Shown here piece after piece: positions 1-64,000 of a stretch of 64,000 nucleotides of DNA. The DNA comes from an uncultured Gemmatimonadales bacterium. GTDB taxonomy: Bacteria > Gemmatimonadota > Gemmatimonadetes > Gemmatimonadales > GWC2-71-9. A program made the translations under genes and the position numbers. The stretch spans positions 7,931 to 71,930 of the forward strand of contig CAWEMJ010000005.1 in the NCBI GenBank assembly GCA_963810185.1, written 5' to 3'. Positions within the stretch are counted from its first letter, which is position 1, and every line of letters starts with the position of its first letter. The notes under the pieces were generated by a model that was not told where the DNA came from, searched no databases, and worked only from the letters and a program-made list of their open reading frames with translations.

Positions 1-1331
1 TGCCACGCGCGCGGATTCGTCGAATCGAGGGCAATCGACCTCCGCACGGCCTGCAGCGACGGCCGGTCGTCGGTGGGATCCACCTGCTGGAGCACGATGG
101 CCTGGGTGAGCCAGGCCTGAGCACTGCCCGAATCGGCGGCCAGCACCCGGTCCACCGAGGCGACCGCCAGTTGGAGGAGACTGTCGCGAGGCAGGCCGGG
201 TATGGTGAACTCCCGCTCCAGGGCGCGGGCGTACGAGTTGGCCAGGCCGGCCCACGCCGGCAGGTAGACCGAATCGCGCGCGATGGCGGCCTCGAAGGCG
301 GCGATGGCGTCCACGATCCCTGCCGGCGTCCGCCGGTCGTAGCCCCGGAGCCCCCGCTCGTACAACGCCTGCACCTCGGGACTCACCACCGGATGCCGCG
401 GCAGGACGAACCACGCCGTCACCGCCACCACGAGGAGCCCCGCGCCCGCCGCGATCCACCACCCGAGGTGGCGCCCCGACCGCGGCGGGGCCACGCGCTC
501 GGCACGCAACGCGGCCACGAAGCTCGTCATGTCGGCGTACCGGTCGGCCGGTACCCGCTCCAGCGCCTTCAGGACGGTCTGCTCCGCCGGCGCCGACACC
601 GTCGGGCGCACGGTGCGGAGCGGCCGCGCCGGCTCGGCGAACCGGCGGGCCATGATGGCCTGGGCCGTGGGCCCACTGAAGGGGGGCTCGCCGGTGAGCA
701 TCTCGTAGAGCACCGTGGCCAGGCTGTACTGGTCGCTCCGCGCGTCGACCCGGCCGGCCGAGGCCTGCTCGGGGCTCATGTAGGTGGGGGTACCGATGGC
801 CAGCCCGGTGCTGGTGAGCCGCTCGCCACCGGTGTCGATCAGCGCCTTGGCGATGCCGAAGTCGATGACGTACACCTGGCCGCCGGACAGGAAGATGTTG
901 TCCGGCTTGATGTCCCGGTGGATGATGCCCTGGCGGTGCGCCGCCTGGAGGGCGTCCGCCACGGCGGTGGCGATGCCCATCGCCTCGTCCACCGGCAGCT
1001 GCTGCTCGCGGGCGAGCCGGGTCCGGAGCGACTCGCCCTCGAGGTACGCCATCGCGTACCAGGGCAGGGAGGTGCCGTCCGGCTGCAGGAGCACGCCGGA
1101 GTCGAGGATCGGCACGATGTTAGGGTGCTGGAGCCCCGCGGCAAGCCGCACTTCGCGGATGAACCGGTCCACGCCGATGGCGCCGGCCAGTTCCGGATGG
1201 AGGACCTTGATGGCCACGCGACGCTCGTGGCGCAGGTCGCGGGCCAGCCAGACGGTGGCCATGCCGCCCCGGCCGAGCTCGCGCTCGACGGCGTACCGAT
1301 CGGCGATTACGGTGCCGGCAAACTCGTCCAT
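1..1331 (-). CDS. Ser/Thr protein kinase, 3' end outside window (kinase domain plus TM and TPR-like tail)
   Basis: Reverse translation from ATG at 1331: MDEFAGTVIADRYAVERELGRGGMATVWLARDLRHERRVAIKVL...HRDIKPDN...DFGIAK...GTPTYMSPEQ. Not in the ORF track because there is no stop inside the window. Starts 9 nt after the stop of the upstream kinase gene. Confidence 0.9.
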   Translation of the reverse strand, partial: MDEFAGTVIADRYAVERELGRGGMATVWLARDLRHERRVAIKVLHPELAGAIGVDRFIREVRLAAGLQHPNIVPILDSGVLLQPDGTSLPWYAMAYLEGESLRTRLAREQQLPVDEAMGIATAVADALQAAHRQGIIHRDIKPDNIFLSGGQVYVIDFGIAKALIDTGGERLTSTGLAIGTPTYMSPEQASAGRVDARSDQYSLATVLYEMLTGEPPFSGPTAQAIMARRFAEPARPLRTVRPTVSAPAEQTVLKALERVPADRYADMTSFVAALRAERVAPPRSGRHLGWWIAAGAGLLVVAVTAWFVLPRHPVVSPEVQALYERGLRGYDRRTPAGIVDAIAAFEAAIARDSVYLPAWAGLANSYARALEREFTIPGLPRDSLLQLAVASVDRVLAADSGSAQAWLTQAIVLQQVDPTDDRPSLQAVRRSIALDSTNPRAW

Positions 1332-1340
1332 GCCTGCCCC

Positions 1341-3694
1341 TCACTCCCCGAGATTCATCCTCTTCATCAACGCCTTGAACCGCGGCTCCGACCGCAGCGG
1401 ATCATAGCTCCGGTCGACCTTCAGCCAGACCAACGACTGCGAGCCGGCTGCATAGGCCTGCTCGAAAAGTCGAGAGCCCGCGTGATGGTCACCGAGGCCG
1501 AGATACACCAGTGCCAGGCTGAATGAGCGGCCCACCCGGCGAAATCTCGCTTGAGTTCCGCGAGGGTCGCCATTGCCCGGGTGCGGTCGCCTGACATGGC
1601 GTAGGCGTACCCGAGGTATCGCGTCGCCAAGGCTGCGGGCCCACCGAGGGCCAGCAGCCGCGTCTGATTTCGCGATCGCCTCCCCGTAGTTCCCGGCCTG
1701 CAGCGCCAGCGTCGACTGGACGACCGGGAAGAAGAGAGCTCGGGTCGAGCTCCGCCGCCTTTTGCGCCAGCTCCAGTGCCGGCGTCGCGTTGCCCGCAAT
1801 GACCATTGTCATCGGCCAGGTCGCACAGGATGGCCGGCGAGAGCGGGTCCAGCGCGATGGCCAGCTGGCCTTCGGCAAACGCCTCGTCAAAACGCCCGAC
1901 GATGCCCAGCATCTGGCTGAACTGGTCGTGCGCGAAGGCATAGCTTGGGTTGAGGGCGATGGCGTGGCGGAAGCTCCCGCTCGCCCCCCTCCCAGTCGAA
2001 ATCGAACCAGCCCTTGTACACGCCCAGGGAGGTGTGCGCCTCCGCCAGCAGGCTGTCCAGCTCGACGGCCCGTTCGGCCGATGCCTTTGCGAGGGGCTTC
2101 GCGTCGATGGCGCTGATCAGGTCCTTCGTAATAGGCGGCCCAGGTATAAGCATCCGATAGCCCCGAGTACGCGGGGGCAAAGGTCGGGCTCAGGCGGATC
2201 GCTTCCTCAAACTGCGCGATGGCCTTCTGCAGGTTCTCGTCACTCGGGCGGTTGAAGAAGTAGCGTCCCTTGAGGTAGGCGTCGTGGGCCTCCGGATTCA
2301 CCCTCGGCAGGGCAGAGAGGCGGGACTGCTCTCCGGGCGTCAATTGCACGTTGATGGCGCCGGCGATGGCCGACGCCAGCTCGGCCTGCAGCGCCAGCAC
2401 GTCTGTCGACTGGCGCTCGAACGTTTGGCTCCAGAGGTGCCTGTCGGCCCGGGCGTCGATCAACTGCGCGGTGATCCGTACCCGGTCGCCCGAGCGGGTC
2501 ACCGACCCCTCCACGATGGCGTCCACGTCGAGGATCCTGGCGATCTCCGGCGTTGCGGGGCGGTTCTGCCCCTTGAACTGCATCACCGACCCGCGGGAGA
2601 TGACCCGGAGCTGGCTGATCGTCGCCAGGTCGCTGGTCAGCTCGTCCGTCATCCCCTCGGCGAAGTAGTCCTGGGTGGAATCGGCGGAGTAGTTGTCGAG
2701 GGGCAGCACGGCGATCGAACGGATGGCCTGGCCGGTTGCGGCTGGGTGTTCGCGCCGCCAGACGAGCAGCGCCGCAGCCATGAGGACCACCCAGCCCGGC
2801 CGCACAGCACCGGCCGCAGCCAACGGCCCGGGAAGGGACGCGGCGCCGGGGTGGCGGCCGGCCCGCTCACCAGTGGCCTCGGCAAAGTCCCGCGCGCTGG
2901 CAAACCGGTCGACCGGCGCCTTGGCCAGCGCCCGCATCACGGCGGTATCGACCGACGGCGGCACGGTGTCGCGCAGCACGCGGAGCGACGTCGGCCGCTC
3001 GGTCATCAGCTTGGCGAGCATGCGCCTGGACCGATGCGCCGGTCATGGGTGGCTCGCCGGCGAGCATCTCGTAGGTCACCGCCCCCAGGGCGTAGACGTC
3101 GCTCCGGGCGTCGAGGTGGCGGTCCCCGGCGGCCTGCTCCGGGCTCATGTAACTGGGGGTGCCGAGCGAGAGCCCCGTGGCGGTGAGGCGGTCGCCGCCG
3201 GCCTGCTGTACGGCGAGCGCGATGCCGAAATCGGTCAGAAAGGCATTGCCCTCGTGGAGCAGGATGTTCTCGGGCTTGATGTCGCGGTGGATCACCCCCT
3301 GGCGGTGGGCGTAGTCCAGCGCCGAGGCGATCTGTGTCGTGATGGCGAGCGCGTCGTCGATGTCGAGCTGCTTGTCCCGCGCGAGGCGGGTGCGCAGCGA
3401 CTCGCCGCGCACGAAGGGCATGACGTAGAAGAGGGTGCCGTCGGCGTCGCCGGAGTCGATGAGCGTGAGGATGTGGGGATGGTCGAGCCGGGCGGTGATC
3501 TTCACTTCGGCCAGGAAGCGCTCGGCGCCGAGCGCGGCGGCCAGCTCGGGGCGGAGGACCTTGATGGCCACGTCGCGGTCGTGCCTGAGGTCGCGCGCCA
3601 GGTAGACGGTGGCCATGCCGCCCGCGCCGAGCTCGCGCTCGATGCGGTAGCGGTCGGCGAGTGCGGCGGCGAGGCGGGGCAGGAGATCGGTCAC
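1341..3694 (-). pseudogene. Ser/Thr kinase with TolB-like and TPR domains, disrupted by about 7 frameshifts
   Basis: The kinase domain is intact in ORF 2867-3694 (GTG start, [17 protein letters not shown]). The rest must be stitched from ORFs 1489-3021, 1887-2180, 1421-1912 and 1341-1799, switching frame near 3023, 2125, 1975, 1805, 1745, 1670 and 1540. Collinear with the intact paralog 5494-7749. Confidence 0.8.
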
Positions 3695-3815
3695 AGTGAG
3701 GGGAAAGATGGCCCCAGCCGGTATGCCACGCTAGGCAGCGGGGCAGGAACTGCAACAGCAACGCGGGAAACGCGGAAAACAGCTAGAAACTCGGAAGATT
3801 GCAGGGAGGTGGGGG

Positions 3816-4084
3816 CTACTTCTTACTGACCGCTGACTTGTGCGCCTCCTCGTACAGCGTCTCCGGCGCCACGTCGGCACCATTCGGCCAGACGATCGTC
3901 TCAGCCTCGTGGTCTACCCAGACCTTGGCGAACAGCACAGGGTCCCGCAGTTCAGCGAAGACTCCCGTGTCTCGTTCAGGTAGAGCCGGGCTCGGAAATC
4001 GATGTCGCCCGAGGAGCCGTCGGTGAAGGTGAGCCGCAGCCCATAGGGGGGGATGACCTGAACCGTGGTCACGACCGGGTACAT
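3816..4084 (-). CDS. DUF2442-family small protein, one frameshift
   Basis: ATG at 4084 gives MYPVVTTVQVIPPYGLRLTFTDGSSGDIDF. The C-terminal half (FAELRDPVLFAKVWVDHEAETIVWPNGADVAPETLYEEA) is in another frame (ORF 3816-4145). Length is 269 nt, not a multiple of 3. Lies 3 nt downstream of the DUF4160 gene. Confidence 0.6.
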
Positions 4085-4087
4085 ACG

Positions 4088-4348
4088 CTACTCCAATGGG
4101 GCGATTCGCCCTGGCGGCAAGTCCCGCTGGATACGACGCCAGCACTCCATCAACTCAGACTCATGTAGCCTAGCCCACCGCAGTACCAATGCCAAGTGAG
4201 CGCGTGGCAGGTGGCCCCCAAGCAGCCGGACGGGATCCAGCTGGATCTGCGCGTGCGCCGATCCATGGCGCGCATGGAAGTGCGGAGGCTCGTGATCGTC
4301 ATAGTACATCTGGATCACGATGCCGAAGAACCGTGCGATTTCGGGCAT
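4088..4348 (-). CDS. DUF4160-family small protein
   Basis: Internal ATG of ORF 4088-4663: MPEIARFFGIVIQMYYDDHEPPHFHARHG..., the typical DUF4160 N-terminus. The longer ORF runs through a repeat element. Confidence 0.75.
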   Translation of the reverse strand: MPEIARFFGIVIQMYYDDHEPPHFHARHGSAHAQIQLDPVRLLGGHLPRAHLALVLRWARLHESELMECWRRIQRDLPPGRIAPLE

Positions 4349-4454
4349 GGCGACCAAGGTGGCCGTTGCCGGTCGGATACTCGCAATCATACATCTGGCC
4401 CGATGGCCCCAATCCCGCAGGCCTGCCGCGCGCTGACAGGAGCCCCGTCCCAGC

Positions 4455-4499
4455 GTCCCCCCTCTCCACATGGTGGAGAGGGGGACAGGGGGTGAGGAC
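4455..4499 (+). repeat. Family A hairpin repeat, copy 1, followed by G-rich tail 4505-4537
   Basis: GTCCCCCCTCTCCACATGGTGGAGAGGGGGACAGGGGGTGAGGAC: 12-bp GC stem plus a conserved ACAGGGGGTGAGG box. Confidence 0.9.
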
Positions 4500-4636
4500 A
4501 AATCGGCGGGGCAGCAGGGCAGGGGCGCAGGGCGCAGAAAGGCCTGGTCGCGCGCGATTCTGGTCACCCCAGCGTGATCCAGCGGGCTGAAATTGCCCTC
4601 AGCCCATGGCGTACCATCCCCTTGCCCGAAACTGCA

Positions 4637-4659
4637 CGTATAACGACATTCGTTATACG
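4637..4659. promoter_or_regulatory. Perfect 10-3-10 palindrome upstream of higB1, candidate HigA operator
   Basis: CGTATAACGA-CAT-TCGTTATACG, AT-rich in a GC-rich context, 33 nt upstream of the higB GTG. Confidence 0.5.
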
Positions 4660-4691
4660 GCATTTGTGCGCGACTTCGCGGGGCGCGCCAC

Positions 4692-4985
4692 GTGATCCGG
4701 TCGTTTGCCGACGTGGGGACTGAAGACCTCTACCACGGCCGGGATACCAAGGCGGCACGCCGAGCCTGCCCCAGGCCGCTCTGGGCCGTCGCGGGCCGCA
4801 AGCTGGACCAGCTCCACGCGGCGGTCTCCCTGGATTCGCTCCGCATTCCACCTGGGAACCGGCTAGAGGCCTTGCACGCGGGCCGGGCCGGCCAGCACAG
4901 CATCCGGGTCAATGATCAGTTCCGGATCTGTTTCGTGTGGACCGCGGCGGGGCCGGAGCAGGTCGGCATCGTGGACTATCACTGA
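4692..4985 (+). CDS. higB: HigB-type toxin (RelE/ParE superfamily, 'plasmid maintenance system killer')
   Basis: 97 aa: MIRSFADVGTEDLYHGRDTKAARR...NRLEALHAGRAGQHSIRVNDQFRICFVW...VGIVDYH. Toxin precedes antitoxin. Confidence 0.85.
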   Translation: MIRSFADVGTEDLYHGRDTKAARRACPRPLWAVAGRKLDQLHAAVSLDSLRIPPGNRLEALHAGRAGQHSIRVNDQFRICFVWTAAGPEQVGIVDYH

Positions 4986-5017
4986 GCGTCGCAGTCGTGG
5001 CGGGGAGGAGACTTCCG

Positions 5018-5356
5018 ATGGTCCTGATTCCTTCGAGTCGTGCGCCCACGCACCCCGGGCAGATGCTGCTCGAGGAGTTCCTCAAGCCGTTCGAAATGAC
5101 CCAGCGCGAACTCGCTACGCAGATCGGGGTGTCCTACCCTCGCATCAACGAGTTGATCCACGGAAAGCGCGGGGTGACCCCGGACACGGCTCTCCGATTG
5201 GCGCAGCTCTTTGGCATGGAGGCGCACTTCTGGCTCAACCTCCAGATGTGCTGGGATCTCTACCAGGCCGCGCACGCACCAGCGGCGCAGGCAATCCGGC
5301 GGATCAGGCGGCTCCCAGCCGCCCGCAGGGCGAGACGATCCCCTACAGCGGCCTGA
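5018..5356 (+). CDS. higA: HigA-type antitoxin, XRE HTH
   Basis: ATG at 5018 with GGAGGAG upstream: HPGQMLLEEFLKPFEMTQRELATQIGVSYPRINELIHGKRGVTPDTALRLAQLFGMEAHFWLNLQ. Confidence 0.85.
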   Translation: MVLIPSSRAPTHPGQMLLEEFLKPFEMTQRELATQIGVSYPRINELIHGKRGVTPDTALRLAQLFGMEAHFWLNLQMCWDLYQAAHAPAAQAIRRIRRLPAARRARRSPTAA

Positions 5357-5357
5357 C

Positions 5358-5400
5358 GTCCCCCCTCTCCGCTTGCCGGAGAGGGGGACAGGGGGTGAGG
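5358..5400 (+). repeat. Family A repeat, copy 2 (compensated stem variant), G-rich tail 5406-5438
   Basis: GTCCCCCCTCTCCGCTTGCCGGAGAGGGGGACAGGGGGTGAGG. Starts 2 nt after the higA stop. Confidence 0.9.
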
Positions 5401-5493
5401 TGAAGGCGGGGCAGCGGGGCAGCAGGGCAGGGTGGCAGTCAACGTGCGTGTCGCTTCAGCGACATCAGCCGAGCCGCGGGTTCACCCGCGGGT

Positions 5494-7749
5494 CTAGCGT
5501 AGTCCAATCCTCCGCACCAGCTCCGCATACCGCGCGTCCTTCCGCAGCGGCCCGTAGCCCGGGTCGAGGTGCAGGTAGATGAGCCCGGCCGAGTGGGCGT
5601 CGAACGCTTTCTGCAGCGACGCGAACGCCCGGTCGAGGTCGCCCAAGGCGGCATACCCCATGGCCAGCACCTCGGCGCGGAGGTACTCCGTCTTCGCCTG
5701 AGTCTCGAGGCGCTCCATGATCGCGGCGGCCTCCTCCGTTTCCCCCAGCGCCACCAGCGGCCGGACGATCATCGCGTCGTAGGATCGCACCGCCGTGCTC
5801 AGCGACTGCCCCTTCCGGAAGGCGTCCAGCGAGGCGTCGAGGTTGCCGCGCGCCAGTTCCGCGGCCCCGATGTCGAGGTACGCCTGGAAGTAGCTCGGCT
5901 CGATCTCCAGCGTCTTCTTGCTCTGCTCGATGGCCGCCTCGTTCCGCTCGGCGTACAGCAGGAAGCGTCCGAGCCACCGGGAGAAGTGCGCCGAGAGCGG
6001 ATCGAGGACCAGCGCCCGCCGCAGCTCGTCGATCGCCTCCACCAGCCGCCCCACCGCCGGCAGCGTGCTGCCGTAGACGAAGTGCGCCTCGGCGTAGTTC
6101 GGGTTGTACTCCACCGCCTTGGCCAGGGCCTGCGACGCGCCCTCGAAATCCCACTCGTACCAGCAGAGCACCTTGCCGATCGAGGTGTGCGCCTCGCCCA
6201 GCGTCGGCTCGAGCTGGACGGCACGCGTGGCAGCCGACTTGGCCTTGGGGTACGCCACCTCCGGCGCCACCCAGTCGTCGGCCAGGTTGCTCCAGCAGTC
6301 GGCGATCCCTGAGTAGGCGCGCGCGTAGCCAGGGTCAGCGTCGAGCGCCTGTTCGAACAGCGACTGCGCCTTGTGGAGGTCGTGCTCGGCCAGCCGGTTG
6401 ACGAAGAAACGCCCCTTGAGGTAGAGGGTGTACGCCTCGAGGTTGTCGGTGGCCGGCTTGACCAGCGGCTCCGCCTGCGCCCCGCCCATCAGCTTGATCT
6501 TGAGCGCGTCCGCGATGGCGCGGCTGATCTCATCCTGGATGGCGAAGACGTCTTCCAGCTGGCGGTCGAAGGTCTCCGACCAGAGCTGGTAGTTGTTGGT
6601 CACGTTCACCAGCTGCGCGGCAATCCGGATCCGGTTGCCGATCTTGCGGACGCTCCCCTCCAGCACCGCGGAGACGCCGAGCCGGCGGCCCACCTCCGCG
6701 ATCTCGACCGACTTCCCCTTGAACGCGAACGACGAGGTGCGCGACGCCACCTGCAGCCCGGGAATCCGCGCCAGGGCGTTGATGATCTCCTCGGTCATCC
6801 CGTCGCTGAAATACTCGTTCTCGGGGTCCGCGCTCATGTTGGCGAGCGGGAGCACCACGATGGACTTCTCGGTCGACGGGACGCCGACCGGCGTGGTGCC
6901 CGACGGGGTGCGCTCCCGCTGCTCGGCCTGGAGCAGCGCCTCGGCGAAGTCGGCGGCCGTCAGGAAGCGGTCCACCGGGGTGCGGGCGAGCGCGCGCACG
7001 ATCGCCTCGTCCACCAGCTCGGGCACGTCGCGCATGGCGCGCGCGTGCGGGATCGGCGCGAGGAACCGCTTGGAGATGATGGCCTGCGCGTTGGGGCCGG
7101 TGTAGGGCTGCTCCCCGGTGAGCATCTCGTACAGGACGCAGCCGAGGGAATAGAGGTCGCTCCGCCCGTCGATCGAGGCGTCGGCGGACGCCTGCTCGGG
7201 GCTCATGTAGGCCGGGGTGCCGACCGCGATGCCGGTCTGGGTGATGGTGCCGTCGGTGCCGCTCAGCGCCTTGCCGATGCCGAAGTCGGCCACCAGGGCG
7301 GCCCCTTCGTGCATCAGGATGTTCTCGGGCTTGACGTCGCGGTGGATGATCCCCTGGCGGTGGGCATAGTCGAGGGCCGCGGCGACCTGGCGGGTGATCC
7401 TGAGCGCCTCGTCGAGCGGGAGCATCGTGCCGCCGGCCATCCGGTCGCGGAGCGACTTCCCGGCCATCATCGGCATGACGTAGAAGTAGAACCCGCCCGC
7501 CTCGCCCGAGTCGAAGACCGGGAGGATGTGCGGGTGGGTCAGCCGGGCCGCCATCCGGATTTCACGATCGAACCGGTCGCCGCCGATTTCGTTGGCGATC
7601 TCGGGCCGGAGGACCTTGACGGCCACCTGGCGCCCGTGGCGGAGGTCGTGGGCCAGGAAGACCACGGCCATGCCGCCTTCGCCAAGTTCTCGTTCGATGG
7701 TGTAGCGGCCGGCGAGCGCAGTCGCGAGGCGTTGCTGGAGGTCGGTCAC
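5494..7749 (-). CDS. Ser/Thr protein kinase with TolB-like and TPR domains (intact, 751 aa)
   Basis: GEGGMAVVFLAHD, VAVKVL, HRDVKPEN, DFGIGK, GTPAYMSPEQ. These are followed by SIVVLPLANMSADPENEYFSDGMTEEIINAL...IRIAAQLV and a C-terminal TPR region. Confidence 0.95.
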   Translation of the reverse strand: MTDLQQRLATALAGRYTIERELGEGGMAVVFLAHDLRHGRQVAVKVLRPEIANEIGGDRFDREIRMAARLTHPHILPVFDSGEAGGFYFYVMPMMAGKSLRDRMAGGTMLPLDEALRITRQVAAALDYAHRQGIIHRDVKPENILMHEGAALVADFGIGKALSGTDGTITQTGIAVGTPAYMSPEQASADASIDGRSDLYSLGCVLYEMLTGEQPYTGPNAQAIISKRFLAPIPHARAMRDVPELVDEAIVRALARTPVDRFLTAADFAEALLQAEQRERTPSGTTPVGVPSTEKSIVVLPLANMSADPENEYFSDGMTEEIINALARIPGLQVASRTSSFAFKGKSVEIAEVGRRLGVSAVLEGSVRKIGNRIRIAAQLVNVTNNYQLWSETFDRQLEDVFAIQDEISRAIADALKIKLMGGAQAEPLVKPATDNLEAYTLYLKGRFFVNRLAEHDLHKAQSLFEQALDADPGYARAYSGIADCWSNLADDWVAPEVAYPKAKSAATRAVQLEPTLGEAHTSIGKVLCWYEWDFEGASQALAKAVEYNPNYAEAHFVYGSTLPAVGRLVEAIDELRRALVLDPLSAHFSRWLGRFLLYAERNEAAIEQSKKTLEIEPSYFQAYLDIGAAELARGNLDASLDAFRKGQSLSTAVRSYDAMIVRPLVALGETEEAAAIMERLETQAKTEYLRAEVLAMGYAALGDLDRAFASLQKAFDAHSAGLIYLHLDPGYGPLRKDARYAELVRRIGLR

Positions 7750-7906
7750 AGTGCAGGGAAGATGGCACCGGCCCGCGCGGCGCGCTAGGCGAACACCAGC
7801 GGGGCCGGCGTCAAACTGCTCCCCCGAGCACGGTTCCGGTTATTGCAGACCTGTTTCCTTCACGAATGTTGCACCAGACCCGAGCGATCTGGTGGCTCGA
7901 TCTCTG

Positions 7907-7935
7907 TTGACAATATATACAAAGATATATAATCT
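7907..7935 (+). promoter_or_regulatory. Consensus-like sigma70 promoter abutting the toxin start codon
   Basis: TTGACA at 7907-7912. TATAAT at 7928-7933 (15-nt spacer) or TAATCT at 7930-7935 (17-nt spacer). The GTG start is at 7936. Confidence 0.5.
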
Positions 7936-8271
7936 GTGACGCAGCCCTGTAAGCCGATCGCCTGGGTCGGGTCGTCCCTCGCCGACCTGCGCCGCTTCCC
8001 GGACTCAGCTCGGCGATCCGCTGGATTTCAGCTTCGTCTTGTGCAGGCTGGTCTCATGCCCGATGACTGGAAGCCGATGTCAACTGTCGGCGCCGGCGTC
8101 TACGAAATTCGGCTGCGCCAGGGGGCGGCGTTCCGGGTTGTCTACGTGGCCAAGTTCGAGGAGGCGGTGTATGTGCTCCACGTGTTCGAAAAGCGCAGCC
8201 GGCAAACCAGCCCGTTGGATATCGACCTGGCCCGGGCCCGGCTGGCAGAGGTGCTGCGGCAACGGAAGTGA
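7936..8271 (+). CDS. Gp49-like (RelE/HigB-2-like) toxin
   Basis: 111 aa: KPIAWVGSSLADLRRFPDSARRSAGFQLRLVQAG...GVYEIRLRQGAAFRVVYVAKFEEAVYVLHVFEKRSRQT. Confidence 0.75.
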   Translation: MTQPCKPIAWVGSSLADLRRFPDSARRSAGFQLRLVQAGLMPDDWKPMSTVGAGVYEIRLRQGAAFRVVYVAKFEEAVYVLHVFEKRSRQTSPLDIDLARARLAEVLRQRK

Positions 8272-8286
8272 CGAGAGGAGGCCAGA

Positions 8287-8586
8287 ATGGTCAGAAGGAT
8301 CCGCAAGAGTGCCGGAAACGTATTCACCGATCTCGGCTTCGACCCTGGGGAGGCCGAGCACCTTCGCATCCGGGCCGATCTCATGATCGAACTCAGCCGG
8401 TTCATTGCAGCCCACGGACTCACCCAGGCCAGCGCCGCGCGCAAGTTCGGCGTCACCCAGCCCCGTATCAGCGATTTGGTGCGGGGCAAGATCGACCGCT
8501 TCAGTATTGATACGCTGGTGACCATGCTTGGCCACGCAGGGATGCGGGTGACCGTGTCCACCAGGAAGCGTGCCCAGGTGGCGTAA
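8287..8586 (+). CDS. XRE-family HTH antitoxin partner
   Basis: 99 aa: NVFTDLGFDPGEAEHLRIRADLMIEL...GLTQASAARKFGVTQPRISDLVRGKIDRFSIDTLVTMLGHAG. Confidence 0.8.
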   Translation: MVRRIRKSAGNVFTDLGFDPGEAEHLRIRADLMIELSRFIAAHGLTQASAARKFGVTQPRISDLVRGKIDRFSIDTLVTMLGHAGMRVTVSTRKRAQVA

Positions 8587-8593
8587 TTCCGCC

Positions 8594-8638
8594 GTCCCCC
8601 CTCTCCACATGGTGGAGAGGGGGTCAGGGGGTGAGGAC
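8594..8638 (+). repeat. Family A repeat, copy 3, G-rich tail 8647-8683
   Basis: GTCCCCCCTCTCCACATGGTGGAGAGGGGGTCAGGGGGTGAGGAC, 8 nt after the antitoxin stop. Confidence 0.9.
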
Positions 8639-8689
8639 GAGTCGACGGGCCAGCGGGGCAGGGAGGCAGTGAGGCAGGGTGGCCGTAGC

Positions 8690-8736
8690 GAGATTGCTTC
8701 GTCGGCCCCATTGGGGCCTCCTCGCAATGACAGAAG
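8690..8736 (-). repeat. Family C repeat (TGTCATTGCGAGG...CGAAGCAATC type), single copy
   Basis: GAGATTGCTTCGTCGGCCCCATTGGGGCCTCCTCGCAATGACAGAAG, with internal hairpin GGCCCCATTGGGGCC. Confidence 0.8.
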
Positions 8737-8749
8737 CTCTGTCCGGCGC

Positions 8750-8794
8750 GTCCCCCTTCTCCACATGGTGGAGAGGGGGAAAGGGGGTGAGGAC
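8750..8794 (+). repeat. Family A repeat, copy 4
   Basis: GTCCCCCTTCTCCACATGGTGGAGAGGGGGAAAGGGGGTGAGGAC. Confidence 0.9.
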
Positions 8795-8810
8795 TGAGTG
8801 AGATAGGGGG

Positions 8811-9677
8811 TCAGGAAGTTGAAGGGACCGCGATCCACTCCTGGACCAGTACCCGGTTCTTGCCGGAGCGCTTCACCTGGTACATCAGTTCGTCCGCCGC
8901 GCGAATGGCGTCGTCGGGAGTGATCGGGGGAGGGTGGAAGACCCCCACGCCGATGCTGATGCCGAGCGGCCAGGCGTGCCTGGCGGCGAGCGCGTTCAGG
9001 GCGTCGTGCAGACGACCGAAAAAGGTCTGCGGTCCATCCGGAGTGGTCTCCACCAGCAGGACCCCGAATTCGTCGCCCCCGAGCCGCCCGGCGAAGTCCG
9101 TGCCGCGGAGCAGCTTGGTAATGGCGGCGGCCACCTCCCGCAGCACCTGGTCGCCCACGGCGTGCCCAGACTGATCGTTGATCCCCTTGAACCCGTCCAG
9201 GTCGATGTACCCGAGCGCCAGCGTCCGGTGGTGCCGGGCGGCCAGCGCAAAGGCCGGGGCACAGCGCTCCCGGAAGGTACGGTCGTTGAGGAGGCCGGTC
9301 AGTCCGTCCCGCTGGGCCTGGGACGCCAGGGCATCGAGCGCGCGGTGGAGGTTGTCGAGCAGGACGGTGATGATGAGGAAGAACCCCAGGAAGACACCGG
9401 CGTTCCAGAAGGAGCTCGTGGTGCCGAAAGACCGATGGCCACCCGTGGCGTCGACCCAGTACAGGATGAGTGCCGAGAGGATGGAGAAGAGCAGCCCGAA
9501 GCGCCTGCCCAAATACCAGGCGCTCAATCCAACGGGGATCGCGTAGAAGATCGAGAAGGAGAGCGCGTCGCCGGTCGCGAAGTCGATCGTACCGACGACG
9601 CCAAGGAGAACGAGGGAGTAGATCCCGAGCTGTAAGTGGGATCGAGCCGAGAGGTTCGTGTCCAGTGCAGCGAGCAT
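8811..9677 (-). CDS. Membrane-anchored diguanylate cyclase (GGDEF)
   Basis: 288 aa. N-terminal TM helices, then DGLTGLLNDRTF...YIDLDGFKGINDQSGHAVGD...RLGGDEFGVLL. Confidence 0.9.
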   Translation of the reverse strand: MLAALDTNLSARSHLQLGIYSLVLLGVVGTIDFATGDALSFSIFYAIPVGLSAWYLGRRFGLLFSILSALILYWVDATGGHRSFGTTSSFWNAGVFLGFFLIITVLLDNLHRALDALASQAQRDGLTGLLNDRTFRERCAPAFALAARHHRTLALGYIDLDGFKGINDQSGHAVGDQVLREVAAAITKLLRGTDFAGRLGGDEFGVLLVETTPDGPQTFFGRLHDALNALAARHAWPLGISIGVGVFHPPPITPDDAIRAADELMYQVKRSGKNRVLVQEWIAVPSTS

Positions 9678-9787
9678 GAGGCTCCCGGGTCACGGCGCCT
9701 GGCGGAGGATCGAGATGATGTTCGCCGCCTGCGTACGTTACTAAGGCGCGCCCGCAATGCAAGCGGGTACGCCGCTTCTTCCCCGCT

Positions 9788-9824
9788 TCCCCGCCTCCTG
9801 TGGAGACGGGGACAGGGGGTGAGG
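9788..9824 (+). repeat. Family A repeat, copy 5 (degenerate stem)
   Basis: CCCCGCCTCCTGTGGAGACGGGGACAGGGGGTGAGG in the divergent region between the GGDEF and nuclease genes. Confidence 0.75.
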
Positions 9825-9877
9825 TGAACTCCGCGGGGCAGGGGCGACGAGACTGGACAGTGGGTTATCATACGTGC

Positions 9878-10627
9878 ATGCGTCACCCCCTCCGCATCGC
9901 CGTGCTCGCGCTGATGACGTCGTTTTCCGCCGGCACTGCCGCCGCACAGCAACCCGCGCCGGCACCGAAGCCGGTCTGGGTCAACCTCAAGTCCGGCGTG
10001 TACCACTGCCCCGGCACCGAGCACTACGGGACCACCAGCGACGGAGAATATCTCCCCGAAGCCACCGCCATCGGCCGGGGCTATTCCCCGAATGGCGGCC
10101 GCCGCTGCAGCGAGGATGCGCCTTCCCGGTTGACGGACGCTCCAGGTGCCGCGCGCCCGGTCCCCACGCTCCTTCCCGATTCCGGTCCTCCGATGCCGAG
10201 CGGCGGCTTGACCGACTGCGTGGTCCTGGTGCTCAAGGACGGCGACACCATCGAGTGCAAGGCCCAGGGCGCCGTGCGGCTCATCGGCATCGACACCCCC
10301 GAGCGCGACCAGGTGCCCTTCGGCACGGCCGCCACGGCGGGGATGGCCGCCCTCCTCCCGGCCGGCGCCACCGTTCAGCTCAGTCCCGACAAGACCCAGC
10401 GCGACCGCTACGGCCGGCTCCTGGCCTATGCCTGGTACGAGGGCGCGTCGGTCAACTGGCTCATGATCCGCCAGGGATGGGCCGTGAGCCTGCGCTACCC
10501 GCCCGACACCCGCTACGCGGACTGGTTCGACAAGGCGGAGGCACGCGCCCACGCGGAACAGCGCGGCCTCTGGCGGGTCGATGGGTTCTCCTGCCGGCCG
10601 AACAAGCACCGCGCGAAACAGTGCTAG
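9878..10627 (+). CDS. Secreted thermonuclease (SNase)-like nuclease
   Basis: ATG at 9878, signal peptide MRHPLRIAVLALMTSFSAGTAAAQ. SNase-like core: DGDTIECK...VRLIGIDTPE...DRYGRLLAYAWYEG..VNWLMIRQGWA...AEARAHAEQRGLW. Confidence 0.8.
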   Translation: MRHPLRIAVLALMTSFSAGTAAAQQPAPAPKPVWVNLKSGVYHCPGTEHYGTTSDGEYLPEATAIGRGYSPNGGRRCSEDAPSRLTDAPGAARPVPTLLPDSGPPMPSGGLTDCVVLVLKDGDTIECKAQGAVRLIGIDTPERDQVPFGTAATAGMAALLPAGATVQLSPDKTQRDRYGRLLAYAWYEGASVNWLMIRQGWAVSLRYPPDTRYADWFDKAEARAHAEQRGLWRVDGFSCRPNKHRAKQC

Positions 10628-10630
10628 GTC

Positions 10631-10674
10631 GTCCCCCTCTCCACAGGGTGGAGAGGGGGACAGGGGGTGAGGAC
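10631..10674 (+). repeat. Family A repeat, copy 6, G-rich tail to 10698
   Basis: GTCCCCCTCTCCACAGGGTGGAGAGGGGGACAGGGGGTGAGGAC, 4 nt after the nuclease stop. Confidence 0.9.
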
Positions 10675-10733
10675 AGGGGGCCGCAGGGCAGGGGGAAGTG
10701 ATCTTGCAGCAGCAATCCAACCGGGATTCCACC

Positions 10734-11513
10734 ATGCATCCACACCACGCGTCGTACGCAGCCCTGCTTCTTCTCGTCGGCACCGCCGCCTGTGGCCTCC
10801 AGATGAACCCCGGTGGCACGCCTCCCAGCGCCTACGCGCTCAACTATCCCGACACCTCCCACGTGAGCTCGGGACGCGTGGTGCGGTTCGCCGGCAACTA
10901 CGGGTTGCTCGGACCCAGCCCCGCCTTCGTCTTCCGCGACGTGAACGGACAGGTCACCGGCCAGATGCTGGTCTGGTACCGCCGCTACGAGGCGATCGAG
11001 GCGGGCGGACGCTCCGCATCCGACAGCGCCGCGCAGTGGAGCAGGATGCAGTCGGCCATGAGCGCCGACCGGGCTCGGTTCGACAGCACCTACGGCTGTA
11101 CCGCGTGGGCCAAGGGCTACCAGGAGGGGAAGGCGTGGGTCTGCCGGGTACCGGAGCAATATGGCCATCCCGATTGGGCCGCCGAGCTGGCGCGCCTCGA
11201 TTCGCTGGGCCTGGCGCGGCGCTCCGCCGAGCCGCCCGGCGGCCGGCGCCCTGACCCCATCGCGCCGCCTCCGCCCCCGCCGCCCGCCAATCCCGGCGTG
11301 GCGCAGCTCCGTCCCCGCACCGGCGTCTGCATGGACGGCGGGTCGTGGAACATCGTGACCCGCGACGCCCGCGGCACCAGCACGGTCACCTCCCCGCAGC
11401 CCGGTGCGGGGTGCAACCAGCCTGACGGGCCCGCCAAGACCTATGACCAGGCCGGCTGGCAGATGCTGAAGGAATTCATCGCGGCTATCCTGACGCCGAA
11501 GCCGGCCACGTGA
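10734..11513 (+). CDS. Hypothetical lipoprotein
   Basis: ATG at 10734: MHPHHASYAALLLLVGTAAC (lipobox). Pro-rich segment APPPPPPPANPG. No family recognised. Confidence 0.6.
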   Translation: MHPHHASYAALLLLVGTAACGLQMNPGGTPPSAYALNYPDTSHVSSGRVVRFAGNYGLLGPSPAFVFRDVNGQVTGQMLVWYRRYEAIEAGGRSASDSAAQWSRMQSAMSADRARFDSTYGCTAWAKGYQEGKAWVCRVPEQYGHPDWAAELARLDSLGLARRSAEPPGGRRPDPIAPPPPPPPANPGVAQLRPRTGVCMDGGSWNIVTRDARGTSTVTSPQPGAGCNQPDGPAKTYDQAGWQMLKEFIAAILTPKPAT

Positions 11514-11532
11514 ACACCCACACTGCACCTGC

Positions 11533-11577
11533 GTCCCCCCTCTCCACATGGTGGAGAGGGGGACAGGGGGTGAGGAC
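11533..11577 (+). repeat. Family A repeat, copy 7
   Basis: GTCCCCCCTCTCCACATGGTGGAGAGGGGGACAGGGGGTGAGGAC. Confidence 0.9.
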
Positions 11578-11785
11578 GCTCGCCGCCGGGGTGGCGCTCG
11601 CCACGATCTGTGCGGGATGCTCCTCGACCGCGAAGACCAGCACCGGGCGCACCGAGCGGGAAACCGACAGCGTCATCGGACAGTCGTCGGTTCCGGGCGC
11701 CGGCGGCGTCACGAAGGCCATGGCCGCGCAAGACACCGCCCGGGCGCAGGCCGCCGCGATCGACACCGCCGCCGCGGCGGAGTAG
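11570..11785 (+). CDS. Possible small lipoprotein whose GTG start lies inside the repeat box
   Basis: GTG of GGGGTGAGG at 11570 gives VRTLAAGVALATICAGCSS (lipobox). The longer ORF from 11510 reads through the repeat. Confidence 0.35.
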   Translation: MRTLAAGVALATICAGCSSTAKTSTGRTERETDSVIGQSSVPGAGGVTKAMAAQDTARAQAAAIDTAAAAE

Positions 11786-11801
11786 GGGCCTCCCTCCGTT
11801 T

Positions 11802-11826
11802 GTCACCCCGGCGTAAGCCGGGGTCC
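11802..11826 (+). repeat. Family B short hairpin repeat (variant)
   Basis: GTCACCCCGGCGTAAGCCGGGGTCC. Confidence 0.6.
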
Positions 11827-11944
11827 AAGTGGTCCACCTCATGGATCCCTGCGACCCTGCCCCGGCGACAGTCGTGGGCCGGGATGACAGGTTCCTGGCA
11901 ATTCGTGCGCAATGGAGAGCATCCCCTTGCCCTGAGGTGCCCAC

Positions 11945-12481
11945 ATGCGTCGAACAGCCCTCTTCTTGCTCTCCCTCCTGCCCATCACCGCCACCGGATG
12001 CCGAGCCCAGCAACAGACCCCTGAGCAGGCCGGCACCGCGTTGCTCTTCGCCACGGACCAGGGCGGCCTGACCGTCGCCGAGAGGAAGGCAATCTTCGAA
12101 TCGCTGGGGCTGGTGGTGGATTCGGCGGGGACCGGCTTCCTCGATACTTCCTGCGGCCAGCCCGCCAGCGCCGCCGTCACCTTTTCCGACCTGAACGGCG
12201 ACGGAATCAAGGAAGTCCTCGTGATCTACGGAAACAGCTGCACCTCCGGCATGGCCGGCAGTTCGGTCGTGCTCTTCATCAAGGATTCGGCTGGCGGATA
12301 CAGCACGAACCTCGGCTTTCCTGGCGCCTCCGCCGACCCGCAATCCACTTCCAACCTGGGCTATCCCGACCTGCTCATCGGGCTTCCTGGATTCTGCTTT
12401 CCGGTGTGGCGCTGGAATGGCACGGCGTACGACTACCTGAAGAGTGTGCCGCAGAGTCCGGGGGGCTGTGACAATCGGTAG
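11945..12481 (+). CDS. Hypothetical lipoprotein with one DLNGDG (FG-GAP/VCBS-like) motif
   Basis: MRRTALFLLSLLPITATGC lipobox; FSDLNGDGIKEVLVIYG. Confidence 0.6.
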   Translation: MRRTALFLLSLLPITATGCRAQQQTPEQAGTALLFATDQGGLTVAERKAIFESLGLVVDSAGTGFLDTSCGQPASAAVTFSDLNGDGIKEVLVIYGNSCTSGMAGSSVVLFIKDSAGGYSTNLGFPGASADPQSTSNLGYPDLLIGLPGFCFPVWRWNGTAYDYLKSVPQSPGGCDNR

Positions 12482-12631
12482 TTTGGTTGCGGCCTCCTTG
12501 GGTTGGTCCTCTGGGCCTGGAGTTCGCGCCCCCTCCGCGCCGCGGTCGCTACGGGGGACGCGAACTGACGGCCCTCCGGACCAATCCCTTCGTCGGCCGA
12601 GAACAGAAATTGGCAGACCTGGATGCTGTGG

Positions 12632-12720
12632 GAGGAAGGGGATCGTCGGTGCAGGAAGTTCGCAGGGGGGTGGGGTGGCGTGGTTAGAGAACTTCCGGAG
12701 CCGACGATCCCAACGACCAC
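12632..12720 (+). repeat. Family D ~90-bp repeat, copy 1
   Basis: About 85% identical to 34192-34280. Arms GATCGTCGGTGCAGGAAGTTC / GAACTTCCGGAGCCGACGATC form a long hairpin. Confidence 0.85.
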
Positions 12721-12765
12721 AGCGTTTGAGGAGCCGGCTGGTCGATGGGCGCGGAACCAGGACCG

Positions 12766-15408
12766 TCACTTCGCGGTATCGGCCAGTTCCTGTTTGTACA
12801 CCGAGGCTCTCTCTGGCTGCCCCAATGTGTCATAGATCGCCGCCAGGTCGATCCGGGCCGCCCGCAGGAACCCGTTACCCGGCGTCGCCTGCGGCTTGAT
12901 GACCTCGTAGCCTGCAAGTGTCTCGGGCGCGGCTTCCGCGAACCGCCGCTGGCGAAGCAGGGTCCTCCCGAGCTTGATGTGCGCGATGGCGGTCGTGGTG
13001 TGTTCCGGCGGCAGCGTCGCGTCGTACATCGCGATCGCCTCGCGGAAGAGCGGTTCCGCCTTGGCGTATTGCTTGGCCCCGTTGTAGGCGCTGGCCAGGT
13101 TGGAGAGCGCCACCCCGATCAGGTAGTGCTTGCCGCCGTAGGCCACGCGGTAGATCTCTACTATCCGCGTGAAGTGCCCCACCGCCTCGTCGTACCGGTC
13201 CTCGGCGATGGCGATGTTGCCGAGCTCGTTGACGGTGCTCGCCACCATCGGGTGCATCGGGCCGTACACCCGCTCCCGGATGCCCAGCGCCTCCAGGAGC
13301 ATCGCCCGGGCCTCGTCGATCTGCTTTTCGTAGATCAGCGCGCGCGCCAGGAGCGTGAGGCTGGCCGCAGTCTTCGGATGGTTGGGCCCGTACCAGGCCC
13401 GGGTGATGTCGAGCGCCTGCCGGTCGTAGGTTTCCGCGGCGGCGTAGTCGCCGCGCTCCAGTTGCGTGGCGCCCAGGTTGATGAGATCCTCCGCCACCAT
13501 GGGGTGCCGCTCGCCGTAGAGCCGGCGGCTCATGCCGAGCACCTGGGTGTTGAGCGAGTCTGAGGTGTCGTAGTGCCCGGCGTAGAAGTGGGTGCTGGCC
13601 AGCGCGCTCATGCTCCCGGCCAGGTCGGGGCTCTCCCCGCCCGCGCGGTACATCGTCACCAGCTCCTGCTGCACCGTGATCGCCTCGTCGTAGGCGCCGC
13701 GCGACTGCAGCACCTGCCCCAGCGCGGCCATGGCGCGGCGCACCGCGGGGTGATCATTCCCGACCGCGCGGCGCTCGATGGCCAGCGCCGAGCGAATCAG
13801 GCGCTCCCCCTCTTCGTAGCGCGCCTGTTCGACGCGCAATTCCCCCAGCGCCACCAGCCCCTCGGCCACGTCGGGGTGTGAACTCCCGAGGAGCGTCTGG
13901 CGCTTGTCGAGTGCCAGGCTCAGCAGGGAATCGGCACGTTCGAGGTTGCCGAGCTGCTGGGAGATGGTGCCAAGCGTCTGGTAGAGTTCCGCCTGCACCA
14001 GGGGCTCGCCGTCGAGGTCACGGGCCTCGGTGATGCCGCGCTCCACGAGGGTCACCACCCGGAGGCTGTCTGCTGGCCCGACTGCTTCATCTCCTCCCTG
14101 GAACAGCTGGACCATGTAGCGCTGGATCCGCTCGGTGCGCGCCGCCTCGGCGACCGCCTGATTGCGGGCCCGCGTTAGCCGCACGGTGTAGAACACCACG
14201 GTGCCCACCAGCACCGCGAACACCAGTGCCGCCGCGGCCACCGGCCCCCGGTTCCGCCGCGCGAACTTGCCGAGCCGGTAGCGGACGGTGTCGGGCCGGG
14301 CCTCGAGCGGTTCGCCCGCCAGGTAGTGGTCCACGTCGCGGATCAGCGCCTCGACCGTCTGGTAGCGGCGCCCGGTCTCCTTGTGCATCGCCGTCAGGCA
14401 GAGCACGTCGAGGTCGGCCCAGGAGGCGTGGCCCGCCAGGCGGGGCCGGGGTCCGGCGCCGTCGACCGTCCGCCGCGCCAGTTGCGAGGGCCGGGCCGGC
14501 TCCTGCTCCACCACAATGGACATCGCCTCGGCGGGAGTCTTGCCCCCCAGGTCGAACGGCGGCCGCCCGGCTAGGAGTTCGTACAGGATGACGCCCAGCG
14601 AGTAGACGTCGGTGTGGATGCCGACCCGCTCGCCGCGGATCTGTTCCGGCGCGGCGTAGGCCGGCGTCATGAGGCGCAGCCCGGTGCGGGTCTGGTCCAC
14701 CGTCCCCTCGACATCCTCCAGGTGCTTGGCGATGCCGAAGTCGAGCAGCTTCACGGCGCCCTCGGCGGTCACCAGGATGTTGGAGGGCTTGAGGTCGCGG
14801 TGGATGACGGCGTGCCCATGCGCGTGCTGCACCGCCTCGCACACCGCGCGGAAGAGCTCGAGCCGGCCCTCGATGCTGGTGCCGTGCTCCCGGCAGTAGT
14901 CGGTGAGGGGCACGCCCTCCACGTACTCCATGACGAACCAGGGCGTGCCGTCGGGGAGCGAGTCGGCGTCGTGCAACTGCGCGATGGAGGGGTGGTGCAG
15001 CTGGGCCAGGGTGCGTTGTTCGGCGGCGAAGCGTTCGCGACGGGCGGGGGAGAGCCAGGCGTCGCGCAGGAGCTTGATGGCGGCCACGCTGCCCAGGTCG
15101 GCGCGGCGGGCCAGGTAGACCACGCCCATGCCGCCTTCGCCCAGGAGCTTGGTGATGCGGTAGGGGCCGAAGTCGGTGGTGGGGAGTTCCGCGGTGTCCA
15201 CCCGGAGCACCTGCTCCGCCACCTCGGCGAGGCCCCGGTCGAGCGGGGTGGCCACGCCGGCGTCGGCCGCCAGCATCCGGAGCACCTCGCCCACCAAGGC
15301 AGGGTCGTCGGCCGCGCTCGCATCGAGGAAGGCGCGCCGCGCCTCCGCCGGCCGCTCGAGCGCCTCGTGGAACAGGCGCTGGATCCGTTCCCAGCGGGCG
15401 GCGTCCAT
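12766..15408 (-). CDS. Ser/Thr protein kinase with N-terminal extension, TM segment and long TPR array (880 aa)
   Basis: ATG at 15408: MDAARWERIQRLFHEALE.... GEGGMGVVYLA, AIKLL, HRDLKPSN, DFGIAK. C-terminal TPR repeats (YEEGERLIRSALAI, YDEAITVQQELV, ...). The start lies 3 nt after the ECF sigma stop. Confidence 0.9.
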   Translation of the reverse strand: MDAARWERIQRLFHEALERPAEARRAFLDASAADDPALVGEVLRMLAADAGVATPLDRGLAEVAEQVLRVDTAELPTTDFGPYRITKLLGEGGMGVVYLARRADLGSVAAIKLLRDAWLSPARRERFAAEQRTLAQLHHPSIAQLHDADSLPDGTPWFVMEYVEGVPLTDYCREHGTSIEGRLELFRAVCEAVQHAHGHAVIHRDLKPSNILVTAEGAVKLLDFGIAKHLEDVEGTVDQTRTGLRLMTPAYAAPEQIRGERVGIHTDVYSLGVILYELLAGRPPFDLGGKTPAEAMSIVVEQEPARPSQLARRTVDGAGPRPRLAGHASWADLDVLCLTAMHKETGRRYQTVEALIRDVDHYLAGEPLEARPDTVRYRLGKFARRNRGPVAAAALVFAVLVGTVVFYTVRLTRARNQAVAEAARTERIQRYMVQLFQGGDEAVGPADSLRVVTLVERGITEARDLDGEPLVQAELYQTLGTISQQLGNLERADSLLSLALDKRQTLLGSSHPDVAEGLVALGELRVEQARYEEGERLIRSALAIERRAVGNDHPAVRRAMAALGQVLQSRGAYDEAITVQQELVTMYRAGGESPDLAGSMSALASTHFYAGHYDTSDSLNTQVLGMSRRLYGERHPMVAEDLINLGATQLERGDYAAAETYDRQALDITRAWYGPNHPKTAASLTLLARALIYEKQIDEARAMLLEALGIRERVYGPMHPMVASTVNELGNIAIAEDRYDEAVGHFTRIVEIYRVAYGGKHYLIGVALSNLASAYNGAKQYAKAEPLFREAIAMYDATLPPEHTTTAIAHIKLGRTLLRQRRFAEAAPETLAGYEVIKPQATPGNGFLRAARIDLAAIYDTLGQPERASVYKQELADTAK

Positions 15409-15410
15409 GG

Positions 15411-15944
15411 TCAGCTGGCCCTGCCGAGCTCCTGGGCCAGCCAGGCCCTGGCGGCGCGCCAGTCGCGCAGCACGGTGGCCTCGGACACCGCCAGCAGGGC
15501 GGCGGTGTCCTTCACGTCGAGCCCGCCGAAGAAGCGGCACTCCACCATCATCGCCTGCCGCGGGCTGAGCCTGGCCAGCTCCTGGAGTGCGGCGTCGAGG
15601 GCGAGGAGGTCATCGGCGCCGGCCGGCGGCGCCGCCAAGGACTCATCGAACGTGACCCAGGCCTTGCCGTCGCCCCGCTTCTGGGCGTTCCGTCGGCGGG
15701 CCGCCTCGATCAGCACCTGGCGCATGGCCCGGGCGGCGATCCGGGTGAAGTGGAGGCGCGAGGTGACCCCCGCCGGCGGCGAGTCGGCGAGCTTGATCCA
15801 GGCTTCGTTGACCAGGGCGGTGGGGCTGAGGGTCACGGCCGAGTCGCCGCGGCTGACGCTCGCGGCCAGCCGGCGGAGTTCCTCGTAGGTGACACTGAAC
15901 AACTCGTCCAGGTCGAGCACCGCGGGGGTGCCTGGATGGGACAT
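15411..15944 (-). CDS. ECF-type sigma-70 factor (the subgroup typically paired with a Ser/Thr kinase)
   Basis: ATG at 15944: LDELFSVTYEELRRLAASVSRG...LSPTALVNEAWIKL...LSPRQAMMVECRFFGGLDVKDTAALLAVSEATVLRDWRAARAWL. Confidence 0.85.
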   Translation of the reverse strand: MSHPGTPAVLDLDELFSVTYEELRRLAASVSRGDSAVTLSPTALVNEAWIKLADSPPAGVTSRLHFTRIAARAMRQVLIEAARRRNAQKRGDGKAWVTFDESLAAPPAGADDLLALDAALQELARLSPRQAMMVECRFFGGLDVKDTAALLAVSEATVLRDWRAARAWLAQELGRAS

Positions 15945-16057
15945 GACGGTTTTGCCTGCCGGTCTGCGCAAGGGGGAAGGAACGCCGGACCCGGCCAATG
16001 CTACGGCCGGGGTCGGGATTGTCAAATGTCACTCTTCCTTTCCCCGCGAGGTGTCCC

Positions 16058-16393
16058 ATGGCGCTCGAACGCAGCCCCTTCCTCAAGCTCGACAAGTCGA
16101 TGGTCATCGGCGAACTGAAGTCGGCCGGCTCCAAGGACCCCGACATCCTCCACACCAAGCTGGTGCACATCCGCACCATGGCGGCGTTCCCCAAGAACGT
16201 CGGCCTCTACATCATGGTCATGGGGGGAATGTGCACCGCGCTGATTCTTCTCGCGTTCATCGGTATCCCGCTGCTGGGCCTGGGCTGGTGGATGCGGCGG
16301 CGCGGCGTGGCGAATCTGAAGGTGGTGGAGGAGGCGTGGAACGACTTCAACGGGACGCCGGCGCGGGTGGTCGGGGCGGTGCACGCGGCGTAG
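16058..16393 (+). CDS. Hypothetical small membrane protein
   Basis: ATG at 16058; hydrophobic helices GLYIMVMGGMCTALILLAFIGIPLLGLGWW. Confidence 0.5.
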   Translation: MALERSPFLKLDKSMVIGELKSAGSKDPDILHTKLVHIRTMAAFPKNVGLYIMVMGGMCTALILLAFIGIPLLGLGWWMRRRGVANLKVVEEAWNDFNGTPARVVGAVHAA

Positions 16394-16399
16394 CCGCGT

Positions 16400-16448
16400 G
16401 GGGCGGGGCAGCGGGGCAGTGACTGCCCCCCTGCCCAGCAGCCCCGCC
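16400..16448 (+). terminator. Imperfect GC hairpin built from GGGGCAGC units
   Basis: GGGGCGGGGCAGCGGGGCAG-TGAC-TGCCCCCCTGCCCAGCAGCCCCGCC directly after the 16393 stop. No U-tract. Confidence 0.35.
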
Positions 16449-16494
16449 ATACCCTACCTTAAAAGGGAGCTTCCCCCTTCAAAGGCAGGCCTCC

Positions 16495-18540
16495 GTGACC
16501 AACACCGACCGCCCGGCTGAAAGCAAGACGCTTTCGCGCGAGCTGTCGGTGTTTCTCATCCAGCTGTCGGTGGGCCTCCACAAGTACGGCACCTATCCCA
16601 AGGGCCATCCCGTCATCGAGCACGCCGCCACCGCCGTGTACAACGGGCTCACGGCCCTCCTCACCAGTCGTGAGGCGCTGGCCATCGGCATCGCGCGGGA
16701 CCAGCTCATCGTGGAGGGCAACGCCACCGACACCGACAACGCCGTCCTCCGCGAATTGGCGCACCGGCTCCATCGGCACCAGATCAGTGTGGTCAAGTTC
16801 CGGAAGGAGATCGCGCCGGAGGAGTTGCTGGAGTTCCTGCAGACGGTGAGCGCGGAAGCCAACCGGCAGGAAATGCCCTTCGGGCTCCGGCCCGACGAGG
16901 AGCTGGAGCGCTGGCCCAACATCGAGATCGTGCCCTTCTCCTTCGAGCATCTCCAGATCGGCGGGGGCGAAGCCGAGGGCATCGAACACGCGCGGTCCTC
17001 CCAGCTGTGGCTCGGTCTCGCCTCGGCGGCGCTTCGGCGGGGCCGCGCGGGCGACGTGGTCGACCAGGATCCCAGCCAGATCGCCATCGCCATCAACACC
17101 CATCGGCAGGACAAGGCGTACGACCAGATCATCGTCGGCTACCTGCAGGAGCTGGGGCGCGAACTGCGGATGCGGGAGGGCGAGTCCTACACCCAGTTGC
17201 AGACCCGGGTGTCGCAACTCCTCTCCTCCCTCGACCAGGAGACCGTCACCCGGCTGCTCACGGTGGGTGGGGACCTGGCCACCCGGACCGACTTCGTGGC
17301 CGACTTCGCCTCGAGCCTCCCGGTCAAGGCGGTGCTCGACCTGGTGCAGGCGGCGGCGTCGGCGCAGCACCAGACCATTTCCCACTCCCTCCTCCGGATG
17401 CTGACCAAGCTGGCCGACCACGCCGACCAGGGGCAGACCACCGTGCGCGCGAACGCCGACGAGACCTTCCGCAACGCCGTGAACGACCTGCTCAACGACT
17501 GGACGCTCGACGACCCGAACCCCGACAACTACACGATGGTGCTCGATCAGCTGTCGCTGCCGGCCGAGGGGAAGGCCGAGCGGGAGGCGGACGCCGCGCA
17601 CCTCTCGGAGGCGCCGCGCATCCTGCAGATGGCGTTGGAGCTTGACGTCGTTGGGGAGGCGGTGTGGACCTCACTGGCCAAGGTCGTCGAGGAGGGGCGC
17701 CTCGACGAGCTGGTGGCGTCGCTGGACAACGCCCCGGCGGACTCCATGGCCGCCGAGACGATCTGGGTCAAGCTGGCCGACCCCGCGCTGATGAGCGGTA
17801 TCCTGGAGCACGGCGACGCGCATCTCGACGCGGTGGAGCGGATCCTCGACAGGGTCGGGCTGTTCGCCATCGGTCCGATGCTCGACGCGCTGGCCGTCAC
17901 CGACTCCCGCACCATGCGCCATCGTCTCCTCAACGCCATCACGGCGCTTGGAGCGCCGGTCGGCCCGCCGGCGCTGGCGCGGCTGGAGGGGGCGGAGTGG
18001 TTCGTGCAGCGGAACCTGCTCATCGTGCTGGGGGCGCTGCCTGAGTGGCCCGAGAAGTTCGATCCCGAGGCGTACGCCACCGGCGACGACCCCCGCGTCC
18101 GCCGCGAGGCCATCAAGCTGATGCTGCAGGGCACCCAGCGCCCCGACCTCCGCTCGCAGGGCATCGTGCTCGCCCTCGCGGACGGCGACGACGCCGTGAT
18201 GCGCCTGGGTCTCGTGGCCGCGCTCGAGGGCTGTCCTCCCGCCGCCGAACCGCTGCTGGCCAAGCTCCTGGAGCATGCCGACGAGGAGGTGCGCGTGCTG
18301 GCCATCCGGGTCTTCGGCACCCTGCGGAGCCGCCGGGCGCGCGACCTGCTCCTCCTCCAGGTGCTGGCCAGGAAGAAGTGGTGGCGCCGCACCCGCCTCA
18401 ACCAGCCGTCGCCTGAGGTGCTCGCCGCCCTGCGCGGACTGACGAGCGTGTGGGCCCGGCACCCCGACGTCGAGGTCGTGATGACGCTGGCCGCGCGCAG
18501 CCCCTTTCCCGACATCCGCAGCGCCGCGGGGCTGACATGA
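16495..18540 (+). CDS. HEAT-repeat protein whose N-terminal domain is paralogous to that of the downstream HD-GYP protein
   Basis: 681 aa, GTG start. N-terminus: VGLHKYGTYPKGHPVIEHA.... C-terminal HEAT-like repeats: DDPRVRREAIKLM, DDAVMRLGLVAAL, ADEEVRVLAIRVFG. Confidence 0.7.
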   Translation: MTNTDRPAESKTLSRELSVFLIQLSVGLHKYGTYPKGHPVIEHAATAVYNGLTALLTSREALAIGIARDQLIVEGNATDTDNAVLRELAHRLHRHQISVVKFRKEIAPEELLEFLQTVSAEANRQEMPFGLRPDEELERWPNIEIVPFSFEHLQIGGGEAEGIEHARSSQLWLGLASAALRRGRAGDVVDQDPSQIAIAINTHRQDKAYDQIIVGYLQELGRELRMREGESYTQLQTRVSQLLSSLDQETVTRLLTVGGDLATRTDFVADFASSLPVKAVLDLVQAAASAQHQTISHSLLRMLTKLADHADQGQTTVRANADETFRNAVNDLLNDWTLDDPNPDNYTMVLDQLSLPAEGKAEREADAAHLSEAPRILQMALELDVVGEAVWTSLAKVVEEGRLDELVASLDNAPADSMAAETIWVKLADPALMSGILEHGDAHLDAVERILDRVGLFAIGPMLDALAVTDSRTMRHRLLNAITALGAPVGPPALARLEGAEWFVQRNLLIVLGALPEWPEKFDPEAYATGDDPRVRREAIKLMLQGTQRPDLRSQGIVLALADGDDAVMRLGLVAALEGCPPAAEPLLAKLLEHADEEVRVLAIRVFGTLRSRRARDLLLLQVLARKKWWRRTRLNQPSPEVLAALRGLTSVWARHPDVEVVMTLAARSPFPDIRSAAGLT

Positions 18541-19745
18541 GCAGCCCCGTCAAGTTCCTCACCTCCCTCGGCCAGGTCATGGCCACCATGGGGCTGTACA
18601 ACCAGGGCCACCCCGCGCGCGAGCGGGCGCTGGACGACTCCTACCAGGAACTGAAGGACGTCCTCGCCGGCAGCGAGAAGCTCAGGTTTTCGTTCATCGG
18701 CGGCGACGTCGTCTTCGACCGCCGGGTCGTCCGCGAGCTGAAGGAATGGGACTGGGCCGCCAAGCTGGCGGGCATGGGCATCGAGCGGCTCGAAATCGAC
18801 GCGACGGTGACGCGCGACGACTACGAGCAGTTCCTCCGCGACACCTTCCAGCGCAGCCGCGGCGAGGCGATGGACACCGCCGAGGTGCGCCACCTCCGCG
18901 CCACCGCCATCAAGTACGGCACCCTCGCGCTCGACACCGGCGAGTCGCTCGACTCCACCGAGGCGACGCTGGCCACCGCCACCATCGCCTACTCCCTCCG
19001 CGACGACGTCGAGGCGATCAAGTGGATGCACAACCACGTGCAGAATACGGGCGAGCTGCCGCTCCTCGAGGCGGAGACGGTGGTCCGCTCCCTGGCCATC
19101 GCCATGCACAGCCAGTCCGAGATCATCCTGCCGCTGCTGCAGCTCAAGGAGTTCGACCAGTACACCACCACCCACTCCACCAACGTGTCGGTGCTCGCCA
19201 TGGCCATCGGCGAGTACCTCGGCTTTGCGGGACGGGAACTCCGCGTCCTCGGCGTGTCCGGCCTGCTGCACGACCTCGGCAAGGTGAAGATCCCCCGCGA
19301 AATCCTCATCAAGCCGGGCGGCTTCACCGACGAGGAGTTCACCATCATGAAGGCGCACCCCAAGGAGGGGGCCAAGCTCATCCTCGACCGGGACGTGCGG
19401 CTCGAGGTCCCGGCGGTGGTGGCCTACGAGCACCACATCATGCTCAACGGCGGCGGGTATCCCGCCTTCCATTTCGTGCGGGACACCCACTACGCCAGCC
19501 GCCTGGTGCATGTCTGCGACGTGTACGACGCGCTCTGCACCAACCGGCCCTACCGGGAGGCGTGGTCCTCCACCAAGGCGCTGGATTACCTCGAGGAGAA
19601 ATCCGGCACCGACTTCGATCCGGTGTTCAGCCTGCCGTTCATCAAGATGATGAAGGAGCGCACGGTGCAGCGGCTGTCGGTCGAGGATCCGGAAGTGACG
19701 GAAGGCGGGGCAGCGGGGCAGGGTGGCAGCGGGGCGGGCTCGTGA
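18537..19745 (+). CDS. HD-GYP domain c-di-GMP phosphodiesterase-like protein
   Basis: ATG at 18537 overlaps the upstream stop (ATGA). HSTNVSVLAMAIG...GLLHDLGKVKIP...HPKEGAKLI...YEHHIMLNGGGYP...VCDVYDALCTNRPYR. Confidence 0.9.
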   Translation: MSSPVKFLTSLGQVMATMGLYNQGHPARERALDDSYQELKDVLAGSEKLRFSFIGGDVVFDRRVVRELKEWDWAAKLAGMGIERLEIDATVTRDDYEQFLRDTFQRSRGEAMDTAEVRHLRATAIKYGTLALDTGESLDSTEATLATATIAYSLRDDVEAIKWMHNHVQNTGELPLLEAETVVRSLAIAMHSQSEIILPLLQLKEFDQYTTTHSTNVSVLAMAIGEYLGFAGRELRVLGVSGLLHDLGKVKIPREILIKPGGFTDEEFTIMKAHPKEGAKLILDRDVRLEVPAVVAYEHHIMLNGGGYPAFHFVRDTHYASRLVHVCDVYDALCTNRPYREAWSSTKALDYLEEKSGTDFDPVFSLPFIKMMKERTVQRLSVEDPEVTEGGAAGQGGSGAGS

Positions 19746-20176
19746 ACGGCGTAACGGTGGTGGCGTTCGCGCTCGCGGTGGTCTTCTGCGTGCTCAGCCT
19801 GCTGCACATCGGGTGGGCGCTTGGGCTCCGAGGCGGACAGGTGCAGGTCGTGCCGGAACGGCCGGACGGACAGCCGGTCTTTCGGCCGGGGCCCTTCGCG
19901 ACGCTGGCCGTCGCGGGCCTGCTCTTCCTGGCCGCGCTCTTTGTCACCCAGCGCGCGGGGCTGGGACGCGAGTGGATTCCCGCTGCCCTCGTCGGGCCCG
20001 GCTGCTGGGGCGTCTCGGCGGCGCTGGTGCTCCGTGCCATCGGCGAGTTCCGCTATGTGGGCGTTTTCAAGCGGGTGCGCGGCACCGCGTTCGCCCGGAT
20101 GGACAACCGGCTGTATACGCCGTTGGCGCTCCTCCTTGGACTCGGCGCTGGATTCGTGGCGTACGCCGCTCGATGA
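19742..20176 (+). CDS. DUF3995-like membrane protein
   Basis: GTG at 19742 overlaps the upstream stop (GTGA). Four hydrophobic helices; LRAIGEFRYVGVFKR. Confidence 0.6.
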   Translation: MNGVTVVAFALAVVFCVLSLLHIGWALGLRGGQVQVVPERPDGQPVFRPGPFATLAVAGLLFLAALFVTQRAGLGREWIPAALVGPGCWGVSAALVLRAIGEFRYVGVFKRVRGTAFARMDNRLYTPLALLLGLGAGFVAYAAR

Positions 20177-20213
20177 ACGGCCCCGCTGCCCCGCGGCCCC
20201 GCGGTCCCGCCTG

Positions 20214-20576
20214 ATGCCCCCCAAGCCGCTCACCCGCCTCCGCAAACTCTGCCTCAAGTTGCCCGAATCCCACGAAGTCGAGGCCTGGGGCGCGCCGACG
20301 TTCCGCGTCAAGAACAAGCTCTTCGCCATGTACGCCGCCCCGGACAACCATCACGGCGGCGGCCGGCCCGGGGTGTGGGTCAAGGCGGCGCCCGGGAATC
20401 AGCAACTCATGGTTCGGGCCCAGCCGAAACGGTTTTTCGTGCCGCCGTACGTGGGCCCGAGCGGATGGGTCGGCGTGTGGCTCGACGGCAAGGTGGACTG
20501 GGAGGAACTCGCCGGGCTCCTGGAGGACAGCTACCGCATGACGGCGCCGAAGCGACTGCTGGCGGCGCTGGAATGA
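20214..20576 (+). CDS. MmcQ/YjbR-family protein
   Basis: ATG at 20214: LRKLCLKLPESHEVEAWGAPTFRVKNKLFAMY...FFVPPYVGPSGWVGVWL. Confidence 0.7.
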   Translation: MPPKPLTRLRKLCLKLPESHEVEAWGAPTFRVKNKLFAMYAAPDNHHGGGRPGVWVKAAPGNQQLMVRAQPKRFFVPPYVGPSGWVGVWLDGKVDWEELAGLLEDSYRMTAPKRLLAALE

Positions 20577-20645
20577 CACACCGGGCGGGGAACGGTTACC
20601 CGGGCAGGGGGTGCAGGGCGCCACGCTAGGGGCGACGGTACCGGG

Positions 20646-20675
20646 TTGACGAGATATACTGTTAACCGGTATACT
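20646..20675 (+). promoter_or_regulatory. Candidate higBA-2 promoter with duplicated TATACT box
   Basis: TTGACG at 20646-20651, 18-nt spacer, TATACT at 20670-20675. A second TATACT lies at 20655-20660. Confidence 0.45.
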
Positions 20676-20697
20676 ACACTATCGCCACCGGGCGCCC

Positions 20698-20991
20698 GTG
20701 ATTCGCTCCTTTCACACTGCCGGAACGGCCGACCTCTACCACGGACGTGATACGCGCGCGGCCCGCCGCACCTGCCCGGTCGCGCTTCGACGCACGGTGG
20801 TGCGCAAGCTGGAATACCTGGACGTCGCGGTGCGGTTGGCCGATCTGATGGCCCCGCCGGGAAATCGGCTCGAACCGTTGCTCGGACGGCGCGAGGGCCA
20901 ACACAGCATTCGGATCAATGACCAGTACCGGATCTGCTTTCGGTGGGGCGAGCGTGGTCCGGAGGACGTCGAGGTCGTTGACTACCACTGA
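20698..20991 (+). CDS. higB: HigB-type toxin, second copy
   Basis: 97 aa, collinear with 4692-4985: MIRSFHTAGTADLYHGRDTRAARR...NRLEPLLGRREGQHSIRINDQYRICFRW...VEVVDYH. Confidence 0.85.
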   Translation: MIRSFHTAGTADLYHGRDTRAARRTCPVALRRTVVRKLEYLDVAVRLADLMAPPGNRLEPLLGRREGQHSIRINDQYRICFRWGERGPEDVEVVDYH

Positions 20992-21007
20992 TCGTTCGGG
21001 GGCACAG

Positions 21008-21349
21008 ATGCCGATTCAACTGCCCGAGCAGAGACCGCCCCTGCATCCTGGCGAGGTCCTGGCCGAGGAGTTCCTGCGACCGCTCGCGCTGACGCAGGTG
21101 GCGCTGGCTGAACGGCTCGCCATTCCATTCCAGCGCGTCAACCAGATCGTCCGTGGACGACGAGCCGTCACGCCGGACACTGCCCTGCGCCTGGCCCAGC
21201 TGTTCGGCACCTCGGCCGAGTTGTGGCTGAACCTTCAACAGCGCTGGGATCTCCACCACGCTGCCCACGCACCGGCGAGTCGGTCCATCGCGGCCATTCG
21301 TCCCCTCCGGAAGCCGCCTCGGCGAGGCGCCAAGCCCCGCGCAGGGTGA
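21008..21349 (+). CDS. higA: HigA-type antitoxin, second copy
   Basis: ATG at 21008: HPGEVLAEEFLRPLALTQVALAERLAIPFQRVNQIVRGRRAVTPDTALRLAQLFGTSAELWLNLQ. Confidence 0.85.
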   Translation: MPIQLPEQRPPLHPGEVLAEEFLRPLALTQVALAERLAIPFQRVNQIVRGRRAVTPDTALRLAQLFGTSAELWLNLQQRWDLHHAAHAPASRSIAAIRPLRKPPRRGAKPRAG

Positions 21350-21353
21350 AGCC

Positions 21354-21842
21354 ATGATCCTCCGCCCCATGACCCCGGCCGACTATCCCGCCGTCGCGGA
21401 CATCTACCGCGAGGGCATCGCCACCGGCAACGCCACCTTCAACACCGACGCGCCGAGCTGGGAGGCGTGGGACAAGGGCCACCTGGCCGCCTGCCGCCTC
21501 GTGGCGGTGGAGGGAGAGCGCATCCTCGGGTGGACCGCCCTGAGCCCGGTGTCCGACCGCTGCGTGTACGGCGGCGTGGCGGAGCTGCAGGTGTACGTCT
21601 CCGCGAGCGGGCGCGGGAAGGGCGTCGGGATGGCACTGCTGCACGGCTTGATTGCCGCCGCGGACGCCGCCGGCATCTGGACGCTGCAGGCGGGCGTCTT
21701 TCCCGAAAACACCGCGAGCGTCACCCTCCACGAACGGGCGGGCTTCCGCCTTGTGGGCCGCCGCGAACGGCTGGGCCAGATGCACGGTGTGTGGCGCGAT
21801 GTGCTGTTGCTGGAGCGGCGCAGCGCGAAGGTCGGCGTCTAG
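21354..21842 (+). CDS. GNAT N-acetyltransferase, phosphinothricin-acetyltransferase-like
   Basis: 162 aa: IYREGIATGNATFNTDAPSWEAWDKGH...VYVSASGRGKGVGMALL...GIWTLQAGVFPENTASVTLHERAGFRLVG. Confidence 0.85.
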   Translation: MILRPMTPADYPAVADIYREGIATGNATFNTDAPSWEAWDKGHLAACRLVAVEGERILGWTALSPVSDRCVYGGVAELQVYVSASGRGKGVGMALLHGLIAAADAAGIWTLQAGVFPENTASVTLHERAGFRLVGRRERLGQMHGVWRDVLLLERRSAKVGV

Positions 21843-21855
21843 TCGCACCCTTCCC

Positions 21856-21909
21856 GTCACCCCCGCGAAAGCGTTGGCCCAGCCGTCACCCCCGCGAAAG
21901 CGGGGGTCC
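21856..21909 (+). repeat. Family B hairpin repeat: one half copy plus one full copy
   Basis: GTCACCCCCGCGAAAGCG...GTCACCCCCGCGAAAGCGGGGGTCC. Confidence 0.8.
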
Positions 21910-22006
21910 AGATTCCTCCCCCGCGTTCCCGCCTTGACTCGTGCTTGACTCCCAACCGGTATCTCCCCGGTGCATTCGATTCCGAATCCACTCCGGGAGG
22001 TGCCCC

Positions 22007-22548
22007 ATGTTCCGCGCGCTGCTCGCCCTCAGTCTCGTCTCGCTGGCCGCTGCCCAGGGTAGTCAGGCCCAGCAGGACACCACCGGGCTGGTGCCCGGCC
22101 GACGGATCCGCATCCACCAGCAGGGCAACAGTACGGTGGTCGGCAGCTTCGTCTCGCTCGATGCAGCATCGCTGGCCATGGTGACAGGCGCCGGCGACAC
22201 GGTCCAGGTTTCTCGGGACCACATCGTCGGCCTCGACCTCTCCCAAGGCACGAAGTCGAACGCCGGCAAAGGGGCGCTTACCGGGCTGCTCATTGGTGGG
22301 TTGGGCGGCGTGATCATCGGCGTCGCGGCCTCGGCAGCGACGATGACGACATTCTGGAGTTCGGCGCCGGCACCTGGGCTGCAGGCATCGGACTGACCTT
22401 CGGCGCCCTCGGCGCCGGTGTCGGGGCGCTGATCGGCTCCGGACAGCGCACCGACAAGTGGGCGCCGACGGCCTGGCCGACCTTGAGTTTCCAACCTTCT
22501 CGACGGGACGGTGGGACGGTCGCGCTCGGCATGCACCTCACCTTTTGA
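22007..22548 (+). CDS. Secreted glycine-zipper-like protein, one frameshift
   Basis: ATG at 22007 with GGGAGG upstream; signal peptide MFRALLALSLVSLAAAQG. After about 22335 the sensible reading (GAGTWAAGIGLTFGALGAGVGALIGSG...) is in another frame, ending at TGA 22546-22548. Confidence 0.45.
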
Positions 22549-22600
22549 CGGTTGGTGCCGGTTGATACCTTACAATGTCGGTATCAACCGGAGGCGGGGC

Positions 22601-23092
22601 ATGATCGATCGCGACCTTTCTCGGCTCATGGCAGAAAACGTGACCCCCCGCGCGGGCCGCGGCTCCTGGCACGGGGGCCCCACCGTGGTGGGCGCGCTCC
22701 GCGGAGTCACCGTGCAGCAGGCCCTCTGGCGCCCCGCCCCGGGGCGCCATTCCATCTGGGAGCTGGCGCTCCACATCGCCTACTGGCACCACATCATCAC
22801 GCAGCGGCTCCGGGGCGGGGAGCGGGAGCCCTTCCCGCGGAGCCCCGCCAACTGGCCCGCGATGCCTGCGCGGCCCGACGATGCGGCGTGGCAGCGCGAC
22901 CGCGCGCTGGTGCGCGCCGCGCATCTCGAGGTGGCGGCCACGATCCGCGCCGTGCCCCCGTCGGACTACGGTCGCCGCCCTGCCGGCAACCGCAAGTGGA
23001 CCATCGGCGAGACGATCCTCGGCGCGGCCCAGCACGAGGCGTATCACACCGGGCAGATCCAGGTGCTCAAGCGACTGATTGTGCACGCCTGA
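22601..23092 (+). CDS. DinB-superfamily protein
   Basis: ATG at 22601: SIWELALHIAYWHHIITQRL...ILGAAQHEAYHTGQIQVLKRL. Confidence 0.8.
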   Translation: MIDRDLSRLMAENVTPRAGRGSWHGGPTVVGALRGVTVQQALWRPAPGRHSIWELALHIAYWHHIITQRLRGGEREPFPRSPANWPAMPARPDDAAWQRDRALVRAAHLEVAATIRAVPPSDYGRRPAGNRKWTIGETILGAAQHEAYHTGQIQVLKRLIVHA

Positions 23093-23103
23093 CCTTCAAC
23101 GCC

Positions 23104-23163
23104 GTCCCCCTCTCCACATGGTGGATCCCCGCTTTCGCGGGGATGACAGGGGACAGGGGGTGG
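23104..23163 (+). repeat. Composite: family A copy 8 interrupted by an inverted family B element (23123-23147)
   Basis: GTCCCCCTCTCCACATGGTGGA[TCCCCGCTTTCGCGGGGATGAC]AGGGGACAGGGGGTGG. Confidence 0.85.
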
Positions 23164-23195
23164 TTTCGCACGTCCTCGGCGGGAGACCTCATCTG

Positions 23196-23951
23196 ATGCA
23201 GCGCGGGCGCACACTCCTCAATTCGATATTCGCGCTGGGCCTCCTCGCCGCCACCGGCGCCTGCCAGGACGCCGGTGCGCCCGCTCCGCAGCAGCCGGCG
23301 TCGCTCCGGGTGCTCTTCATCGGGAACAGTCTCACCTACACCAACGACCTGCCGGGCACCCTCACCCACGTGGCCAGGACCGCCGGCGACGAGATCTACG
23401 TCGAGATGATCGCCCGGCCGAACTACGCCCTGATCGACCACCTCACCTACAACAGCGGCGCCGAGGCGGCCATCCGCCGCGGCGGCTGGGACTTCGTGGT
23501 GCTGCAGCAGGGGCCCACCACGCTTCCCATCAACCGCGATTCACTGGTGCTCTGGACCCGGATGTTCGACTCGATCATCCGCCCGACTGGCGCGCGGACC
23601 GCGCTCTTTATGGTATGGCCGCAGGGGGCTTCGGCGCAGGGGTTCGACGCCGTCCGGATCTCGTTTCAGGACGCGGCGACGGCGGTGAACGGGGTGTTCC
23701 TCCCGGCGGGCGTCGCCTGGGAAATCGCGCTGCAGCGCGACAGCACCTTGGCCCTCTACGGACCCGACAACTTCCACCCCTCTCCCCTTGGCAGTTACCT
23801 CGCCGCCATCACGATCTACGAGAAGATCACCGGGCACGACGCCCGGAAGCTTTCCGGGTCCGCGTTCATGAACGGTGCCGCGCTCAACGTGCCCACCGCC
23901 ACGGTGCGCCGGCTCCAGGATGCCGCACACGAGGCGAATACCAGGTACTAG
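23196..23951 (+). CDS. SGNH/GDSL-like hydrolase lipoprotein
   Basis: ATG at 23196; lipobox LLAATGAC; LRVLFIGNSLTYTNDLP...; DNFHPSPLGSYLAAITIY. Confidence 0.75.
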   Translation: MQRGRTLLNSIFALGLLAATGACQDAGAPAPQQPASLRVLFIGNSLTYTNDLPGTLTHVARTAGDEIYVEMIARPNYALIDHLTYNSGAEAAIRRGGWDFVVLQQGPTTLPINRDSLVLWTRMFDSIIRPTGARTALFMVWPQGASAQGFDAVRISFQDAATAVNGVFLPAGVAWEIALQRDSTLALYGPDNFHPSPLGSYLAAITIYEKITGHDARKLSGSAFMNGAALNVPTATVRRLQDAAHEANTRY

Positions 23952-24641
23952 TCAGGGTTCACGGGCCACGAAGCTCAGCCGCTGCTGGACCAGCTGTCGC
24001 ACCGGCAGACCGCGGGCGCGAGCCGCTCGAAACCTGGTGGCAAGGACCGCGTCGAGCGCCGCCGTTTGGAAACCCGGGTGCGATGCGGTCACCACCCGGA
24101 CGCTCGCCGGCTCCACCCGCCCCAGCGTATCCACGACAAACTCAAGCACGACACTCCCGGTCACGCCGGCCCGCTCGAGTACCACCGGATACCGCAATCG
24201 CCCAGCTTCCAGGACGCGGGCCGGGTCGTCCACCTCCATGGCGGTCCACGGCACCCCACTGGCGGGGCCTCCCAACCAGCCCGGAGTCCCGATGCCGGGG
24301 GATGCCGAGGGATCTGTCGTCACCCCTGCGGTGGGCACACCGGCAGTGAGGGCGAGCGCCGAGGGGAGCCCGACCGGCGATATCGTCGCTGCGTCGATCG
24401 GACCGGGAAGGAGGGCGGCGCCAGACGTGCTGGTGCTCGGTGCAGGCACGGCGGGGGCCGCGAGCAAGATGGGGAAGAACACCATCGGATCGATCGGTGG
24501 CTCGCGGGTTGGGGTCAAGCCGGATTCCGTGGTCCACAGGATGGCGGCGCCGATCAGTACGGCGTGCACCGCCACCGAGAGCATGGCATGACCGGGGCCG
24601 GAGTCCGCGCCGGCCGAGGACGCGGGAAGAATGTCGAACAC
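23952..24641 (-). CDS. TonB-family protein (C-terminal TonB domain)
   Basis: Proposed GTG at 24641 (VFDILPASS...), TM helix MLSVAVHAVLIGAAILW, Pro/Ala linker, C-terminus RYPVVLERAGVTGSVVLEFVVDTLGRVEPASVRVV. The start is uncertain. Confidence 0.65.
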   Translation of the reverse strand: MFDILPASSAGADSGPGHAMLSVAVHAVLIGAAILWTTESGLTPTREPPIDPMVFFPILLAAPAVPAPSTSTSGAALLPGPIDAATISPVGLPSALALTAGVPTAGVTTDPSASPGIGTPGWLGGPASGVPWTAMEVDDPARVLEAGRLRYPVVLERAGVTGSVVLEFVVDTLGRVEPASVRVVTASHPGFQTAALDAVLATRFRAARARGLPVRQLVQQRLSFVAREP

Positions 24642-24943
24642 AGGTGGCTCCTGGTGAGAGGTGCGTCCACGATGGCACCTGCACCTGACAGCAGCCCTCC
24701 GGCTCCATGACAATTCCATGACGAGCGGATGAGGGCTCGTGACCGATCCCCCCCCCTCGCCCGACAGCCTCGACGGCGGTACTTTCACCGCGTACCCATT
24801 CTTCGAGTGGCAATGAAGTCCCTTCACCTGCGCCTCTCCCCGACCACGATCGAACGGCTCCTGCTGGCGGCGATCGCGCTGTTGCTGATCGCCTTCGTGG
24901 CCGTCCTCCTGGTGCAGCCGAGCGCGGTGGGGCGGGGGGGCCG

Positions 24944-25891
24944 GTGAGCGGCGAGAGGGGACAGGGGCCCAACGATCTCGGTTTCGGGGCGGTGGTCTCC
25001 CGTGAGAGCCGCCAGCGCCTCCTGAATCGCGACGGCAGTTTCAACGTCGAACGGGTCGGCCTGCCGTGGTACGGCTCGATGTCGCTCTATCACACCCTGA
25101 TCAACACCAGTTGGACCCGCTTTCTCGGCCTCGTGAGCCTCGGCTATCTCCTCGCCAATCTCGGCTTTGCCCTGGTCTACTACGGCCTCGGCCCGGGTGC
25201 GCTGCATGGCCCCGACGTGGCCGCCGAGGCGGAGCGGCTCTGGCAGTGCTTCTTCTTCAGCGTCCAGACCCTGGCCACCATCGGCTACGGCGTGGTGAGT
25301 CCCGCCACCCACGCGGCCAACGTCGTGGTGGCCGTCGAGTCGGTCACCGGGCTGGTCGGCTTCGCGGTGGTGAGCGGGATTGCGTTCGCGCGGTTCGCGC
25401 GACCGGTCGGCCGCTTCATCTTCAGCGAGCGGGCGCTCGTCGCCCCGTTCAAGGGCGGCACAGGGCTGATGTTCCGCACCACCAACGCCCGGCAGAACCA
25501 GATGCTGGATGTGCACGCCCGCGTGCTCCTGGCGCGGCGGATCGGCCCGGATCGGATGGAGCGGGAGTTCATCGAACTGCCACTCGAGCGCGAGCACGTC
25601 GCCTTCTTCCCGCTGACCTGGACCGTGGTGCACCCGATCACGCCGACCAGCCCTATCTGGGGCGCCACCGCCGAGTCGCTCGGCGCCTGCGACAGCGAAT
25701 TCATCGTGCTGCTCTCGGGTGTGGACGAGACCTTCAGCCAGACGGTCTTTGCCCGGACGTCGTATCGTGGAGACGAGGTCGCGTTTGGCGCCCGGTTCGT
25801 GGACGCCTTCGACCGCTCGCAGGACGATGGCGTGCTGCGGGTGGACGTACGCAAGTTGAGCCAGATCCAGATGACTGATGGGACATCGTGA
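24944..25891 (+). CDS. Inward-rectifier (KirBac-like) K+ channel
   Basis: 315 aa: RLLNRDGSFNVER...SWTRFL...FFFSVQTLATIGYG selectivity filter, followed by a cytoplasmic Ig-like domain. Confidence 0.85.
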   Translation: MSGERGQGPNDLGFGAVVSRESRQRLLNRDGSFNVERVGLPWYGSMSLYHTLINTSWTRFLGLVSLGYLLANLGFALVYYGLGPGALHGPDVAAEAERLWQCFFFSVQTLATIGYGVVSPATHAANVVVAVESVTGLVGFAVVSGIAFARFARPVGRFIFSERALVAPFKGGTGLMFRTTNARQNQMLDVHARVLLARRIGPDRMEREFIELPLEREHVAFFPLTWTVVHPITPTSPIWGATAESLGACDSEFIVLLSGVDETFSQTVFARTSYRGDEVAFGARFVDAFDRSQDDGVLRVDVRKLSQIQMTDGTS

Positions 25892-25897
25892 GGCATC

Positions 25898-25940
25898 GTC
25901 CCCCCTCTCCACATGGTGGAGAGGGGGACAGGGGGTGAGG
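25898..25940 (+). repeat. Family A repeat, copy 9
   Basis: GTCCCCCCTCTCCACATGGTGGAGAGGGGGACAGGGGGTGAGG, 7 nt after the Kir stop. Confidence 0.9.
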
Positions 25941-25954
25941 TGAAAGGAGCCCCG

Positions 25955-26317
25955 GTGGAGAAGGTGATACTCGAGGACGCGCTCGCGGCGGTCACCGAAC
26001 ACTGGCGCCCCCGCCTCGTGGCCGAGCTGAACGGCCAGGAGGTCAAGCTCGCCAAGTTCTGCGGTACCTTCCCCTGGCACCATCACGACGACGCGGACGA
26101 GCTCTTCCTTGGAGTCGAGGGGCGCTTCCGCGTGGAGTTTCGCGACCGGGTGGTGGAGCTCGGCCCCGGGGAGTTCCTCGTGGTGTCGCGTGGCGTGGAA
26201 CACCGTACCGTGGCCGACGCCGAGGCGTCGGTGCTGCTGTTCGAACCCGCCGGCGTCCGCAACACCGGCAACGTCGTCGATCCGGTGTTCACCGCGCCGG
26301 GTCCGGGTGCCGGATGA
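25955..26317 (+). CDS. Cupin-domain protein
   Basis: GTG at 25955 preceded by AAGGAG: FPWHHHDDADELFLGVEGRFRVEF...GEFLVVSRGVEHR. Confidence 0.7.
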   Translation: MEKVILEDALAAVTEHWRPRLVAELNGQEVKLAKFCGTFPWHHHDDADELFLGVEGRFRVEFRDRVVELGPGEFLVVSRGVEHRTVADAEASVLLFEPAGVRNTGNVVDPVFTAPGPGAG

Positions 26318-28048
26318 GTTTCTCCCTCCGTTCGCTGCCGCGCTCCTTCCGCCGCCTGCTCAACCTGCTCCTGGCGCTGCCGGTGCTGCTGGTGGTGCTG
26401 GGGCTGCTGTACCAGTTGGGGATGTTGTACCTCGAGGGCCAGCAGCGAACCCTGGGCGACAGCATCCAATGGGCGTCGGAGACCCTGACGACCACCGGCT
26501 ATGGCCGCGACGCGCAGTGGTCGAGCCCGGTGATGGTGGCCTTCGTGGTGCTGGTGCAGTTCTCGGGCACCATGCTGGTCTTCCTCGTCTTCCCGATCTT
26601 CCTCATTCCCTTTTTCGAGGAGCGGTTCGAGGCCCGCCTGTCGCGAGTCCTCCCTCCGATGGCCGGGCAGGTGCTCATCTACCGGTTCGGCCCCGCGGTC
26701 ACCTCGCTCCTTGACCTCCTCGACCACGAGGGGGTGAAGGCAGTCATCTTCGAGGAAGACGAGGCCACCGCCCGCCGGCTCCGGGAGCGCGGACGGCAGG
26801 TGGTCTTCGGCAACCTCAAGGAAGAGGATCCCAACCTCGCCAACCTGGTGGGAGCGCGCGGCCTGGTGCTGAACGGCGACGACGACTACAACGCGGCGAT
26901 GACGCTCAACGCCCGGTACCACGGATACCAGGGGAAGATCGTCGCCATGGTGCAGGACCCGAAGCGCCGGCCGCCGATGGTCCGCGCCGGCGCCACGACG
27001 GCGTTCACCCCCACCCATGTGCTCGCCGCGGCGCTCGCGGCGCGCGCCAGCATGAAGATCAGCCCGCGCGTCGCCGGCGTCCGGCACCTCGGGCAACACC
27101 TCGAGGTGGCCGAACTCCGGGTGCACGCGGCGAGCCCCTTTGCCGGCACGACCATCGGGGAGGCCGGCATCCGCGAACAGACCGGCGCCACCATCATCGG
27201 GCTCTGGGTCGGCGGCGTGCTGAACGCGCAGCCGAAGCTCGACAGCCGGCTCGGCGTCGGGACCATTCTCGTGGCCATCGGAAGCCACCTGGCCATCGAG
27301 CGCCTCGGCAAGCTTGCCACGCCGGTGCCGCGCGGTGGCGCGTTCCTGGTCGTGGGCGACACCGAGATCGGCCGCAAGGTGGCCGAGTTCCTCCGCGACG
27401 CCGGCGAATCGGTGCGCCTGCTGGCCGCGATGCCGGCGCCCCACGTGGACCTGGTCGGCGATCACCTCGATCATACGGTGCTGGAAGCGGCGGGCATCCA
27501 CGAGGCGCAGGCCGTCGTCCTGGCCCTCGAGTCCGACAGCGCCACCCTCTTCGCCACGGCCGTCCTGCGGAACCTGGCACCCGAGGCGATGATCATGGCC
27601 GGCGTGCAGCAGGTGGAAAACGTGGCGCGGATCCATCGCGCGGGCGCCGACTTCGCGCTCTCGATGAGCCAGGTGGCCGGGCAGCTGCTGTCCTACCACC
27701 TGCTGGGCCAATCGGCGGTCTCGCTCGAAGGGAAAATCAAGATCGTGGCCACCGCCGCCGGCAACTTCGTGGGCCGGCCGCTCCTCAAGCACTGGATCCG
27801 GGACCGCACCGGGTGCTCGGTCGTGGCGGTCGAGCGCGGCGAGACTCATCGTGGTGGATTTCGACGAGACGTTCGAGGTGCAGCACGGCGACATCGTGTA
27901 CCTCAGCGGCACCAACGAGACGATCCAGGCCTACTTCCGGATGTTCCCCGCGACCCGGGAGATGTCCATCTCCGGATTCCGGGCGGGGATGCCGGAGGAC
28001 GAGGGGCCGCCGGTCCCGCGCACCATCGACCTGGATTTCAAGGGATAG
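26314..28048 (+). CDS. K+ channel with pore domain and two RCK/TrkA domains, one frameshift near 27845
   Basis: SETLTTTGYG filter; two TrkA-N-like segments (VLIYRFGP..., FLVVGDTEIGRKVA...). The C-terminal TrkA-C continues in ORF 27851-28048 (VVDFDETFEVQHGDIVYLSG). Confidence 0.8.
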
Positions 28049-28223
28049 GGACCCGGCGGGTATGGGACGGTCCATTTGACATTGCCGCCGAAGGGCGCAG
28101 ATTCCTCCTCATACCCCCTGTCCACTCATGCGGATCCGAATCGTCCCGGTCGTCACCCCGGCAATTCCTGAGCGTGCCTGAGGTGGGTTCGGCGGCGGGT
28201 CCGTTTCGGAGGAGAAAAGGCCG

Positions 28224-28631
28224 ATGCTTCCGTTTGGCGTGAGACCGGTCGGCGTGCTCATGGCCGCCGTGGCCACCTTTGTCATCGGGATGATCTGGTA
28301 TTCGCCCATTCTCTTCGCGAAGCCGTGGGTGGCGCTCAACGGCTACACCCCGGACAAGCTCGCGGACATGCGCAAGGGTGCGCCCCGCGCCTACGGCGTC
28401 TCGTTCCTGGCGTACCTGGTGCTCGGCGTGGGGATCGCGGCCATCGTCCGCGGGGGCGCGCCGCTGGCCGGGATGTGGACCGGGATTCAGCTCTGGACCT
28501 TCATCGTCATGCCGGTCAGCCTGACCGCCCTGGTCTTCTCCGAAAAGCGCTTCGGGGCGTGGTTGATCGACGCGATGTATCAGTTCGTGTATTTCGCGGC
28601 CATGGGTGCCATTCTCTCGCGCTGGGGTTGA
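28224..28631 (+). CDS. DUF1761-family membrane protein
   Basis: 135 aa: VATFVIGMIWYSPILFAKPWVALNGY.... Confidence 0.7.
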   Translation: MLPFGVRPVGVLMAAVATFVIGMIWYSPILFAKPWVALNGYTPDKLADMRKGAPRAYGVSFLAYLVLGVGIAAIVRGGAPLAGMWTGIQLWTFIVMPVSLTALVFSEKRFGAWLIDAMYQFVYFAAMGAILSRWG

Positions 28632-28639
28632 TCGTACAC

Positions 28640-28915
28640 ATGGACTCTGAAATCCGGATGACCCGGCTCCGCGCCGAGTTCGCGGTGCATTATCCGCCAC
28701 TCACCCCCGACGTCTGGATGCCCGCGGCCGAGGTCGGGGCGCGAATGCTCTTCTGGCACCTGGAGCTGGCCGGCACGGTGCCGCTGGGCGACCGCCTCCT
28801 GCCCGAGGAGCATTTCGAGTTCCGGGGCGGCTGGGTCCGCGGCGGCACCTCGCCGCTCCGCACCCGCGCCTACGACGCCAACGCGGTGGAACCCCGCCGC
28901 GAGGCCACCGGCTGA
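28640..28915 (+). CDS. Hypothetical protein
   Basis: ATG at 28640, 91 aa; contains LLPEEHFEF. No family recognised. Confidence 0.4.
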   Translation: MDSEIRMTRLRAEFAVHYPPLTPDVWMPAAEVGARMLFWHLELAGTVPLGDRLLPEEHFEFRGGWVRGGTSPLRTRAYDANAVEPRREATG

Positions 28916-28998
28916 TCCACCGGCGCGCCGCTCCGAGGCCGCCGTTATATTGCGGCAGTTCACCCCACCGTTCCCACTGCTCTGTCGAGGTCGCGACG

Positions 28999-29262
28999 AT
29001 GTCCGAGAAGCCAGAACTCACCCCCATCACCGTGCCGCGCCTGCTGGAAGAACTGCACAACATCAGCGACATGCGGGCCAACGGGGAGCTGAACAAGGAC
29101 CAGTTCGAGGCGCGCTTCGCCCGGATGATCGGCGAACTCCGCGATCGGCGGATCGACGGGTCGCGCGCCGACATCCTGCAGGCGCTCGCACCGCTGGCCA
29201 CCGATGGCACCCTCCGACCGGAAGAACACTTCCGCCTGACCAAGAAGCTCGGCCTGGTGTGA
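28999..29262 (+). CDS. Hypothetical protein
   Basis: 87 aa; contains LRPEEHFRL. Its stop overlaps the GTG of the next gene (GTGA). Confidence 0.4.
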   Translation: MSEKPELTPITVPRLLEELHNISDMRANGELNKDQFEARFARMIGELRDRRIDGSRADILQALAPLATDGTLRPEEHFRLTKKLGLV

Positions 29263-30133
29263 TCGAGCGCCCGCTTGGTCCCGGCGCTCCTCGCGTGCCC
29301 CCGGTCGGTTTCGGGGGCATGCCGCTTTCTATCGAGGGCCGCCCCTCCGAGGCCGACGCGGTGCGCGTCATTCACTCGGCGCTCGACGCCGGCGTGCGCC
29401 TGCTCGACACCGCCGATGTGTATTGCTATTCCGACGAGGACCTCGGGCACAATGAGCGCGTGATGGCCAAGGCGCTCGGTGAATGGCGCGGGCCGCGCGA
29501 CGAGGTGCTGGTGGCCACCAAGGGCGGCCTCACCCGGCCCGATGGTCGCTGGGAGCGGAACGGCAGCCCCGAACACCTCCAGCGCGCGTGCGACCGGTCG
29601 CTGCAGGCGCTCGGCGTCGACCGGATCGACCTCTACCAGTTCCACGCGCCCGATCCGCAGGTACCGTTCGGCGAAAGCGTCGGGATGCTCGCGGAGCTCC
29701 AGCGCGTCGGCAAGATCCGGTGGGTCGGGCTCTCCAATGTGTCGGTGGACCAGATCAACGCCGCCCGCCGGCACCTGGAAGTGGTGACGGTGCAGAATCG
29801 GCTGAACCCATTCTTCCGCGAGGCGCTCACCGAAGGTGTGGTGGCGCACTGCGAGCAGCTCGGCATCGGTTTCCTGGCCTACAGCCCAGTGGGCGGCGGC
29901 CGGCTCAACAAGAAGTTGCCGCGCACCCGCTGGTGAAGATGATCGCGGAGCGGCATCACGCCTCCCCCCACGCGGTGGTGCTGGCCTGGGTGCTGGAGCA
30001 GGCGTCCAACGTGATCGTCATCCCGGGCGCCCGCACGGTGGCGCACGCGCTGGACAGCTGGGCGGCTGGCGACCTGCGGCTGGAGCCGGAAGAACTGCGG
30101 GATCTCGACGAGGCCGAGTTCGACCGCACCTGA
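29259..30133 (+). CDS. Aldo/keto reductase, one frameshift near 29925
   Basis: VGFGGMPLS...LDAGVRLLDTADVY...VATKGG...IDLYQFHAPD...VGLSNV...VQNRLNP. The C-terminus (HPLVKMIAERHHASPHAVVLAWVL...VIPGAR) is in ORF 29483-30133. Confidence 0.85.
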
Positions 30134-30136
30134 CCC

Positions 30137-30206
30137 CAGTCCTCAGTCCTCAGTCCCCGGCCCTCAGTCCTCAGTCCTCAGTCCTCAGTCCTCAGTCCTC
30201 AGTCCC
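30137..30206 (+). repeat. Heptamer tandem array, CAGTCCT x 10 (unit 4 degenerate)
   Basis: Direct read: 3 units, CGGCCCT, then 6 units. It fills the whole AKR-ispG intergenic space. Confidence 0.95.
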
Positions 30207-30209
30207 TAG

Positions 30210-30215
30210 TATATT
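30210..30215 (+). promoter_or_regulatory. -10 box TATATT, 7 nt before the ispG ATG (leaderless candidate)
   Basis: TAGTATATTTCTCCGATG; no SD between the box and the ATG at 30222. Confidence 0.45.
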
Positions 30216-30221
30216 TCTCCG

Positions 30222-31454
30222 ATGCCTCCCCTCTCCCGCCGCCAGACCGTCACCACCCGCATCGGGCCGGTGCAGGTCGGTTCCTGCCATCCCATCGTCG
30301 TGCAGTCGATGACCAACACCGACACCGCCGACGTGGTCGGGACGGTGCGCCAGGCAGCCGCCCTCGCGCGGGCCGGCAGCGAGCTGGTGCGCGTCACCGT
30401 CAACAACGACGAGTCGGCGCGCGCCGTCCCGGACATCGTCGAAGGACTGGACCGGATCGGCGTGCAGGTGCCGATCATCGGCGACTTCCACTACAACGGG
30501 CATCTCCTCCTCACCAAGTATCCCGCCTGCGCCGCGGCGCTCGCCAAGTACCGGATCAACCCGGGCAACGTCGGCGGCAAGCGGCGCGACGAGCACTTCC
30601 GCGCCATCATCGAGGTGGCGCTCGCGCACGACCGGCCGGTGCGCATCGGGGTCAACTGGGGGTCGCTCGACCAGCAGCTCCTCACCGAGCTGATGGACGC
30701 GAATCATCGGTCGAGCGCGCCGCGCGAGGCGCGGGAGGTCACCCTCGACGCCATGGTCGAGAGCGCGATCCGATCGGCCGCGCTCGCCGAGGCCACCGGG
30801 ATGGCGCACGACCGCATCATTCTGTCCGCCAAGGTCTCGGCGGTGCAGGACCTGGTGGATGTGTACCGCCTGCTCGCGGCGCGCTGTGATTTTCCCCTCC
30901 ACCTCGGCCTGACCGAGGCGGGTCTCGGCACCAAGGGCATCGTGGCGAGCACCGCGGGCCTGGCCATCCTGCTGCAGGAGGGCATCGGCGACACCATCCG
31001 CGTCTCCCTCACGCCGGCGCCCGGCGGCGACCGCACCGAAGAGGTGCAGGTGGCCCAGCAGATCCTGCAGTCGCTCGACCTCCGGAGCTTCACGCCGCAA
31101 GTCACCAGCTGCCCCGGCTGCGGCCGCACCACCAGCACCTTCTTCCAGTCGATGGCGCAGGACATCGAGCGCTACCTGCGGGAGCAGATGCCGGTGTGGC
31201 GCGAGGCGCGGCCGGGCGTCGAGTCGATGCGGGTCGCCGTCATGGGCTGCGTGGTCAACGGGCCGGGAGAATCGAAGCACGCCGACATCGGCATTTCCCT
31301 GCCCGGCACCGCGGAGGATCCCCGGGCCCCCGTGTACGTGGACGGGCAGTTGCACGTCACCCTGAGCGGGGAACGCATCGTGCCGGAGTTCCTGACCCTG
31401 CTGGAGGACTACGTCCAGCGCCGGTACGCGCCGGTGGAACCGGCGGCGCGCTAG
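30222..31454 (+). CDS. ispG: 4-hydroxy-3-methylbut-2-en-1-yl diphosphate synthase
   Basis: 410 aa: [15 protein letters not shown]...RVTVNN...INPGN...TSCPGCGRT...[11 protein letters not shown]. Confidence 0.95.
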
Positions 31455-31955
31455 ATGTCACGCCGCCTGAGGGCCCTCGGCCTCGTGATCGCGGCGTCGA
31501 GCTGCGGGATCGCCAACCTCGCCGCCCAGACGCCCGGCGTCGGCGACGCCGCGCCCGTGCTGGCGGTGCACGACCTGAACGGAAAGCCGGTGGACCTCGG
31601 CCAGTGGATCGGGAAGACGCCGGTGTTCCTGGAGTTCTGGGCCACCTGGTGCACCTCGTGCGCGGCGCTGGAGCCGGCGGTCCGCGCGGCCAAGGCGAGC
31701 TACGGGTCGAAGGTCGAGTTCATCGGGATCAACATCACAGTCGGGGACCCGCGGGATTCGGTGCGCGCGTGGGTCGCGCGCGAGAACCCACCCTTTCGGG
31801 TCCTCTACGACGACGAGGGCGTGAGCCAGCGGGCCTACGACGTGGCCGCCACCTCGTACGTCGTGATCATCGACCGCTCCGGTCGCATCGTGTACACCGG
31901 CATCGGCGGCAGCCAGTCCTTCGGCGCCGCGCTGCGCCGGGCCACCGCCCCATAG
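31455..31955 (+). CDS. TlpA-like thiol:disulfide oxidoreductase (secreted)
   Basis: Signal peptide; PVFLEFWATWCTSC. Confidence 0.8.
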   Translation: MSRRLRALGLVIAASSCGIANLAAQTPGVGDAAPVLAVHDLNGKPVDLGQWIGKTPVFLEFWATWCTSCAALEPAVRAAKASYGSKVEFIGINITVGDPRDSVRAWVARENPPFRVLYDDEGVSQRAYDVAATSYVVIIDRSGRIVYTGIGGSQSFGAALRRATAP

Positions 31956-31967
31956 TTCCCTCGAGGG

Positions 31968-32567
31968 TTGACCATGAACACACGCACGCTCCTCGGTACC
32001 TTGTTCGGCCTGGTGGCCACCGCATCGACGGTCACGGCGCAGGATTCGGCGCCCGCCCCGAAAGGACCGCCGACCGCCATCGTGGTCTCCGGGCCCGAAC
32101 CGGGCTGGAAGGCGCCGGACTTTACCGCTCCCTGGGCGGACAAGGCGGGCATCGGATCGGGAGAGGAGCCGTTCGTCCTCGCCAAGCTCAAGGGGCAGGT
32201 CGTCGTGCTGGCCTTCTATCCCCGGGACTTCACCTCGGGCTGCACGGCGGAAATGCGGACCTTCGCCGATCGCTACGCGACGATGTTCACTGATGCCGTG
32301 CTGGTGGGCATCAGCACCGACAGCCTCGAGACCCATGTCCGCTTCGCCGAGAGCCTGGGCCTGCCGTTCAAGCTCCTGTCCGACCCCAAGCAGCGAATCG
32401 CCGCCAAGTACGGGGCCAAGGGGTCCGAGGGGTTCAACCGGCGGGTGGTGTACGTGATCGGGAAGGATGGAAAGGTTTCCTGGCGGGAAATGCAATTTAC
32501 CGCGACCGATCCGAAGGCCTACGATCGTCTGCAGGCGGCGATCGTCACCGCCCGAGGGACCTCGTGA
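31968..32567 (+). CDS. bcp: Peroxiredoxin (Bcp/AhpC-TSA family) with signal peptide
   Basis: VVVLAFYPRDFTSGCTAE...GISTDS...H. Confidence 0.8.
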   Translation: MTMNTRTLLGTLFGLVATASTVTAQDSAPAPKGPPTAIVVSGPEPGWKAPDFTAPWADKAGIGSGEEPFVLAKLKGQVVVLAFYPRDFTSGCTAEMRTFADRYATMFTDAVLVGISTDSLETHVRFAESLGLPFKLLSDPKQRIAAKYGAKGSEGFNRRVVYVIGKDGKVSWREMQFTATDPKAYDRLQAAIVTARGTS

Positions 32568-33388
32568 CCCTGAGGGGTTGGTGGCCCGCGGTGGGCCTCC
32601 TGGGCGCGCTGGCGACGTCCGCCTCCGCCCAGACCCCCACCGGCCCGGGCTTCAGCTGGGTCCTCCGGGGGGTGGAGTTCTCCGCCTGCGTGGAATTCCT
32701 CATGGATCCCGTTCAGGCCACGAAGCAACTCCAGCCGGGATATCAGGTCGTGACGGCGGCCGGCGTCGCCGCGCTGTCCCCCGTCCTGCGGCGGGAGGTG
32801 ACCGCGGACTCCGTGTTTGCCGGGTGGGTCCCGGCCCAGGTCTGCTTCATGGAGGCTCCCGCCATGACCGCCGGGGACGCCGTATTCACTCCGGGCAAGA
32901 AGATGGGGGCGCTGGAGGTGGTGGGCTACTGGGCTATCGCCGCCACCCGGCCGGGCGGGACCGCCGGGCTCGACCAGTGGTTTGTCGCCGAGCTCTGGAC
33001 CAACGATTGGCAGGTCAGGAGGCAGACCGAAGCCGCGTTCATCCCGGTGTCGGTCATCAAGCACAGTCTCGCGCCGGTGCCTGAATCCTCCCGTCACCAC
33101 TTCTCGGTCACGGTTCGCAAGACGGTCCTTTCCTGGGACGGCCAGTTCGCTGGACGCGATTCGACCGAAACCACCGAGCCCCGGCAGTCGAGTCAGGTCT
33201 TCGACGGCCTGCGGGGCATCCACTGGAATGCCACGGAGTCCTTCCGGCCTCAATGGACCCGCAGCCTCCCCGGCGTCTTCCGGGTGGACGGGAAGGACGA
33301 CCTGGCCAACGCGCTGAAGGCCTCGCCGATCCGGATGTTCGGGCCCATGTACTGGGGCGGAGACGCCCGGGTGGACTTCTCCCGGTAG
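32564..33388 (+). CDS. Hypothetical secreted protein
   Basis: GTG overlaps the bcp stop; signal peptide WWPAVGLLGALATSASAQ. No family recognised. Confidence 0.5.
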   Translation: MTLRGWWPAVGLLGALATSASAQTPTGPGFSWVLRGVEFSACVEFLMDPVQATKQLQPGYQVVTAAGVAALSPVLRREVTADSVFAGWVPAQVCFMEAPAMTAGDAVFTPGKKMGALEVVGYWAIAATRPGGTAGLDQWFVAELWTNDWQVRRQTEAAFIPVSVIKHSLAPVPESSRHHFSVTVRKTVLSWDGQFAGRDSTETTEPRQSSQVFDGLRGIHWNATESFRPQWTRSLPGVFRVDGKDDLANALKASPIRMFGPMYWGGDARVDFSR

Positions 33389-33449
33389 CCCGGCTCTGGC
33401 GCCGGGTGGGGCGGGGGGTAGGTTAGCCGCTCCACTGCCGGGAGCAGCC

Positions 33450-33701
33450 ATGTCCACCCTGGTCCACGAACGACTCGTCCTCGAGCGCTACGGTGCCAGC
33501 ACCTACGCCAAGATCTTCCTGCCGGCCGGGAGCCTCCCGCTCGGCAAGAGCGTCCCGGTGACCGTCAGGGTCGGCGGAAGGCGGTTCAAGACCCGGGGCT
33601 GGAGCTTCGCGAGCGGGGCAGGGGTGACCCTCCCCCAGAAGATCGTCGAGGAGCTGGGGCTGCACGCAGGTCAGGTGCTGGACCTGGAGCTGATGGACTG
33701 A
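33450..33701 (+). CDS. Hypothetical small protein
   Basis: 83-aa ORF with genome-typical GC. No family recognised. Confidence 0.45.
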   Translation: MSTLVHERLVLERYGASTYAKIFLPAGSLPLGKSVPVTVRVGGRRFKTRGWSFASGAGVTLPQKIVEELGLHAGQVLDLELMD

Positions 33702-34191
33702 ACAGCGGTTCCCAACACGAGCTACAACATGCTGCCCCGGCGGAACCCATATTGGGTGCCTCCGGGGCGCTTTTATGCAGTGATTCCGCATCTTTGACCC
33801 CGGGTAACGACACTGTCACCAGTTTCTTTTCCACATATAATGCGGATCTGTAAGTGATGTTAATAATAAAGTTAAGAGATCCACTTAAAGTGGAAAGTTA
33901 AGACGACCTCTAGTGCTTTGTCCCGCAACGGGTAATAACGCTCTTTCCACGGTTTCCACGCCGCTTCTGGGGGAAACTTTGCCCATTCCACACCGACGTG
34001 GATAGTCACCGTTGAGCCACCGGGCAGGCCGCCGACCCGGCTGTTGGGAAGTGGAAATGATATATGCACATCATCCCCAAATGAGGATATCACAGGTGCG
34101 GTCGTCGGGCCGGCACCCTCCGGCTCTGGTGTACGGGAATCGGGCAGTTGGGACGGGTGTGGATAACTCGGGAATGGGGACGGAGCGGGGA

Positions 34192-34280
34192 GGGAGGAGG
34201 GGATCGTCGGCGCAAGAAGTTCGCAGGGGGGTCGGGCGGCGGGGTTAGAGAACTTCCGGAGCCGACGACCCCGACGACCA
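34192..34280 (+). repeat. Family D ~90-bp repeat, copy 2
   Basis: GGAGGAGGGGATCGTCGGCGCAAGAAGTTCGCAGGGGGGTCGGGCGGCGGGGTTAGAGAACTTCCGGAGCCGACGACCCCGACGACCAC. Confidence 0.85.
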
Positions 34281-34326
34281 CATATTGTGGGTCTGGTCCA
34301 ACGCACCGCGTCCCAGCGACCGGCTC

Positions 34327-34432
34327 GTCACCCCCCGCCCCCGGCTTTCGCCGGGGCAGGGTCGCGGGGGTCCAGTGCCAACGACAGCGCGAAGCTGGTT
34401 TGAGACTGGATTCCCGCTTTCGCGGGAATGAC
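34327..34432. repeat. Two family B elements (a composite at 34327-34373 and an inverted copy at 34408-34432)
   Basis: GTCACCCCCCGCCCCCGGCTTTCGCCGGGGCAGGGTCGCGGGGGTCC and GGATTCCCGCTTTCGCGGGAATGAC. Confidence 0.75.
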
Positions 34433-34522
34433 GGCGCTCCCTCCCGGCGCCGTCCCGCTTCCCGGCTGCCCCGCTGCCTCGGAACTCGTTACTATCCCCT
34501 CACTCCCCTAATTGAGGTCCGC

Positions 34523-35971
34523 TTGCCGAGTTCCGCCATCCGCCGCACCAAGATCGTCGCCACCCTCGGACCCGCCTGGTCCCATCCCGACCGGATGGTC
34601 CAGTTGCTCGATGCCGGGGTCAATGTGGTCCGGGTGAATGCCTCCCATGGCACGCCGGAGCTGCGGGCCCAGTGGATCCGGGACCTCCAGCGGGTCTGCA
34701 AGGGCCGGAAGGAGCCTGTCGCCATCCTGGTGGACCTGCACGGTCCCCGGATCCGGGTCGGTCAGCTCCCGGAGCCGCGGGAACTCGTCCAGGGCCAGTC
34801 GGTCACGTTTGCCCCCGAGGATGGAGCCACCGGGGCCGAACTCCCGACGACCTACGCCGCGCTAGCCGGGGACATGCACGTGGGCTCCAAGATCTTGCTG
34901 GACGACGGCCTGCTGGCCGTCGAAGTCACTGGCATCCGTGGCGACCGGGTGGACGGGATCGTGCGCTATGGCGGGCTCCTGCGCGCCAATAAGGGGATGA
35001 ACCTTCCCGGGGTGGATGTCAGCGCCCCGGCGGTCACCGAAAAGGACCGGGAAGAGGTGGCGCATGCCGTTGCGCTGGGCGTCGACTACATCGGCGTCTC
35101 CTTCGTGCGGCGGGCCGAGGAGCTGAACGAGCTGCGGACCCTGATCCCGAAGCGGGTCCAGCTGGTGGCCAAGATCGAGAAGGACACCGCCCTCCTCCAC
35201 CTCGAGTCCATCCTCGATGCCACCGACGCGGTCATGGTGGCCCGCGGCGACCTCGGGGTGGAACTGCCGTTCGAGGAGGTGCCCCTGGTCCAGAAGCGCC
35301 TCATCCGCGAGGCCAACCGGCGCGGCAAGCCCGTCATCACCGCCACCCAGATGCTCGAGTCGATGGTCCACGCGCCCCGGCCCACCCGCGCCGAGGCGTC
35401 CGACGTGGCGAACGCCATCCTCGACGGGACCGACGCGGTCATGCTCTCCGCCGAGACCGCGGTGGGCGACTACGCCCTCGAGGCGGTGCAGGCGATGGAC
35501 CGGATCGCCCGGGAAGTCGAGCGCCACCGGACCGGTCGGAGCGCCGCCTTCGACCTGGCAGTCGGGCGGCGGAGCGGCGGCGCCAACGACCGCTTCGCGG
35601 AGCGGCGTGCCCGCACTGAAGACGCGATCGCGGTGGCGGTCTGCGCCGCGTCGGAGCTGCTGGAGACGCGGGTCATCGTCTGCTTCACCTCCAGCGGATT
35701 TACCGCCCGCACGGTGGCCTCGTTCCGCCCCTCGGTGCCCATCGTCGCCGTCACGCCCGAGCCCGATACGCACCGGGCATTGGCCCTGGTGTGGGGCGTG
35801 ACCCCGGTGCTGGTGGCGCATGTGCCCAACTACGACGCGATGCTCCACGTGGCGCGTGCCGAGTTGCTGGCGCAGGGGCTGGTGAGTCCCGGCGACCGGG
35901 TCGTCGTGACGGCCGGCGTGCCGTTCGACATGCCCGGCACCACCAACCTCCTCAAGATCGAGACCGTGTAG
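34523..35971 (+). CDS. pyk: Pyruvate kinase
   Basis: TTG at 34523 (GAGG 5 nt upstream): RRTKIVATLGPA...VNVVRVNASHG...LVDLHGPRIR...MVARGDLGVE. Confidence 0.93.
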   Translation: MPSSAIRRTKIVATLGPAWSHPDRMVQLLDAGVNVVRVNASHGTPELRAQWIRDLQRVCKGRKEPVAILVDLHGPRIRVGQLPEPRELVQGQSVTFAPEDGATGAELPTTYAALAGDMHVGSKILLDDGLLAVEVTGIRGDRVDGIVRYGGLLRANKGMNLPGVDVSAPAVTEKDREEVAHAVALGVDYIGVSFVRRAEELNELRTLIPKRVQLVAKIEKDTALLHLESILDATDAVMVARGDLGVELPFEEVPLVQKRLIREANRRGKPVITATQMLESMVHAPRPTRAEASDVANAILDGTDAVMLSAETAVGDYALEAVQAMDRIAREVERHRTGRSAAFDLAVGRRSGGANDRFAERRARTEDAIAVAVCAASELLETRVIVCFTSSGFTARTVASFRPSVPIVAVTPEPDTHRALALVWGVTPVLVAHVPNYDAMLHVARAELLAQGLVSPGDRVVVTAGVPFDMPGTTNLLKIETV

Positions 35972-35975
35972 CGGC

Positions 35976-36755
35976 ATGCGGCTCACCTTCCTCGGCACCG
36001 GCACCTCGTTCGGCGTGCCGCAGGTGGGCTGCGGGTGCGCCGTCTGCCGCTCCGACGACCCGCGCGACCGGCGCACCCGGAGCGGCGCCCTCCTCCGGGC
36101 CGGTGCCGCCACTCTCCTGCTGGACAGTCCGCCTGAACTCCGGCTCCAGCTGGTCGGGCAGGGCGTGACCGATCTGTCGGCGGTGCTCTACACCCACGAA
36201 CATGCCGATCACACGGCGGGCATCGACGATCTCCGGATCTTCACCGTCCGGAAGAAGGGCCACCTGCCGGTCTATGGCCCTCCGGAGACGCTCGAGCAGC
36301 TCGAGGCCACCTATCGCTACATCTTCGATCCCGGCGTCACCGCCTTTGAGGGGACCTCCAAGCCCCATCTCGAGCCGCACGCGCTCGAGCCAGGCGTGCC
36401 GACGACGGTGGCCGGGGTGTCGGTCCTGCCGCTCGCCTTCCCGCACGGCCATCTTCGGGTGTACGGATACCGGTTCGGCAAGCTGGCGTACCTGACCGAC
36501 GTGAAAGAGGTGGGGACGGTGGAGCGGGCCGCCCTCCAGGGCGTCGAGGTGCTGGTCCTCAATGCCCTCTGGTGGCGCTCGCACCCCACGCATCTCAGCA
36601 TCGAGGAGGCGGTGGTCCTGTCCCGCGAGCTGGGGGCGGAGCGCACCTACCTGACGCACCTGACTCATGAGACGGGGCACGCGGAGCTGGCGGCGCGGCT
36701 GCCCGCGGGCGTGTCCCCGGCCTATGACGGACTGACGGTGGAGGTTTCCGAATGA
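35976..36755 (+). CDS. MBL-fold metallo-hydrolase (PhnP-like)
   Basis: LGTGTSFGVPQVGCGCAVC...YTHEHADHTAGIDDLR. Confidence 0.8.
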   Translation: MRLTFLGTGTSFGVPQVGCGCAVCRSDDPRDRRTRSGALLRAGAATLLLDSPPELRLQLVGQGVTDLSAVLYTHEHADHTAGIDDLRIFTVRKKGHLPVYGPPETLEQLEATYRYIFDPGVTAFEGTSKPHLEPHALEPGVPTTVAGVSVLPLAFPHGHLRVYGYRFGKLAYLTDVKEVGTVERAALQGVEVLVLNALWWRSHPTHLSIEEAVVLSRELGAERTYLTHLTHETGHAELAARLPAGVSPAYDGLTVEVSE

Positions 36756-38131
36756 GGTTCGAGTACGGCAGGATCATCCAGGACCGGCTCGACGGCGAGC
36801 ACGGGTTGCCGCGCCGCCGGCTCGACGAGCTGGCGCGACGCTTCGCCGCCGTGCAGGCCGAGGTGCAGGCGCGCCGCGCTGCCGGCGAGTACGGGTTCTA
36901 CGGCTTGGCCCGGCAGGAACAGACTGTCCGCCAGATCACCGCGTTTGCCGAGGGACTCGGCCAGGCCTACGACCACGTGCTCGTCCTCGGCATCGGCGGC
37001 TCGGCGCTCGGCACCCGCGCCCTCCTTTCCGCGCTCCGGCCGCCGGCCTGGAACGAACTGGACGACGAGGGGCGGGAATTCTTCCCGCGGCTCACCCTGC
37101 TCGACAACGTGGACCCGACCTCGGTGGCCGCGGCACTGCGACGCATCGACCCGCGGCGCGTCCTGGTCAACGTGATCAGCAAGTCCGGCGGCACCGCGGA
37201 GACGCTGGCCCAGTACCTGGTGGTGCGGAAGTGGCTCGACGACGCGCTGGGCGGGGCGGCCAGCAGGCACCTGGTCTTCACCACCGATCCGGTGAAGGGC
37301 GCGCTCCGTGACCTGGCCACGCGGGAAGGGATCGCCACGCTCGAGGTGCCGCCGGAGGTGGGGGGGCGCTTCAGCGTGCTCTCTCCGGTGGGACTGCTCC
37401 CGGCGGCGCTGGTCGGCATCGACATCGCAGGGCTGCTCGAGGGTGCGGCGCGCGCCGTGGAGCGCGCCCGGGCCGATGACCTGCTCCAGAATCCCGCCGC
37501 GCTCTACGCCGCGCTGCACTGGTCCGCCGACCTGCAGGCCGGGGCGCGGCTGCACGTCCTCATGCCCTACAGCGACCGGCTCCGCGACCTGGCGGAGTGG
37601 TTCCGGCAGCTGTGGGCCGAGAGCCTCGGCAAGCGGGTGGACCGGGAGGGGAAGGTGGTCCACACCGGCCCGACGCCGGTTGCGTCAGTCGGGGCCACCG
37701 ACCAGCACTCGCAGGTGCAGCTCTTCATGGAAGGGCCGTTCGACAAGCTGATCACCTTCGTGACGGTGGCCGATCCGGGCGAGGACCTCCTCATCCCGGC
37801 CCTCGACGGGATGCCGGAGGAGGTCGCCTGCCTCGGTGGCCGGACGCTCGGGGCCCTCTTGCAGGCGGAGTACGAGGCCACCTCGGCGGCACTGGCGCGG
37901 ATGGGCCGGATGAACGGCACCCTCGCGCTGGCCGATCTGTCTCCGCAGTCTATCGGGGAACTCCTGATGTTCTTCCAGCTCGCCACCGGCTACGCCGGCT
38001 GCTGGTACGGCGTGAATCCCTTCGATCAGCCGGGAGTGGAACTGGGGAAACGGCTGACGTTCGGGGCGCTGGGCAGGGTCGGGTACGAGGCGCCGGAAGC
38101 TGCGCCCGACGCCGACACCGACGTGGCGTAA
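36752..38131 (+). CDS. pgi: Glucose-6-phosphate isomerase
   Basis: VLGIGGSALG...VISKSGGTAET...; 4-nt overlap with the upstream gene. Confidence 0.9.
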   Translation: MRFEYGRIIQDRLDGEHGLPRRRLDELARRFAAVQAEVQARRAAGEYGFYGLARQEQTVRQITAFAEGLGQAYDHVLVLGIGGSALGTRALLSALRPPAWNELDDEGREFFPRLTLLDNVDPTSVAAALRRIDPRRVLVNVISKSGGTAETLAQYLVVRKWLDDALGGAASRHLVFTTDPVKGALRDLATREGIATLEVPPEVGGRFSVLSPVGLLPAALVGIDIAGLLEGAARAVERARADDLLQNPAALYAALHWSADLQAGARLHVLMPYSDRLRDLAEWFRQLWAESLGKRVDREGKVVHTGPTPVASVGATDQHSQVQLFMEGPFDKLITFVTVADPGEDLLIPALDGMPEEVACLGGRTLGALLQAEYEATSAALARMGRMNGTLALADLSPQSIGELLMFFQLATGYAGCWYGVNPFDQPGVELGKRLTFGALGRVGYEAPEAAPDADTDVA

Positions 38132-38207
38132 GTCCGTTTGGCGTGGAGGCGGCAGGCGGTCTAGATTTTGCCATCCGGGGCTGGCTCCACCTACGAGGAA
38201 GCGATTC

Positions 38208-39623
38208 GTGACCGATCACGTCCAGCAGGCCGTTCGCATGTTCGGCGGTGCCATCACCCAGGTGCCCGGCGGCATCAAGCTCGCCGATCCTGCGGCCCTC
38301 CGAGGGGCCGCCACCGACCGGCTCGTCCGGCAGGCGGTGTTCGGCAGTGAACCGGAACGGGAGGCGGCGCGCTGGCTGCTCTGGGAGCTGGGGCAGATTA
38401 CCGGGGCGCGGCCGGCCTCCATCAACGACCTCTATCTGGCGCGGGGGCGGGGGGAGTGCGGTGGCTTCACCGTCCCGGCCATCAATGTGCGGATGCTGGC
38501 CTACGACACCGCGCGTGCGGTATTCCGGGCGGCCCTGGCGGGTCGGGCCGGGGCCATCATCCTCGAAATTGCCCGCAGCGAGATTGCCTATACGGCGCAG
38601 CGGCCCGACGAATATGTGGCGGTCATCATCGGCGCGGCGCTGCGCGAGGGCTACACCCTCCCCCTCTTCATCCAGGGCGACCACTGCCAGGTGAACGCCA
38701 AGAAGTACGCCGCCGATCCCGAGGGGGAGGTGGGCGAGGTCAAGAAGCTGATCGCCGAGGAGGTGGCGGCGGGGTTCTACAACATCGACGTGGACACCTC
38801 CACGCTCGTGGACCTCTCCCGGCCCACGCTGGAAGAGCAGCAGCGCGACAACTTCGAGCGCTGCGCGGAGATCACCGCCTTCATCCGCGAGCGGGAGCCC
38901 GAGGGCATCACGGTGTCTGTCGGCGGCGAAATCGGCGAGGTGGGCCACAAGAACAGCACGGTGGAGGAGCTGCACGCCTTCATGCGCGGCTGCCGGACCA
39001 CGCTGGACCGCCTCGGCGTGGCGGAGGGGCTGAGCAAGATCTCGGTGCAGACCGGCACCTCGCACGGCGGCGTGGTGCTCCCCGACGGCACCATCGCCGC
39101 GGTCAAGCTCGATCTGGAGGCGCTGGCCGCGCTCTCCGTGGCGGCGCGCCAGTCCTACGGGACGGCGGGCGCCGTGCAGCACGGTGCCAGCACGCTTCCG
39201 AGCAACGCCTTCGGCAACTTCCCGCGGGTGGAGGCGTGCGAAATCCACCTCGCCACCAACTTCCAGAACCTGGTGTTCGATCACCCGAAGTTGCCGGCCG
39301 AGCTCCGCGGGCGGATGTACGCCTGGCTCGACGCGAACGCCCAGGGCGAACGGAAGCCCGAGGATTCGGAGGAGCAGTTCTATTACAAGGCGCGCAAGAA
39401 GGCCATCGGTCCGTTCAAGGAGGAGTGCTGGTCGCTGCCCCAGGACGTGCGCGGCGCGATCGCCGCGGACCTGGAGCGCACCTTCCGGTTCCTGTTCGAG
39501 CAGCTGAACGTCAACGGCACCGACACCCTGGTGGACCGGTTCATTCATGCGCCGGTGCAGCACCATGCCTCGCTGGAGAAGGTGCTGGTCTCCGCCGAAG
39601 ATGACCCCGACGCAGGAGAATGA
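38208..39623 (+). CDS. fba: Class II fructose-bisphosphate aldolase family, long form
   Basis: GFTVPAINV...FIQGDHCQV...FYNIDVDTS...VGGEIGEVG...QTGTSHGG. Confidence 0.85.
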   Translation: MTDHVQQAVRMFGGAITQVPGGIKLADPAALRGAATDRLVRQAVFGSEPEREAARWLLWELGQITGARPASINDLYLARGRGECGGFTVPAINVRMLAYDTARAVFRAALAGRAGAIILEIARSEIAYTAQRPDEYVAVIIGAALREGYTLPLFIQGDHCQVNAKKYAADPEGEVGEVKKLIAEEVAAGFYNIDVDTSTLVDLSRPTLEEQQRDNFERCAEITAFIREREPEGITVSVGGEIGEVGHKNSTVEELHAFMRGCRTTLDRLGVAEGLSKISVQTGTSHGGVVLPDGTIAAVKLDLEALAALSVAARQSYGTAGAVQHGASTLPSNAFGNFPRVEACEIHLATNFQNLVFDHPKLPAELRGRMYAWLDANAQGERKPEDSEEQFYYKARKKAIGPFKEECWSLPQDVRGAIAADLERTFRFLFEQLNVNGTDTLVDRFIHAPVQHHASLEKVLVSAEDDPDAGE

Positions 39624-39624
39624 C

Positions 39625-40053
39625 ATGGCACGCAATGAAGATGAGGAAATCGTCTACGTCCGGGACAACGGCGGTTCCGGTGTCAAGTGGTTCCTGGCCG
39701 GTGCGGTGGTAGGCGGCGCGCTCGCGCTGCTGTTCGCGCCGCAGAGCGGCGACGCCACGCGCCGGATGATCAAGCGGAAGGCGCGCGACCTGCGCGACCT
39801 GGCGGAGGACGGACTGGAGGAACTCGGCGACCGGTTCGAGGAGGGGAAGGAGCGGGTCCGCGGCGAGGCGGACCGGGTCAAGGACGCCGTCCGTGACCGG
39901 GTGGACGACGTGCGGGAGCGCGCCACCGACGCCCGGGACGCGGTCCGGGGCGCCAGCCACTCGGCGCGCGAGGAGCTGGAACGGCGCCTGGCCGACGCCA
40001 GGGTCCGCCGTCGCGCCGCCGCGATGGCGGACGACGAGGAGCCAGCCATCTGA
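39625..40053 (+). CDS. YtxH-domain protein
   Basis: ATG at 39625: WFLAGAVVGGALALLFAPQSGDATRRMIKRKARDL, then a charged coiled-coil tail. Confidence 0.7.
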   Translation: MARNEDEEIVYVRDNGGSGVKWFLAGAVVGGALALLFAPQSGDATRRMIKRKARDLRDLAEDGLEELGDRFEEGKERVRGEADRVKDAVRDRVDDVRERATDARDAVRGASHSAREELERRLADARVRRRAAAMADDEEPAI

Positions 40054-40193
40054 CCCCGAACCGGATCCGCGGCTGGCATCGGTCTTTCCGCGGGTTCCTC
40101 GGTCGGACCCTCCAGGCGGCCGACGAAAATCACGTCCCCTTCCTGGCGAGCGCGCTGACCTTTGACGCGCTGCTTGCCGCCATTCCGTTCGTA

Positions 40194-40985
40194 GTGCTGC
40201 TCCTGATCGGGCTCACCCAGGTGGCTCAGCACTGGGCGGGCGCCGTCTCCGTGGACCTGCCCCGGTTCTTCGAGGCGTTCCTCCCGCCGCACGACACCAC
40301 GGTGGGGCAGGACCCCTTCTTCCTGTTCGAGAACGTCCTCGGCCGCATCGCCGAATCGGGCAGCCGCCTGTCGCTCTACGCCGTGCCGGCCTTCCTCTGG
40401 TTCAGCACTCGCCTCTTCGCCAGCATCCGCACCTCGCTCAACCAGATGTACGACGTCAGCGTGCGCCCGCCGGTGCGGCGGCATTTCCTGGTCGGGATGC
40501 TCCTGAGCAAGTTGCGCGATGTCGCGATGGTCATCCTCACCCTCGGCGTGTTCGCGGCCAGCATCGCGATCACCACGCTCATCGGCATCGCGCGCGCCCG
40601 GGGCGAGGCCGGCGCGCCGTGGCTGGGGTTCTTCTTCTCGTCGTTCGGGCGGTGGATTCCGGAGGCCCTGGGGCTGACGCTCACCTTCACCCTCTTCTTC
40701 CTGATCTACAAGTACGCCTCTATCCGTCGCCTCGACACGCAGGCCGCCCTGGTGGCGTCCGCGTTCGGCGCCGCCGCCTTCGAACTCGCCAAGCACGTCT
40801 TTGCCGTGTACCTGGCGCGGATGGTGGCGGCGAGCTCGGTGCGGGTGGACTTCCAGCTCACGGCGGCCACCCTCACGGTGCTCTGGGTCTACTATACGGC
40901 GCTGGTGTTCCTGCTCGGCGGGGTCGTCGCGGAAACCTGGCAGCTCCGGACGATGCAACAGCAGCAGCGGGCCATTCTGACCTGA
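40194..40985 (+). CDS. YihY/BrkB-family membrane protein (true start upstream and unresolved)
   Basis: Family-like N-terminus (HVPFLASALTFDALLAAIPFVVLLL) continues in frame back to 40053, but no ATG/GTG/TTG occurs before 40194. Confidence 0.75.
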   Translation: MLLLIGLTQVAQHWAGAVSVDLPRFFEAFLPPHDTTVGQDPFFLFENVLGRIAESGSRLSLYAVPAFLWFSTRLFASIRTSLNQMYDVSVRPPVRRHFLVGMLLSKLRDVAMVILTLGVFAASIAITTLIGIARARGEAGAPWLGFFFSSFGRWIPEALGLTLTFTLFFLIYKYASIRRLDTQAALVASAFGAAAFELAKHVFAVYLARMVAASSVRVDFQLTAATLTVLWVYYTALVFLLGGVVAETWQLRTMQQQQRAILT

Positions 40986-40989
40986 GATG

Positions 40990-41078
40990 GCTTCGTCGGC
41001 TCCTCACGGAGCCTCCTCGCAATGACAGAAGAAGCCATGGTGTCATTGCGAGGCCACGCAGTGGCCGAAGCAATCTCG
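40990..41078. repeat. Inverted pair of family C repeats between convergent genes
   Basis: GCTTCGTCGGCTCCTCACGGAGCCTCCTCGCAATGACA-GAAGAAGCCATGG-TGTCATTGCGAGGCCACGCAGTGGCCGAAGCAATCTCG. Confidence 0.85.
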
Positions 41079-41080
41079 TC

Positions 41081-44031
41081 CTACTGCGCGGTGTGGACCT
41101 CGACCACGAGGTTGCTCAGCTGGTCCGGTTTGTCCGGTTGAGCGGTGACCTGAAGAATGGACCCCGTGAGGCGCCGCGCCGAGAGATCTCGCGGATCCAC
41201 CTCGAGGGTGTAACGGCCCGGCTTGACTCCCAGCACATAGAAACTGCCGTCGGAGAAGGTGGCGATCGCCGTCTGCTTCCCGTTGGCCTTGTTGGTGAGC
41301 ACGAGCGTGACGTTCGGCAGCGGCGTGCCGTCGCAGACCACGCGTCCCTCGAGCACGGCGCCCGTCACCAGCGGCAGGTCGAGCTGGCGGTACGCGTTCG
41401 GCGGAGGCTGCAGGCTGGCGGAAGTGAACGCCGGCACGTACTGCGGATTGTCGAGGGTCGTCGAGTCGATCTGGACCAGCACCGGTTCGAACGCCGGAAT
41501 GTCCCAGACGTGGTACCGACCGAGGCTGTCGGTGCGCGCCGTGAAGGAACCGACGATGACCCGCACCCCGCCGACCCCGGGTTCGCCCGGGTCCTGCCTG
41601 CCGTTGGCATTGTCGTCCACGAACACGACGCCCGACACGCCTGAGCGCTGGAGGCCGGGGTTCGGATTGGCGGTGACGCGGCCCTGGTGCTTGTCGTAAA
41701 TGAGCGCGCCCTGCACCGTCTGGATGACGCCCCCCTGGCCGACCGTCGGCGCCACCGCGGTGGTGGTCGCCTGCAGGGTGGGCAGGTACGAGACCAGCGA
41801 AAACGTGAACGTCGTGCCGGGACGTCGCGGTGCCAGGCGGCACCACCCTCGATGCGGAGCGCCGGACCGAAGCTCTTCGCCACGGTGGCCGCCGCCAGGT
41901 TGAACCCGTCGCCACCGCCCGCCTCGAGGTCGCCCCGGAACCAGAGCCCGCCGAGCACCGAGCCCCAGGAGGGGCGGCCGTTGGCGTAGGCGGAGAGGCC
42001 GATGAACGACGCGCGGGACGCTTCGCCGACAGTGGGTGACCAGCCGCTCGAAGCGCACGTAGGGATAGAGCCGGACGCCGTCGGCCTGCACCGACGACTG
42101 CAGCCGCGCGCGGCTGGCGTCCATGTCCACCCCGTCATCGATCTCCGCGGTGCCCTGCAGGTAGAACGAGGTGAGGAAGGGGAGCGGGCGGAGGAACGCG
42201 TCGAAGAGCCACTGCGAGCGGCGCCCCTGCGGCGCGATCACCGACCGCGCGACCGTCTCGTCGAACGCGGTGTATCCCGCCGCGAGGCGGAAATTCAGCG
42301 AGGGTTCGAGGCGCACCGCGCCGCGAAGCCACCCGCTGCCGATCGCCTCGCCTTCCAGCGTGACCGAGTTGCCGATCAGCCCCGTGGCGACCGCGTAGGG
42401 ATGGATCAGGTCGGAGAGACTGTCCCGTGAGTACCCCTCCACGCCGCCGCGGACCGTGACCCGCCGGGAGAGGCCGTAGTGCAGGTCGGCGTTCAGCGCC
42501 CCGTTACAGAGCGTCGAGATGCACTCGCCCGCCGCGATGCCGTACTCGAACTGCTTGTACGGCAGCTGCTCGCTGACGCACGCGATAGGTCTGGTTGAAC
42601 CGGCGCACCTGACCCGTGGGGCCGTACGCGATGAAGTCCACCGGGTTTTCGCCGTAGCCCACCGGCAGCGTGATGGAATAGTCGCCGCCCGGGCCGATCG
42701 AGTCGAAGGCCACCAGCTGGCCGCCCGAGTACGCCTCGAGCTGCCACCCCGGCTCGAGCCGGCCGTAGTAGTCGAGCTGCCCCACGTACGAGGGGCGGAT
42801 GTACGGCGAGTTGGTCACCGCAACACCGCGGATGCCCGCGTAGCGCGGGCCGGTGAGTGTGGCGGTGCCGAGCGTGAGCTGCTTGACGTACTTGTTGTCG
42901 ATCCAGACGCCCTTCCACGAGGCCGCGAACTCCGACGTGCCGGCGTCCAGGCTGCCCAGGCTGCGCACGCCGACTTCGAGCGCGCCGCCCGCCACCTGCG
43001 CGCCCGAGTGCGAACCGGTAGGAGGACCCGCCCACCAGGTTGTCTGAGAGCGGGAACGCCACGTCGTAGTCGAGCACCAGCCCGTCCCACTTGGTCCGGG
43101 CCGTCCCGAGCGTGGTGTCGGGCCGCGCGCCGTAGCGCTCCGCCAGCAGGGCGCGCATCTGGTCCCGCCACATGCGGCGGGCCACCGGAAGCGAGTCGGG
43201 ATTGAGCACGGTGACCGCCAGGTCGGCCCAGCTGACTTCGAAGTCGAGCGTCCAGCATCGCTCCCGAGCGGGCTGCGTGGCCATGTACAGCTCGCCGTCC
43301 CGGAAAATGACGTCGGCGGCCCCCACCGGTACGCGCCGCGACCCGATCGTCACGCTGTCGCTTCCCGCCGCAATCCGGATGTCCTCGCCACTCGGCTCGA
43401 GCCGCGCCTCGAACACCCCCGCGGGCGAGAGCGTGTAGCTGATCTCCGCCAGGTCGAAGAACGCCGTGAGCGGCACGAGGGCCATCTCAGCGTCTCGATA
43501 GGCCGCCACCGTCCGGCTCACGAGGCGCCCGAGCGCGAGGTCGATGAGGACGGGCTCGGGGCCGGAGGGGCGGGGCAGCGGGGCGGCGGGGCTAGTCGCG
43601 GCTGGCGCCGCGGGCGCAGGCAGCGGGGCAGCGGGGCTGGCTGGCAGTTCAGGCTCAGCCCGGGCCAGGGGTGCCTCGACGGGCGGCTGGGGAGGCGGAG
43701 TCGGTGTTGGGCGCGGCGTTTGGGGTGCGAGGGTGGGTCGGAGCGCGCCGCGAGTGGGGCGGGGCAGCGGGGCAGCGGGGCCGGGGGGCGGCCCAGGCGT
43801 TGTCACGACCGCAACGGTCGGTGCCGCGGGGCGTGCTGGGGTCGGTGCGGGAAGTGGCTCGTAGGCGGTGTGGGGCACCGAGTCGGGCGCGGTGCGGACC
43901 GCGGTCGGCGGTGCAGGCCCGCGTGCCCTGTCGATCAGGGACACGATTTTCTCGCCGCCGACGAAGACGCCGACGGCAAAGAGCACGAACAACAGTGCAG
44001 CGACCAGCTTGGCCAAGAGCCCCACCAGCAT
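41081..44031 (-). pseudogene. Usher-sized outer-membrane-like protein of the pilus operon, about 4 frameshifts
   Basis: Stitched from ORFs 42493-44031, 42504-42995, 41081-42442 and 41365-42138, with switches near 43000, 42572, 42050 and 41825. N-terminal TM helix, Pro/Ala linker, beta-rich core, and C-terminal SdrD-B-like (VFVDDNANGRQDPGEPGVGGVRV) and CarboxypepD_reg-like domains. The usher assignment rests on size, position and N-domain pattern only. Confidence 0.55.
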
Positions 44032-44032
44032 G

Positions 44033-44553
44033 CTAGAGGTAGGTGATGGTCAGGATGATCGTCCCCTGGTAAATGCCGGGAGCTTGCGTCGGTGATGGAG
44101 TCACGGTGCCACCAAGATACACGAAAAAGTAGGGGTTTCCAGCGTTGCCGAAGCGCGCGTTGTTGACCCCGACCGCCGGGTTGAATGTCGTCCCGCCTCC
44201 GGGGCTGTCGTTGGTGCGCCGCCACCGCGCCGAATTGGCGGCGAAGCTGATCGGCATGTTGATGCCGGGGACCGCCTGGATGTTCGGGAGCTGGGTCGGC
44301 AGCGTGAACCGGATCTGGGTGAAGGCGTTCGCGGTGCCCGCCACGCGGACCTTGCCCGCGGCGGCGGTGTTCTGCACCACCGTCTTCGCGACGCCCCGGG
44401 TGCACGGTGGCAAAGTTGAGGCTCTGCAGGTTGGTAAAGGTGATGGCCGAGCCGACGACCAGCACCCGGATGTTCGCGGTCGTGGAAACCCCTTGGGCCG
44501 CGGCGGAGGCCGGGGCGAGGAGCATCAGCAACGGCCACGAGGAGACGCTTCAT
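44033..44553 (-). pseudogene. Fimbrial subunit C (DUF4402 / spore-coat-protein-U-like), 2 frameshifts
   Basis: MKRLLVAV | LLMLLAPASAAAQGVSTTANIRVLVVGSAITFTNLQSLNFATVHPG | VAKTVVQNTAAAGKVRVAG...IRFTLP...MPISFAANS...GIYQGTIILTITYL*. Its ATG overlaps the chaperone stop (ATGA). Confidence 0.6.
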
Positions 44554-45389
44554 CGGACCGTGAACTCCACGGAGTCCCGCACGGGAGGCGCCGGAAGCGG
44601 CAGCTTCGGCGGCAGGTCGGTCCGCTCGGTGGACACGCTGACCCGTGACCTTGTAGGTGCCCGGGCCGAGGGCGCCCACCGGCACAGCCACCCGCGGGTC
44701 GAGCGCGTAGTACACGGCCACCGGCCATTTCGTCCTGCCCCTTGAGCGGCGTCGCGTGGGTCCACCACCGACACCCGCGCCGTCCCGAGGTACGGCGCTG
44801 GTTCCGGTCCGCGTCAGCGGCACCCGGACGGCGACGGTGTCGTCCGCGAAGGACGCGCTGACGCGGCCCAGGGTGAGGCCCGTCGTCAGCGCGCCCTTCC
44901 GGTACACGACCGAGATGACCGTACGGACCTCGAGCGTGAGGCCGACGCTGATGGCGCTGGTGTCGGGCACGCCGGCCACCGGGATCGTGCCGCCCTTGGC
45001 GCCCACGATGAGCCGGGCCCAGTACTCTCCGTCCGGCAGGCCCTGCGGGGGTGACGCGAGGATGCGGATGGTCTGGCGTTCCTGCTGGCCGACCGTGACC
45101 CGGCGGGGAAAGGCCTGGAGCCAGGCGGTGGCGCCAGGTTGCCCGGCCGGCGCCGTGTCCGAGTCAGCTCCAGCGAGACGGAGCCGGCGGAATCGGTCGT
45201 CGGGTAGCCGAAGCCGAAGGAGACGCTGACCTCGACCGGCTGGTCGCTGGGATTGTAGAGCGTGATCGAGCCGGAGCGAGTCGCATGGCCGATGAACACC
45301 GCGTGCGGCGCCACGATGACTCCCTGCGCCAGCAGGGCGGAGGGAAGCAGCGCGAGCGTCGCGATCAACCAGCGGGCCGGGTGCGTCAT
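44550..45389 (-). pseudogene. PapD-like periplasmic pilus chaperone, 2-4 frameshifts
   Basis: MTHPARWLIATLALLPSALLAQGVIVAPHAVFIGHATRSGSITLYNPSDQPVEVSVSF... | ...WLQAFPRRVTVGQQERQTIRILASPPQGLPDGEYWARLIV... | ...VAVYYALDPRVAVPVGALGPGTYKVT | VSVSTER.... Confidence 0.6.
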
Positions 45390-45402
45390 CAGACAGCTCG
45401 AC

Positions 45403-45879
45403 TCAATTGAGAATGACCGTGAGCGATGATCGTGCCGGTGTAATTGCCGGCGCCGTTGGGTCGGGGCAGGGTTGACCCTGCCGCCGAGAAACGACCGTAC
45501 CGCTGCCCAGCCAGAGGGTGTAGGTGAACGGTGCGTTCGGGTCGAACGTCGGTCTGGCTGCCGATGGATGCCCTGCCGCGAAATACCGGCATCCGTGCTG
45601 GCAAACGAGATCGGCATCGTTGCGCCTGCCGGGCCGTTCATGACCATCGGCAGGGTGAAGCGCACGGTGACGCTTCGAAAGGACCCTGCGCCCGCTGATC
45701 CGAAACTGCCCGCTGTTGGCGGCATTCGGCTTCGAGACCGTCGTCGGGACTCCCGGGATCACGGTTCCAAAGCTCAGGTTCTGCGTGCCGATCACCGCCT
45801 GGGCGTGCAGCGGCCGGCGGTGCGGCAGAACAGCCGCCACGCCGAGGGTCAGTCAAGCGAGCAGGGACAGCAGACGCAT
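45403..45879 (-). pseudogene. Fimbrial subunit B, in-frame TGA at codon 9 plus about 5 frameshifts
   Basis: ATG at 45879: MRLLSLLA*LTLGVAAVLPHRRPLHAQAVIGTQNLSFGTVIPGV...QFRISG | AGSFRSVTVRFTLPMVMNGPAGATMPISFASTDAG | ... | GNYTGTII | LTVILN*. The TGA is at 45853-45855. Confidence 0.6.
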
Positions 45880-45953
45880 AGGGCCCGGAAGGGCGCGCCG
45901 GCGGCGCGGGTTAGCGCCCACACCGCCGGCGCCACCGCCTCACGGTGTCCGGA

Positions 45954-46470
45954 CTAGAGCCCGGTGTACACAACCGCCATGGTGACCGTGCCGTTGTACG
46001 GTGCCGGCGGCCTGGGCCACGGTGGGGGTCACGGTGGCGCCGAGCCACACGAAGACGCGTGCCGGCGCCGCCGAGGTTGGTCGTCACGGGGGCCGCGCTC
46101 GCCGTGAAGGCGGTCTGGCTCGCCTGGGGTGTTGGTGGCGAACTGGCCGCCGAGTCCAGGTGCCGATGGCCATGGTGTTGCCGGCAGGCCGTGTGCAGGG
46201 TGGCCGGCAGCGTGAAGGTCAGGATGACCTGCGCGCCAGCGCTGCCCGGCGATGCGTGAACCGGCCGGCGGTCGGCGGCGGTCGGGGCGATCGTCTTGCA
46301 CAATGCCCGGGAAGACGTTGCCGAAGTCGAGGCGACGCGGCGCCGGTGACGGTCAGCGGGGTCAGGACGGTGGCGGTGGCGGTGATGTTGGCGCTCTGGG
46401 CCTGGGCCACGGAGGCCCCGACGAGGGTGAGCGCCAGCACGGCGAGGGACAACTTCGAGGCGGTGGTCAT
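45954..46470 (-). pseudogene. Fimbrial subunit A, about 5-6 frameshifts
   Basis: ATG at 46470: MTTASKLSLAVLALTLVGASVAQAQSANITATATVLTPLTVTG | LDFGNVFPG | ...GAQVILTFTLPATL... | ...YNGTVTMAVVYTGL* (stop at 45954-45956). Confidence 0.55.
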
Positions 46471-46808
46471 GTCTGCTGGTCCTTTGGTAGAGGGAACTGC
46501 TGTGGGACTGCACACGAAAAGGCTCGGAAATCGCGCCCGACTCCGGGCGCACACATCGACGGACTGGAAGGGCAAGGGGCGTGCCGATATCAGCGCGGGT
46601 GTCATCCGGCGCCCAGTAATATCAAGAATCGTCTGAATCAACGGTGCCAAGTCCGTACAGGACTTGAGGATAGGAAGGTATCACATCTGTCAAAATAGTC
46701 GACATTTGACTCCAAAATGTGACGGCCACAAGGGCATAGCATAACCCGTTACGGCGGAAGCAATTATAACACTTTGCCCCCCCGGAGCGCAATCGCTGGC
46801 ATACGCGC

Positions 46809-46876
46809 GGGCGGGCGGGGCAGCGGGGCAGGGAGGCAGGGGGGCACCGACGGCAGGGCAGCGGGGCAGCGGGGCC
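46809..46876 (+). repeat. Degenerate GGGGCAGC-type G-rich block (plus-strand orientation)
   Basis: GGGCGGGGCAGCGGGGCAGGGAGGCAGGGGGGCACCGACGGCAGGGCAGCGGGGCAGCGGGGCC. Inverted relative to the array at 47029-47158. Confidence 0.85.
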
Positions 46877-47028
46877 GGTGAAATAGCGTCCACCCAGTCG
46901 AGTGCGGAGTGTGCATCAGCCCGGGGAAAGTCGGGGTCCGTGGACTCCCGACCACCGCATTCTGCCAGCCTCATCCAGCCCGATACCTGCAGCCTATTGC
47001 GCGTCTGGGGAAAACGCGCAACCTTCGC

Positions 47029-47158
47029 GCTGCCCCGCTGCCCCGCTGCCCCGCTGCCCCGCTGCCCCGCTGCCCCGCTGCCCCGCTGCCCCGCTGCCCC
47101 GCTGCCCCGCTGCCCCGCTGCCCCGCTGCCCCGCTGCCCCGCTGCCCCGCTGCCCCGC
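47029..47158 (+). repeat. Perfect octamer tandem array, GCTGCCCC x 16
   Basis: Direct read, 130 nt with no variant units. The complement is (GGGGCAGC)16. Confidence 0.97.
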
Positions 47159-47162
47159 CTAC

Positions 47163-47171
47163 TGTTATATT
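47163..47171 (+). promoter_or_regulatory. Extended -10 (TGtTATATT) positioned for a transcript starting at G47178
   Basis: TG at 47163-47164 and TATATT at 47166-47171. The -35 position falls inside the octamer array. Confidence 0.45.
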
Positions 47172-47177
47172 CCCCTC

Positions 47178-47274
47178 GCCCCAGGTCCACAGGTCGCCGG
47201 CGCGTGAACCGCGTCAGGACCTCGCCGGTAGCAGCGCTAAACGATGTCCGGTTTCGCTGTGGGTCGCCTGGGGC
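47178..47274 (+). ncRNA. ffs: Signal recognition particle RNA (small 4.5S type)
   Basis: 97 nt. Terminal helix GCCCCAGG/CCTGGGGC, then CCACAG/CTGTGG and CCGG/CCGG. Conserved domain IV strands ACCGCGUCAGGACC ... GGUAGCAGCGCUAAACGAUG align with E. coli ACCAGGUCAGGUCC GGAA GGAAGCAGCCAAGGCAGAUG. Lies directly upstream of dnaX, as in many bacteria. The apical loop reads UCGCC instead of GNAR. Confidence 0.7.
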
Positions 47275-47315
47275 ACTTCTCTTTCCTCTCCCGTCCTTCC
47301 GCAGGTCGTATCGCC

Positions 47316-48986
47316 ATGGCCATCGCTCTCGCACGCCGGTACCGCCCACGGCGCTTCGCCGACCTCCTGGTGCAGGACCATGTCGCCGCCGCCCTCCGCG
47401 GTGCCATCGCCAGCGGGCGGCTCGGCCACGGCTACCTCCTGACCGGCCCCCGCGGCGTCGGCAAGACCACCGCCGCCCGCATCCTCGCCATGGCGCTCAA
47501 CTGCGAGCGCCGCGAGACCGTCACCCCCGCCGGCGAACCCTGCGGCGAGTGCGAGAACTGCCTCCGCATCTGGAACGGCTCCGCCAATCTCGACGTGATC
47601 GAAATCGACGCCGCCAGCAACCGCGGCGTCGACGACGCCCGCGAGCTCCGCGAGCGCGCCATGTACGCCGCCTCCCAGGAGGGGCACCACAAGGTGTACA
47701 TCGTGGACGAGGCGCACATGCTCACCCGCGAGGCGTGGAACGCGCTCCTCAAGATCCTCGAGGAGCCGCCCCCGGGCGTGGTGTTCGTCTTCGCCACCAC
47801 CGAGCCGGCCAAGATCTTCAATACCGCCGCGCCGGTGCTCTCCCGGCTGCAGCGCTTCGACTTCCGCCGCATCGGGCCCGCCGCCATCCGCACCCGCCTC
47901 ACGCAGGTCCTCGCCGAGGAAAAGCTCGCGGCGGACGACGACGCCCTGACCCTCATCGCGCGGCACGCCGACGGCGGCATGCGCGACGCGCTCTCCGTGC
48001 TCGATCAGTGCCTCTCCTTCGGCGAGGGCGCCGTCACCGCCGAGCGGGTGCGCGAAGTCCTCGGCCTCGTCGGCGATGAGCAGTACGCCGAGGTGCTGCG
48101 GGTGGTCACCGAGCGCGATCCCGCCGGGGTGTTTCCCCTCGTGGCGCGGCTGCTCGACGCCGGCGCCGACCTCGCGGAGTTCCTGAACGGCACCGGCGAG
48201 ATGTTGCGTTCGCTGATGATGCTGCAGGTCGGCGTCGACCCCGAGGAAATCACCGAGTCGCTGCGCGCCGCCCTGGTGGCATACCGCGACCAGCTCACCG
48301 AGGGCGACGTTCTCCGGATGCTCCGGCTCCTCGCCGAGAGCGAAACCGCCGTGCGCCGGAGCGGCAACGCCCGCCTCGCGGTGGAAACCCTGCTGCTCCG
48401 CTGGACCATGATGGACCGGACGGTGGACCTCGCCGCCCTCATCGCCGGCGGGTCGACCGGCCCCGCTGCCCCGCTGCCCACGCCCGCGGCGCGAGCCGCG
48501 CAGGCCCCGCTGCCCCGCCGCGCCGCGAAGGCGGCGCCTGCGGCCCCCGGCCCCGCTGCCTCGCTGCCCCCTCGCGCGTCGGCCGCGCCGGCATCGGCGC
48601 CTGTCGTCGGCCTTGAAGCCGGACCCCTGGCGGCCGCATGGGATACGGTCGTCGAGCGCGGCCGCGCGCAAGGGTCCTTTTTGGGTGCCGCCCTCGCCGT
48701 CTGCAAGCCGGTGCGGATCGACGGCCAGGTGGTGCTGCTCGAACTCACCGAGGAGAATCCGATGTACCGGGAGGCGCTCGATCGGCAGGCCGCCGCCGTC
48801 GAGGAGATCCTCTCGGCGCTCGCCGGGACGCCCGCGCGGATGAAAGTGGCGCCCGCTGCCTCGGCGGCGCGCCCGGAGCGCCTGACCGAGGAAGGCGCCC
48901 GCGCGGAGCGGCTCACCAAGGTGCGGAAGAAGGACCCCTCGCTCGATGTGGCGGCCACCGTGCTCGACCTCGAGGTCCTGGACTAG
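47316..48986 (+). CDS. dnaX: DNA polymerase III subunit gamma/tau
   Basis: ATG at 47316: MAIALARRYRPRRFADLLVQDHV...GYLLTGPRGVGKTT...CGECENC...YIVDEAHML. The ATG at 47244 would overlap ffs. Confidence 0.95.
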   Translation: MAIALARRYRPRRFADLLVQDHVAAALRGAIASGRLGHGYLLTGPRGVGKTTAARILAMALNCERRETVTPAGEPCGECENCLRIWNGSANLDVIEIDAASNRGVDDARELRERAMYAASQEGHHKVYIVDEAHMLTREAWNALLKILEEPPPGVVFVFATTEPAKIFNTAAPVLSRLQRFDFRRIGPAAIRTRLTQVLAEEKLAADDDALTLIARHADGGMRDALSVLDQCLSFGEGAVTAERVREVLGLVGDEQYAEVLRVVTERDPAGVFPLVARLLDAGADLAEFLNGTGEMLRSLMMLQVGVDPEEITESLRAALVAYRDQLTEGDVLRMLRLLAESETAVRRSGNARLAVETLLLRWTMMDRTVDLAALIAGGSTGPAAPLPTPAARAAQAPLPRRAAKAAPAAPGPAASLPPRASAAPASAPVVGLEAGPLAAAWDTVVERGRAQGSFLGAALAVCKPVRIDGQVVLLELTEENPMYREALDRQAAAVEEILSALAGTPARMKVAPAASAARPERLTEEGARAERLTKVRKKDPSLDVAATVLDLEVLD

Positions 48987-49051
48987 GAACGCGGGTTGCC
49001 CTGTTGTGGTAGCACCCGTACTTTGCACTCTGACAGCGACTTAGGTGTGGA

Positions 49052-49360
49052 ATGGCAGATCTTCAGCAGCTCTTTCAGCTGGGCCAGCAGGTGCAGGGCC
49101 GGCTGCAGCAACTTCAAATCGAACTGGCAGGCCGCACCGTGGAGGCCAGCGCCGGTGCCGGTCTGGTGCGCGCCACCGTCGACGGTCAGGGCCGGGTGCG
49201 TTCGGTCGTCATCGATCCCGAGGCCTTCGAGGGTCGCGACGCCGAGCTGCTTTCCGACCTGGTGATGAGTGCCGTCGCCGAGGCGCAACGCCAGGCCGCC
49301 GACTTCGCGCAGGCGGAGATGCGCAAGGTGCAGCCCGGGTCGGCAGGGCCGGGGCTCTAG
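49052..49360 (+). CDS. ybaB: YbaB/EbfC nucleoid-associated protein
   Basis: 102 aa: MADLQQLFQLGQQVQGRLQQLQIELA...VEASAGAGLVRATVDGQGRVRSVVIDPE. Confidence 0.9.
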   Translation: MADLQQLFQLGQQVQGRLQQLQIELAGRTVEASAGAGLVRATVDGQGRVRSVVIDPEAFEGRDAELLSDLVMSAVAEAQRQAADFAQAEMRKVQPGSAGPGL

Positions 49361-49363
49361 GCG

Positions 49364-49957
49364 GTGCGGGCCATCGAGGCGCTGGTCACCGAGTTGGCGC
49401 GCCTGCCCGGCATCGGCCGGAAGACGGCGCAGCGGCTGACCTTTCACCTCCTGCAGCAGGGGCCGGAGGAGTCCACCCGGCTCGCGCGGGCGCTCGACAC
49501 CGTGGCCACCACGGTGCGGGCCTGTGCCGAGTGTGGCTACGTGGCGGAAGAGGAGCGCTGCGAGTTCTGCCGCGACGCCCGCCGTGACGCCGGCCTCATC
49601 TGCGTGGTCGAGGAGGCGGCGTCGGTGCAGGCGGTGGAACGCTCCACCGAGTTCCGCGGCCGCTACCACGTGCTCGGCGGCCGGCTCTCGCCGCTCGATG
49701 GCATCGGACCGGAGGCGCTGCGGATCGACAGCCTGCTGCAGCGGGTGCGGAACGGGGGCGTGCGCGAGGTCATCCTCGCCACCAACCCGTCGATGGAGGG
49801 CGAGGTGACGGCCACCTACCTCCATCAGGTGCTCGCCGGCGAGGGCATCCGGGTCACCCGCCTGGCCCGGGGCCTCCCGATGGGCGGCGACCTGGAGTAC
49901 GTCGACGGGGTCACGCTGGCCCACGCGCTCCTCGCGCGGCAGGACGTGGGCGGATGA
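49364..49957 (+). CDS. recR: Recombination protein RecR
   Basis: LARLPGIGRKTAQRLTFHLL...CAECGYV...CEFC...VVEE..D..A.E....RG.YHVLGG. Confidence 0.95.
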   Translation: MRAIEALVTELARLPGIGRKTAQRLTFHLLQQGPEESTRLARALDTVATTVRACAECGYVAEEERCEFCRDARRDAGLICVVEEAASVQAVERSTEFRGRYHVLGGRLSPLDGIGPEALRIDSLLQRVRNGGVREVILATNPSMEGEVTATYLHQVLAGEGIRVTRLARGLPMGGDLEYVDGVTLAHALLARQDVGG

Positions 49958-50223
49958 GCACTCGCGGGTTGTTGCTGGCCTGCGGCGCTCTCGCCGGCCT
50001 GGCGGTGGGATGGCAGATTGCCCAGCGCCGACTCGACCGGCATCGGGCCGATCTCTTCAGCCCCGTGCCGCGCCGACGCGCCGACGCACTCGCCTACCTG
50101 GCGGGGGAGCGGTCCGCCGAAGCGGCACGCGTGCTCCGCGAGTACCTGGTCTGGGAATCGGAACCCGGCCTCCGGCGGCGCGCCGGGGTGTTGCTCCGGC
50201 GGCTCGAAGTCTCCCTCGGATAG
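49954..50223 (+). CDS. Hypothetical protein with N-terminal TM helix
   Basis: 89-aa ORF overlapping the recR stop. No family recognised. Confidence 0.4.
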   Translation: MSTRGLLLACGALAGLAVGWQIAQRRLDRHRADLFSPVPRRRADALAYLAGERSAEAARVLREYLVWESEPGLRRRAGVLLRRLEVSLG

Positions 50224-50232
50224 GAAGCCCGC

Positions 50233-50723
50233 ATGTCCGGTGCGTCCAGCTGGTCACTCGCAGAGGCCGACCACGACAAGCTCGTGGTCATGCTGAACGC
50301 GTTCCTGCGCGAGTCGAATGCGCGGACCGCCCTGCTGGTCGATCGCACCGGCCAGATGGTGGCGACGGCGGGCGAACCCCCCGAGTTCGACCCGACCACC
50401 TTCGCCTCGCTCGCGGCGGCCGACTTCAGCGCCAACGACCAGCTGGCCCGCCTCATCGGCGAGCCGGAATTCGGCAGCCTGTTCCACCAGGGGAAAACGC
50501 CTCGATGTACCTCGCCGACATTGCGCGGCGGGTCATCCTCGTGGTGTTGTTCGATACCCGCACCACGCTGGGCCTGGTCAAGCTGCGGGTCCGCGGGACG
50601 GTGGGAGACCTCTCGCAGGTCTTCACGGAAATGTTCGCGCGGGACGGCGGCGTGGCGCCGCGGGTCGAGCAGGACTTCCTCGGCGACGCCGAGGACGAGA
50701 TCGACAAACTCTTCGGCGAATAG
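50233..50723 (+). CDS. mglB: MglB (Roadblock/LC7) GTPase-activating protein, one frameshift in GGGGAAAA near 50495
   Basis: [32 protein letters not shown]...[23 protein letters not shown] | [33 protein letters not shown]. Confidence 0.75.
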
Positions 50724-50736
50724 AAGGCACGCGCGC

Positions 50737-51414
<678 letters not shown>

Positions 51415-51426
51415 GAGGAGGGGACG

Positions 51427-52065
51427 ATGTGGAATCTCCCGAACATCGTCACGCTGATCCGGATCTCGATGACGCCGGTCGTGGCACTGCTGCCGTTCAT
51501 CGAGGGCTACTGGCCCAAGTTCATCGCCTTCCTGCTGTTCGTCGCCGTGGCGCTCACCGACATCCTCGACGGGTACCTCGCCCGCAGCCGGAACCAGATC
51601 ACCGACTTCGGCAAGCTCCTCGATCCCCTCGCCGACAAGCTCCTCCTCACCGCCAGCCTCATCCCGATCTACTGGATCACCAAGGAACGGCACGACCTCT
51701 ACGACATTCCCGTCTGGGGCAGCATCCCGCTCTGGGCCTGCCTGCTGATGCTCGGGCGGGAATTCGCCATGACGATCTTCCGCTCGTGGGCCAAGCGCCG
51801 GGGGGTCGTGATCGCCGCCGACAGCGCCGGCAAGCTCAAGGCCGGATTTCAGGCCGTCTTCATCGCCCTCATCTTCCTCTGGTTCGCCTTCCGCGACGCC
51901 CGCCGGCCGCTCGGCCTCGAGTCCAGCCCCTTCTTCCAGTTCTGGAACGAGTTCCATGGCGGCCTGGTGGCCTTTGCCCTCATCGGCGCGGTCGCGCTCA
52001 CCATCTCCTCCTTCCTGAGCTACCTGTACCGCTACCGGGCGCTCTTCACGCAGAACCCGCCGTAA
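51427..52065 (+). CDS. pgsA: CDP-diacylglycerol--glycerol-3-phosphate 3-phosphatidyltransferase
   Basis: NLPNIVTLIRI...LTDILDGYLAR....TDFGKLLDPLADKLL. Confidence 0.9.
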   Translation: MWNLPNIVTLIRISMTPVVALLPFIEGYWPKFIAFLLFVAVALTDILDGYLARSRNQITDFGKLLDPLADKLLLTASLIPIYWITKERHDLYDIPVWGSIPLWACLLMLGREFAMTIFRSWAKRRGVVIAADSAGKLKAGFQAVFIALIFLWFAFRDARRPLGLESSPFFQFWNEFHGGLVAFALIGAVALTISSFLSYLYRYRALFTQNPP

Positions 52066-52079
52066 CCGTCCCGATCCCC

Positions 52080-53324
52080 ATGGATGTCGAACTCGTCACG
52101 GTGGGCACCGAGCTGCTGCTCGGCTTCACCGTGGACACCAACAGCGCCGAGATCGGCCGCGCGCTCGCGGCCAGTGGCGTCCGCGTGGTGCGGCGGACCG
52201 CCGTGTCCGACGATGTCGCCGCCATCCGGGACGCCGTCTCCGCCGCGCTCAAGAGGACCGGTGCGGTCATCACCACCGGCGGGTTGGGACCGACCGCCGA
52301 CGACATCACCAAGTCGGCGGTGGCCGCCCTCTTCGGCGCACGGCTGGTGTTCGATCCGTCCGTCTGGGCCGCGCTCGAGGAACGGTTTGCCCGCTTTGGT
52401 CGGGTGCCCACCGCCAACAACCGGGGGCAGGCGGAAGTGCCGGAGGGAGCCGTCGTGCTGCCGAATCGGTGGGGCACCGCGCCCGGCCTCTGGCTCGAGG
52501 GCGCACCCGGCCTCGTGGTCATGCTGCCCGGCGTGCCGGTCGAGATGCGCAACCTCCTCGCCACCGGTGTCATCCCCCGCCTGGCCGGGCGCGGTCACGG
52601 CGGCGTCATCCGGTCTGTCACGGTGCGGACCACCGCCATCGCCGAGTCCACACTGGCCGAACGGATGGCGGACATCGACGAGCGGATTGCGCCGCTCTCC
52701 CTCGCCTACCTACCCGGCCTCGGCTCGGTGGACCTCCGGGTCACCGCGTGGAATCTCCCCAGTGAGGAGGCCGACCGGCGGCTGGCGGACGCCGCGGCGC
52801 TGCTCGCCGAGCGCGCCGGCGAGCACGCCTACGGCCGGGGCGACGACGATCTGGCGGCGATCGTCCTGGCCGAGCTCCGGCGGCGCCGCCTGACCATCGC
52901 GGTGGCGGAGTCGTGTACCGGGGGGCTGCTCGGCGGCAGGCTGACGGCGGTGCCCGGCAGTTCGAGCCAGTTCCTCGGTGGCGTCATCGCCTACGCCGAT
53001 GAGACGAAGCACCAGCTGTTGGGCGTGCCGATGGGCCTCCTCGCTGCCCATGGGGCTGTGAGCGAGCCCGTAGCGCGCGAAATGGCCATCGGAGCGACCC
53101 GTGCGCTGGGTGCCGAAGTGGCGGTGTCGATCACCGGCATCGCCGGGCCGGAGGGGGGATCCGACGACAAGCCGGTGGGAACGGTCTGGATCGGTTTTGC
53201 CCTGCCGGAGGGGGCGGAAGCGGTGCTCCGAAAGCTGGTGGGCACCCGCGACGAAGTCCGCGGACGGGCGACCCAGGTGGCGCTGTACGAGCTCTGGCGG
53301 CGCCTCCAACTCCTGCCAGAATGA
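52080..53324 (+). CDS. cinA: CinA competence/damage-inducible protein (MoCF-binding plus nicotinamide-nucleotide amidase domains)
   Basis: ATG at 52080: MDVELVTVGTELLLGFTVDTNSAEIG...ITTGGLGPTADDITK...AVAESCTGGLLG.... Confidence 0.9.
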   Translation: MDVELVTVGTELLLGFTVDTNSAEIGRALAASGVRVVRRTAVSDDVAAIRDAVSAALKRTGAVITTGGLGPTADDITKSAVAALFGARLVFDPSVWAALEERFARFGRVPTANNRGQAEVPEGAVVLPNRWGTAPGLWLEGAPGLVVMLPGVPVEMRNLLATGVIPRLAGRGHGGVIRSVTVRTTAIAESTLAERMADIDERIAPLSLAYLPGLGSVDLRVTAWNLPSEEADRRLADAAALLAERAGEHAYGRGDDDLAAIVLAELRRRRLTIAVAESCTGGLLGGRLTAVPGSSSQFLGGVIAYADETKHQLLGVPMGLLAAHGAVSEPVAREMAIGATRALGAEVAVSITGIAGPEGGSDDKPVGTVWIGFALPEGAEAVLRKLVGTRDEVRGRATQVALYELWRRLQLLPE

Positions 53325-53363
53325 CCCATCCCCGAGGCATATGGGTTGCTATTAGTTTCCTTC

Positions 53364-53960
53364 ATGCGCAAACCACGCGACCCCCGACCGACTGACAGCG
53401 AACCGGCCTCCGACGACGTACTTGAGGCCACCAATTCCGCCGATCACGTGGTCGATGGCGACCCCGTGGGTGCCGTCCCGCTGGAGCTCCCCGACGCCGC
53501 CATCCAACGCCTCGAAGCCGACAACGATGCGCTCAAGGACCGGTATGCGCGGCTCGCCGCGGAGTACGACAATTTCCGGAAGCGGAGCCTCAAGGAGCGC
53601 GAGGAGCTGACCGCGCGCACGCAAGGCGCATTCGCGGGCCGCCTGCTCGACGAACTCGACGACATGGAGCGGCTCCTGGCCGGCGATCGGGCCACCATGA
53701 CGGCGGATTCGCTCTATGAGGGGATGGAGCTGCTGGCCCGGAAGCTTTGGAAGGAGCTCGAGTCCGCCGGGCTCGAGCGGATCGACCCCGCGGGGCTCCC
53801 GTTCGATCCGGCACTGCACGAAGCCGTGGCCACCACGCCGCCGGCCACTCCCGAGCAGGACCACACCGTCTGCCGCACCTTCCAGGCGGGCTACCGGTTC
53901 AAGGGAGCCCTCCTTCGGCCCGCCCGGGTGCAGGTCTACGCCGATCCGGGGCAGGCCTAG
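53364..53960 (+). CDS. grpE: Nucleotide exchange factor GrpE
   Basis: ATG at 53364: LKDRYARLAAEYDNFRKRS.KERE...LLDELDDMERL...FDPALHEAV......V....QAGYRFKGALLRPARV. Confidence 0.9.
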   Translation: MRKPRDPRPTDSEPASDDVLEATNSADHVVDGDPVGAVPLELPDAAIQRLEADNDALKDRYARLAAEYDNFRKRSLKEREELTARTQGAFAGRLLDELDDMERLLAGDRATMTADSLYEGMELLARKLWKELESAGLERIDPAGLPFDPALHEAVATTPPATPEQDHTVCRTFQAGYRFKGALLRPARVQVYADPGQA

Positions 53961-55055
53961 GTGGCACAGCGGGATTTTTACCAGGTCCTCGGCGTGCCCG
54001 ACTCGGCCACCACGGTCGAGATCAAGAAGTCCTACCGCCGGCTGGCCAAGCAGCACCACCCGGACGCCAACCCGAACAACCCGGCCGCAGCCGAGCGCTT
54101 CAAGGAAATCTCCGAAGCGCATTCGGTGCTGTCCGACGCCGAGAAGCGCAAGAAGTACGACCAGATGCGGCGACTGGGGGCCTTCGAGCCGCGCGCCGGG
54201 CGCGGGGCGGCGGGGCAGCGGGGCGGCGCGGCCGGTGGGCAGGGACAGACGGCCGAGAACTTCGAGTTCGGGGATCTAGGCGGCCTCGGCGACATCTTCT
54301 CGTCGATTTTCGGCCGGGGGCGCCGCGAGGAGCCGGTGGCCGAACATCTCGAGGCCCACGTCGAGGTGCCGTTCCGCGTGGCCATGTTCGGCGGCAAGGT
54401 CCCTGTCACCCTTCCCGTGACTGAGGCCTGCGCCACCTGCAAGGGCACCGGAGCCGCGGCGGGCGCCAAGGTCGCCACGTGCGACGAGTGCAACGGCCGG
54501 GGCTCGATTTCCTTCGGTCAGGGGGGCTTTGCCGTCAATCGCCCCTGTCCCAAGTGCCGCGGCAAGGGCACAGTCCCCTCGGAGCGCTGCCCGACCTGCG
54601 GCGGGGCGGGCGATACCCGCATCGAGCGGCGCGTCATGATCACGGTGCCGCCGCTGACGGAGAGCGGCGCCAAGGTGCGGTTGAAGGGCCAGGGGCAGCC
54701 GGGGCGGGGCGGCGGGCAGGCGGGCGACCTGATCGTGGTGTTCACCGTCGAGCCGGATCGCTTCTTCCAGCGGGACGGGCTCGACCTGCTGTGCGAAGTG
54801 CCGATTAATCTCGCGCAGGCGCTGCTCGGGACCCGGCTACGGGTCCGGACGCTGGATGGAAAGAAGCTCGTCCTCAAGGTACCGCCCGGTACGCAGCCGG
54901 GACGGAAATTCCGCATCAAGGGGCAGGGGTTGGAGCGCGGGGAGCGGCGGGGAGATCAGATCGTGGCGGTGCGGGTGGAGTTGCCCGAGCATCTGACGCC
55001 CGAGCAGGAAGCGCTGGCCCGGCAGTTGGCCGAGTCCGCGGGGCTCAAGTACTAG
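53961..55055 (+). CDS. dnaJ: Molecular chaperone DnaJ
   Basis: DFYQVLGV...IKKSYRRLAKQHHPDAN; G/F region; four CxxCxGxG motifs (CATCKGTG, CDECNGRG, CPKCRGKG, CPTCGGAG). Confidence 0.95.
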   Translation: MAQRDFYQVLGVPDSATTVEIKKSYRRLAKQHHPDANPNNPAAAERFKEISEAHSVLSDAEKRKKYDQMRRLGAFEPRAGRGAAGQRGGAAGGQGQTAENFEFGDLGGLGDIFSSIFGRGRREEPVAEHLEAHVEVPFRVAMFGGKVPVTLPVTEACATCKGTGAAAGAKVATCDECNGRGSISFGQGGFAVNRPCPKCRGKGTVPSERCPTCGGAGDTRIERRVMITVPPLTESGAKVRLKGQGQPGRGGGQAGDLIVVFTVEPDRFFQRDGLDLLCEVPINLAQALLGTRLRVRTLDGKKLVLKVPPGTQPGRKFRIKGQGLERGERRGDQIVAVRVELPEHLTPEQEALARQLAESAGLKY

Positions 55056-57159
55056 GCAGGCGCCCCGCCAGCTCCACCAGCCGCTTGTGGGTGGCAAGTT
55101 CTTCGCCCGCCGATGCCGGCTGGCGCTGCTGGTAGGTCCCGTCGGGCAGCAGGTCCCACGCCTGGCGGTTGTCTTCCCACATCAATTCCAGCACGTCACG
55201 CATGGTCCGCCGGTGGTGGGGATCCTCGATCGGGACCACCGCCTCGACGCGCCGGTCCAGGTTGCGGGGCATCCAGTCGGCGGATCCGATGTAGACCTCG
55301 TCGGCGCCCCCGTTGTGGAACCAGAACGCCCGGCTGTGCTCGAGGAAGCGCCCGACGATGCTGATCACCCGGATGTTGTCGCTCACCCCTGCCACGCCAG
55401 GGCGGAGGCAGCAGATGCCCCGGACGATCAGTTGCACCTGCACCCCCGCCCCCGACGCCTCGTACAGCTCGTGGATGATGCCGGGATCGACCAGCGCGTT
55501 CATCTTGGCCAGGATACGCGCCGGCCGCCCGGCGCGCGCATGCTCGGCCTCGCGCCGGATCATCTCGACGAAGCGCTCCCGCATCGCCCGCGGCGCCACC
55601 AGCAGCTTCCGGAAGCGTTCCGTGACGCCGAAGCCGGTAAGCTCGTTGAAGAGGTCGGTCAGGTCCTCGCCGAGGGCGGGGTCGCACGAAAAGAGGCCGA
55701 AGTCGGTGTACAGGCGCGCGGTGCGCGGGTTGTAGTTGCCGGTGCCGATGTGCACGTACCGCCGGATGTCGTTCCCCTCCCGGCGGACCACCAGCATGAT
55801 CTTGGTGTGGGTCTTGAGCCCCGAGACGCCGTAGCTCACGTGCACGCCGACGTCTTCCAGCCGCTGCGCCCAGATGATGTTGCTCTCCTCGTCGAAGCGC
55901 GCCTGCAGCTCGATCAGCACGGCGACCTGCTTGCCCCGCTCCGCCGCATGGGCCAGCAACCGGGCGATGCTGGAGTCGCCGCCGGTCCGGTACAGCGTGA
56001 GCTTGATGGCCAGGACGTCGGGGTCGTCGGTGGCCTGCTGGACGAACCGCTCCACGGAGGTCTGGAAGCTGTCGTAGGGATGGTGCAGCAGGAGGTCACC
56101 CTCCCGGATCACGTCGAAGACGCTCCGACCGGAGGCCAGGCGCAGCGGTGTCACCGGCAGGAACGGCGGGTCGCGCAACTCGGGCAGGTCGAGGGTCGCC
56201 AGGGACATCAGGTCGGTGCAGTCGAGCAGCCTGGGGATCTCGTAGACGTCGTCGAGCGTGAGGTCGATGCCTTCTTCCTGGAACGCATTGAATTCCGCCA
56301 GCAGCAGCTGCCGGAGTCCGATCGGCGTGCCGACGCCGACCTCCAGCCGCGAGACCTCCGCGAACCGGCGATTGCGCACCTCCTCCTGGATCAGGCTCAG
56401 CAGGTCCTCGGCCTCGTCGTGATCGATCTGGAGGTCAGTGTTCCGCGTGATGCGGAAGGAGTGCCAGCTCAGGATCTCGATGCCGGGGAAGAGCGACTCG
56501 AGATGCGCGCCGATCAACTGCTCCAGCGGTACGAAACGGTGCGCGCCCGGCAGCGCCACCCAGCGCGGCAGGATCTTGGGCACCTTGACCCGCGCGAAGC
56601 GCTCCTCGCCGTCGGCGCCTCGGAGGAATACCGCGAGGGAAATACTGAGGTTCGAGATGTAGGGAAAGGGGTGCGCCGGGTCTACCGCCAGTGGCGTCAG
56701 CACCGGGAAGACGTTCCTGAGGAAGTACTCCTTCAGGTGTGCCCGGTCCTCCGCGGTCGTCTCGGCGAAGTCGAGCAGCAGGTGGACGCCGGACCGCGCG
56801 AGTTCCGGCACGACCTCCTCGAGCAGGCAGCGGTATTGGTCGTCCACCATCCCCCGGACCGCTTGCGCGATCAGGCGCAGCTGCTCGTCCGGGGTCAGGC
56901 CGTCCGCGGTGCGCTCGCTGTACCCGGCGTCCACCTGCCGACGGAGGCCCGCCACCCGCACCTGGAAGAACTCGTCGAGGTTGCCCGCAAAGATGGACAG
57001 GAACTTGAGCCGCTCGAGTAGCGGCGTGCGGGAGTCCTGCGCCTCGTGGAGCACCCGCCGGTTGAACTCCAACCAGGAGAGCTCCCGGTTGAAGTAGAGT
57101 CCGGCATGCGTGAGGTCGGGTGGAACCCTCGGGGCGGAGACGTGTGCAGGGGATGTCAT
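55045..57159 (-). CDS. ppk: Polyphosphate kinase 1
   Basis: 704 aa: LYFNRELSWLEFNRRVLHEAQD...PLLERLKFL.IF..NLDEFF.VR...; a C-terminal HKD-like pair. Its 3' end overlaps the dnaJ 3' end by 11 nt. Confidence 0.95.
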   Translation of the reverse strand: MTSPAHVSAPRVPPDLTHAGLYFNRELSWLEFNRRVLHEAQDSRTPLLERLKFLSIFAGNLDEFFQVRVAGLRRQVDAGYSERTADGLTPDEQLRLIAQAVRGMVDDQYRCLLEEVVPELARSGVHLLLDFAETTAEDRAHLKEYFLRNVFPVLTPLAVDPAHPFPYISNLSISLAVFLRGADGEERFARVKVPKILPRWVALPGAHRFVPLEQLIGAHLESLFPGIEILSWHSFRITRNTDLQIDHDEAEDLLSLIQEEVRNRRFAEVSRLEVGVGTPIGLRQLLLAEFNAFQEEGIDLTLDDVYEIPRLLDCTDLMSLATLDLPELRDPPFLPVTPLRLASGRSVFDVIREGDLLLHHPYDSFQTSVERFVQQATDDPDVLAIKLTLYRTGGDSSIARLLAHAAERGKQVAVLIELQARFDEESNIIWAQRLEDVGVHVSYGVSGLKTHTKIMLVVRREGNDIRRYVHIGTGNYNPRTARLYTDFGLFSCDPALGEDLTDLFNELTGFGVTERFRKLLVAPRAMRERFVEMIRREAEHARAGRPARILAKMNALVDPGIIHELYEASGAGVQVQLIVRGICCLRPGVAGVSDNIRVISIVGRFLEHSRAFWFHNGGADEVYIGSADWMPRNLDRRVEAVVPIEDPHHRRTMRDVLELMWEDNRQAWDLLPDGTYQQRQPASAGEELATHKRLVELAGRLPST

Positions 57160-57302
57160 CGGACCGGCAATCTACCCAGGAGAGCAGGGGGCGGGAAGGT
57201 CTGTCACGAACGTGTAACACGTTGGAGTGGAACGCCTTAGAGAAAAACGCCGGCCCCGGAAGCGTCTCCGGGACCGGCGTTTCCACGTGCTTCGACCTTC
57301 TA

Positions 57303-57391
57303 TGTCATTGCGAGGAGGCCCCGTCAGGGGTCGACGAAGCAATCTCGGCCCGGATTGCTTCGGCCGCTACGCGGCCTCGCAATGACAGAAG
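57303..57391. repeat. Inverted pair of family C repeats
   Basis: TGTCATTGCGAGGAGGCCCCGTCAGGGGTCGACGAAGCAATCTCGG-CCCGGATTGCTTCGGCCGCTACGCGGCCTCGCAATGACAGAAG. Confidence 0.85.
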
Positions 57392-57397
57392 GGATTA

Positions 57398-58309
57398 CTA
57401 GGGATCAGCGCGATACGGAAAGGCCCAGAGGTTGGACCGGTAGTTGTCACCGGACTGGGTCTGGAGCGTCTCCGAATCGATGGCATCCACCGCCATCCGG
57501 GCGATCCCCGCCCGGCGCACGATCCAGCCGATGGTCCAGGTGCCATCCCCGTTGTTCTGCATCGGGATGCGGAACCAGGCGTCCCGGTCGGCCCGGCAGT
57601 GGCGCACGTGGAGGAAGAGCTGCGTCGGTGGCGCCAGGTCGGTGCCCGTCGTGTTGGTGACGGCCACCGTGACCACCACGCTGTCGCCGATGTGGAGCTG
57701 CGGCACGCCGCCATCGACCGGGAAGAGCCGGTTCGGGTCGGTCACGGTACCGACGGGGGCGCCGTTGACCGAGACGGCCAGCGAGGTGATCTCGACCGTG
57801 CGCTTCGCGGGATCGGTATCGACGATGTTCCCGATGCTCATGGCGACGAGCCGCCAGCCACGGGGAGCGAGCGTGTCCTTCACGAACACGGCGCGGTGCC
57901 GAAGCGTTTCGTGCATCGGCTTGGCGCCCGGATTCGGGATGCTGTCGAACGTGGTATCCACCATGAATCGGCCGTTGAACCGCACGGCGACCGCCACCCT
58001 GGCGGTGTCGCCCTCGATGACGACCACGCGGTCGCGGCTCGGACGCTCCTGTTCGCGGCGCCGCCCCCAGTGGTCCGGGGCGATGTAGGGGTCTCCAGGG
58101 GCTGAGAACAACACGGAAGAGGCAGTGATGACGGGGGAGGCCATCAGGTCGTCGCCGCCGGGATTCTCATCGAAGTACCCGGCCGGGACATCGAGGTAGG
58201 CCTGCTGGACTGCGGCTTGGTCACCGGACACGCCGGTGGGTGTCTCGTCGCTGCAAGCGGTTGCAGCAAGAACAGCGACCGCCAGCAGGGCGGTGGTGTG
58301 AAGTCGCAT
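57398..58309 (-). CDS. Hypothetical lipoprotein
   Basis: MRLHTTALLAVAVLAATAC lipobox. No family recognised. Confidence 0.55.
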   Translation of the reverse strand: MRLHTTALLAVAVLAATACSDETPTGVSGDQAAVQQAYLDVPAGYFDENPGGDDLMASPVITASSVLFSAPGDPYIAPDHWGRRREQERPSRDRVVVIEGDTARVAVAVRFNGRFMVDTTFDSIPNPGAKPMHETLRHRAVFVKDTLAPRGWRLVAMSIGNIVDTDPAKRTVEITSLAVSVNGAPVGTVTDPNRLFPVDGGVPQLHIGDSVVVTVAVTNTTGTDLAPPTQLFLHVRHCRADRDAWFRIPMQNNGDGTWTIGWIVRRAGIARMAVDAIDSETLQTQSGDNYRSNLWAFPYRADP

Positions 58310-58414
58310 CGGAAACTCTCCTGGGTAAGGTCAGGTCGGTTGGGCACTACGCCCCATGGACGGTGACCTCCCAGGAACGTTAAGTGACGGGCGGACCGGC
58401 CGGTGTGACGGGAA

Positions 58415-58810
58415 TCACCCCAGCCCCCGGCGCTGGTCGCCGTTCACGAGCAGGGCCAGCATCAGGCTCACGAGGCCCACCACGAGACCGCCCCAGAAGG
58501 CCGGCCAGAACCCGTCCACCCGGAACCCGAGATTCCAGAGAGCGGCCAGGCGCGCCGTGAGCATCAGCATGACGCCGTTGATGACCAGGGTGAACAACCC
58601 CAGGGTCAGGAGCACCAGGGGGCAGGACAACACCGTGAGGATCGGGCGGAGTACCGCATTCACTACTCCGAACACCAGCGCGACTGCCAACAGCTGAATC
58701 GGCCCGTCCGTGAAGTGAATGCCCGGAATGATCTGCACCGCCGCCGAGAGGGCGATGGTGTTGATCATCCACCGGATGAGGAAGGGCTTCGCGTCAAAGC
58801 GTGGTGGCAT
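58415..58810 (-). CDS. Holin-family-IV-like (DUF360) membrane protein
   Basis: 131 aa: IRWMINTIALSAAVQIIPGIHF...VNAVLRPILTVLSCPLVLLTLGLFTLVINGVML. Confidence 0.7.
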   Translation of the reverse strand: MPPRFDAKPFLIRWMINTIALSAAVQIIPGIHFTDGPIQLLAVALVFGVVNAVLRPILTVLSCPLVLLTLGLFTLVINGVMLMLTARLAALWNLGFRVDGFWPAFWGGLVVGLVSLMLALLVNGDQRRGLG

Positions 58811-58822
58811 GGGAGGGGAGGC

Positions 58823-60859
58823 CTAGGGCGTCGGGCGGAGCGAGGCGTCCAGCCAGTCGAGCACCGTGCCCCACCAGAGGCGGCGGTCGCGCGGGCGCAG
58901 GACGAAGTGGCCTTCGTTCGGGAAATACAGGAACTTGCCGGGCAATCCCCGGAGTCGAAGGGCGGTGTAGGCCTGGAATCCCTCGGACACGTCCACCCGG
59001 TAGTCCTCCTGGCCGTGCACAATCAGCATCGGCGTCTGCCACCGCGACGTGTAGTTGGCCGGGGACCACTTCTCCATCGTGGCCCGGGCCGACGGCATGA
59101 GCGGCGTGCCGCCGAACTCGTGGATGGGGAACCAGAGCTCCTCGGTCGTTCCGGAGAAACTCAGCGGATTGAAGATGCCGTCGTGCGCCACCAGGGTGCG
59201 GAACCGATTCGTCTGGCCCGCCATCCAGTAGATCATGTACCCGCCGTACGAAGCCCCCGCCGCGCCCACCCGGTTGCCGTCGACCCAGGGATTCGCCGCG
59301 ACCACGTCGAGACCCTTCATCAGGTCTTCGTAGGGGTAATCGCCCCAGTGCTGCGAAATGCTGTTGGTGAACGGCTGCCCGTAGCCGGTGCTGCCGTGGA
59401 AATTCACCGCGGCCACGACGTAGCCGCGTGCCGCGAACATCGCGTAGTTCCAGCGCGGGTGCCACTCGTCGTTCCATGCCGACTGCGGTCCGCCGTGAAT
59501 GAGGTACACCAGCGGGTACTTCCTGGACGGATCGAAGTCGGGCGGCTTCAGCAGCCAGCCGAAGACCGAGTCGCCGAGTGCGCCGACGAAGCCGAACGGC
59601 TCGAGCGGACTGAGCGACACGGTGCCCAGCCACTCCTCGTTCAGCCGGGTGACCGGACGCAGTCCGGCACCGCTGTTCCAGTTGGCGGCCCAGACCTCGA
59701 CCGGGCGGTCGGCCGTGCTCCGGACGAACACCATGTCGTCGCCGCGCGGGGGAATGCGCACGCCGTGATTGGTGCCGCCCGAGACCAGCAACGACCGCCG
59801 GCCGGTGCCCACCTCGATCCGGTAGAGTGACACGCCGCCGCGCTCCGGCACCTCCGCAATCAGCGCCCGCGAGTCCGGCGTCCAGCTGATCGCGTCGACG
59901 CTCAGCCCCCACTCGGCGGTGAGCGCCCGCCGGCGGCCGGTGGCTCGCTCGTAGAGCATGACCTGCTGCCGGTCGGCCTCGAAGCCCGGTACCGTCATGG
60001 CCAGATACGCCACGTACCGGCTGTCGGGGGAATAGGCCGGCGAGTTGTCGTTGGCCGGATTCGTGGTGATGGCCTGCCGGCCGCTGCCGTCGGGCCCCAT
60101 CACGTAGATGTCGTTGTTGGTGCTGGTGGCCAGGACAGAATCGGGGTTCAGGACCACCGCCACTTCGGTGCCGAACTGCGAGAGCGCCACGCCCACTCCG
60201 CCGAGGGCCAGGGTGGGCACGTCCCGATCGTAGGGGGTCACATCGGTGCCCACCGAGTCGCCCGGCTCCAGACGGAAGACGTGCTGGCGCAGGCCAACAC
60301 GCCATTCGTTCCAGTGCCGGTAGAACAACTCCGTCCAGATCTTCGCCTCGGTGGGAAAGGCGCCGTTCCGGAGGTCGATTTCCTGTTGGGCGGGCCACTT
60401 CACGTCCTGCACGTAGAAGATCGCCTTGCCGCCCGGCGACACCCAGAACTCCAGGACTCCGCCCGGCGCGGCGGTCACCCGCGTGGGTTCACCGCCGCGG
60501 ATCGGCAGGCGCCAGATCTGGGCGCCGTCGGCCCGCGTGGAGATGTACGACAGCGTCCGACCATCCGCCGACCACCGCGGGGCGCGCTCGCTGCCCGATC
60601 CGGAGGTGGCTTCCCACGTTTCACCCGAGCCCAGGTCCGCCAGCCAGATGCGGCTGCGATTCCGGTTCTCCTCGAGCGAGGCGGTGGTGACCGTGAACGC
60701 CACGAGCTTGCCGTCGGGGGAAGGCTGCGGATCGGACACGGCGCGCACCGCGAGGAAGCTCTCGATGGTGAGCGGGGCCCTGCCGGACTGCGCGTCGGCA
60801 GCCCCGACCCCGAGGGTGCCGGCAGCGACCAGCGTCGCCCACACGATGCGCCGAATCAC
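58823..60859 (-). CDS. S9-family serine peptidase with N-terminal beta-propeller (678 aa)
   Basis: GTG at 60859 ([14 protein letters not shown] signal peptide) overlaps the mnmA stop (GTGA). Propeller repeats (SPDGK, SADGR, SPDSR) and catalytic GASYGGYM. The 252 aa upstream in ORF 58823-61615 are the mnmA antisense. Confidence 0.9.
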
Positions 60860-61914
60860 TGGATGACCCCGCCGCCGAGCACCTGGTTGTCGGCGCCGTA
60901 CAGGACGCCCGATTGCCCCGGTGAGATGGCCCGACCCGGCGTGTCGAGGAGCAGGGAGACGCCGTCGTCGCTGCGCGCCGTGACAGTGGCGTTGATGGCG
61001 CGGGCCCGGTACCGGATCTGCACCCCGCACTGGCTCCCCGCGGTGAGCGGCGCCGCCAGCCAATTGACCTCGCCCAGCGTGAGCCGGTGGCCCTCGAGCG
61101 CCTGCTCCGGCCCGATCACCACTTCGCGGCGCTCCGGCCGGATGGCGACCACGTACATCGGCTCGGCGAATCCCCCGGGGAGGCCGCGGCGCTGGCCCAC
61201 GGTGTAGCGCGCGAACCCGTCGTGCTGGCCGACGACCTCGCCGGCGACCGTCGTGAGCGGGCCGGGCGTCAGCGCCGGGGCGTCGGCGGGCAGGTGCTGT
61301 TCGAGGACGCCGACATAGTCGTCGTCGGGCACGAAGCAGATTTCCACCGACTCGGGCTTGTCCGCCGTAGCCAGGCCGAGCCGGCGGGCCATGGCCCGGG
61401 TCTCCTCCTTCGTGGAGGTCCCGACCGGCGTCAGCATCCGCGCCACCACGGCCCGGTCGATGCCCCAGAGGAAGTAGCTCTGGTCCTTCGCGGCGTCCTC
61501 GCCGCGATACAGCGCGCCGTCGCGGGCCACCGCGTAGTGACCGGTGGCCAGGTAGTCGCAGTCGAGGGCGTCGGCATGGGCCAGGAGGTCGCGAAACTTG
61601 GTGAACGAGTTGCACCGCACGCAGGGGATCGGTGTGCGGCCGCGGCTGTACTCCGACACGAAGTTCTGGATGACGTGCAGCGAAAACCGGTCTTCGAGGT
61701 TGAGCACGTAGTGCGGAATGCCGAGCGTGTGGGCCACGTCGCGGGCGTCGTTGATCGAATCGAGGGAGCAGCAGGGGCGGTCGGGCACCGAGTCGCCGTA
61801 GCAGAAGAGCTTCATCGTGGCGCCGACGACGTCGTAGCCCTGCTCGACCAGCAGCGCCGCGGCCACGGAACTGTCCACGCCGCCCGACATGGCGACCAGC
61901 ACGCGCTTAGGCAC
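60856..61914 (-). CDS. mnmA: tRNA 2-thiouridine(34) synthase
   Basis: [15 protein letters not shown]...GATMKLF...[19 protein letters not shown]...F..EY..GRTP.PC..CN. Confidence 0.95.
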
Positions 61915-63085
61915 GCCCGAGCACCCCCGCCAGCTTGCGCACCTTGGCCACCACGCCGGGAAACACCTCCGCCGCCCGGTCGATGTCGGCCGGGACGGTC
62001 TCCCGGCCCAGCGAGAAGCGCACCGTGCAGAGCGCCCACTCCCGGGGGACGCCCATGGCCGTCAGGACGTGCGACGGCTCGGCCGCGCCGGTGTTGCAGG
62101 CGGAGCCCCCTGAGGCCGCGATCCCTTGCAGGTCGAGGTGCATCAGCAGCGCCTCGGCGTCGGCCCCCGGGATGGCCATGCTGAGCACGTGCGGCGCGCG
62201 GGGACCGTCTTCCGCAATCCAGACTGCGTCGGGAATGGCGCTCCGGATGCGGCCGGCCAGGTCATCGCGCAGCGCGCCGAGTCGCGTAGCCTTGGCGGCC
62301 TGCTCCCCGGCGGCGAGCTCTGCGGCGCGGCCGAGCGCCACCGAGCCGGCGACATTCTCGGTGCCGGGGCGCAAGCCGAACTGCTGGCTGCCGCCATGAA
62401 TGATCGCTTCGATGGCCGCCCGGCTGCGGACGACCAGCGCACCAATCCCCTTCGGAGCGCCGATCTTGTGGCCCGACAGGGTGAGCAGGGTGGCGTCGAC
62501 GGCTTCGAGGGAGACGGGGAGCTGGCCAAACGCCTGCACCGCGTCGGTGTGGAACATCGCGCCGGCCGCGCGGCATCGGCGACCGATCTCCTCCACCGGC
62601 TGAATGGTGCCCACCTCGTTGTTCACCCACATGACGGAGACGACGGCCGGCTGAGCCTCGAGGACGCGGTCGAGCGCGGCCAGGTCGAGGAGGCCGCGGC
62701 CGTCCACCGGGAGAATCGATTCGGAGCCGCCCAGCCGCGCGACCGCGTGGGCGGCGGCCAGCACCGCCTTGTGGTCGGTGGAACAGACCGCGGCGTGCAT
62801 CGGTCGTCCGGCGGATCCCGCGGCGAGCGACGCGCCGACCACCGCGAGATTGTCGGCCTCCGTGCCGCCGGAGGTGAAGATCACCTGGCTCGGCTCGGCA
62901 CCGACGGCCGCGGCGACCTTGCGCCGCGCTTCCTCGACCCCGGCCCGCGCCGTACGGCCAAACCCGTGCGCGCTCGCCGGGTTCCCGAAAGCGGCCGGCC
63001 CCAGGAACGGGAGCATGGCTTCGAGAACCTCGGCGCGCACCGGCGTGGTGGCGGCGTGGTCGAGATAGACCGGGGGAGGCGACAT
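61907..63085 (-). CDS. Cysteine desulfurase (NifS/IscS family)
   Basis: ATG at 63085: [11 protein letters not shown]...[10 protein letters not shown]...HTDAVQA...[14 protein letters not shown]...SGGSACN. 8-nt overlap with the mnmA start. Confidence 0.9.
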
Positions 63086-63099
63086 GGAGGGAAAGATAC

Positions 63100-63816
63100 C
63101 TACATGCTGGCGACGTCGAGCGCGAGCACGTCGTCGATTCGGACGGTTTCCTGGGTGAAGTAGGGCTCCCCGAAGCGGGTGCGGATCAGCGAGCCGTAGT
63201 GCGCGTTCTGCGTCTCGACCAGCCCGTAGAGGTCCTGGCCGGTGGGAAAGATCTCTCCCGCCGCCTTGGCGCCGTCGAACTGGCTGGCGTAACAGCGGAT
63301 GGCCGCGAGCTTCCGCTCGAATTGCGCGCTGATGTCCACCACGAAGGTCGGCTTGACCGGGTCCTCTCGGTAGCTCAGCGCGTAGAGGATCTTGTGCGGG
63401 CGGTGGGGCTCGCCCGGGGCGTCGTACTTGCCGAGCCCCGCCAGGAAGCAGGCATCCCGGCCCAGCTCCGAGGCGATGCGATGGTCGGGATGACGGCCCA
63501 CCGGGAAGGGAAGGATCACGACCCGCGGCCGGAAGTGACGAATCTCCGCGACCACCACCCGCCGCGCCTCCTCGGAATTCTGGAGGTGCGCGTCGGGGAG
63601 GCCGGCGTTCCGGCGCTCGGACACCCCGAGGATCTTCGCGGCGGCGGCCGCCTCGGCGGCGCGCAGGTCGGCGCTGCCCCGGGTGCCGCTCTCGCCGGCG
63701 GTCAGGTCGAGGATGCCGGCGGAGTGCCCCTGGTCGATGGCCCGCAGCAGGGTGCCGGCACACGTGAGCTCGACGTCGTCGCGGTGGGCCGCGATGGCCA
63801 GGATGTCTGTGGTCAT
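63100..63816 (-). CDS. PIG-L family deacetylase (BshB1-like)
   Basis: DILAIAAHRDDVELTCAGTL...ILDLTAGESGTRG...HPDH. Confidence 0.8.
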   Translation of the reverse strand: MTTDILAIAAHRDDVELTCAGTLLRAIDQGHSAGILDLTAGESGTRGSADLRAAEAAAAAKILGVSERRNAGLPDAHLQNSEEARRVVVAEIRHFRPRVVILPFPVGRHPDHRIASELGRDACFLAGLGKYDAPGEPHRPHKILYALSYREDPVKPTFVVDISAQFERKLAAIRCYASQFDGAKAAGEIFPTGQDLYGLVETQNAHYGSLIRTRFGEPYFTQETVRIDDVLALDVASM

Positions 63817-63833
63817 AGGGAGGGAAAATAGCG

Positions 63834-63865
63834 GGGAAGCAGGGAAGCGCGAGGTCCTGCTTCCC
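63834..63865 (-). terminator. Hairpin plus short T-tract after the permease gene
   Basis: Minus strand: GGGAAGCAGG-12 nt-CCTGCTTCCC followed by CGCTATTTTCC. Confidence 0.4.
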
Positions 63866-63868
63866 GGG

Positions 63869-64000
63869 CTACTCGTGCCGCAACGCCTCGATCGGGTCCA
63901 TCCTGGCGGCCTTGTTGGCCGGGTAGAGCCCGAACCCGAGCCCGATGCCGACCGAGACGGCGGTCGCCAGCACGGCGCTCCAGAGGGGCACCGAGGACTG
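63869..64000 (-). CDS. FtsX-like ABC transporter permease, C-terminal fragment (5' end outside window)
   Basis: Reverse translation: ...[26 protein letters not shown]. Confidence 0.7.

Follow-up and report, generated by a model that had tools for sequence, protein, structure and literature searches.

The window, a 64,000-nucleotide stretch of DNA from an uncultured Gemmatimonadales bacterium, carries on its minus strand (46470-41081) a five-gene operon in the order pilin A, pilin B, chaperone, pilin C and a protein of ~980 amino acids, and none of these genes reads in one frame. Our analysis makes it probable that the operon is a chaperone-usher (CU)-type fibre operon that is intact in nature, and that the frame breaks are not biological but an artefact of a mixed-strain consensus. 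The coordinates and strand of the five ORF sets were as proposed in an earlier note on this DNA, which had also remarked that 5/5 genes are broken. The chaperone stop and the start of subunit C are joined by an ATGA overlap.

Table 1. Features of the operon; the layout within the large protein is approximate.
Feature	Position	Strand	Remarks
Subunit A	45954..46470	-	DUF4402 pilin-like; signal peptide; first gene of the operon; 10 +1 insertions
Subunit B	45403..45879	-	DUF4402 pilin-like; 8 insertion events and an in-frame TGA
TGA, codon 9 of B (signal peptide)	45853..45855	-	sole non-indel break in the operon
Periplasmic chaperone, 277 aa	44550..45389	-	signal peptide; predicted two-domain PapD-like fold; 5 insertion events
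Subunit C	44033..44553	-	DUF4402 pilin-like; N-terminal extension; 2 insertion events
Usher-like outer-membrane protein, ~981 aa after repair	41081..44031	-	6 insertion events, 1-2 deletions
N-terminal hydrophobic helix of the large protein	aa 2-36, ~44028-43924	-	
Disordered Pro/Ala spacer with octamer arrays	aa 37-~155, ~43923-43565	-	
Usher NTD-like domain	~43560-43125	-	
24-strand barrel, plug between strands 6 and 7	~43120-41690	-	
C-terminal pair of beta-sandwich domains (one SdrD_B-like, one CarboxypepD_reg-like)	~41650-41084	-	

Predicted structures support a CU system. An AF2 model of P0065, which is 93% identical to the repaired window chaperone, has two beta-sandwich domains (pLDDT 85), and a Foldseek search of the PDB with this model returned SafB, YadV, CsuC, DraB, CfaA, CupB2, FimC, PapD and Caf1M as top matches, with E values between 1e-8 and 1e-6; the PapD-like fold that had been read from the sequence is therefore supported by modelling. 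Several homologues carry the JGI label 'P pilus assembly chaperone PapD'. The PapD_N profile (PF00345) matched 13 of 40 family members, all under the gathering score, a distant Ramlibacter homologue alone passing it (25.3 vs 23 bits), and profile searches of the PDB found no chaperone or usher. With strands assigned by order only, the invariant residues of the chaperone comprise R108 on predicted strand 104-111 (predicted F1), P63 adjoining strand 52-60, and Y122 at the start of the long strand 120-132 (predicted G1); R108 and Y122 recall Arg89 and Tyr116 of CsuC from the archaic pili (PMC4654587). Chaperones of the archaic and alternative CU types are marked by a conserved F1 Arg, to which the C-terminus of the subunit is anchored, and by an invariant Pro that kinks strand D1; R108 and P63 are the candidate counterparts.

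The model of the large protein, calculated for P0001 (88% identical to the window protein; pLDDT 79), shows in DSSP order six strands, a plug of ~70 residues, 18 strands and two beta-sandwich domains. FimD and PapC are its top structural matches (E 5e-28 to 1e-21 over ~700-900 aligned columns), the next class of barrels appearing only at E values of 2.6e-5 or above, and against translocation domains alone the TM score is 0.50-0.55. These matches support the description of this protein as usher-like, at the level of a predicted fold. Pfam and the AF2 model together also reproduce the unusual architecture described earlier, with an N-terminal helix, a Pro/Ala spacer and C-terminal SdrD_B and CarboxypepD_reg domains; the octamer GCGGGGCA of the spacer is present at 43570-43637 and 43759-43789. 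The two C-terminal domains are the only regions of the large protein that Pfam recognizes, and a search of 47 family members with the Usher profile (PF00577) gave a single match, at E 0.032. Among the homologues, the shorter ones begin with an ordinary signal peptide. One might imagine, by comparison with spacers of the TonB type, that in the Gemmatimonadales clade of this unrecognised CU branch an uncleaved helix and the ~120-residue Pro/Ala spacer tether the barrel across the periplasm, giving an envelope-spanning usher kept at the inner membrane; we regard this as a tentative and somewhat unlikely idea.

The three small proteins had been described as paralogous DUF4402 subunits of the spore-coat-protein-U (SCPU), or archaic, type. 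The first part of this description is supported, with DUF4402 (PF14352) matching 35 of 36 orthologous subunits (best 3e-22); among the repaired window subunits, B scores 26.4 bits (cut-off 25.2), and A (20.5) and C (20.9) both fall below the cut-off. The sequence contains the C-terminal strands as described, and likewise the RFTLP...MPISFA core. The equation with SCPU pilins fails: the SCPU profile (PF05229) matched 7 of 36 subunits, all with E of at least 0.18, and mature A, B and C contain no cysteine, while the archaic pilin domains are said to have an invariant, disulphide-forming Cys pair (PMC4654587). Profile searches gave no significant link between the subunits and pilins in the PDB. 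Among the profiles that the earlier note had listed, DUF4402, SdrD_B and CarboxypepD_reg matched, SCPU and Usher gave no significant match, and PapD_N stayed below threshold in the window's family. In alignments the C-terminal G-x-Y-x-G-T...Y strand is conserved among subunits, and A and C have N-terminal extensions of ~20 residues with alternating hydrophobic residues (SANITATATVLTPLTVTG in A) where B-type sequences are gapped. The extension of A is, from its sequence pattern, a candidate donor strand, and A a candidate major subunit. Since B is without the extension of A and C, it is a candidate for the tip or first-assembled subunit; C, which lies between chaperone and usher and is confined to the window's clade, may be an adaptor or minor subunit.

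Taken together, the modelled folds suggest a CU-type fibre operon, in which the assembly steps and subunit roles would be as follows. After Sec export, the DUF4402 subunits would be bound by the PapD-fold chaperone in the periplasm and handed to the outer-membrane usher with its NTD, 24-strand plugged barrel and two CTDs; they would then polymerise by donor-strand exchange, with A as the major subunit, B, which has no donor strand, at the distal tip, and C as adaptor or minor subunit. Gene order is conserved in ~80 loci, and in the homologous Ramlibacter operon (L080) DUF4402 is matched at 3e-22 and PapD_N above its gathering score. In another reading the operon is real and builds no pilus; its usher-fold barrel would export DUF4402 proteins or anchor them, giving a non-polymeric surface layer or an adhesin coat, or would have a different role in secretion. 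This would fit the lack of Pfam Usher or SCPU membership at the sequence level and the SdrD_B-like and transthyretin-like C-terminal domains, which are unlike those of annotated ushers; in this family a fibre has never been seen. We consider this reading improbable, however, as the locus combines the full usher architecture with a chaperone of PapD fold and with several small subunits that are paralogous, share their conserved C-terminal strands and, in two of the three, have N-terminal extensions; the CU signature is this combination.

Comparison with the classical CU pili (type 1, FimC/FimD; P, PapD/PapC) places the predicted usher closest to FimD and PapC by a wide margin, with the shared order of NTD, barrel strands 1-6, plug, strands 7-24 and two CTDs; FimC and PapD are matched by the chaperone model, and the operon logic of pilins, chaperone and usher is the same. 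By contrast, there is no detectable sequence similarity to the window family (Usher 1/47 at E 0.03; PapD_N sub-threshold), the CTDs of the window family score as SdrD_B and CarboxypepD_reg, the subunits belong to DUF4402 rather than to the Fimbrial family and are without a two-domain adhesin, and where classical ushers start with a normal signal peptide the window clade has a hydrophobic helix, which is long, and ~120 aa of Pro/Ala spacer. The archaic (sigma) pili, represented by Csu of Acinetobacter baumannii and CupE of Pseudomonas aeruginosa (PMC4654587, PMC9452303, PMC10104325), likewise comprise several small pilins that are paralogs of one another, and likewise are widespread outside the enterobacteria, and CsuC is among the top structural matches of the chaperone model; they differ in that the window subunits have neither the Cys pair nor a significant SCPU match, the usher falls outside the Usher profile, and the candidate tip subunit B is a single domain. 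The same gene order is found on plasmid 2 of Polaromonas sp. JS666 (NC_007950.1, 71998-67148), which encodes a DUF4402 protein, a hypothetical protein, a second DUF4402 protein, a 'fimbria/pilus periplasmic chaperone' and a large protein. The latter is 66% identical to that of Ramlibacter L080, which is itself ~22-26% identical to the Gemmatimonadales ushers. In RefSeq the large protein of JS666 is named 'carboxypeptidase-like regulatory domain-containing protein', not usher. The JS666 copy differs in being plasmid-borne with IS6 elements on its flanks, and its usher in having an ordinary N-terminus and a single C-terminal region. Relatives of the JS666 operon occur in Novosphingobium, Sphingopyxis and Pseudoalteromonas.

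Intact syntenic orthologues, which the earlier note had hoped for, were found in L092 (~94% nucleotide identity), L001 (88%), L002 and ~80 further loci; the L092 orthologue of subunit A is an intact protein of 166 aa. In L001 and L092, both short-read assemblies, the frames are open at every break site of the window. Frameshift-aware alignment to intact orthologues gave 10 breaks in subunit A, every one +1; 8 in B (seven +1, one +2); 5 in the chaperone (four +1, one +2); 2 in C, both +1; and 6 insertions with 1-2 deletions, including compensating pairs, in the large protein. The earlier note was right in seeing many breaks, and its overall number was too low (C 2, B 5, A 5-6, chaperone 2-4, usher 4). 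The operon as a whole has 29-31 insertion events against 1-2 deletions, and by our own arithmetic an excess of 31/33 in one direction has a binomial p of ~7e-8. Relative to L092, 27 of 27 indels are an extra base in the window; relative to L001, 20 of 24 are insertions and a single-base deletion occurs only once; against three intact relatives, essentially all indels are extra bases in the window. Removal of the extra bases gives a clean translation with 83-91% amino-acid identity to L001, and repaired subunit A aligns end to end with its L002 and L005 orthologues.

True recent pseudogenisation, with an inactivated operon decaying by frameshifts and one nonsense mutation, was one of two alternatives offered by the earlier note. 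All five genes are indeed broken and one contains an in-frame TGA, and surface-fibre loci are often lost or phase-switched. The indel spectrum of bacteria is, however, deletion-biased, the reverse of ~30 insertions against 1-2 deletions, and thirty neutral indels should bring hundreds of unconstrained substitutions. Relaxed selection, sought in the window lineage as an excess of non-synonymous change, was not found by either unique changes or dN/dS: the operon genes have dN/dS of 0.16-0.33, and amino-acid changes unique to the window are fewer than those unique to L001 in all four comparable genes, namely B, the chaperone, C and the usher (2 vs 7, 4 vs 16, 6 vs 11 and 22 vs 29). Nor was the mixed, codon-phase-independent spectrum of a pseudogene found, as insertions dominate, third positions are enriched and homopolymers are depleted. 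The insertions respect codon phase, and an identical signature occurs elsewhere in the window, in an unrelated gene, and in the MAG of another species (see below). We therefore consider decay very improbable. The near-pure insertions, the lack of relaxed selection and the third-position bias set aside the 'recently inactivated' alternative and favor the other one, a strain-variable locus with a chimeric consensus.

The codon-phase bias was measured as third-position doublets, in which the inserted base lies beside a third codon position and either base gives the same amino acid. These make up 20 of the 28 +1 events in the window operon (71%, vs 46% with random insertion; p=0.005), a significant though only moderate enrichment, and homopolymer-type events 1 of 28 (28% expected). 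Second codon positions hold about a quarter of the insertions, where a doublet model would need non-synonymous SNPs. Events are densest in A and B (~1 per 55-60 nt) and sparsest in the usher (~1 per 490 nt). The breaks are clustered far beyond chance, since the flanking genes, among them those for FBA, PGI, YtxH and BrkB as well as dnaX and recR, each read in a single frame. The same signature recurs in a Ser/Thr kinase gene of the window (3694-1344; ~10 +1 events and 1-2 of -1). An MglB-like gene has one -1 within a G-run at 50489.

A further occurrence was found in L068, an unrelated public Nanopore MAG deposited in GenBank, where 25 +1 events, one of +2 and one of -1 cluster on the orthologous operon; 17 of the 25 +1 events are third-position doublets. 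Combined with the window, third-position doublets account for 37/53 events (p=4e-4) and homopolymer-type events for 2/53, against ~27% expected (p=1e-5). The project from which L068 comes used Nanopore reads only, with Flye for assembly and a single Medaka round for polishing, and its MAGs derive from soils with microdiversity (PMC12313526).

We propose that the window merges into one consensus at least two co-assembled strains, which differ at this variable surface locus. Many SNPs would be represented in it by both alleles side by side ('XY' for X or Y) and so read as +1 insertions; with a polisher error model in which deletions are cheaper than substitutions, we infer, such a both-allele outcome would be expected. 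This mechanism is deduced from sequence statistics. Ordinary random long-read errors in a low-coverage or unpolished stretch, unrelated to strain polymorphism, would account for the patchiness of the breaks (the operon, the kinase gene and the G-run of the MglB-like gene) and for the homopolymer contexts of the few deletions that do occur; deletions in such contexts are typical of Nanopore data. Such errors should, however, often extend homopolymers and, with Nanopore, should often be deletions, against the 2/53 homopolymer-type events seen, and a sequencer is blind to synonymous third positions, yet the insertions are enriched there; this explanation is in our judgement unlikely. Biological, tolerated breaks, whether by programmed recoding, transcriptional slippage or an octamer-linked hypermutable contingency locus, could be suspected from a perfect 16.4-copy octamer array upstream (47028-47158), from the octamer arrays in the usher linker, and from the effect on the same operon in two MAGs. 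The ~30 break sites, however, share no slippery motif and lie outside repeats, the short-read assemblies L001 and L092 are open at all of them, and the unrelated kinase gene has the same events, which leaves the probability of tolerated breaks close to negligible.

The in-frame TGA at codon 9 of subunit B is present as the earlier note stated, but its derivation from TGG is not borne out: the codon is TGC (Cys) in L092, the closest relative, and TAC in L001, so that a single C-to-A change from the L092 codon suffices. As proof of decay it is weak, being one substitution within a stretch of demonstrably unreliable consensus. Lying outside the doublet model, it could be a genuine nonsense allele of one strain.

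With the mixed-strain consensus as the preferred reading, the locus is a warning for long-read MAGs, in which the SNPs of a strain-variable locus can end up as +1 insertions in the consensus. The false pseudogenes that result arise in the ecologically most interesting genes, such as those for surface structures and signalling kinases, and the deposited GenBank MAG L068 contains the same consensus defect.

For the family, the models indicate that the operon is a conserved, unstudied system of soil Gemmatimonadales and belongs to a large uncharacterised CU branch beyond the reach of sequence profiles. The family comprises more than 3000 clusters (50% identity clusters, E<=1e-30) and extends across Gemmatimonadota to Proteobacteria, Myxococcaceae and Krumholzibacteriota, and also to conjugative plasmids. 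Because surveys use usher and chaperone sequence profiles, which this family escapes, a common surface-fibre system of soil bacteria would be absent from CU inventories, its members being annotated as carboxypeptidase-like. The CU assignment is open to test in cultured carriers, Polaromonas sp. JS666 among them.

The operon lies in DNA of about 69% G+C and comprises genes for three pilin-like subunits (A, B and C), a chaperone and a large usher-like protein, all of them broken in the deposited sequence. The coordinates, ATGA overlap, C-terminal strands of the subunits and TGA at 45853-45855 described in the earlier note were all borne out on re-reading of the sequence. Frameshift-aware protein-to-DNA alignment placed ten +1 events in A, seven +1 and one +2 in B, four +1 and one +2 in the chaperone gene, two +1 in C, and five +1, one +2 and one or two -1 in the usher gene. 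Inserted bases stand, for example, at 46332, 46254, 45811, 45493, 45161, 44646, 44402, 42578 and 42037. The density of these frame events peaks in A and B and is lowest in the usher gene, while C breaks any simple trend. A scan for sigma-70 promoters upstream of the operon found none, and terminator-like matches were at chance level.

Coordinates of features in the window, and residue layout of the large-protein model
Feature	Position	Strand	Remarks
Operon: five ORF sets (three small, one of ~277 aa, one of ~980 aa)	46470-41081	minus	each split across several frames
BrkB/YihY-like gene	40347-40985	plus	adjoins usher gene
MglB/Roadblock-LC7-like gene	50233-50720	plus	adjoins small Ras-like GTPase gene
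Ser/Thr protein kinase gene with TolB-like and TPR regions	3694-1344	minus	~784 aa in orthologues
Octamer array	47028-47158		perfect, 16.4 copies; in gap between dnaX and operon
Further octamer sites	46815-46876, 43570-43638, 43759-43782, 4506, 5406-5429, 16403, 19705, 20179-20202, 48459-48518, 54202-54225		
P0001 model (residues)	helix 2-36; disordered 37-152; alpha/beta domain 161-300; insert 418-485		six strands, then the lower-confidence six-strand insert, 18 strands and two C-terminal beta-sandwiches

Full-length homologues of the large protein were found in Gemmatimonadales at up to 88% identity (P0001), and on two homologue contigs (L001 and L002) the operon genes are open and in the same order as in the window. 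All three share the neighbourhood dnaX - A, B, chaperone, C, usher - BrkB, YtxH, FBA. A Logan contig with about 94.5% nucleotide identity to the window (L092) carries open frames for A (166 aa), B (155 aa) and the chaperone (277 aa). These loci provide the intact syntenic orthologues that the earlier note had hoped for.

That note had proposed either a shattered, inactivated locus or a chimeric consensus of several strains. Pairwise alignment with L001 revealed 24 indels within the operon; in 20 of them the window has one or two bases more, and just one is a single-base deletion. Against L092 all 27 indels are extra window bases, often with identical flanks on either side. Once the extra bases are removed, the operon genes are free of stops except for one TGA, and the repaired genes are 83-91% identical to those of L001, with dN/dS of 0.16-0.33. 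With L002 as outgroup, private amino-acid changes are fewer in the window lineage than in L001 for every operon gene compared. Some 30 independent frameshifts, nearly always in the direction of insertion and without relaxed constraint, cannot be the product of mutational decay; inactivation is therefore rejected and the chimeric strain consensus favoured. The flanking genes between 33.4 and 52 kb, searched by tblastn with L002 proteins, each occupy a single frame except for one break in the MglB/Roadblock-like gene. This break is a single -1 in a G-run near 50489 (context CC[A]GGGG), a homopolymer-type deletion and thus an error class distinct from the operon insertions.

For each +1 event we listed every single-base removal after which the local alignment with the orthologue is at its best. 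Two unlike neighbouring bases at a third codon position tie as the base to remove in 20 of the 28 events, and the amino acid is the same whichever is dropped (for example ACT[CG]GAC, GTC[A]CGG, GTG[C]GTC and GCC[G]TAC). With insertions placed at random in the repaired genes, 46% of events fall in this synonymous class (p=0.005). Homopolymer-type insertions account for one of 28 events, against 28% expected. Since codon phase is invisible to a sequencer but is reflected in polymorphism, the pattern points to strain SNPs: each +1 event would represent a SNP between co-assembled strains, with both alleles kept side by side in the consensus as a doublet. On this reading, +2 events would stem from tri-allelic sites or neighbouring SNPs, and events at second positions (A[T]C, A[G]C) from non-synonymous SNPs. 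We suggest that a polisher error model in which deletions are cheaper than substitutions could generate such doublets, as 'XY' would fit the two sets of reads better than either base alone. A near-identical strain was sought among JGI metagenome contigs, where the closest reached only 77-82%.

Codon 9 of B is a TGA stop in the window, where L092 has TGC and L001 has TAC. An indel artefact was considered for this stop and rejected; because no nearby single-base removal gives a signal-peptide-like reading, the TGA stands as a substitution and is outside the reach of the doublet model. Possible origins are a genuine nonsense allele in one strain and an error in the consensus call; alone, this stop is too little to carry the decay hypothesis.

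The same signature was found elsewhere. A crude six-frame coding HMM, which also flags ordinary gene junctions and was put to no other use, nominated the kinase gene, in which about ten +1 and one or two -1 events were counted against an 84%-identical orthologue; the insertions mostly fall directly after the third base of a codon. The orthologous operon in L068, a Nanopore MAG deposited for a different species of Gemmatimonadales (CAWHXS010000013.1, MFD02242.bin.2.15), contains 25 +1, one +2 and one -1 event, clustered at 4.4-10.3 kb (4400-10300) of the 16.4-kb locus between nearly clean flanks. The phase test on L068 assigned 17 of 25 events to doublets (p=0.014) and one of 25 to the homopolymer type (p=0.005); pooled with the window, the figures are 37/53 (p=4e-4) and 2/53 (p=1e-5). 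The L068 project built its MAGs from Nanopore reads only, using metaFlye for assembly and one Medaka round for polishing, and microdiversity limited recovery from its soils (PMC12313526). The closest long contigs to the window stem from this project's pipeline. Strain microdiversity, and with it false pseudogenes, appears to concentrate recurrently at the operon locus.

The octamer GCGGGGCA/TGCCCCGC occurs in tandem arrays dispersed over the window, with 33 matches of a two-unit probe against 0.02 expected. At the gap position relatives carry different arrays (7.8 copies of GCGGGGAA in the homologous locus L003, 5.5 degenerate copies in L002), and the short-read contig L092 stops about 80 nt short of the array. 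Possible readings of the octamer are a microsatellite spread over the genome, a contingency repeat and a hazard for assembly. At the other edge of the operon, the BrkB/YihY-like gene has 29 window-unique residues among 200 aligned with L001 and L002, against one to five in other flanking genes. A compensated frameshift was ruled out here, as these residues are scattered substitutions with no indels; the gene may lie at the border of a tract that has recombined or varies between strains.

Hand-repaired A, B and C all match Pfam DUF4402 (E 1e-5 to 8e-4), as do 35 of 36 subunit orthologues, among which the SCPU profile gave no significant match. The subunit alignment has a conserved C-terminal strand, G-x-Y-x-G-T...Y, and an N-terminal extension with alternating hydrophobic residues is present in A and C and absent from B. 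By analogy with the established chaperone-usher (CU) pili (PMC4654587), the tip would be formed by B, and A would be the major subunit that polymerises. The chaperone model (P0065, 93% identical to the repaired window protein, with 39 homologues; pLDDT 85) has two beta-sandwich domains, and its top PDB matches are CU chaperones from all three pathways (E 1e-8 to 1e-6). JGI labels some family members PapD; Pfam PapD_N gave only sub-threshold matches, and the repaired window chaperone had no Pfam match at E<=0.1.

The large-protein model (P0001 with 46 homologues; pLDDT 79) has a predicted usher topology in which the plug follows barrel strand 6 and precedes strand 7. FimD and PapC head the Foldseek matches (E 5e-28 to 1e-21), other barrels such as LptD and Occ porins appearing only from E 2.6e-5. 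The Pfam Usher profile matched one of 47 members (E 0.03), and the hand-repaired protein matched only CarboxypepD_reg and SdrD_B, both at the C-terminus. Sequence-profile searches of the PDB with the subunit, chaperone and usher alignments returned no pilus proteins. Shorter homologues (~850 aa) begin with an ordinary signal peptide directly before the NTD, which makes the long helix and Pro/Ala spacer a clade-specific addition.

A scan of GTDB representative genomes, in which the closest match to the window was 76%, yielded 80 loci, the majority in Gemmatimonadales and a minority in Krumholzibacteriota, Longimicrobiaceae, Myxococcaceae, Polaromonas, Ramlibacter and Rhodospirillales. Wherever the contig reaches far enough upstream, the genes run in the order subunit(s), chaperone, (C), usher. 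Two layouts occur among these loci (L003-L082): in the window's clade C stands between the chaperone and a ~980-aa usher with Pro/Ala spacer, and in most other Gemmatimonadales C is missing and the usher, of ~850 aa, starts with an ordinary signal peptide. Two or three tandem A-type genes are present at some loci. The family comprises 3198 clusters at 50% identity (E<=1e-30), and its carriers include cultured bacteria. On plasmid 2 of Polaromonas sp. JS666 (NC_007950.1 62660-74260), the order is DUF4402 / hypothetical / DUF4402 / chaperone / usher-like, and RefSeq names the last gene 'carboxypeptidase-like regulatory domain-containing protein'. Two IS6 transposase genes bracket the operon on this conjugative plasmid, an arrangement that suggests a mobile composite transposon. 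The Ramlibacter operon scores 3e-22 for DUF4402 in its subunits, and its chaperone exceeds the PapD_N threshold.

Taken together, the fold models of chaperone and usher and the operon order support, at the level of fold and operon, a system that works like a CU system, which upholds and sharpens the interpretation in the earlier note. The window operon is outside the sequence membership of Usher, SCPU and, in its clade, PapD_N, and its subunits lack the Cys pair of archaic pilins. NCBIfam has no name for any Gemmatimonadales protein of the operon; a full-text literature search for DUF4402 and PF14352 found no papers, and one for CU systems in Gemmatimonadetes, or found with Foldseek, gave nothing relevant. 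Given its CU-like fold and operon, its failed sequence membership and the lack of DUF4402 literature found, we class the operon as an uncharacterised CU variant. The frameshift artefact is useful knowledge rather than biology; the biology itself extends CU diversity in a real but unsurprising way.

What the first reader, a model, noticed from the sequence alone, without database searches (positions are those of the whole stretch)
46809..47158. Perfect (GCTGCCCC)x16 array forming the upstream promoter region of the SRP RNA, mirrored by an inverted G-rich block 150 nt away
Positions 47029-47158 are 16 uninterrupted 8-nt units; the complementary strand is (GGGGCAGC)16. That gives sixteen G4 tracts separated by 4-nt loops, a textbook G-quadruplex-forming sequence with room for about four stacked quadruplexes. 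The array ends 5 nt before an extended -10 (TGtTATATT, 47163-47171), which is placed to start transcription at G47178, the 5' end of the predicted ffs. The -35 position therefore lies inside the array. A degenerate block of the same octamer in the opposite orientation sits at 46809-46876. The two blocks could pair as a long stem or cruciform enclosing about 150 nt of unique sequence with its own hairpins (for example GCGCGT...ACGCGC at 47000-47020). An 8-nt unit with no sequence variants implies recent expansion and probable length polymorphism.
Basis: partly seen in the sequence, partly recalled or inferred. Interest (0 to 1): 0.65.

Follow-up and report, generated by a model that had tools for sequence, protein, structure and literature searches.

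The report
Expanded octamer repeat in SRP-RNA promoter
A perfect 16-copy, 8-base repeat sits directly in front of the signal-recognition-particle RNA gene of a Gemmatimonadales bacterium. It is the freshly expanded local copy of a 7-8-base tandem-repeat habit that runs through this whole bacterial order, not a one-off G-quadruplex switch.

Summary
(GCTGCCCC)16 occupies 47029-47156 at 100% identity. It ends 4-6 nt before TGTTATATT, which lies 6 nt upstream of an Rfam-supported ffs gene (47178-47277). A degenerate inverted block lies 152 nt upstream.

- The octamer is a dispersed family, present at about 12 other sites in the window.
- Sister species carry the same G-block / spacer / C-block / -10 / ffs layout, with 4-9 degenerate units.
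- Two assemblies that are 99.9% identical differ by exactly two units.
- In 0.9 Mb of Gemmatimonadales DNA, tandem arrays are almost all of period 7 or 8, and many form inverted pairs.
- Other lineages carry arrays with different, non-G-rich units at the same ffs position.

The array's only T falls on the most conserved -35 position of 69 ffs promoters (TGCCCC, 17-bp spacer). Whole-unit gain or loss therefore leaves the promoter geometry unchanged.

Best reading: a slippage-expanded long simple-sequence repeat. Its proximal unit supplies a weak -35 backed by an extended -10, and the remaining units are tolerated passengers. G4 potential is real by sequence rules but is not the conserved property. 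A cruciform is unlikely. Function and exact copy number remain untested.

The parts
47029..47158 (+). Perfect (GCTGCCCC)x16 array plus a trailing GC. The minus strand reads (GGGGCAGC)16.
   Evidence: TRF: 16.4 copies, 100%. Sequence read directly. G4Hunter -1.88 and four PQS.
47143..47148 (+). -35-like hexamer TGCCCC inside the penultimate unit, 17 bp upstream of TATATT.
   Evidence: T at -35 in 57 of 69 Gemmatimonadales ffs promoters, consensus TTCC at -35..-32. Same register in L002, L081, L003, L074 and L082-84. The same TGCCCC-N17 module occurs at the pyk promoter, 34467-34495.
47163..47171 (+). Extended -10 TGTTATATT (hexamer 47166-47171).
   Evidence: TATATT at -12..-7 is nearly invariant in 69 loci. 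It is conserved with its flanks in relatives.
47178..47277 (+). ffs, the small SRP (4.5S-type) RNA gene.
   Evidence: Rfam RF00169, 41.3 bits, full length. Syntenic hits in relatives.
47316..48986 (+). dnaX (tau). It lies 38 nt after ffs with no terminator-like hairpin between them, so it is probably co-transcribed.
   Evidence: Pfam DNA_pol3_delta2, DNAX_ATPase_lid, DNA_pol3_gamma3 and DnaX_C. Translation. Co-transcription is inferred.
46809..46876 (+). Degenerate inverted block (GCGGGGCA-like, about 8 units), partner of the array.
   Evidence: TRF 46815-46875. Inverted repeats I1-I25. Present in L002, L074, L083 and L084.
46877..47028 (.). 152-nt spacer. Contains the clade-conserved motif CACCGCATTCTGC (46953-46965) and a non-conserved 8-bp hairpin (46998-47022).
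   Evidence: Alignment A1. Fold z-score 0.2, so not structured beyond chance.
46763..46792 (-). Divergent promoter: TTGCGC (46792..46787), 18-nt spacer, TGTTATAAT (46771..46763). It points at the minus-strand secreted-protein gene.
   Evidence: Read. Conserved in L002, L074, L083 and L084. Promoter function is inferred.
45911..46471 (-). Upstream divergent gene, 186 aa, with an N-terminal signal-peptide-like sequence and no Pfam family.

Best explanation
The array is a long simple-sequence repeat. It is a recently slippage-expanded, homogenised block of a C-rich octamer family (GCTGCCCC / CCTGCCCC) that is dispersed through this Gemmatimonadales genome. It occupies an old repeat-bearing site immediately upstream of the ffs -10.

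The promoter-proximal units do real work. The penultimate unit supplies the -35-like hexamer TGCCCC at the canonical 17-bp distance from TATATT, and an extended -10 (TGn) compensates for its weakness. Because the -35 is itself a repeat unit, gain or loss of whole units upstream leaves core promoter geometry untouched. Copy number is therefore free to drift, from 4 to 16 units across the clade.

The distal units and the inverted G-rich partner belong to an order-wide class of paired 7-8-nt arrays that fill unconstrained DNA at gene boundaries, right up to the first constrained element (a -10 or a start codon). In most lineages they lie between an upstream gene's stop codon and the ffs promoter, where they may act as hairpin terminators or insulators.

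Shown here: the anatomy, the dispersal, the synteny, the period-7/8 bias, the excess of inverted pairs, the -35 register and the length variation between near-identical assemblies. Inferred: slippage as the generating process, functional use of TGCCCC as a -35, neutrality of the extra units, and any terminator or insulator role.
For: - Perfect array, with degenerate 4-9-unit arrays at the identical syntenic position in L001, L002, L003, L074 and L081-L084.
- L002 and L081 are 99.9% identical over 1200 nt but differ by 16 nt in the array, and both keep TGCCCC at -35.
- The same octamer occurs at about 12 further sites: 40 hits against 0.45 expected. These include an intergenic hairpin at 16402-16448, four composite REP-like elements and the pyk promoter.
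- Period spectrum in 0.9 Mb: 47 arrays of period 7 and 60 of period 8, against 5, 8 and 12 for periods 6, 9 and 12. Shuffles give fewer than 1 each.
- 28 inverted against 3 direct neighbouring pairs.
- Arrays with unrelated units abut the ffs -10 in at least 16 of 70 loci.
- Array ends are followed by a -10-like hexamer 13 times more often than random positions.
- ffs promoter logo: TATATT at -12..-7 and T at -35 in 57 of 69 loci.
- Long SSRs with 5-11-nt units, heptamers being commonest, are a described class attributed to polymerase slippage (Mrazek 2007, as summarised in PMC4679880).
Against: - No reads, transcript ends or reporter data exist, so the TSS, the use of TGCCCC as a -35 and the neutrality of copy number are all untested.
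- At 8-10% flank divergence, retention of the blocks within the clade says nothing about selection either way.
- The strong excess of inverted pairs, and the purine-rich-arm-first bias (25 of 28), are not explained by simple slippage. They hint at a function or a specific generating mechanism.
- In this window the upstream gene is divergent, so the terminator or insulator idea has no obvious transcript to act on.
- TGCCCC matches the order's TTCC consensus at only 3 of 4 positions.
Confidence: 0.55

Rival explanations
1. G-quadruplex / i-motif switch. Negative supercoiling behind the highly transcribed ffs promoter and the divergent promoter extrudes G4s on the template strand and i-motifs on the C-rich strand. 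This would tune ffs-dnaX transcription.
For: The sequence meets canonical G4 rules: G4Hunter -1.88 over 128 nt, four tandem PQS, the longest such region in the window. The inverted partner is also G4-prone, at +1.69. Both blocks lie between divergent promoters.
Against: G4-prone sequence is common in this 69% GC window, with 73 G4Hunter regions. At the same position other Gemmatimonadales carry arrays that cannot form G4s: GTCCGACC, CTTCTCAC, CACTTGTC, CATTG-type, and CAGTCCT at ispG. Within the clade, L074 has CCTGCCTC units with only G2 tracts. There is no experimental support.
Confidence: 0.12
2. The paired arrays are functional boundary elements. They could be binding arrays for a lineage-specific repeat-binding or nucleoid protein. 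They could also be hairpin terminators or insulators that shield the ffs promoter from neighbouring transcription.
For: Inverted pairs are strongly over-represented, 28 against 3 direct. In lineages with a co-directional upstream gene, the pair sits between its stop codon and the ffs -10 (L016, L022, L029, L038 and L057). A tight octamer hairpin lies between two genes at 16402-16448. The paired region folds better than shuffles, z = -4.6. Heptamer arrays in Nostoc and Beggiatoaceae have been proposed to bind regulators.
Against: Unit sequences differ between loci within one genome and between species, which argues against a single sequence-specific binder. RNA folds show no advantage for the transcribed strand: plus is more stable in only 9 of 28. 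In this window no transcript is expected to cross the pair, because the upstream gene is divergent. The 152-nt loop is long for a terminator.
Confidence: 0.15
3. Contingency locus: unit-number changes switch or grade ffs/dnaX expression (promoter phase variation).
For: The repeat is perfect, long and slippage-prone, and it lies in a promoter. A length difference exists between near-identical assemblies.
Against: The repeat is not between -35 and -10. The -35 is itself a unit, so whole-unit changes keep the 17-bp spacing. ffs and dnaX are essential housekeeping genes, not surface or restriction-modification genes (established knowledge). The same arrays occur at many non-promoter sites.
Confidence: 0.04
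4. Cruciform or long stem between the two blocks, enclosing the 152-nt spacer.
For: Arms are 43 nt at 84% and 24 nt at 96% complementary. The MFE of single-stranded DNA pairs the blocks, at -118.5 kcal/mol, z = -4.6.
Against: The long stem is absent from the centroid because many registers compete. Cruciform extrusion in duplex DNA is strongly disfavoured by large central spacers (established knowledge). The arms are unequal, 68 against 130 nt.
Confidence: 0.03
5. The copy number, or the perfection, of the array is an assembly artefact.
For: A 128-nt perfect 8-nt repeat is close to the largest k-mers and read lengths of short-read assemblers, so the count could be collapsed or mis-set (inference). 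No reads were available.
Against: An octamer array exists at this exact position in eight independent assemblies of related organisms. The flanks join seamlessly to conserved sequence on both sides.
Confidence: 0.08

Closest known systems
Long simple sequence repeats (LSSR) with 5-11-nt units in prokaryotic genomes (Mrazek, Guo & Shah 2007, as summarised in PMC4679880 and PMC11868660)
   Same: Head-to-tail repeats of a short unit, far longer than chance. They are lineage-sporadic, mostly intergenic, have unit lengths centred on 7 nt and are attributed to polymerase slippage.
   Different: Here period 8 is as common as period 7. Units are GC-rich. Arrays frequently come as inverted pairs and invade the coding linker of dnaX. 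I found no paper in the searchable library that describes such arrays in Gemmatimonadota.
Cyanobacterial STRR / tandem heptamer repeats and Beggiatoaceae TAACTGA repeats (PMC4679880; bioRxiv 10.1101/2022.06.06.494920)
   Same: Dispersed short tandem arrays at many intergenic sites in one genome. They lie close to promoters or start codons, include essential genes, and have copy numbers of 2 to more than 40. Their function is unresolved.
   Different: Those families share one or a few heptamer units genome-wide and sit mostly between promoter and start codon. Here there are many different units per genome, octamers as well as heptamers, arrays that lie upstream of and overlap the -35, and inverted pairing as the rule.
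SSR-controlled phase-variable promoters (for example the Moraxella uspA1 poly-G and uspA2 AGAT repeats cited in PMC4679880; the Haemophilus hif TA repeats and Neisseria poly-G promoters are cited from my own knowledge)
   Same: A slippage-prone perfect repeat within a promoter region.
   Different: In those systems the repeat lies between -35 and -10 or in the 5' UTR, so unit number changes spacing or mRNA. Here the repeat includes the -35 and extends upstream, so spacing is invariant. The target is housekeeping.
REP/BIME-type intergenic palindromic elements
   Same: A dispersed, GC-rich, hairpin-forming intergenic family at gene ends. In this window four octamer tracts run directly into a conserved hairpin, CCCCCTCTCC-N7-GGAGAGGGGGG.
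   Different: The ffs array is a pure tandem repeat without the conserved hairpin core. No RAYT-type transposase link was examined.
Promoter G-quadruplexes
   Same: Meets the G3+N1-7 x4 rule, has a high G4Hunter score, and sits on the template strand just upstream of a TSS.
   Different: The G-tracts are not conserved at the orthologous site across the order, and folding has not been shown.

Membership tests
Long simple sequence repeat (LSSR, 5-11-nt unit) | Head-to-tail copies of a 5-11-nt unit, much longer than expected by chance in that genome. | tested here: met
   16.4 copies at 100%, TRF score 262. 40 hits against 0.45 expected for the two-unit pattern. Shuffles give fewer than 1 array per period in 0.9 Mb.
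Long simple sequence repeat (LSSR, 5-11-nt unit) | Copy-number variation between close relatives (slippage). | tested here: met
   4-16 units across clade members. L002 and L081 are 99.9% identical in the flank but differ by 2 units. Caveat: these are different assemblies and no reads were seen.
STRR / TAACTGA-type dispersed tandem repeat family | The same unit tandemly repeated at many separate, mostly intergenic loci of one genome. | tested here: met
   About 12 further sites of the GCTGCCCC/GCGGGGCA unit in 64 kb, mostly at gene ends.
STRR / TAACTGA-type dispersed tandem repeat family | Heptamer unit shared across the lineage. | tested here: not met
   The unit here is an octamer. Units differ between loci and between species.
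Sigma-70-type extended -10 promoter | TGn immediately upstream of a TATAAT-like hexamer, placed 5-8 nt before the RNA 5' end. | tested here: met
   TGTTATATT at 47163-47171, with the Rfam 5' end at 47178. The hexamer is conserved in 69 loci. The generic two-hexamer scan found no canonical -35/-10 promoter, as expected for a weak -35.
Sigma-70-type extended -10 promoter | Transcription actually starts there. | not testable with these tools
   No transcript-end data are available.
Phase-variable SSR promoter (contingency locus) | The repeat lies between -35 and -10, or in the 5' UTR or ORF, so unit number changes spacing or frame. | tested here: not met
   The array spans -150 to -20 and contains the -35. 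Spacing stays at 17 bp in variants with different unit numbers.
Promoter G-quadruplex element | At least four G3+ tracts with loops of 7 nt or less, and a G4Hunter score of at least 1.5. | tested here: met
   Four tandem PQS and a score of -1.88.
Promoter G-quadruplex element | G-tracts conserved at the orthologous site. | tested here: not met
   Units without G or C runs occupy the same position in other lineages. L074 has only G2 tracts in its proximal units.
Promoter G-quadruplex element | Folding in vitro or in vivo, with an effect on transcription. | not testable with these tools
   Needs CD/NMM assays, chemical probing and reporters.
Cruciform-forming inverted repeat | Near-perfect arms with a short central spacer. 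| tested here: not met
   The arms are 84-96% complementary but 152 nt apart and unequal in length. The long stem is absent from the centroid.
REP/BIME-like element | A conserved imperfect palindrome core repeated across intergenic regions. | tested here: not met
   The conserved hairpin core seen at 4.4-10.7 kb is absent from 46800-47160.

The most novel reading that the evidence does not exclude
Gemmatimonadales possess a so far undescribed genome-wide system of paired, inverted 7-8-nt tandem arrays. It could be produced by a lineage-specific repeat-generating or end-repair process, or be read by a structure-specific factor. The arrays would mark gene boundaries, overlap promoters such as ffs, and in several lineages form a long hairpin inside the dnaX ORF exactly at the tau/gamma domain junction, where they could program a truncated clamp-loader subunit. 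The ffs array would then be one visible, recently expanded node of that system rather than passive slippage debris.
Probability: 0.12. Interest if true: 0.8.

Novelty: new variant of a known kind. Interest (0 to 1): 0.48.

Why it matters
The function of dispersed short tandem repeats in bacteria (STRR heptamers, TAACTGA arrays, LSSRs) is still unresolved in the papers read here. By my own recollection the STRR families date from about 1990. This locus adds a GC-rich, octamer-based, inverted-pair version in an under-studied phylum. It is anchored to an essential, highly expressed gene with an easily mapped promoter. The array is embedded in the promoter so that copy number can change without changing core geometry. 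That gives a clean test of whether such arrays are neutral slippage products, structural (G4 or hairpin) elements or protein-binding platforms. For annotation, it warns that long ORFs called through such arrays are spurious, and that array length in MAGs may be unreliable.

Tried and rejected
- Exact-protein look-ups to find same-species contigs spanning the array failed. Both dnaX starts and the upstream gene were tried. YbaB gave only 1-2 kb contigs that stop short of ffs. Same-species polymorphism could therefore not be measured.
- Rfam at permissive E-values found nothing but ffs in 46300-47350. There are no tRNAs in the window.
- Test for RNA-level selection on the transcribed strand (G:U against A:C asymmetry): no plus-strand advantage, 9 of 28.
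- Spacer structure: not above chance, z = 0.2.
- The window's own dnaX linker is not significantly structured, z = -0.67, although other lineages have paired arrays there.
- The generic sigma-70 two-hexamer scan finds no promoter here. That reflects the weak -35, so I did not read it as absence of a promoter.
- Literature searches for Gemmatimonadota arrays or for the octamer string gave nothing relevant.
- In alignment A1 the L083 row was entered in the wrong orientation and should be ignored.
- Considered and rejected: a sigma-54 promoter at TGGCA (46797), because there is no GC element at the right spacing; a dif or integron-type site for the conserved CACCGCATTCTGC motif, because I saw no resemblance beyond a few bases.

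Full report
**1. The observation**

The sequence is as described. TRF reports 47028-47158 with period 8, 16.4 copies, 100% matches and no indels. Reading the bases shows 16 complete GCTGCCCC units at 47029-47156, followed by GC, CTAC and then TGTTATATT at 47163-47171. Rfam places a full-length bacterial small SRP RNA at 47178-47277 (41.3 bits, gathering score 40). Its first base is 6 nt after the TATATT hexamer. dnaX starts 38 nt after ffs (ATG 47316) and is followed by ybaB and recR.

The inverted block is real. TRF finds 46815-46875 with 7.9 degenerate GCGGGGCA units. Its arms are 84-96% complementary to the array, and the gap between blocks is 152 nt. None of this is chance. The two-unit pattern with up to 2 mismatches occurs 40 times in the window, against 0.45 expected.

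**2. It is not unique to ffs**

About a dozen of those 40 hits lie outside the array. They are at 4508, 5406, 8647, 16403, 19705, 20177, 34454, 43570, 43759, 48457 (inside dnaX) and 54204.
- Most are at gene ends.
- One forms a tight hairpin whose two arms are octamer runs, between two genes at 16402-16448.
- Four run directly into a conserved REP-like hairpin, CCTCACCCCCTGTCCCCCTCTCC-N7-GGAGAGGGGGGAC.
- One sits in front of pyruvate kinase with its own inverted partner 240 nt upstream.
- A different unit, (CAGTCCT)x10, fills the space between a stop codon and the TATATT of ispG.

**3. Organism and relatives**

DnaX places the window in the Gemmatimonadales. The best hits share 82-85% amino-acid identity and no identical genome was found.

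The closest relatives are L002, L074, L083 and L084, which are 92-94% identical in ffs and the 5' part of dnaX. They have the same layout:
- a minus-strand secreted-protein gene;
- a conserved AT-rich leader and a minus-strand TTGCGC-N18-TGTTATAAT promoter;
- a degenerate G-rich octamer block;
- a spacer carrying the conserved motif CACCGCATTCTGC;
- a degenerate C-rich octamer block of 4-9 units;
- then CTGTTATATTCCCCTC and ffs.

The site is therefore old. The window's perfect x16 array is a recent homogenised expansion.

L002 and L081 are 99.9% identical over 1200 nt downstream but differ by 16 nt, exactly two units, in the array. This is the best available evidence for rapid length change. 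The caveat is that they are separate assemblies.

**4. An order-wide habit**

I pooled 80 dnaX neighbourhoods with the window, 0.9 Mb in total. Tandem arrays of at least 3 copies are almost all of period 7 (47) or period 8 (60). Periods 6, 9 and 12 give 5, 8 and 12, and composition-matched shuffles give fewer than 1 each.

Of 159 arrays, 28 neighbouring pairs are inverted copies of the same unit and only 3 are direct. The purine-rich arm comes first in 25 of 28 pairs in the dnaX orientation. Many of these positions are homologous, so they are not 28 independent events.

At least 16 of 70 ffs genes have an array within 400 nt upstream, usually touching the -10. The units are unrelated: GTCCGACC, CTTCTCAC, CACTTGTC, CGTCCTCTCC, GGGCTCC, CGTCTCC and others.

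Array ends are followed by a -10-like hexamer 13 times more often than random positions. In the ffs-dnaX spacer, arrays run up to the dnaX start codon. Arrays thus fill intergenic DNA up to the first constrained element.

**5. The promoter**

Sixty-nine aligned ffs upstream regions show TATATT at -12..-7 (55-67 of 69 per position, apart from the A at -9 with 46). They also show a -35 element led by T at -35 (57 of 69), with consensus TTCC at -35..-32, giving a 17-bp spacer.

In the window the single T of the octamer falls exactly on -35 (TGCCCC, 47143-47148). L002 and L081 carry the same hexamer despite their two-unit difference. L003, L074 and L082-84 keep T at -35. The chance of that register is 1 in 8.

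The pyk promoter independently shows TGCCCC-N17-TACTAT-CCCCTC (34467-34501). Only about 15 of 69 promoters have the TG extension, and the window's clade is among them. This is consistent with compensation for a weak -35.

The consequence is the opposite of a phase-variable promoter: whole-unit changes cannot alter the -35/-10 spacing.

**6. Non-B DNA**

The minus strand of the array meets every sequence rule for G4 formation. It has four tandem PQS and a G4Hunter score of -1.88, and it is the longest of 73 such regions in this 69% GC window.

The comparative data show that G-richness is not what persists at this site.

Single-stranded DNA folding pairs the two blocks (-118.5 kcal/mol, z = -4.6). 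The stem is absent from the centroid because many registers compete. The spacer itself is unstructured (z = 0.2). With a 152-nt centre and unequal arms, cruciform extrusion in duplex DNA is unlikely on established kinetics.

RNA folds of 28 paired arrays show no advantage for the transcribed strand (9 of 28). There is therefore no signature of RNA-level selection.

**7. Interpretation**

The best-supported account is a slippage-expanded long simple-sequence repeat of a dispersed octamer family, sitting on an old repeat site. Its proximal unit serves as the -35 of an extended -10 ffs promoter, which probably also drives dnaX. The other units are tolerated passengers, and the inverted partner makes the locus one of many paired arrays at gene boundaries in this order.

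Slippage, -35 use and neutrality are inferences. I put this account at about 0.55.

The excess of inverted pairs and the arm-order bias are not explained by slippage alone. They keep open a boundary-element or protein-binding role (0.15) and a G4 or i-motif role (0.12). Phase variation (0.04), a cruciform (0.03) and a mis-assembled count (0.08) are minor.

**8. Comparison with the known**

The closest described class is Mrazek's long SSRs with 5-11-nt units, where heptamers predominate and polymerase slippage is invoked (summarised in PMC4679880; PMC11868660). Also close are the dispersed heptamer families of cyanobacteria, Beggiatoaceae and some Bacteroidetes, whose function remains speculative.

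The differences here are:
- octamers are as frequent as heptamers;
- composition is GC-rich;
- many different units occur per genome;
- inverted pairing is systematic;
- the array overlaps the -35 rather than lying in the 5' UTR;
- arrays occur inside a coding linker.

I found no paper in the searchable library that describes such arrays in Gemmatimonadota. I therefore class the finding as a new variant of a known kind, with moderate interest.

Noticed in passing
window 48457-48570 (dnaX codons ~381-418); L018, L026, L037, L040, L064, L070 at ~7115-7380: The disordered linker of DnaX lies between domain III and the C-terminal tau domain. In the window it is encoded by octamer repeats, and in several other lineages by an inverted pair of 8-9-nt arrays, for example (GGCGGAC..)n ... 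(GTCCGCC..)n, up to 17.9 copies in L037. In 41 of 74 loci the most stable 160-nt RNA window of dnaX starts at nt 1080-1320. L070 has an in-frame stop between the arms. This is the position of the tau/gamma junction in E. coli. The window's own linker is not significantly structured (z = -0.67).
   Followed up: partly
window 43577-43640 (-) and 48457-48520 (+): A ~64-nt octamer-containing segment, about 88% identical, is shared in the sense orientation by the dnaX linker and by a Pro/Ala-rich stretch of an unrelated 512-aa ORF (42493-44031, no Pfam family). Both encode PAAPLP..PAA..PLPR. It could be a repeat block inserted into two coding linkers, or convergence.
   Followed up: partly
window 4437-4537, 5340-5438, 8589-8683, 10600-10667 (all minus orientation), plus 8753-8787: A composite dispersed element: a C-rich octamer tract running into a conserved hairpin, CCTCACCCCCTGTCCCCCTCTCC-ACCATGT-GGAGAGGGGGGAC. 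It sits at the 3' ends of genes and is REP-like or terminator-like. A similar core is visible upstream of ffs in L079.
   Followed up: partly
window 30137-30224: (CAGTCCT)x9.9 fills the gap between a stop codon and TATATT (30210-30215). The ispG (GcpE) ATG at 30222 follows only 6 nt later, suggesting a leaderless mRNA whose entire upstream promoter region is a heptamer array.
   Followed up: partly
window 34169-34196, 34437-34501: A second copy of the ffs architecture. A G-rich block, a 240-nt spacer and a C-rich octamer block are followed by TGCCCC-N17-TACTAT-CCCCTC in front of pyruvate kinase. This is nearly the same promoter module as ffs.
   Followed up: partly
window 46472-46792 (minus strand): A strongly conserved non-coding region between the divergent promoter (TTGCGC-N18-TGTTATAAT, 46792..46763) and the secreted-protein ATG at 46471. 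It includes the hairpin AAGTCC-GTACA-GGACTT (46649-46665) and a terminator-like site at 46540-46524. It is conserved in L002, L074, L083 and L084, and no Rfam family matches. It is a candidate cis-regulatory leader or small RNA.
   Followed up: partly
window 46953-46965: CACCGCATTCTGC is the only conserved island in the spacer between the two blocks. It is present in L002, L074 and L082-84 and in variant form in L003. Its distance to the ffs promoter changes with array length, from about -95 in L002 to about -215 here. It is unexplained.
   Followed up: no
window 16402-16448: A hairpin whose arms are octamer runs, GGCGGGGCAGCGGGGCAG-TGA-CTGCCCCCCTGCCCAGCAGCCCCGCC. It lies immediately after a stop codon and before the next co-directional gene.
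   Followed up: no
window 46690-48079: Several long mechanical ORFs run through the array: 46940..48079 (+, 379 aa), 46902..47207 (+) and 46690..47349 (-). Unit-number differences that are not multiples of 3 nt between relatives show that the region is non-coding, so such ORFs would be spurious gene calls.
   Followed up: partly
window 21854-21925: A 29-nt tandem repeat, about 2.3 copies, whose unit contains its own hairpin: CACCCCCGCGAAAGCGGGGG.
   Followed up: no
L073 7223-7254; L070 10164-10193: L073 carries (CCCCAGT)x4.6. L070 carries (AGGACTG)x4.3, the reverse complement of the window's CAGTCCT unit. These may be coincidence.
   Followed up: no
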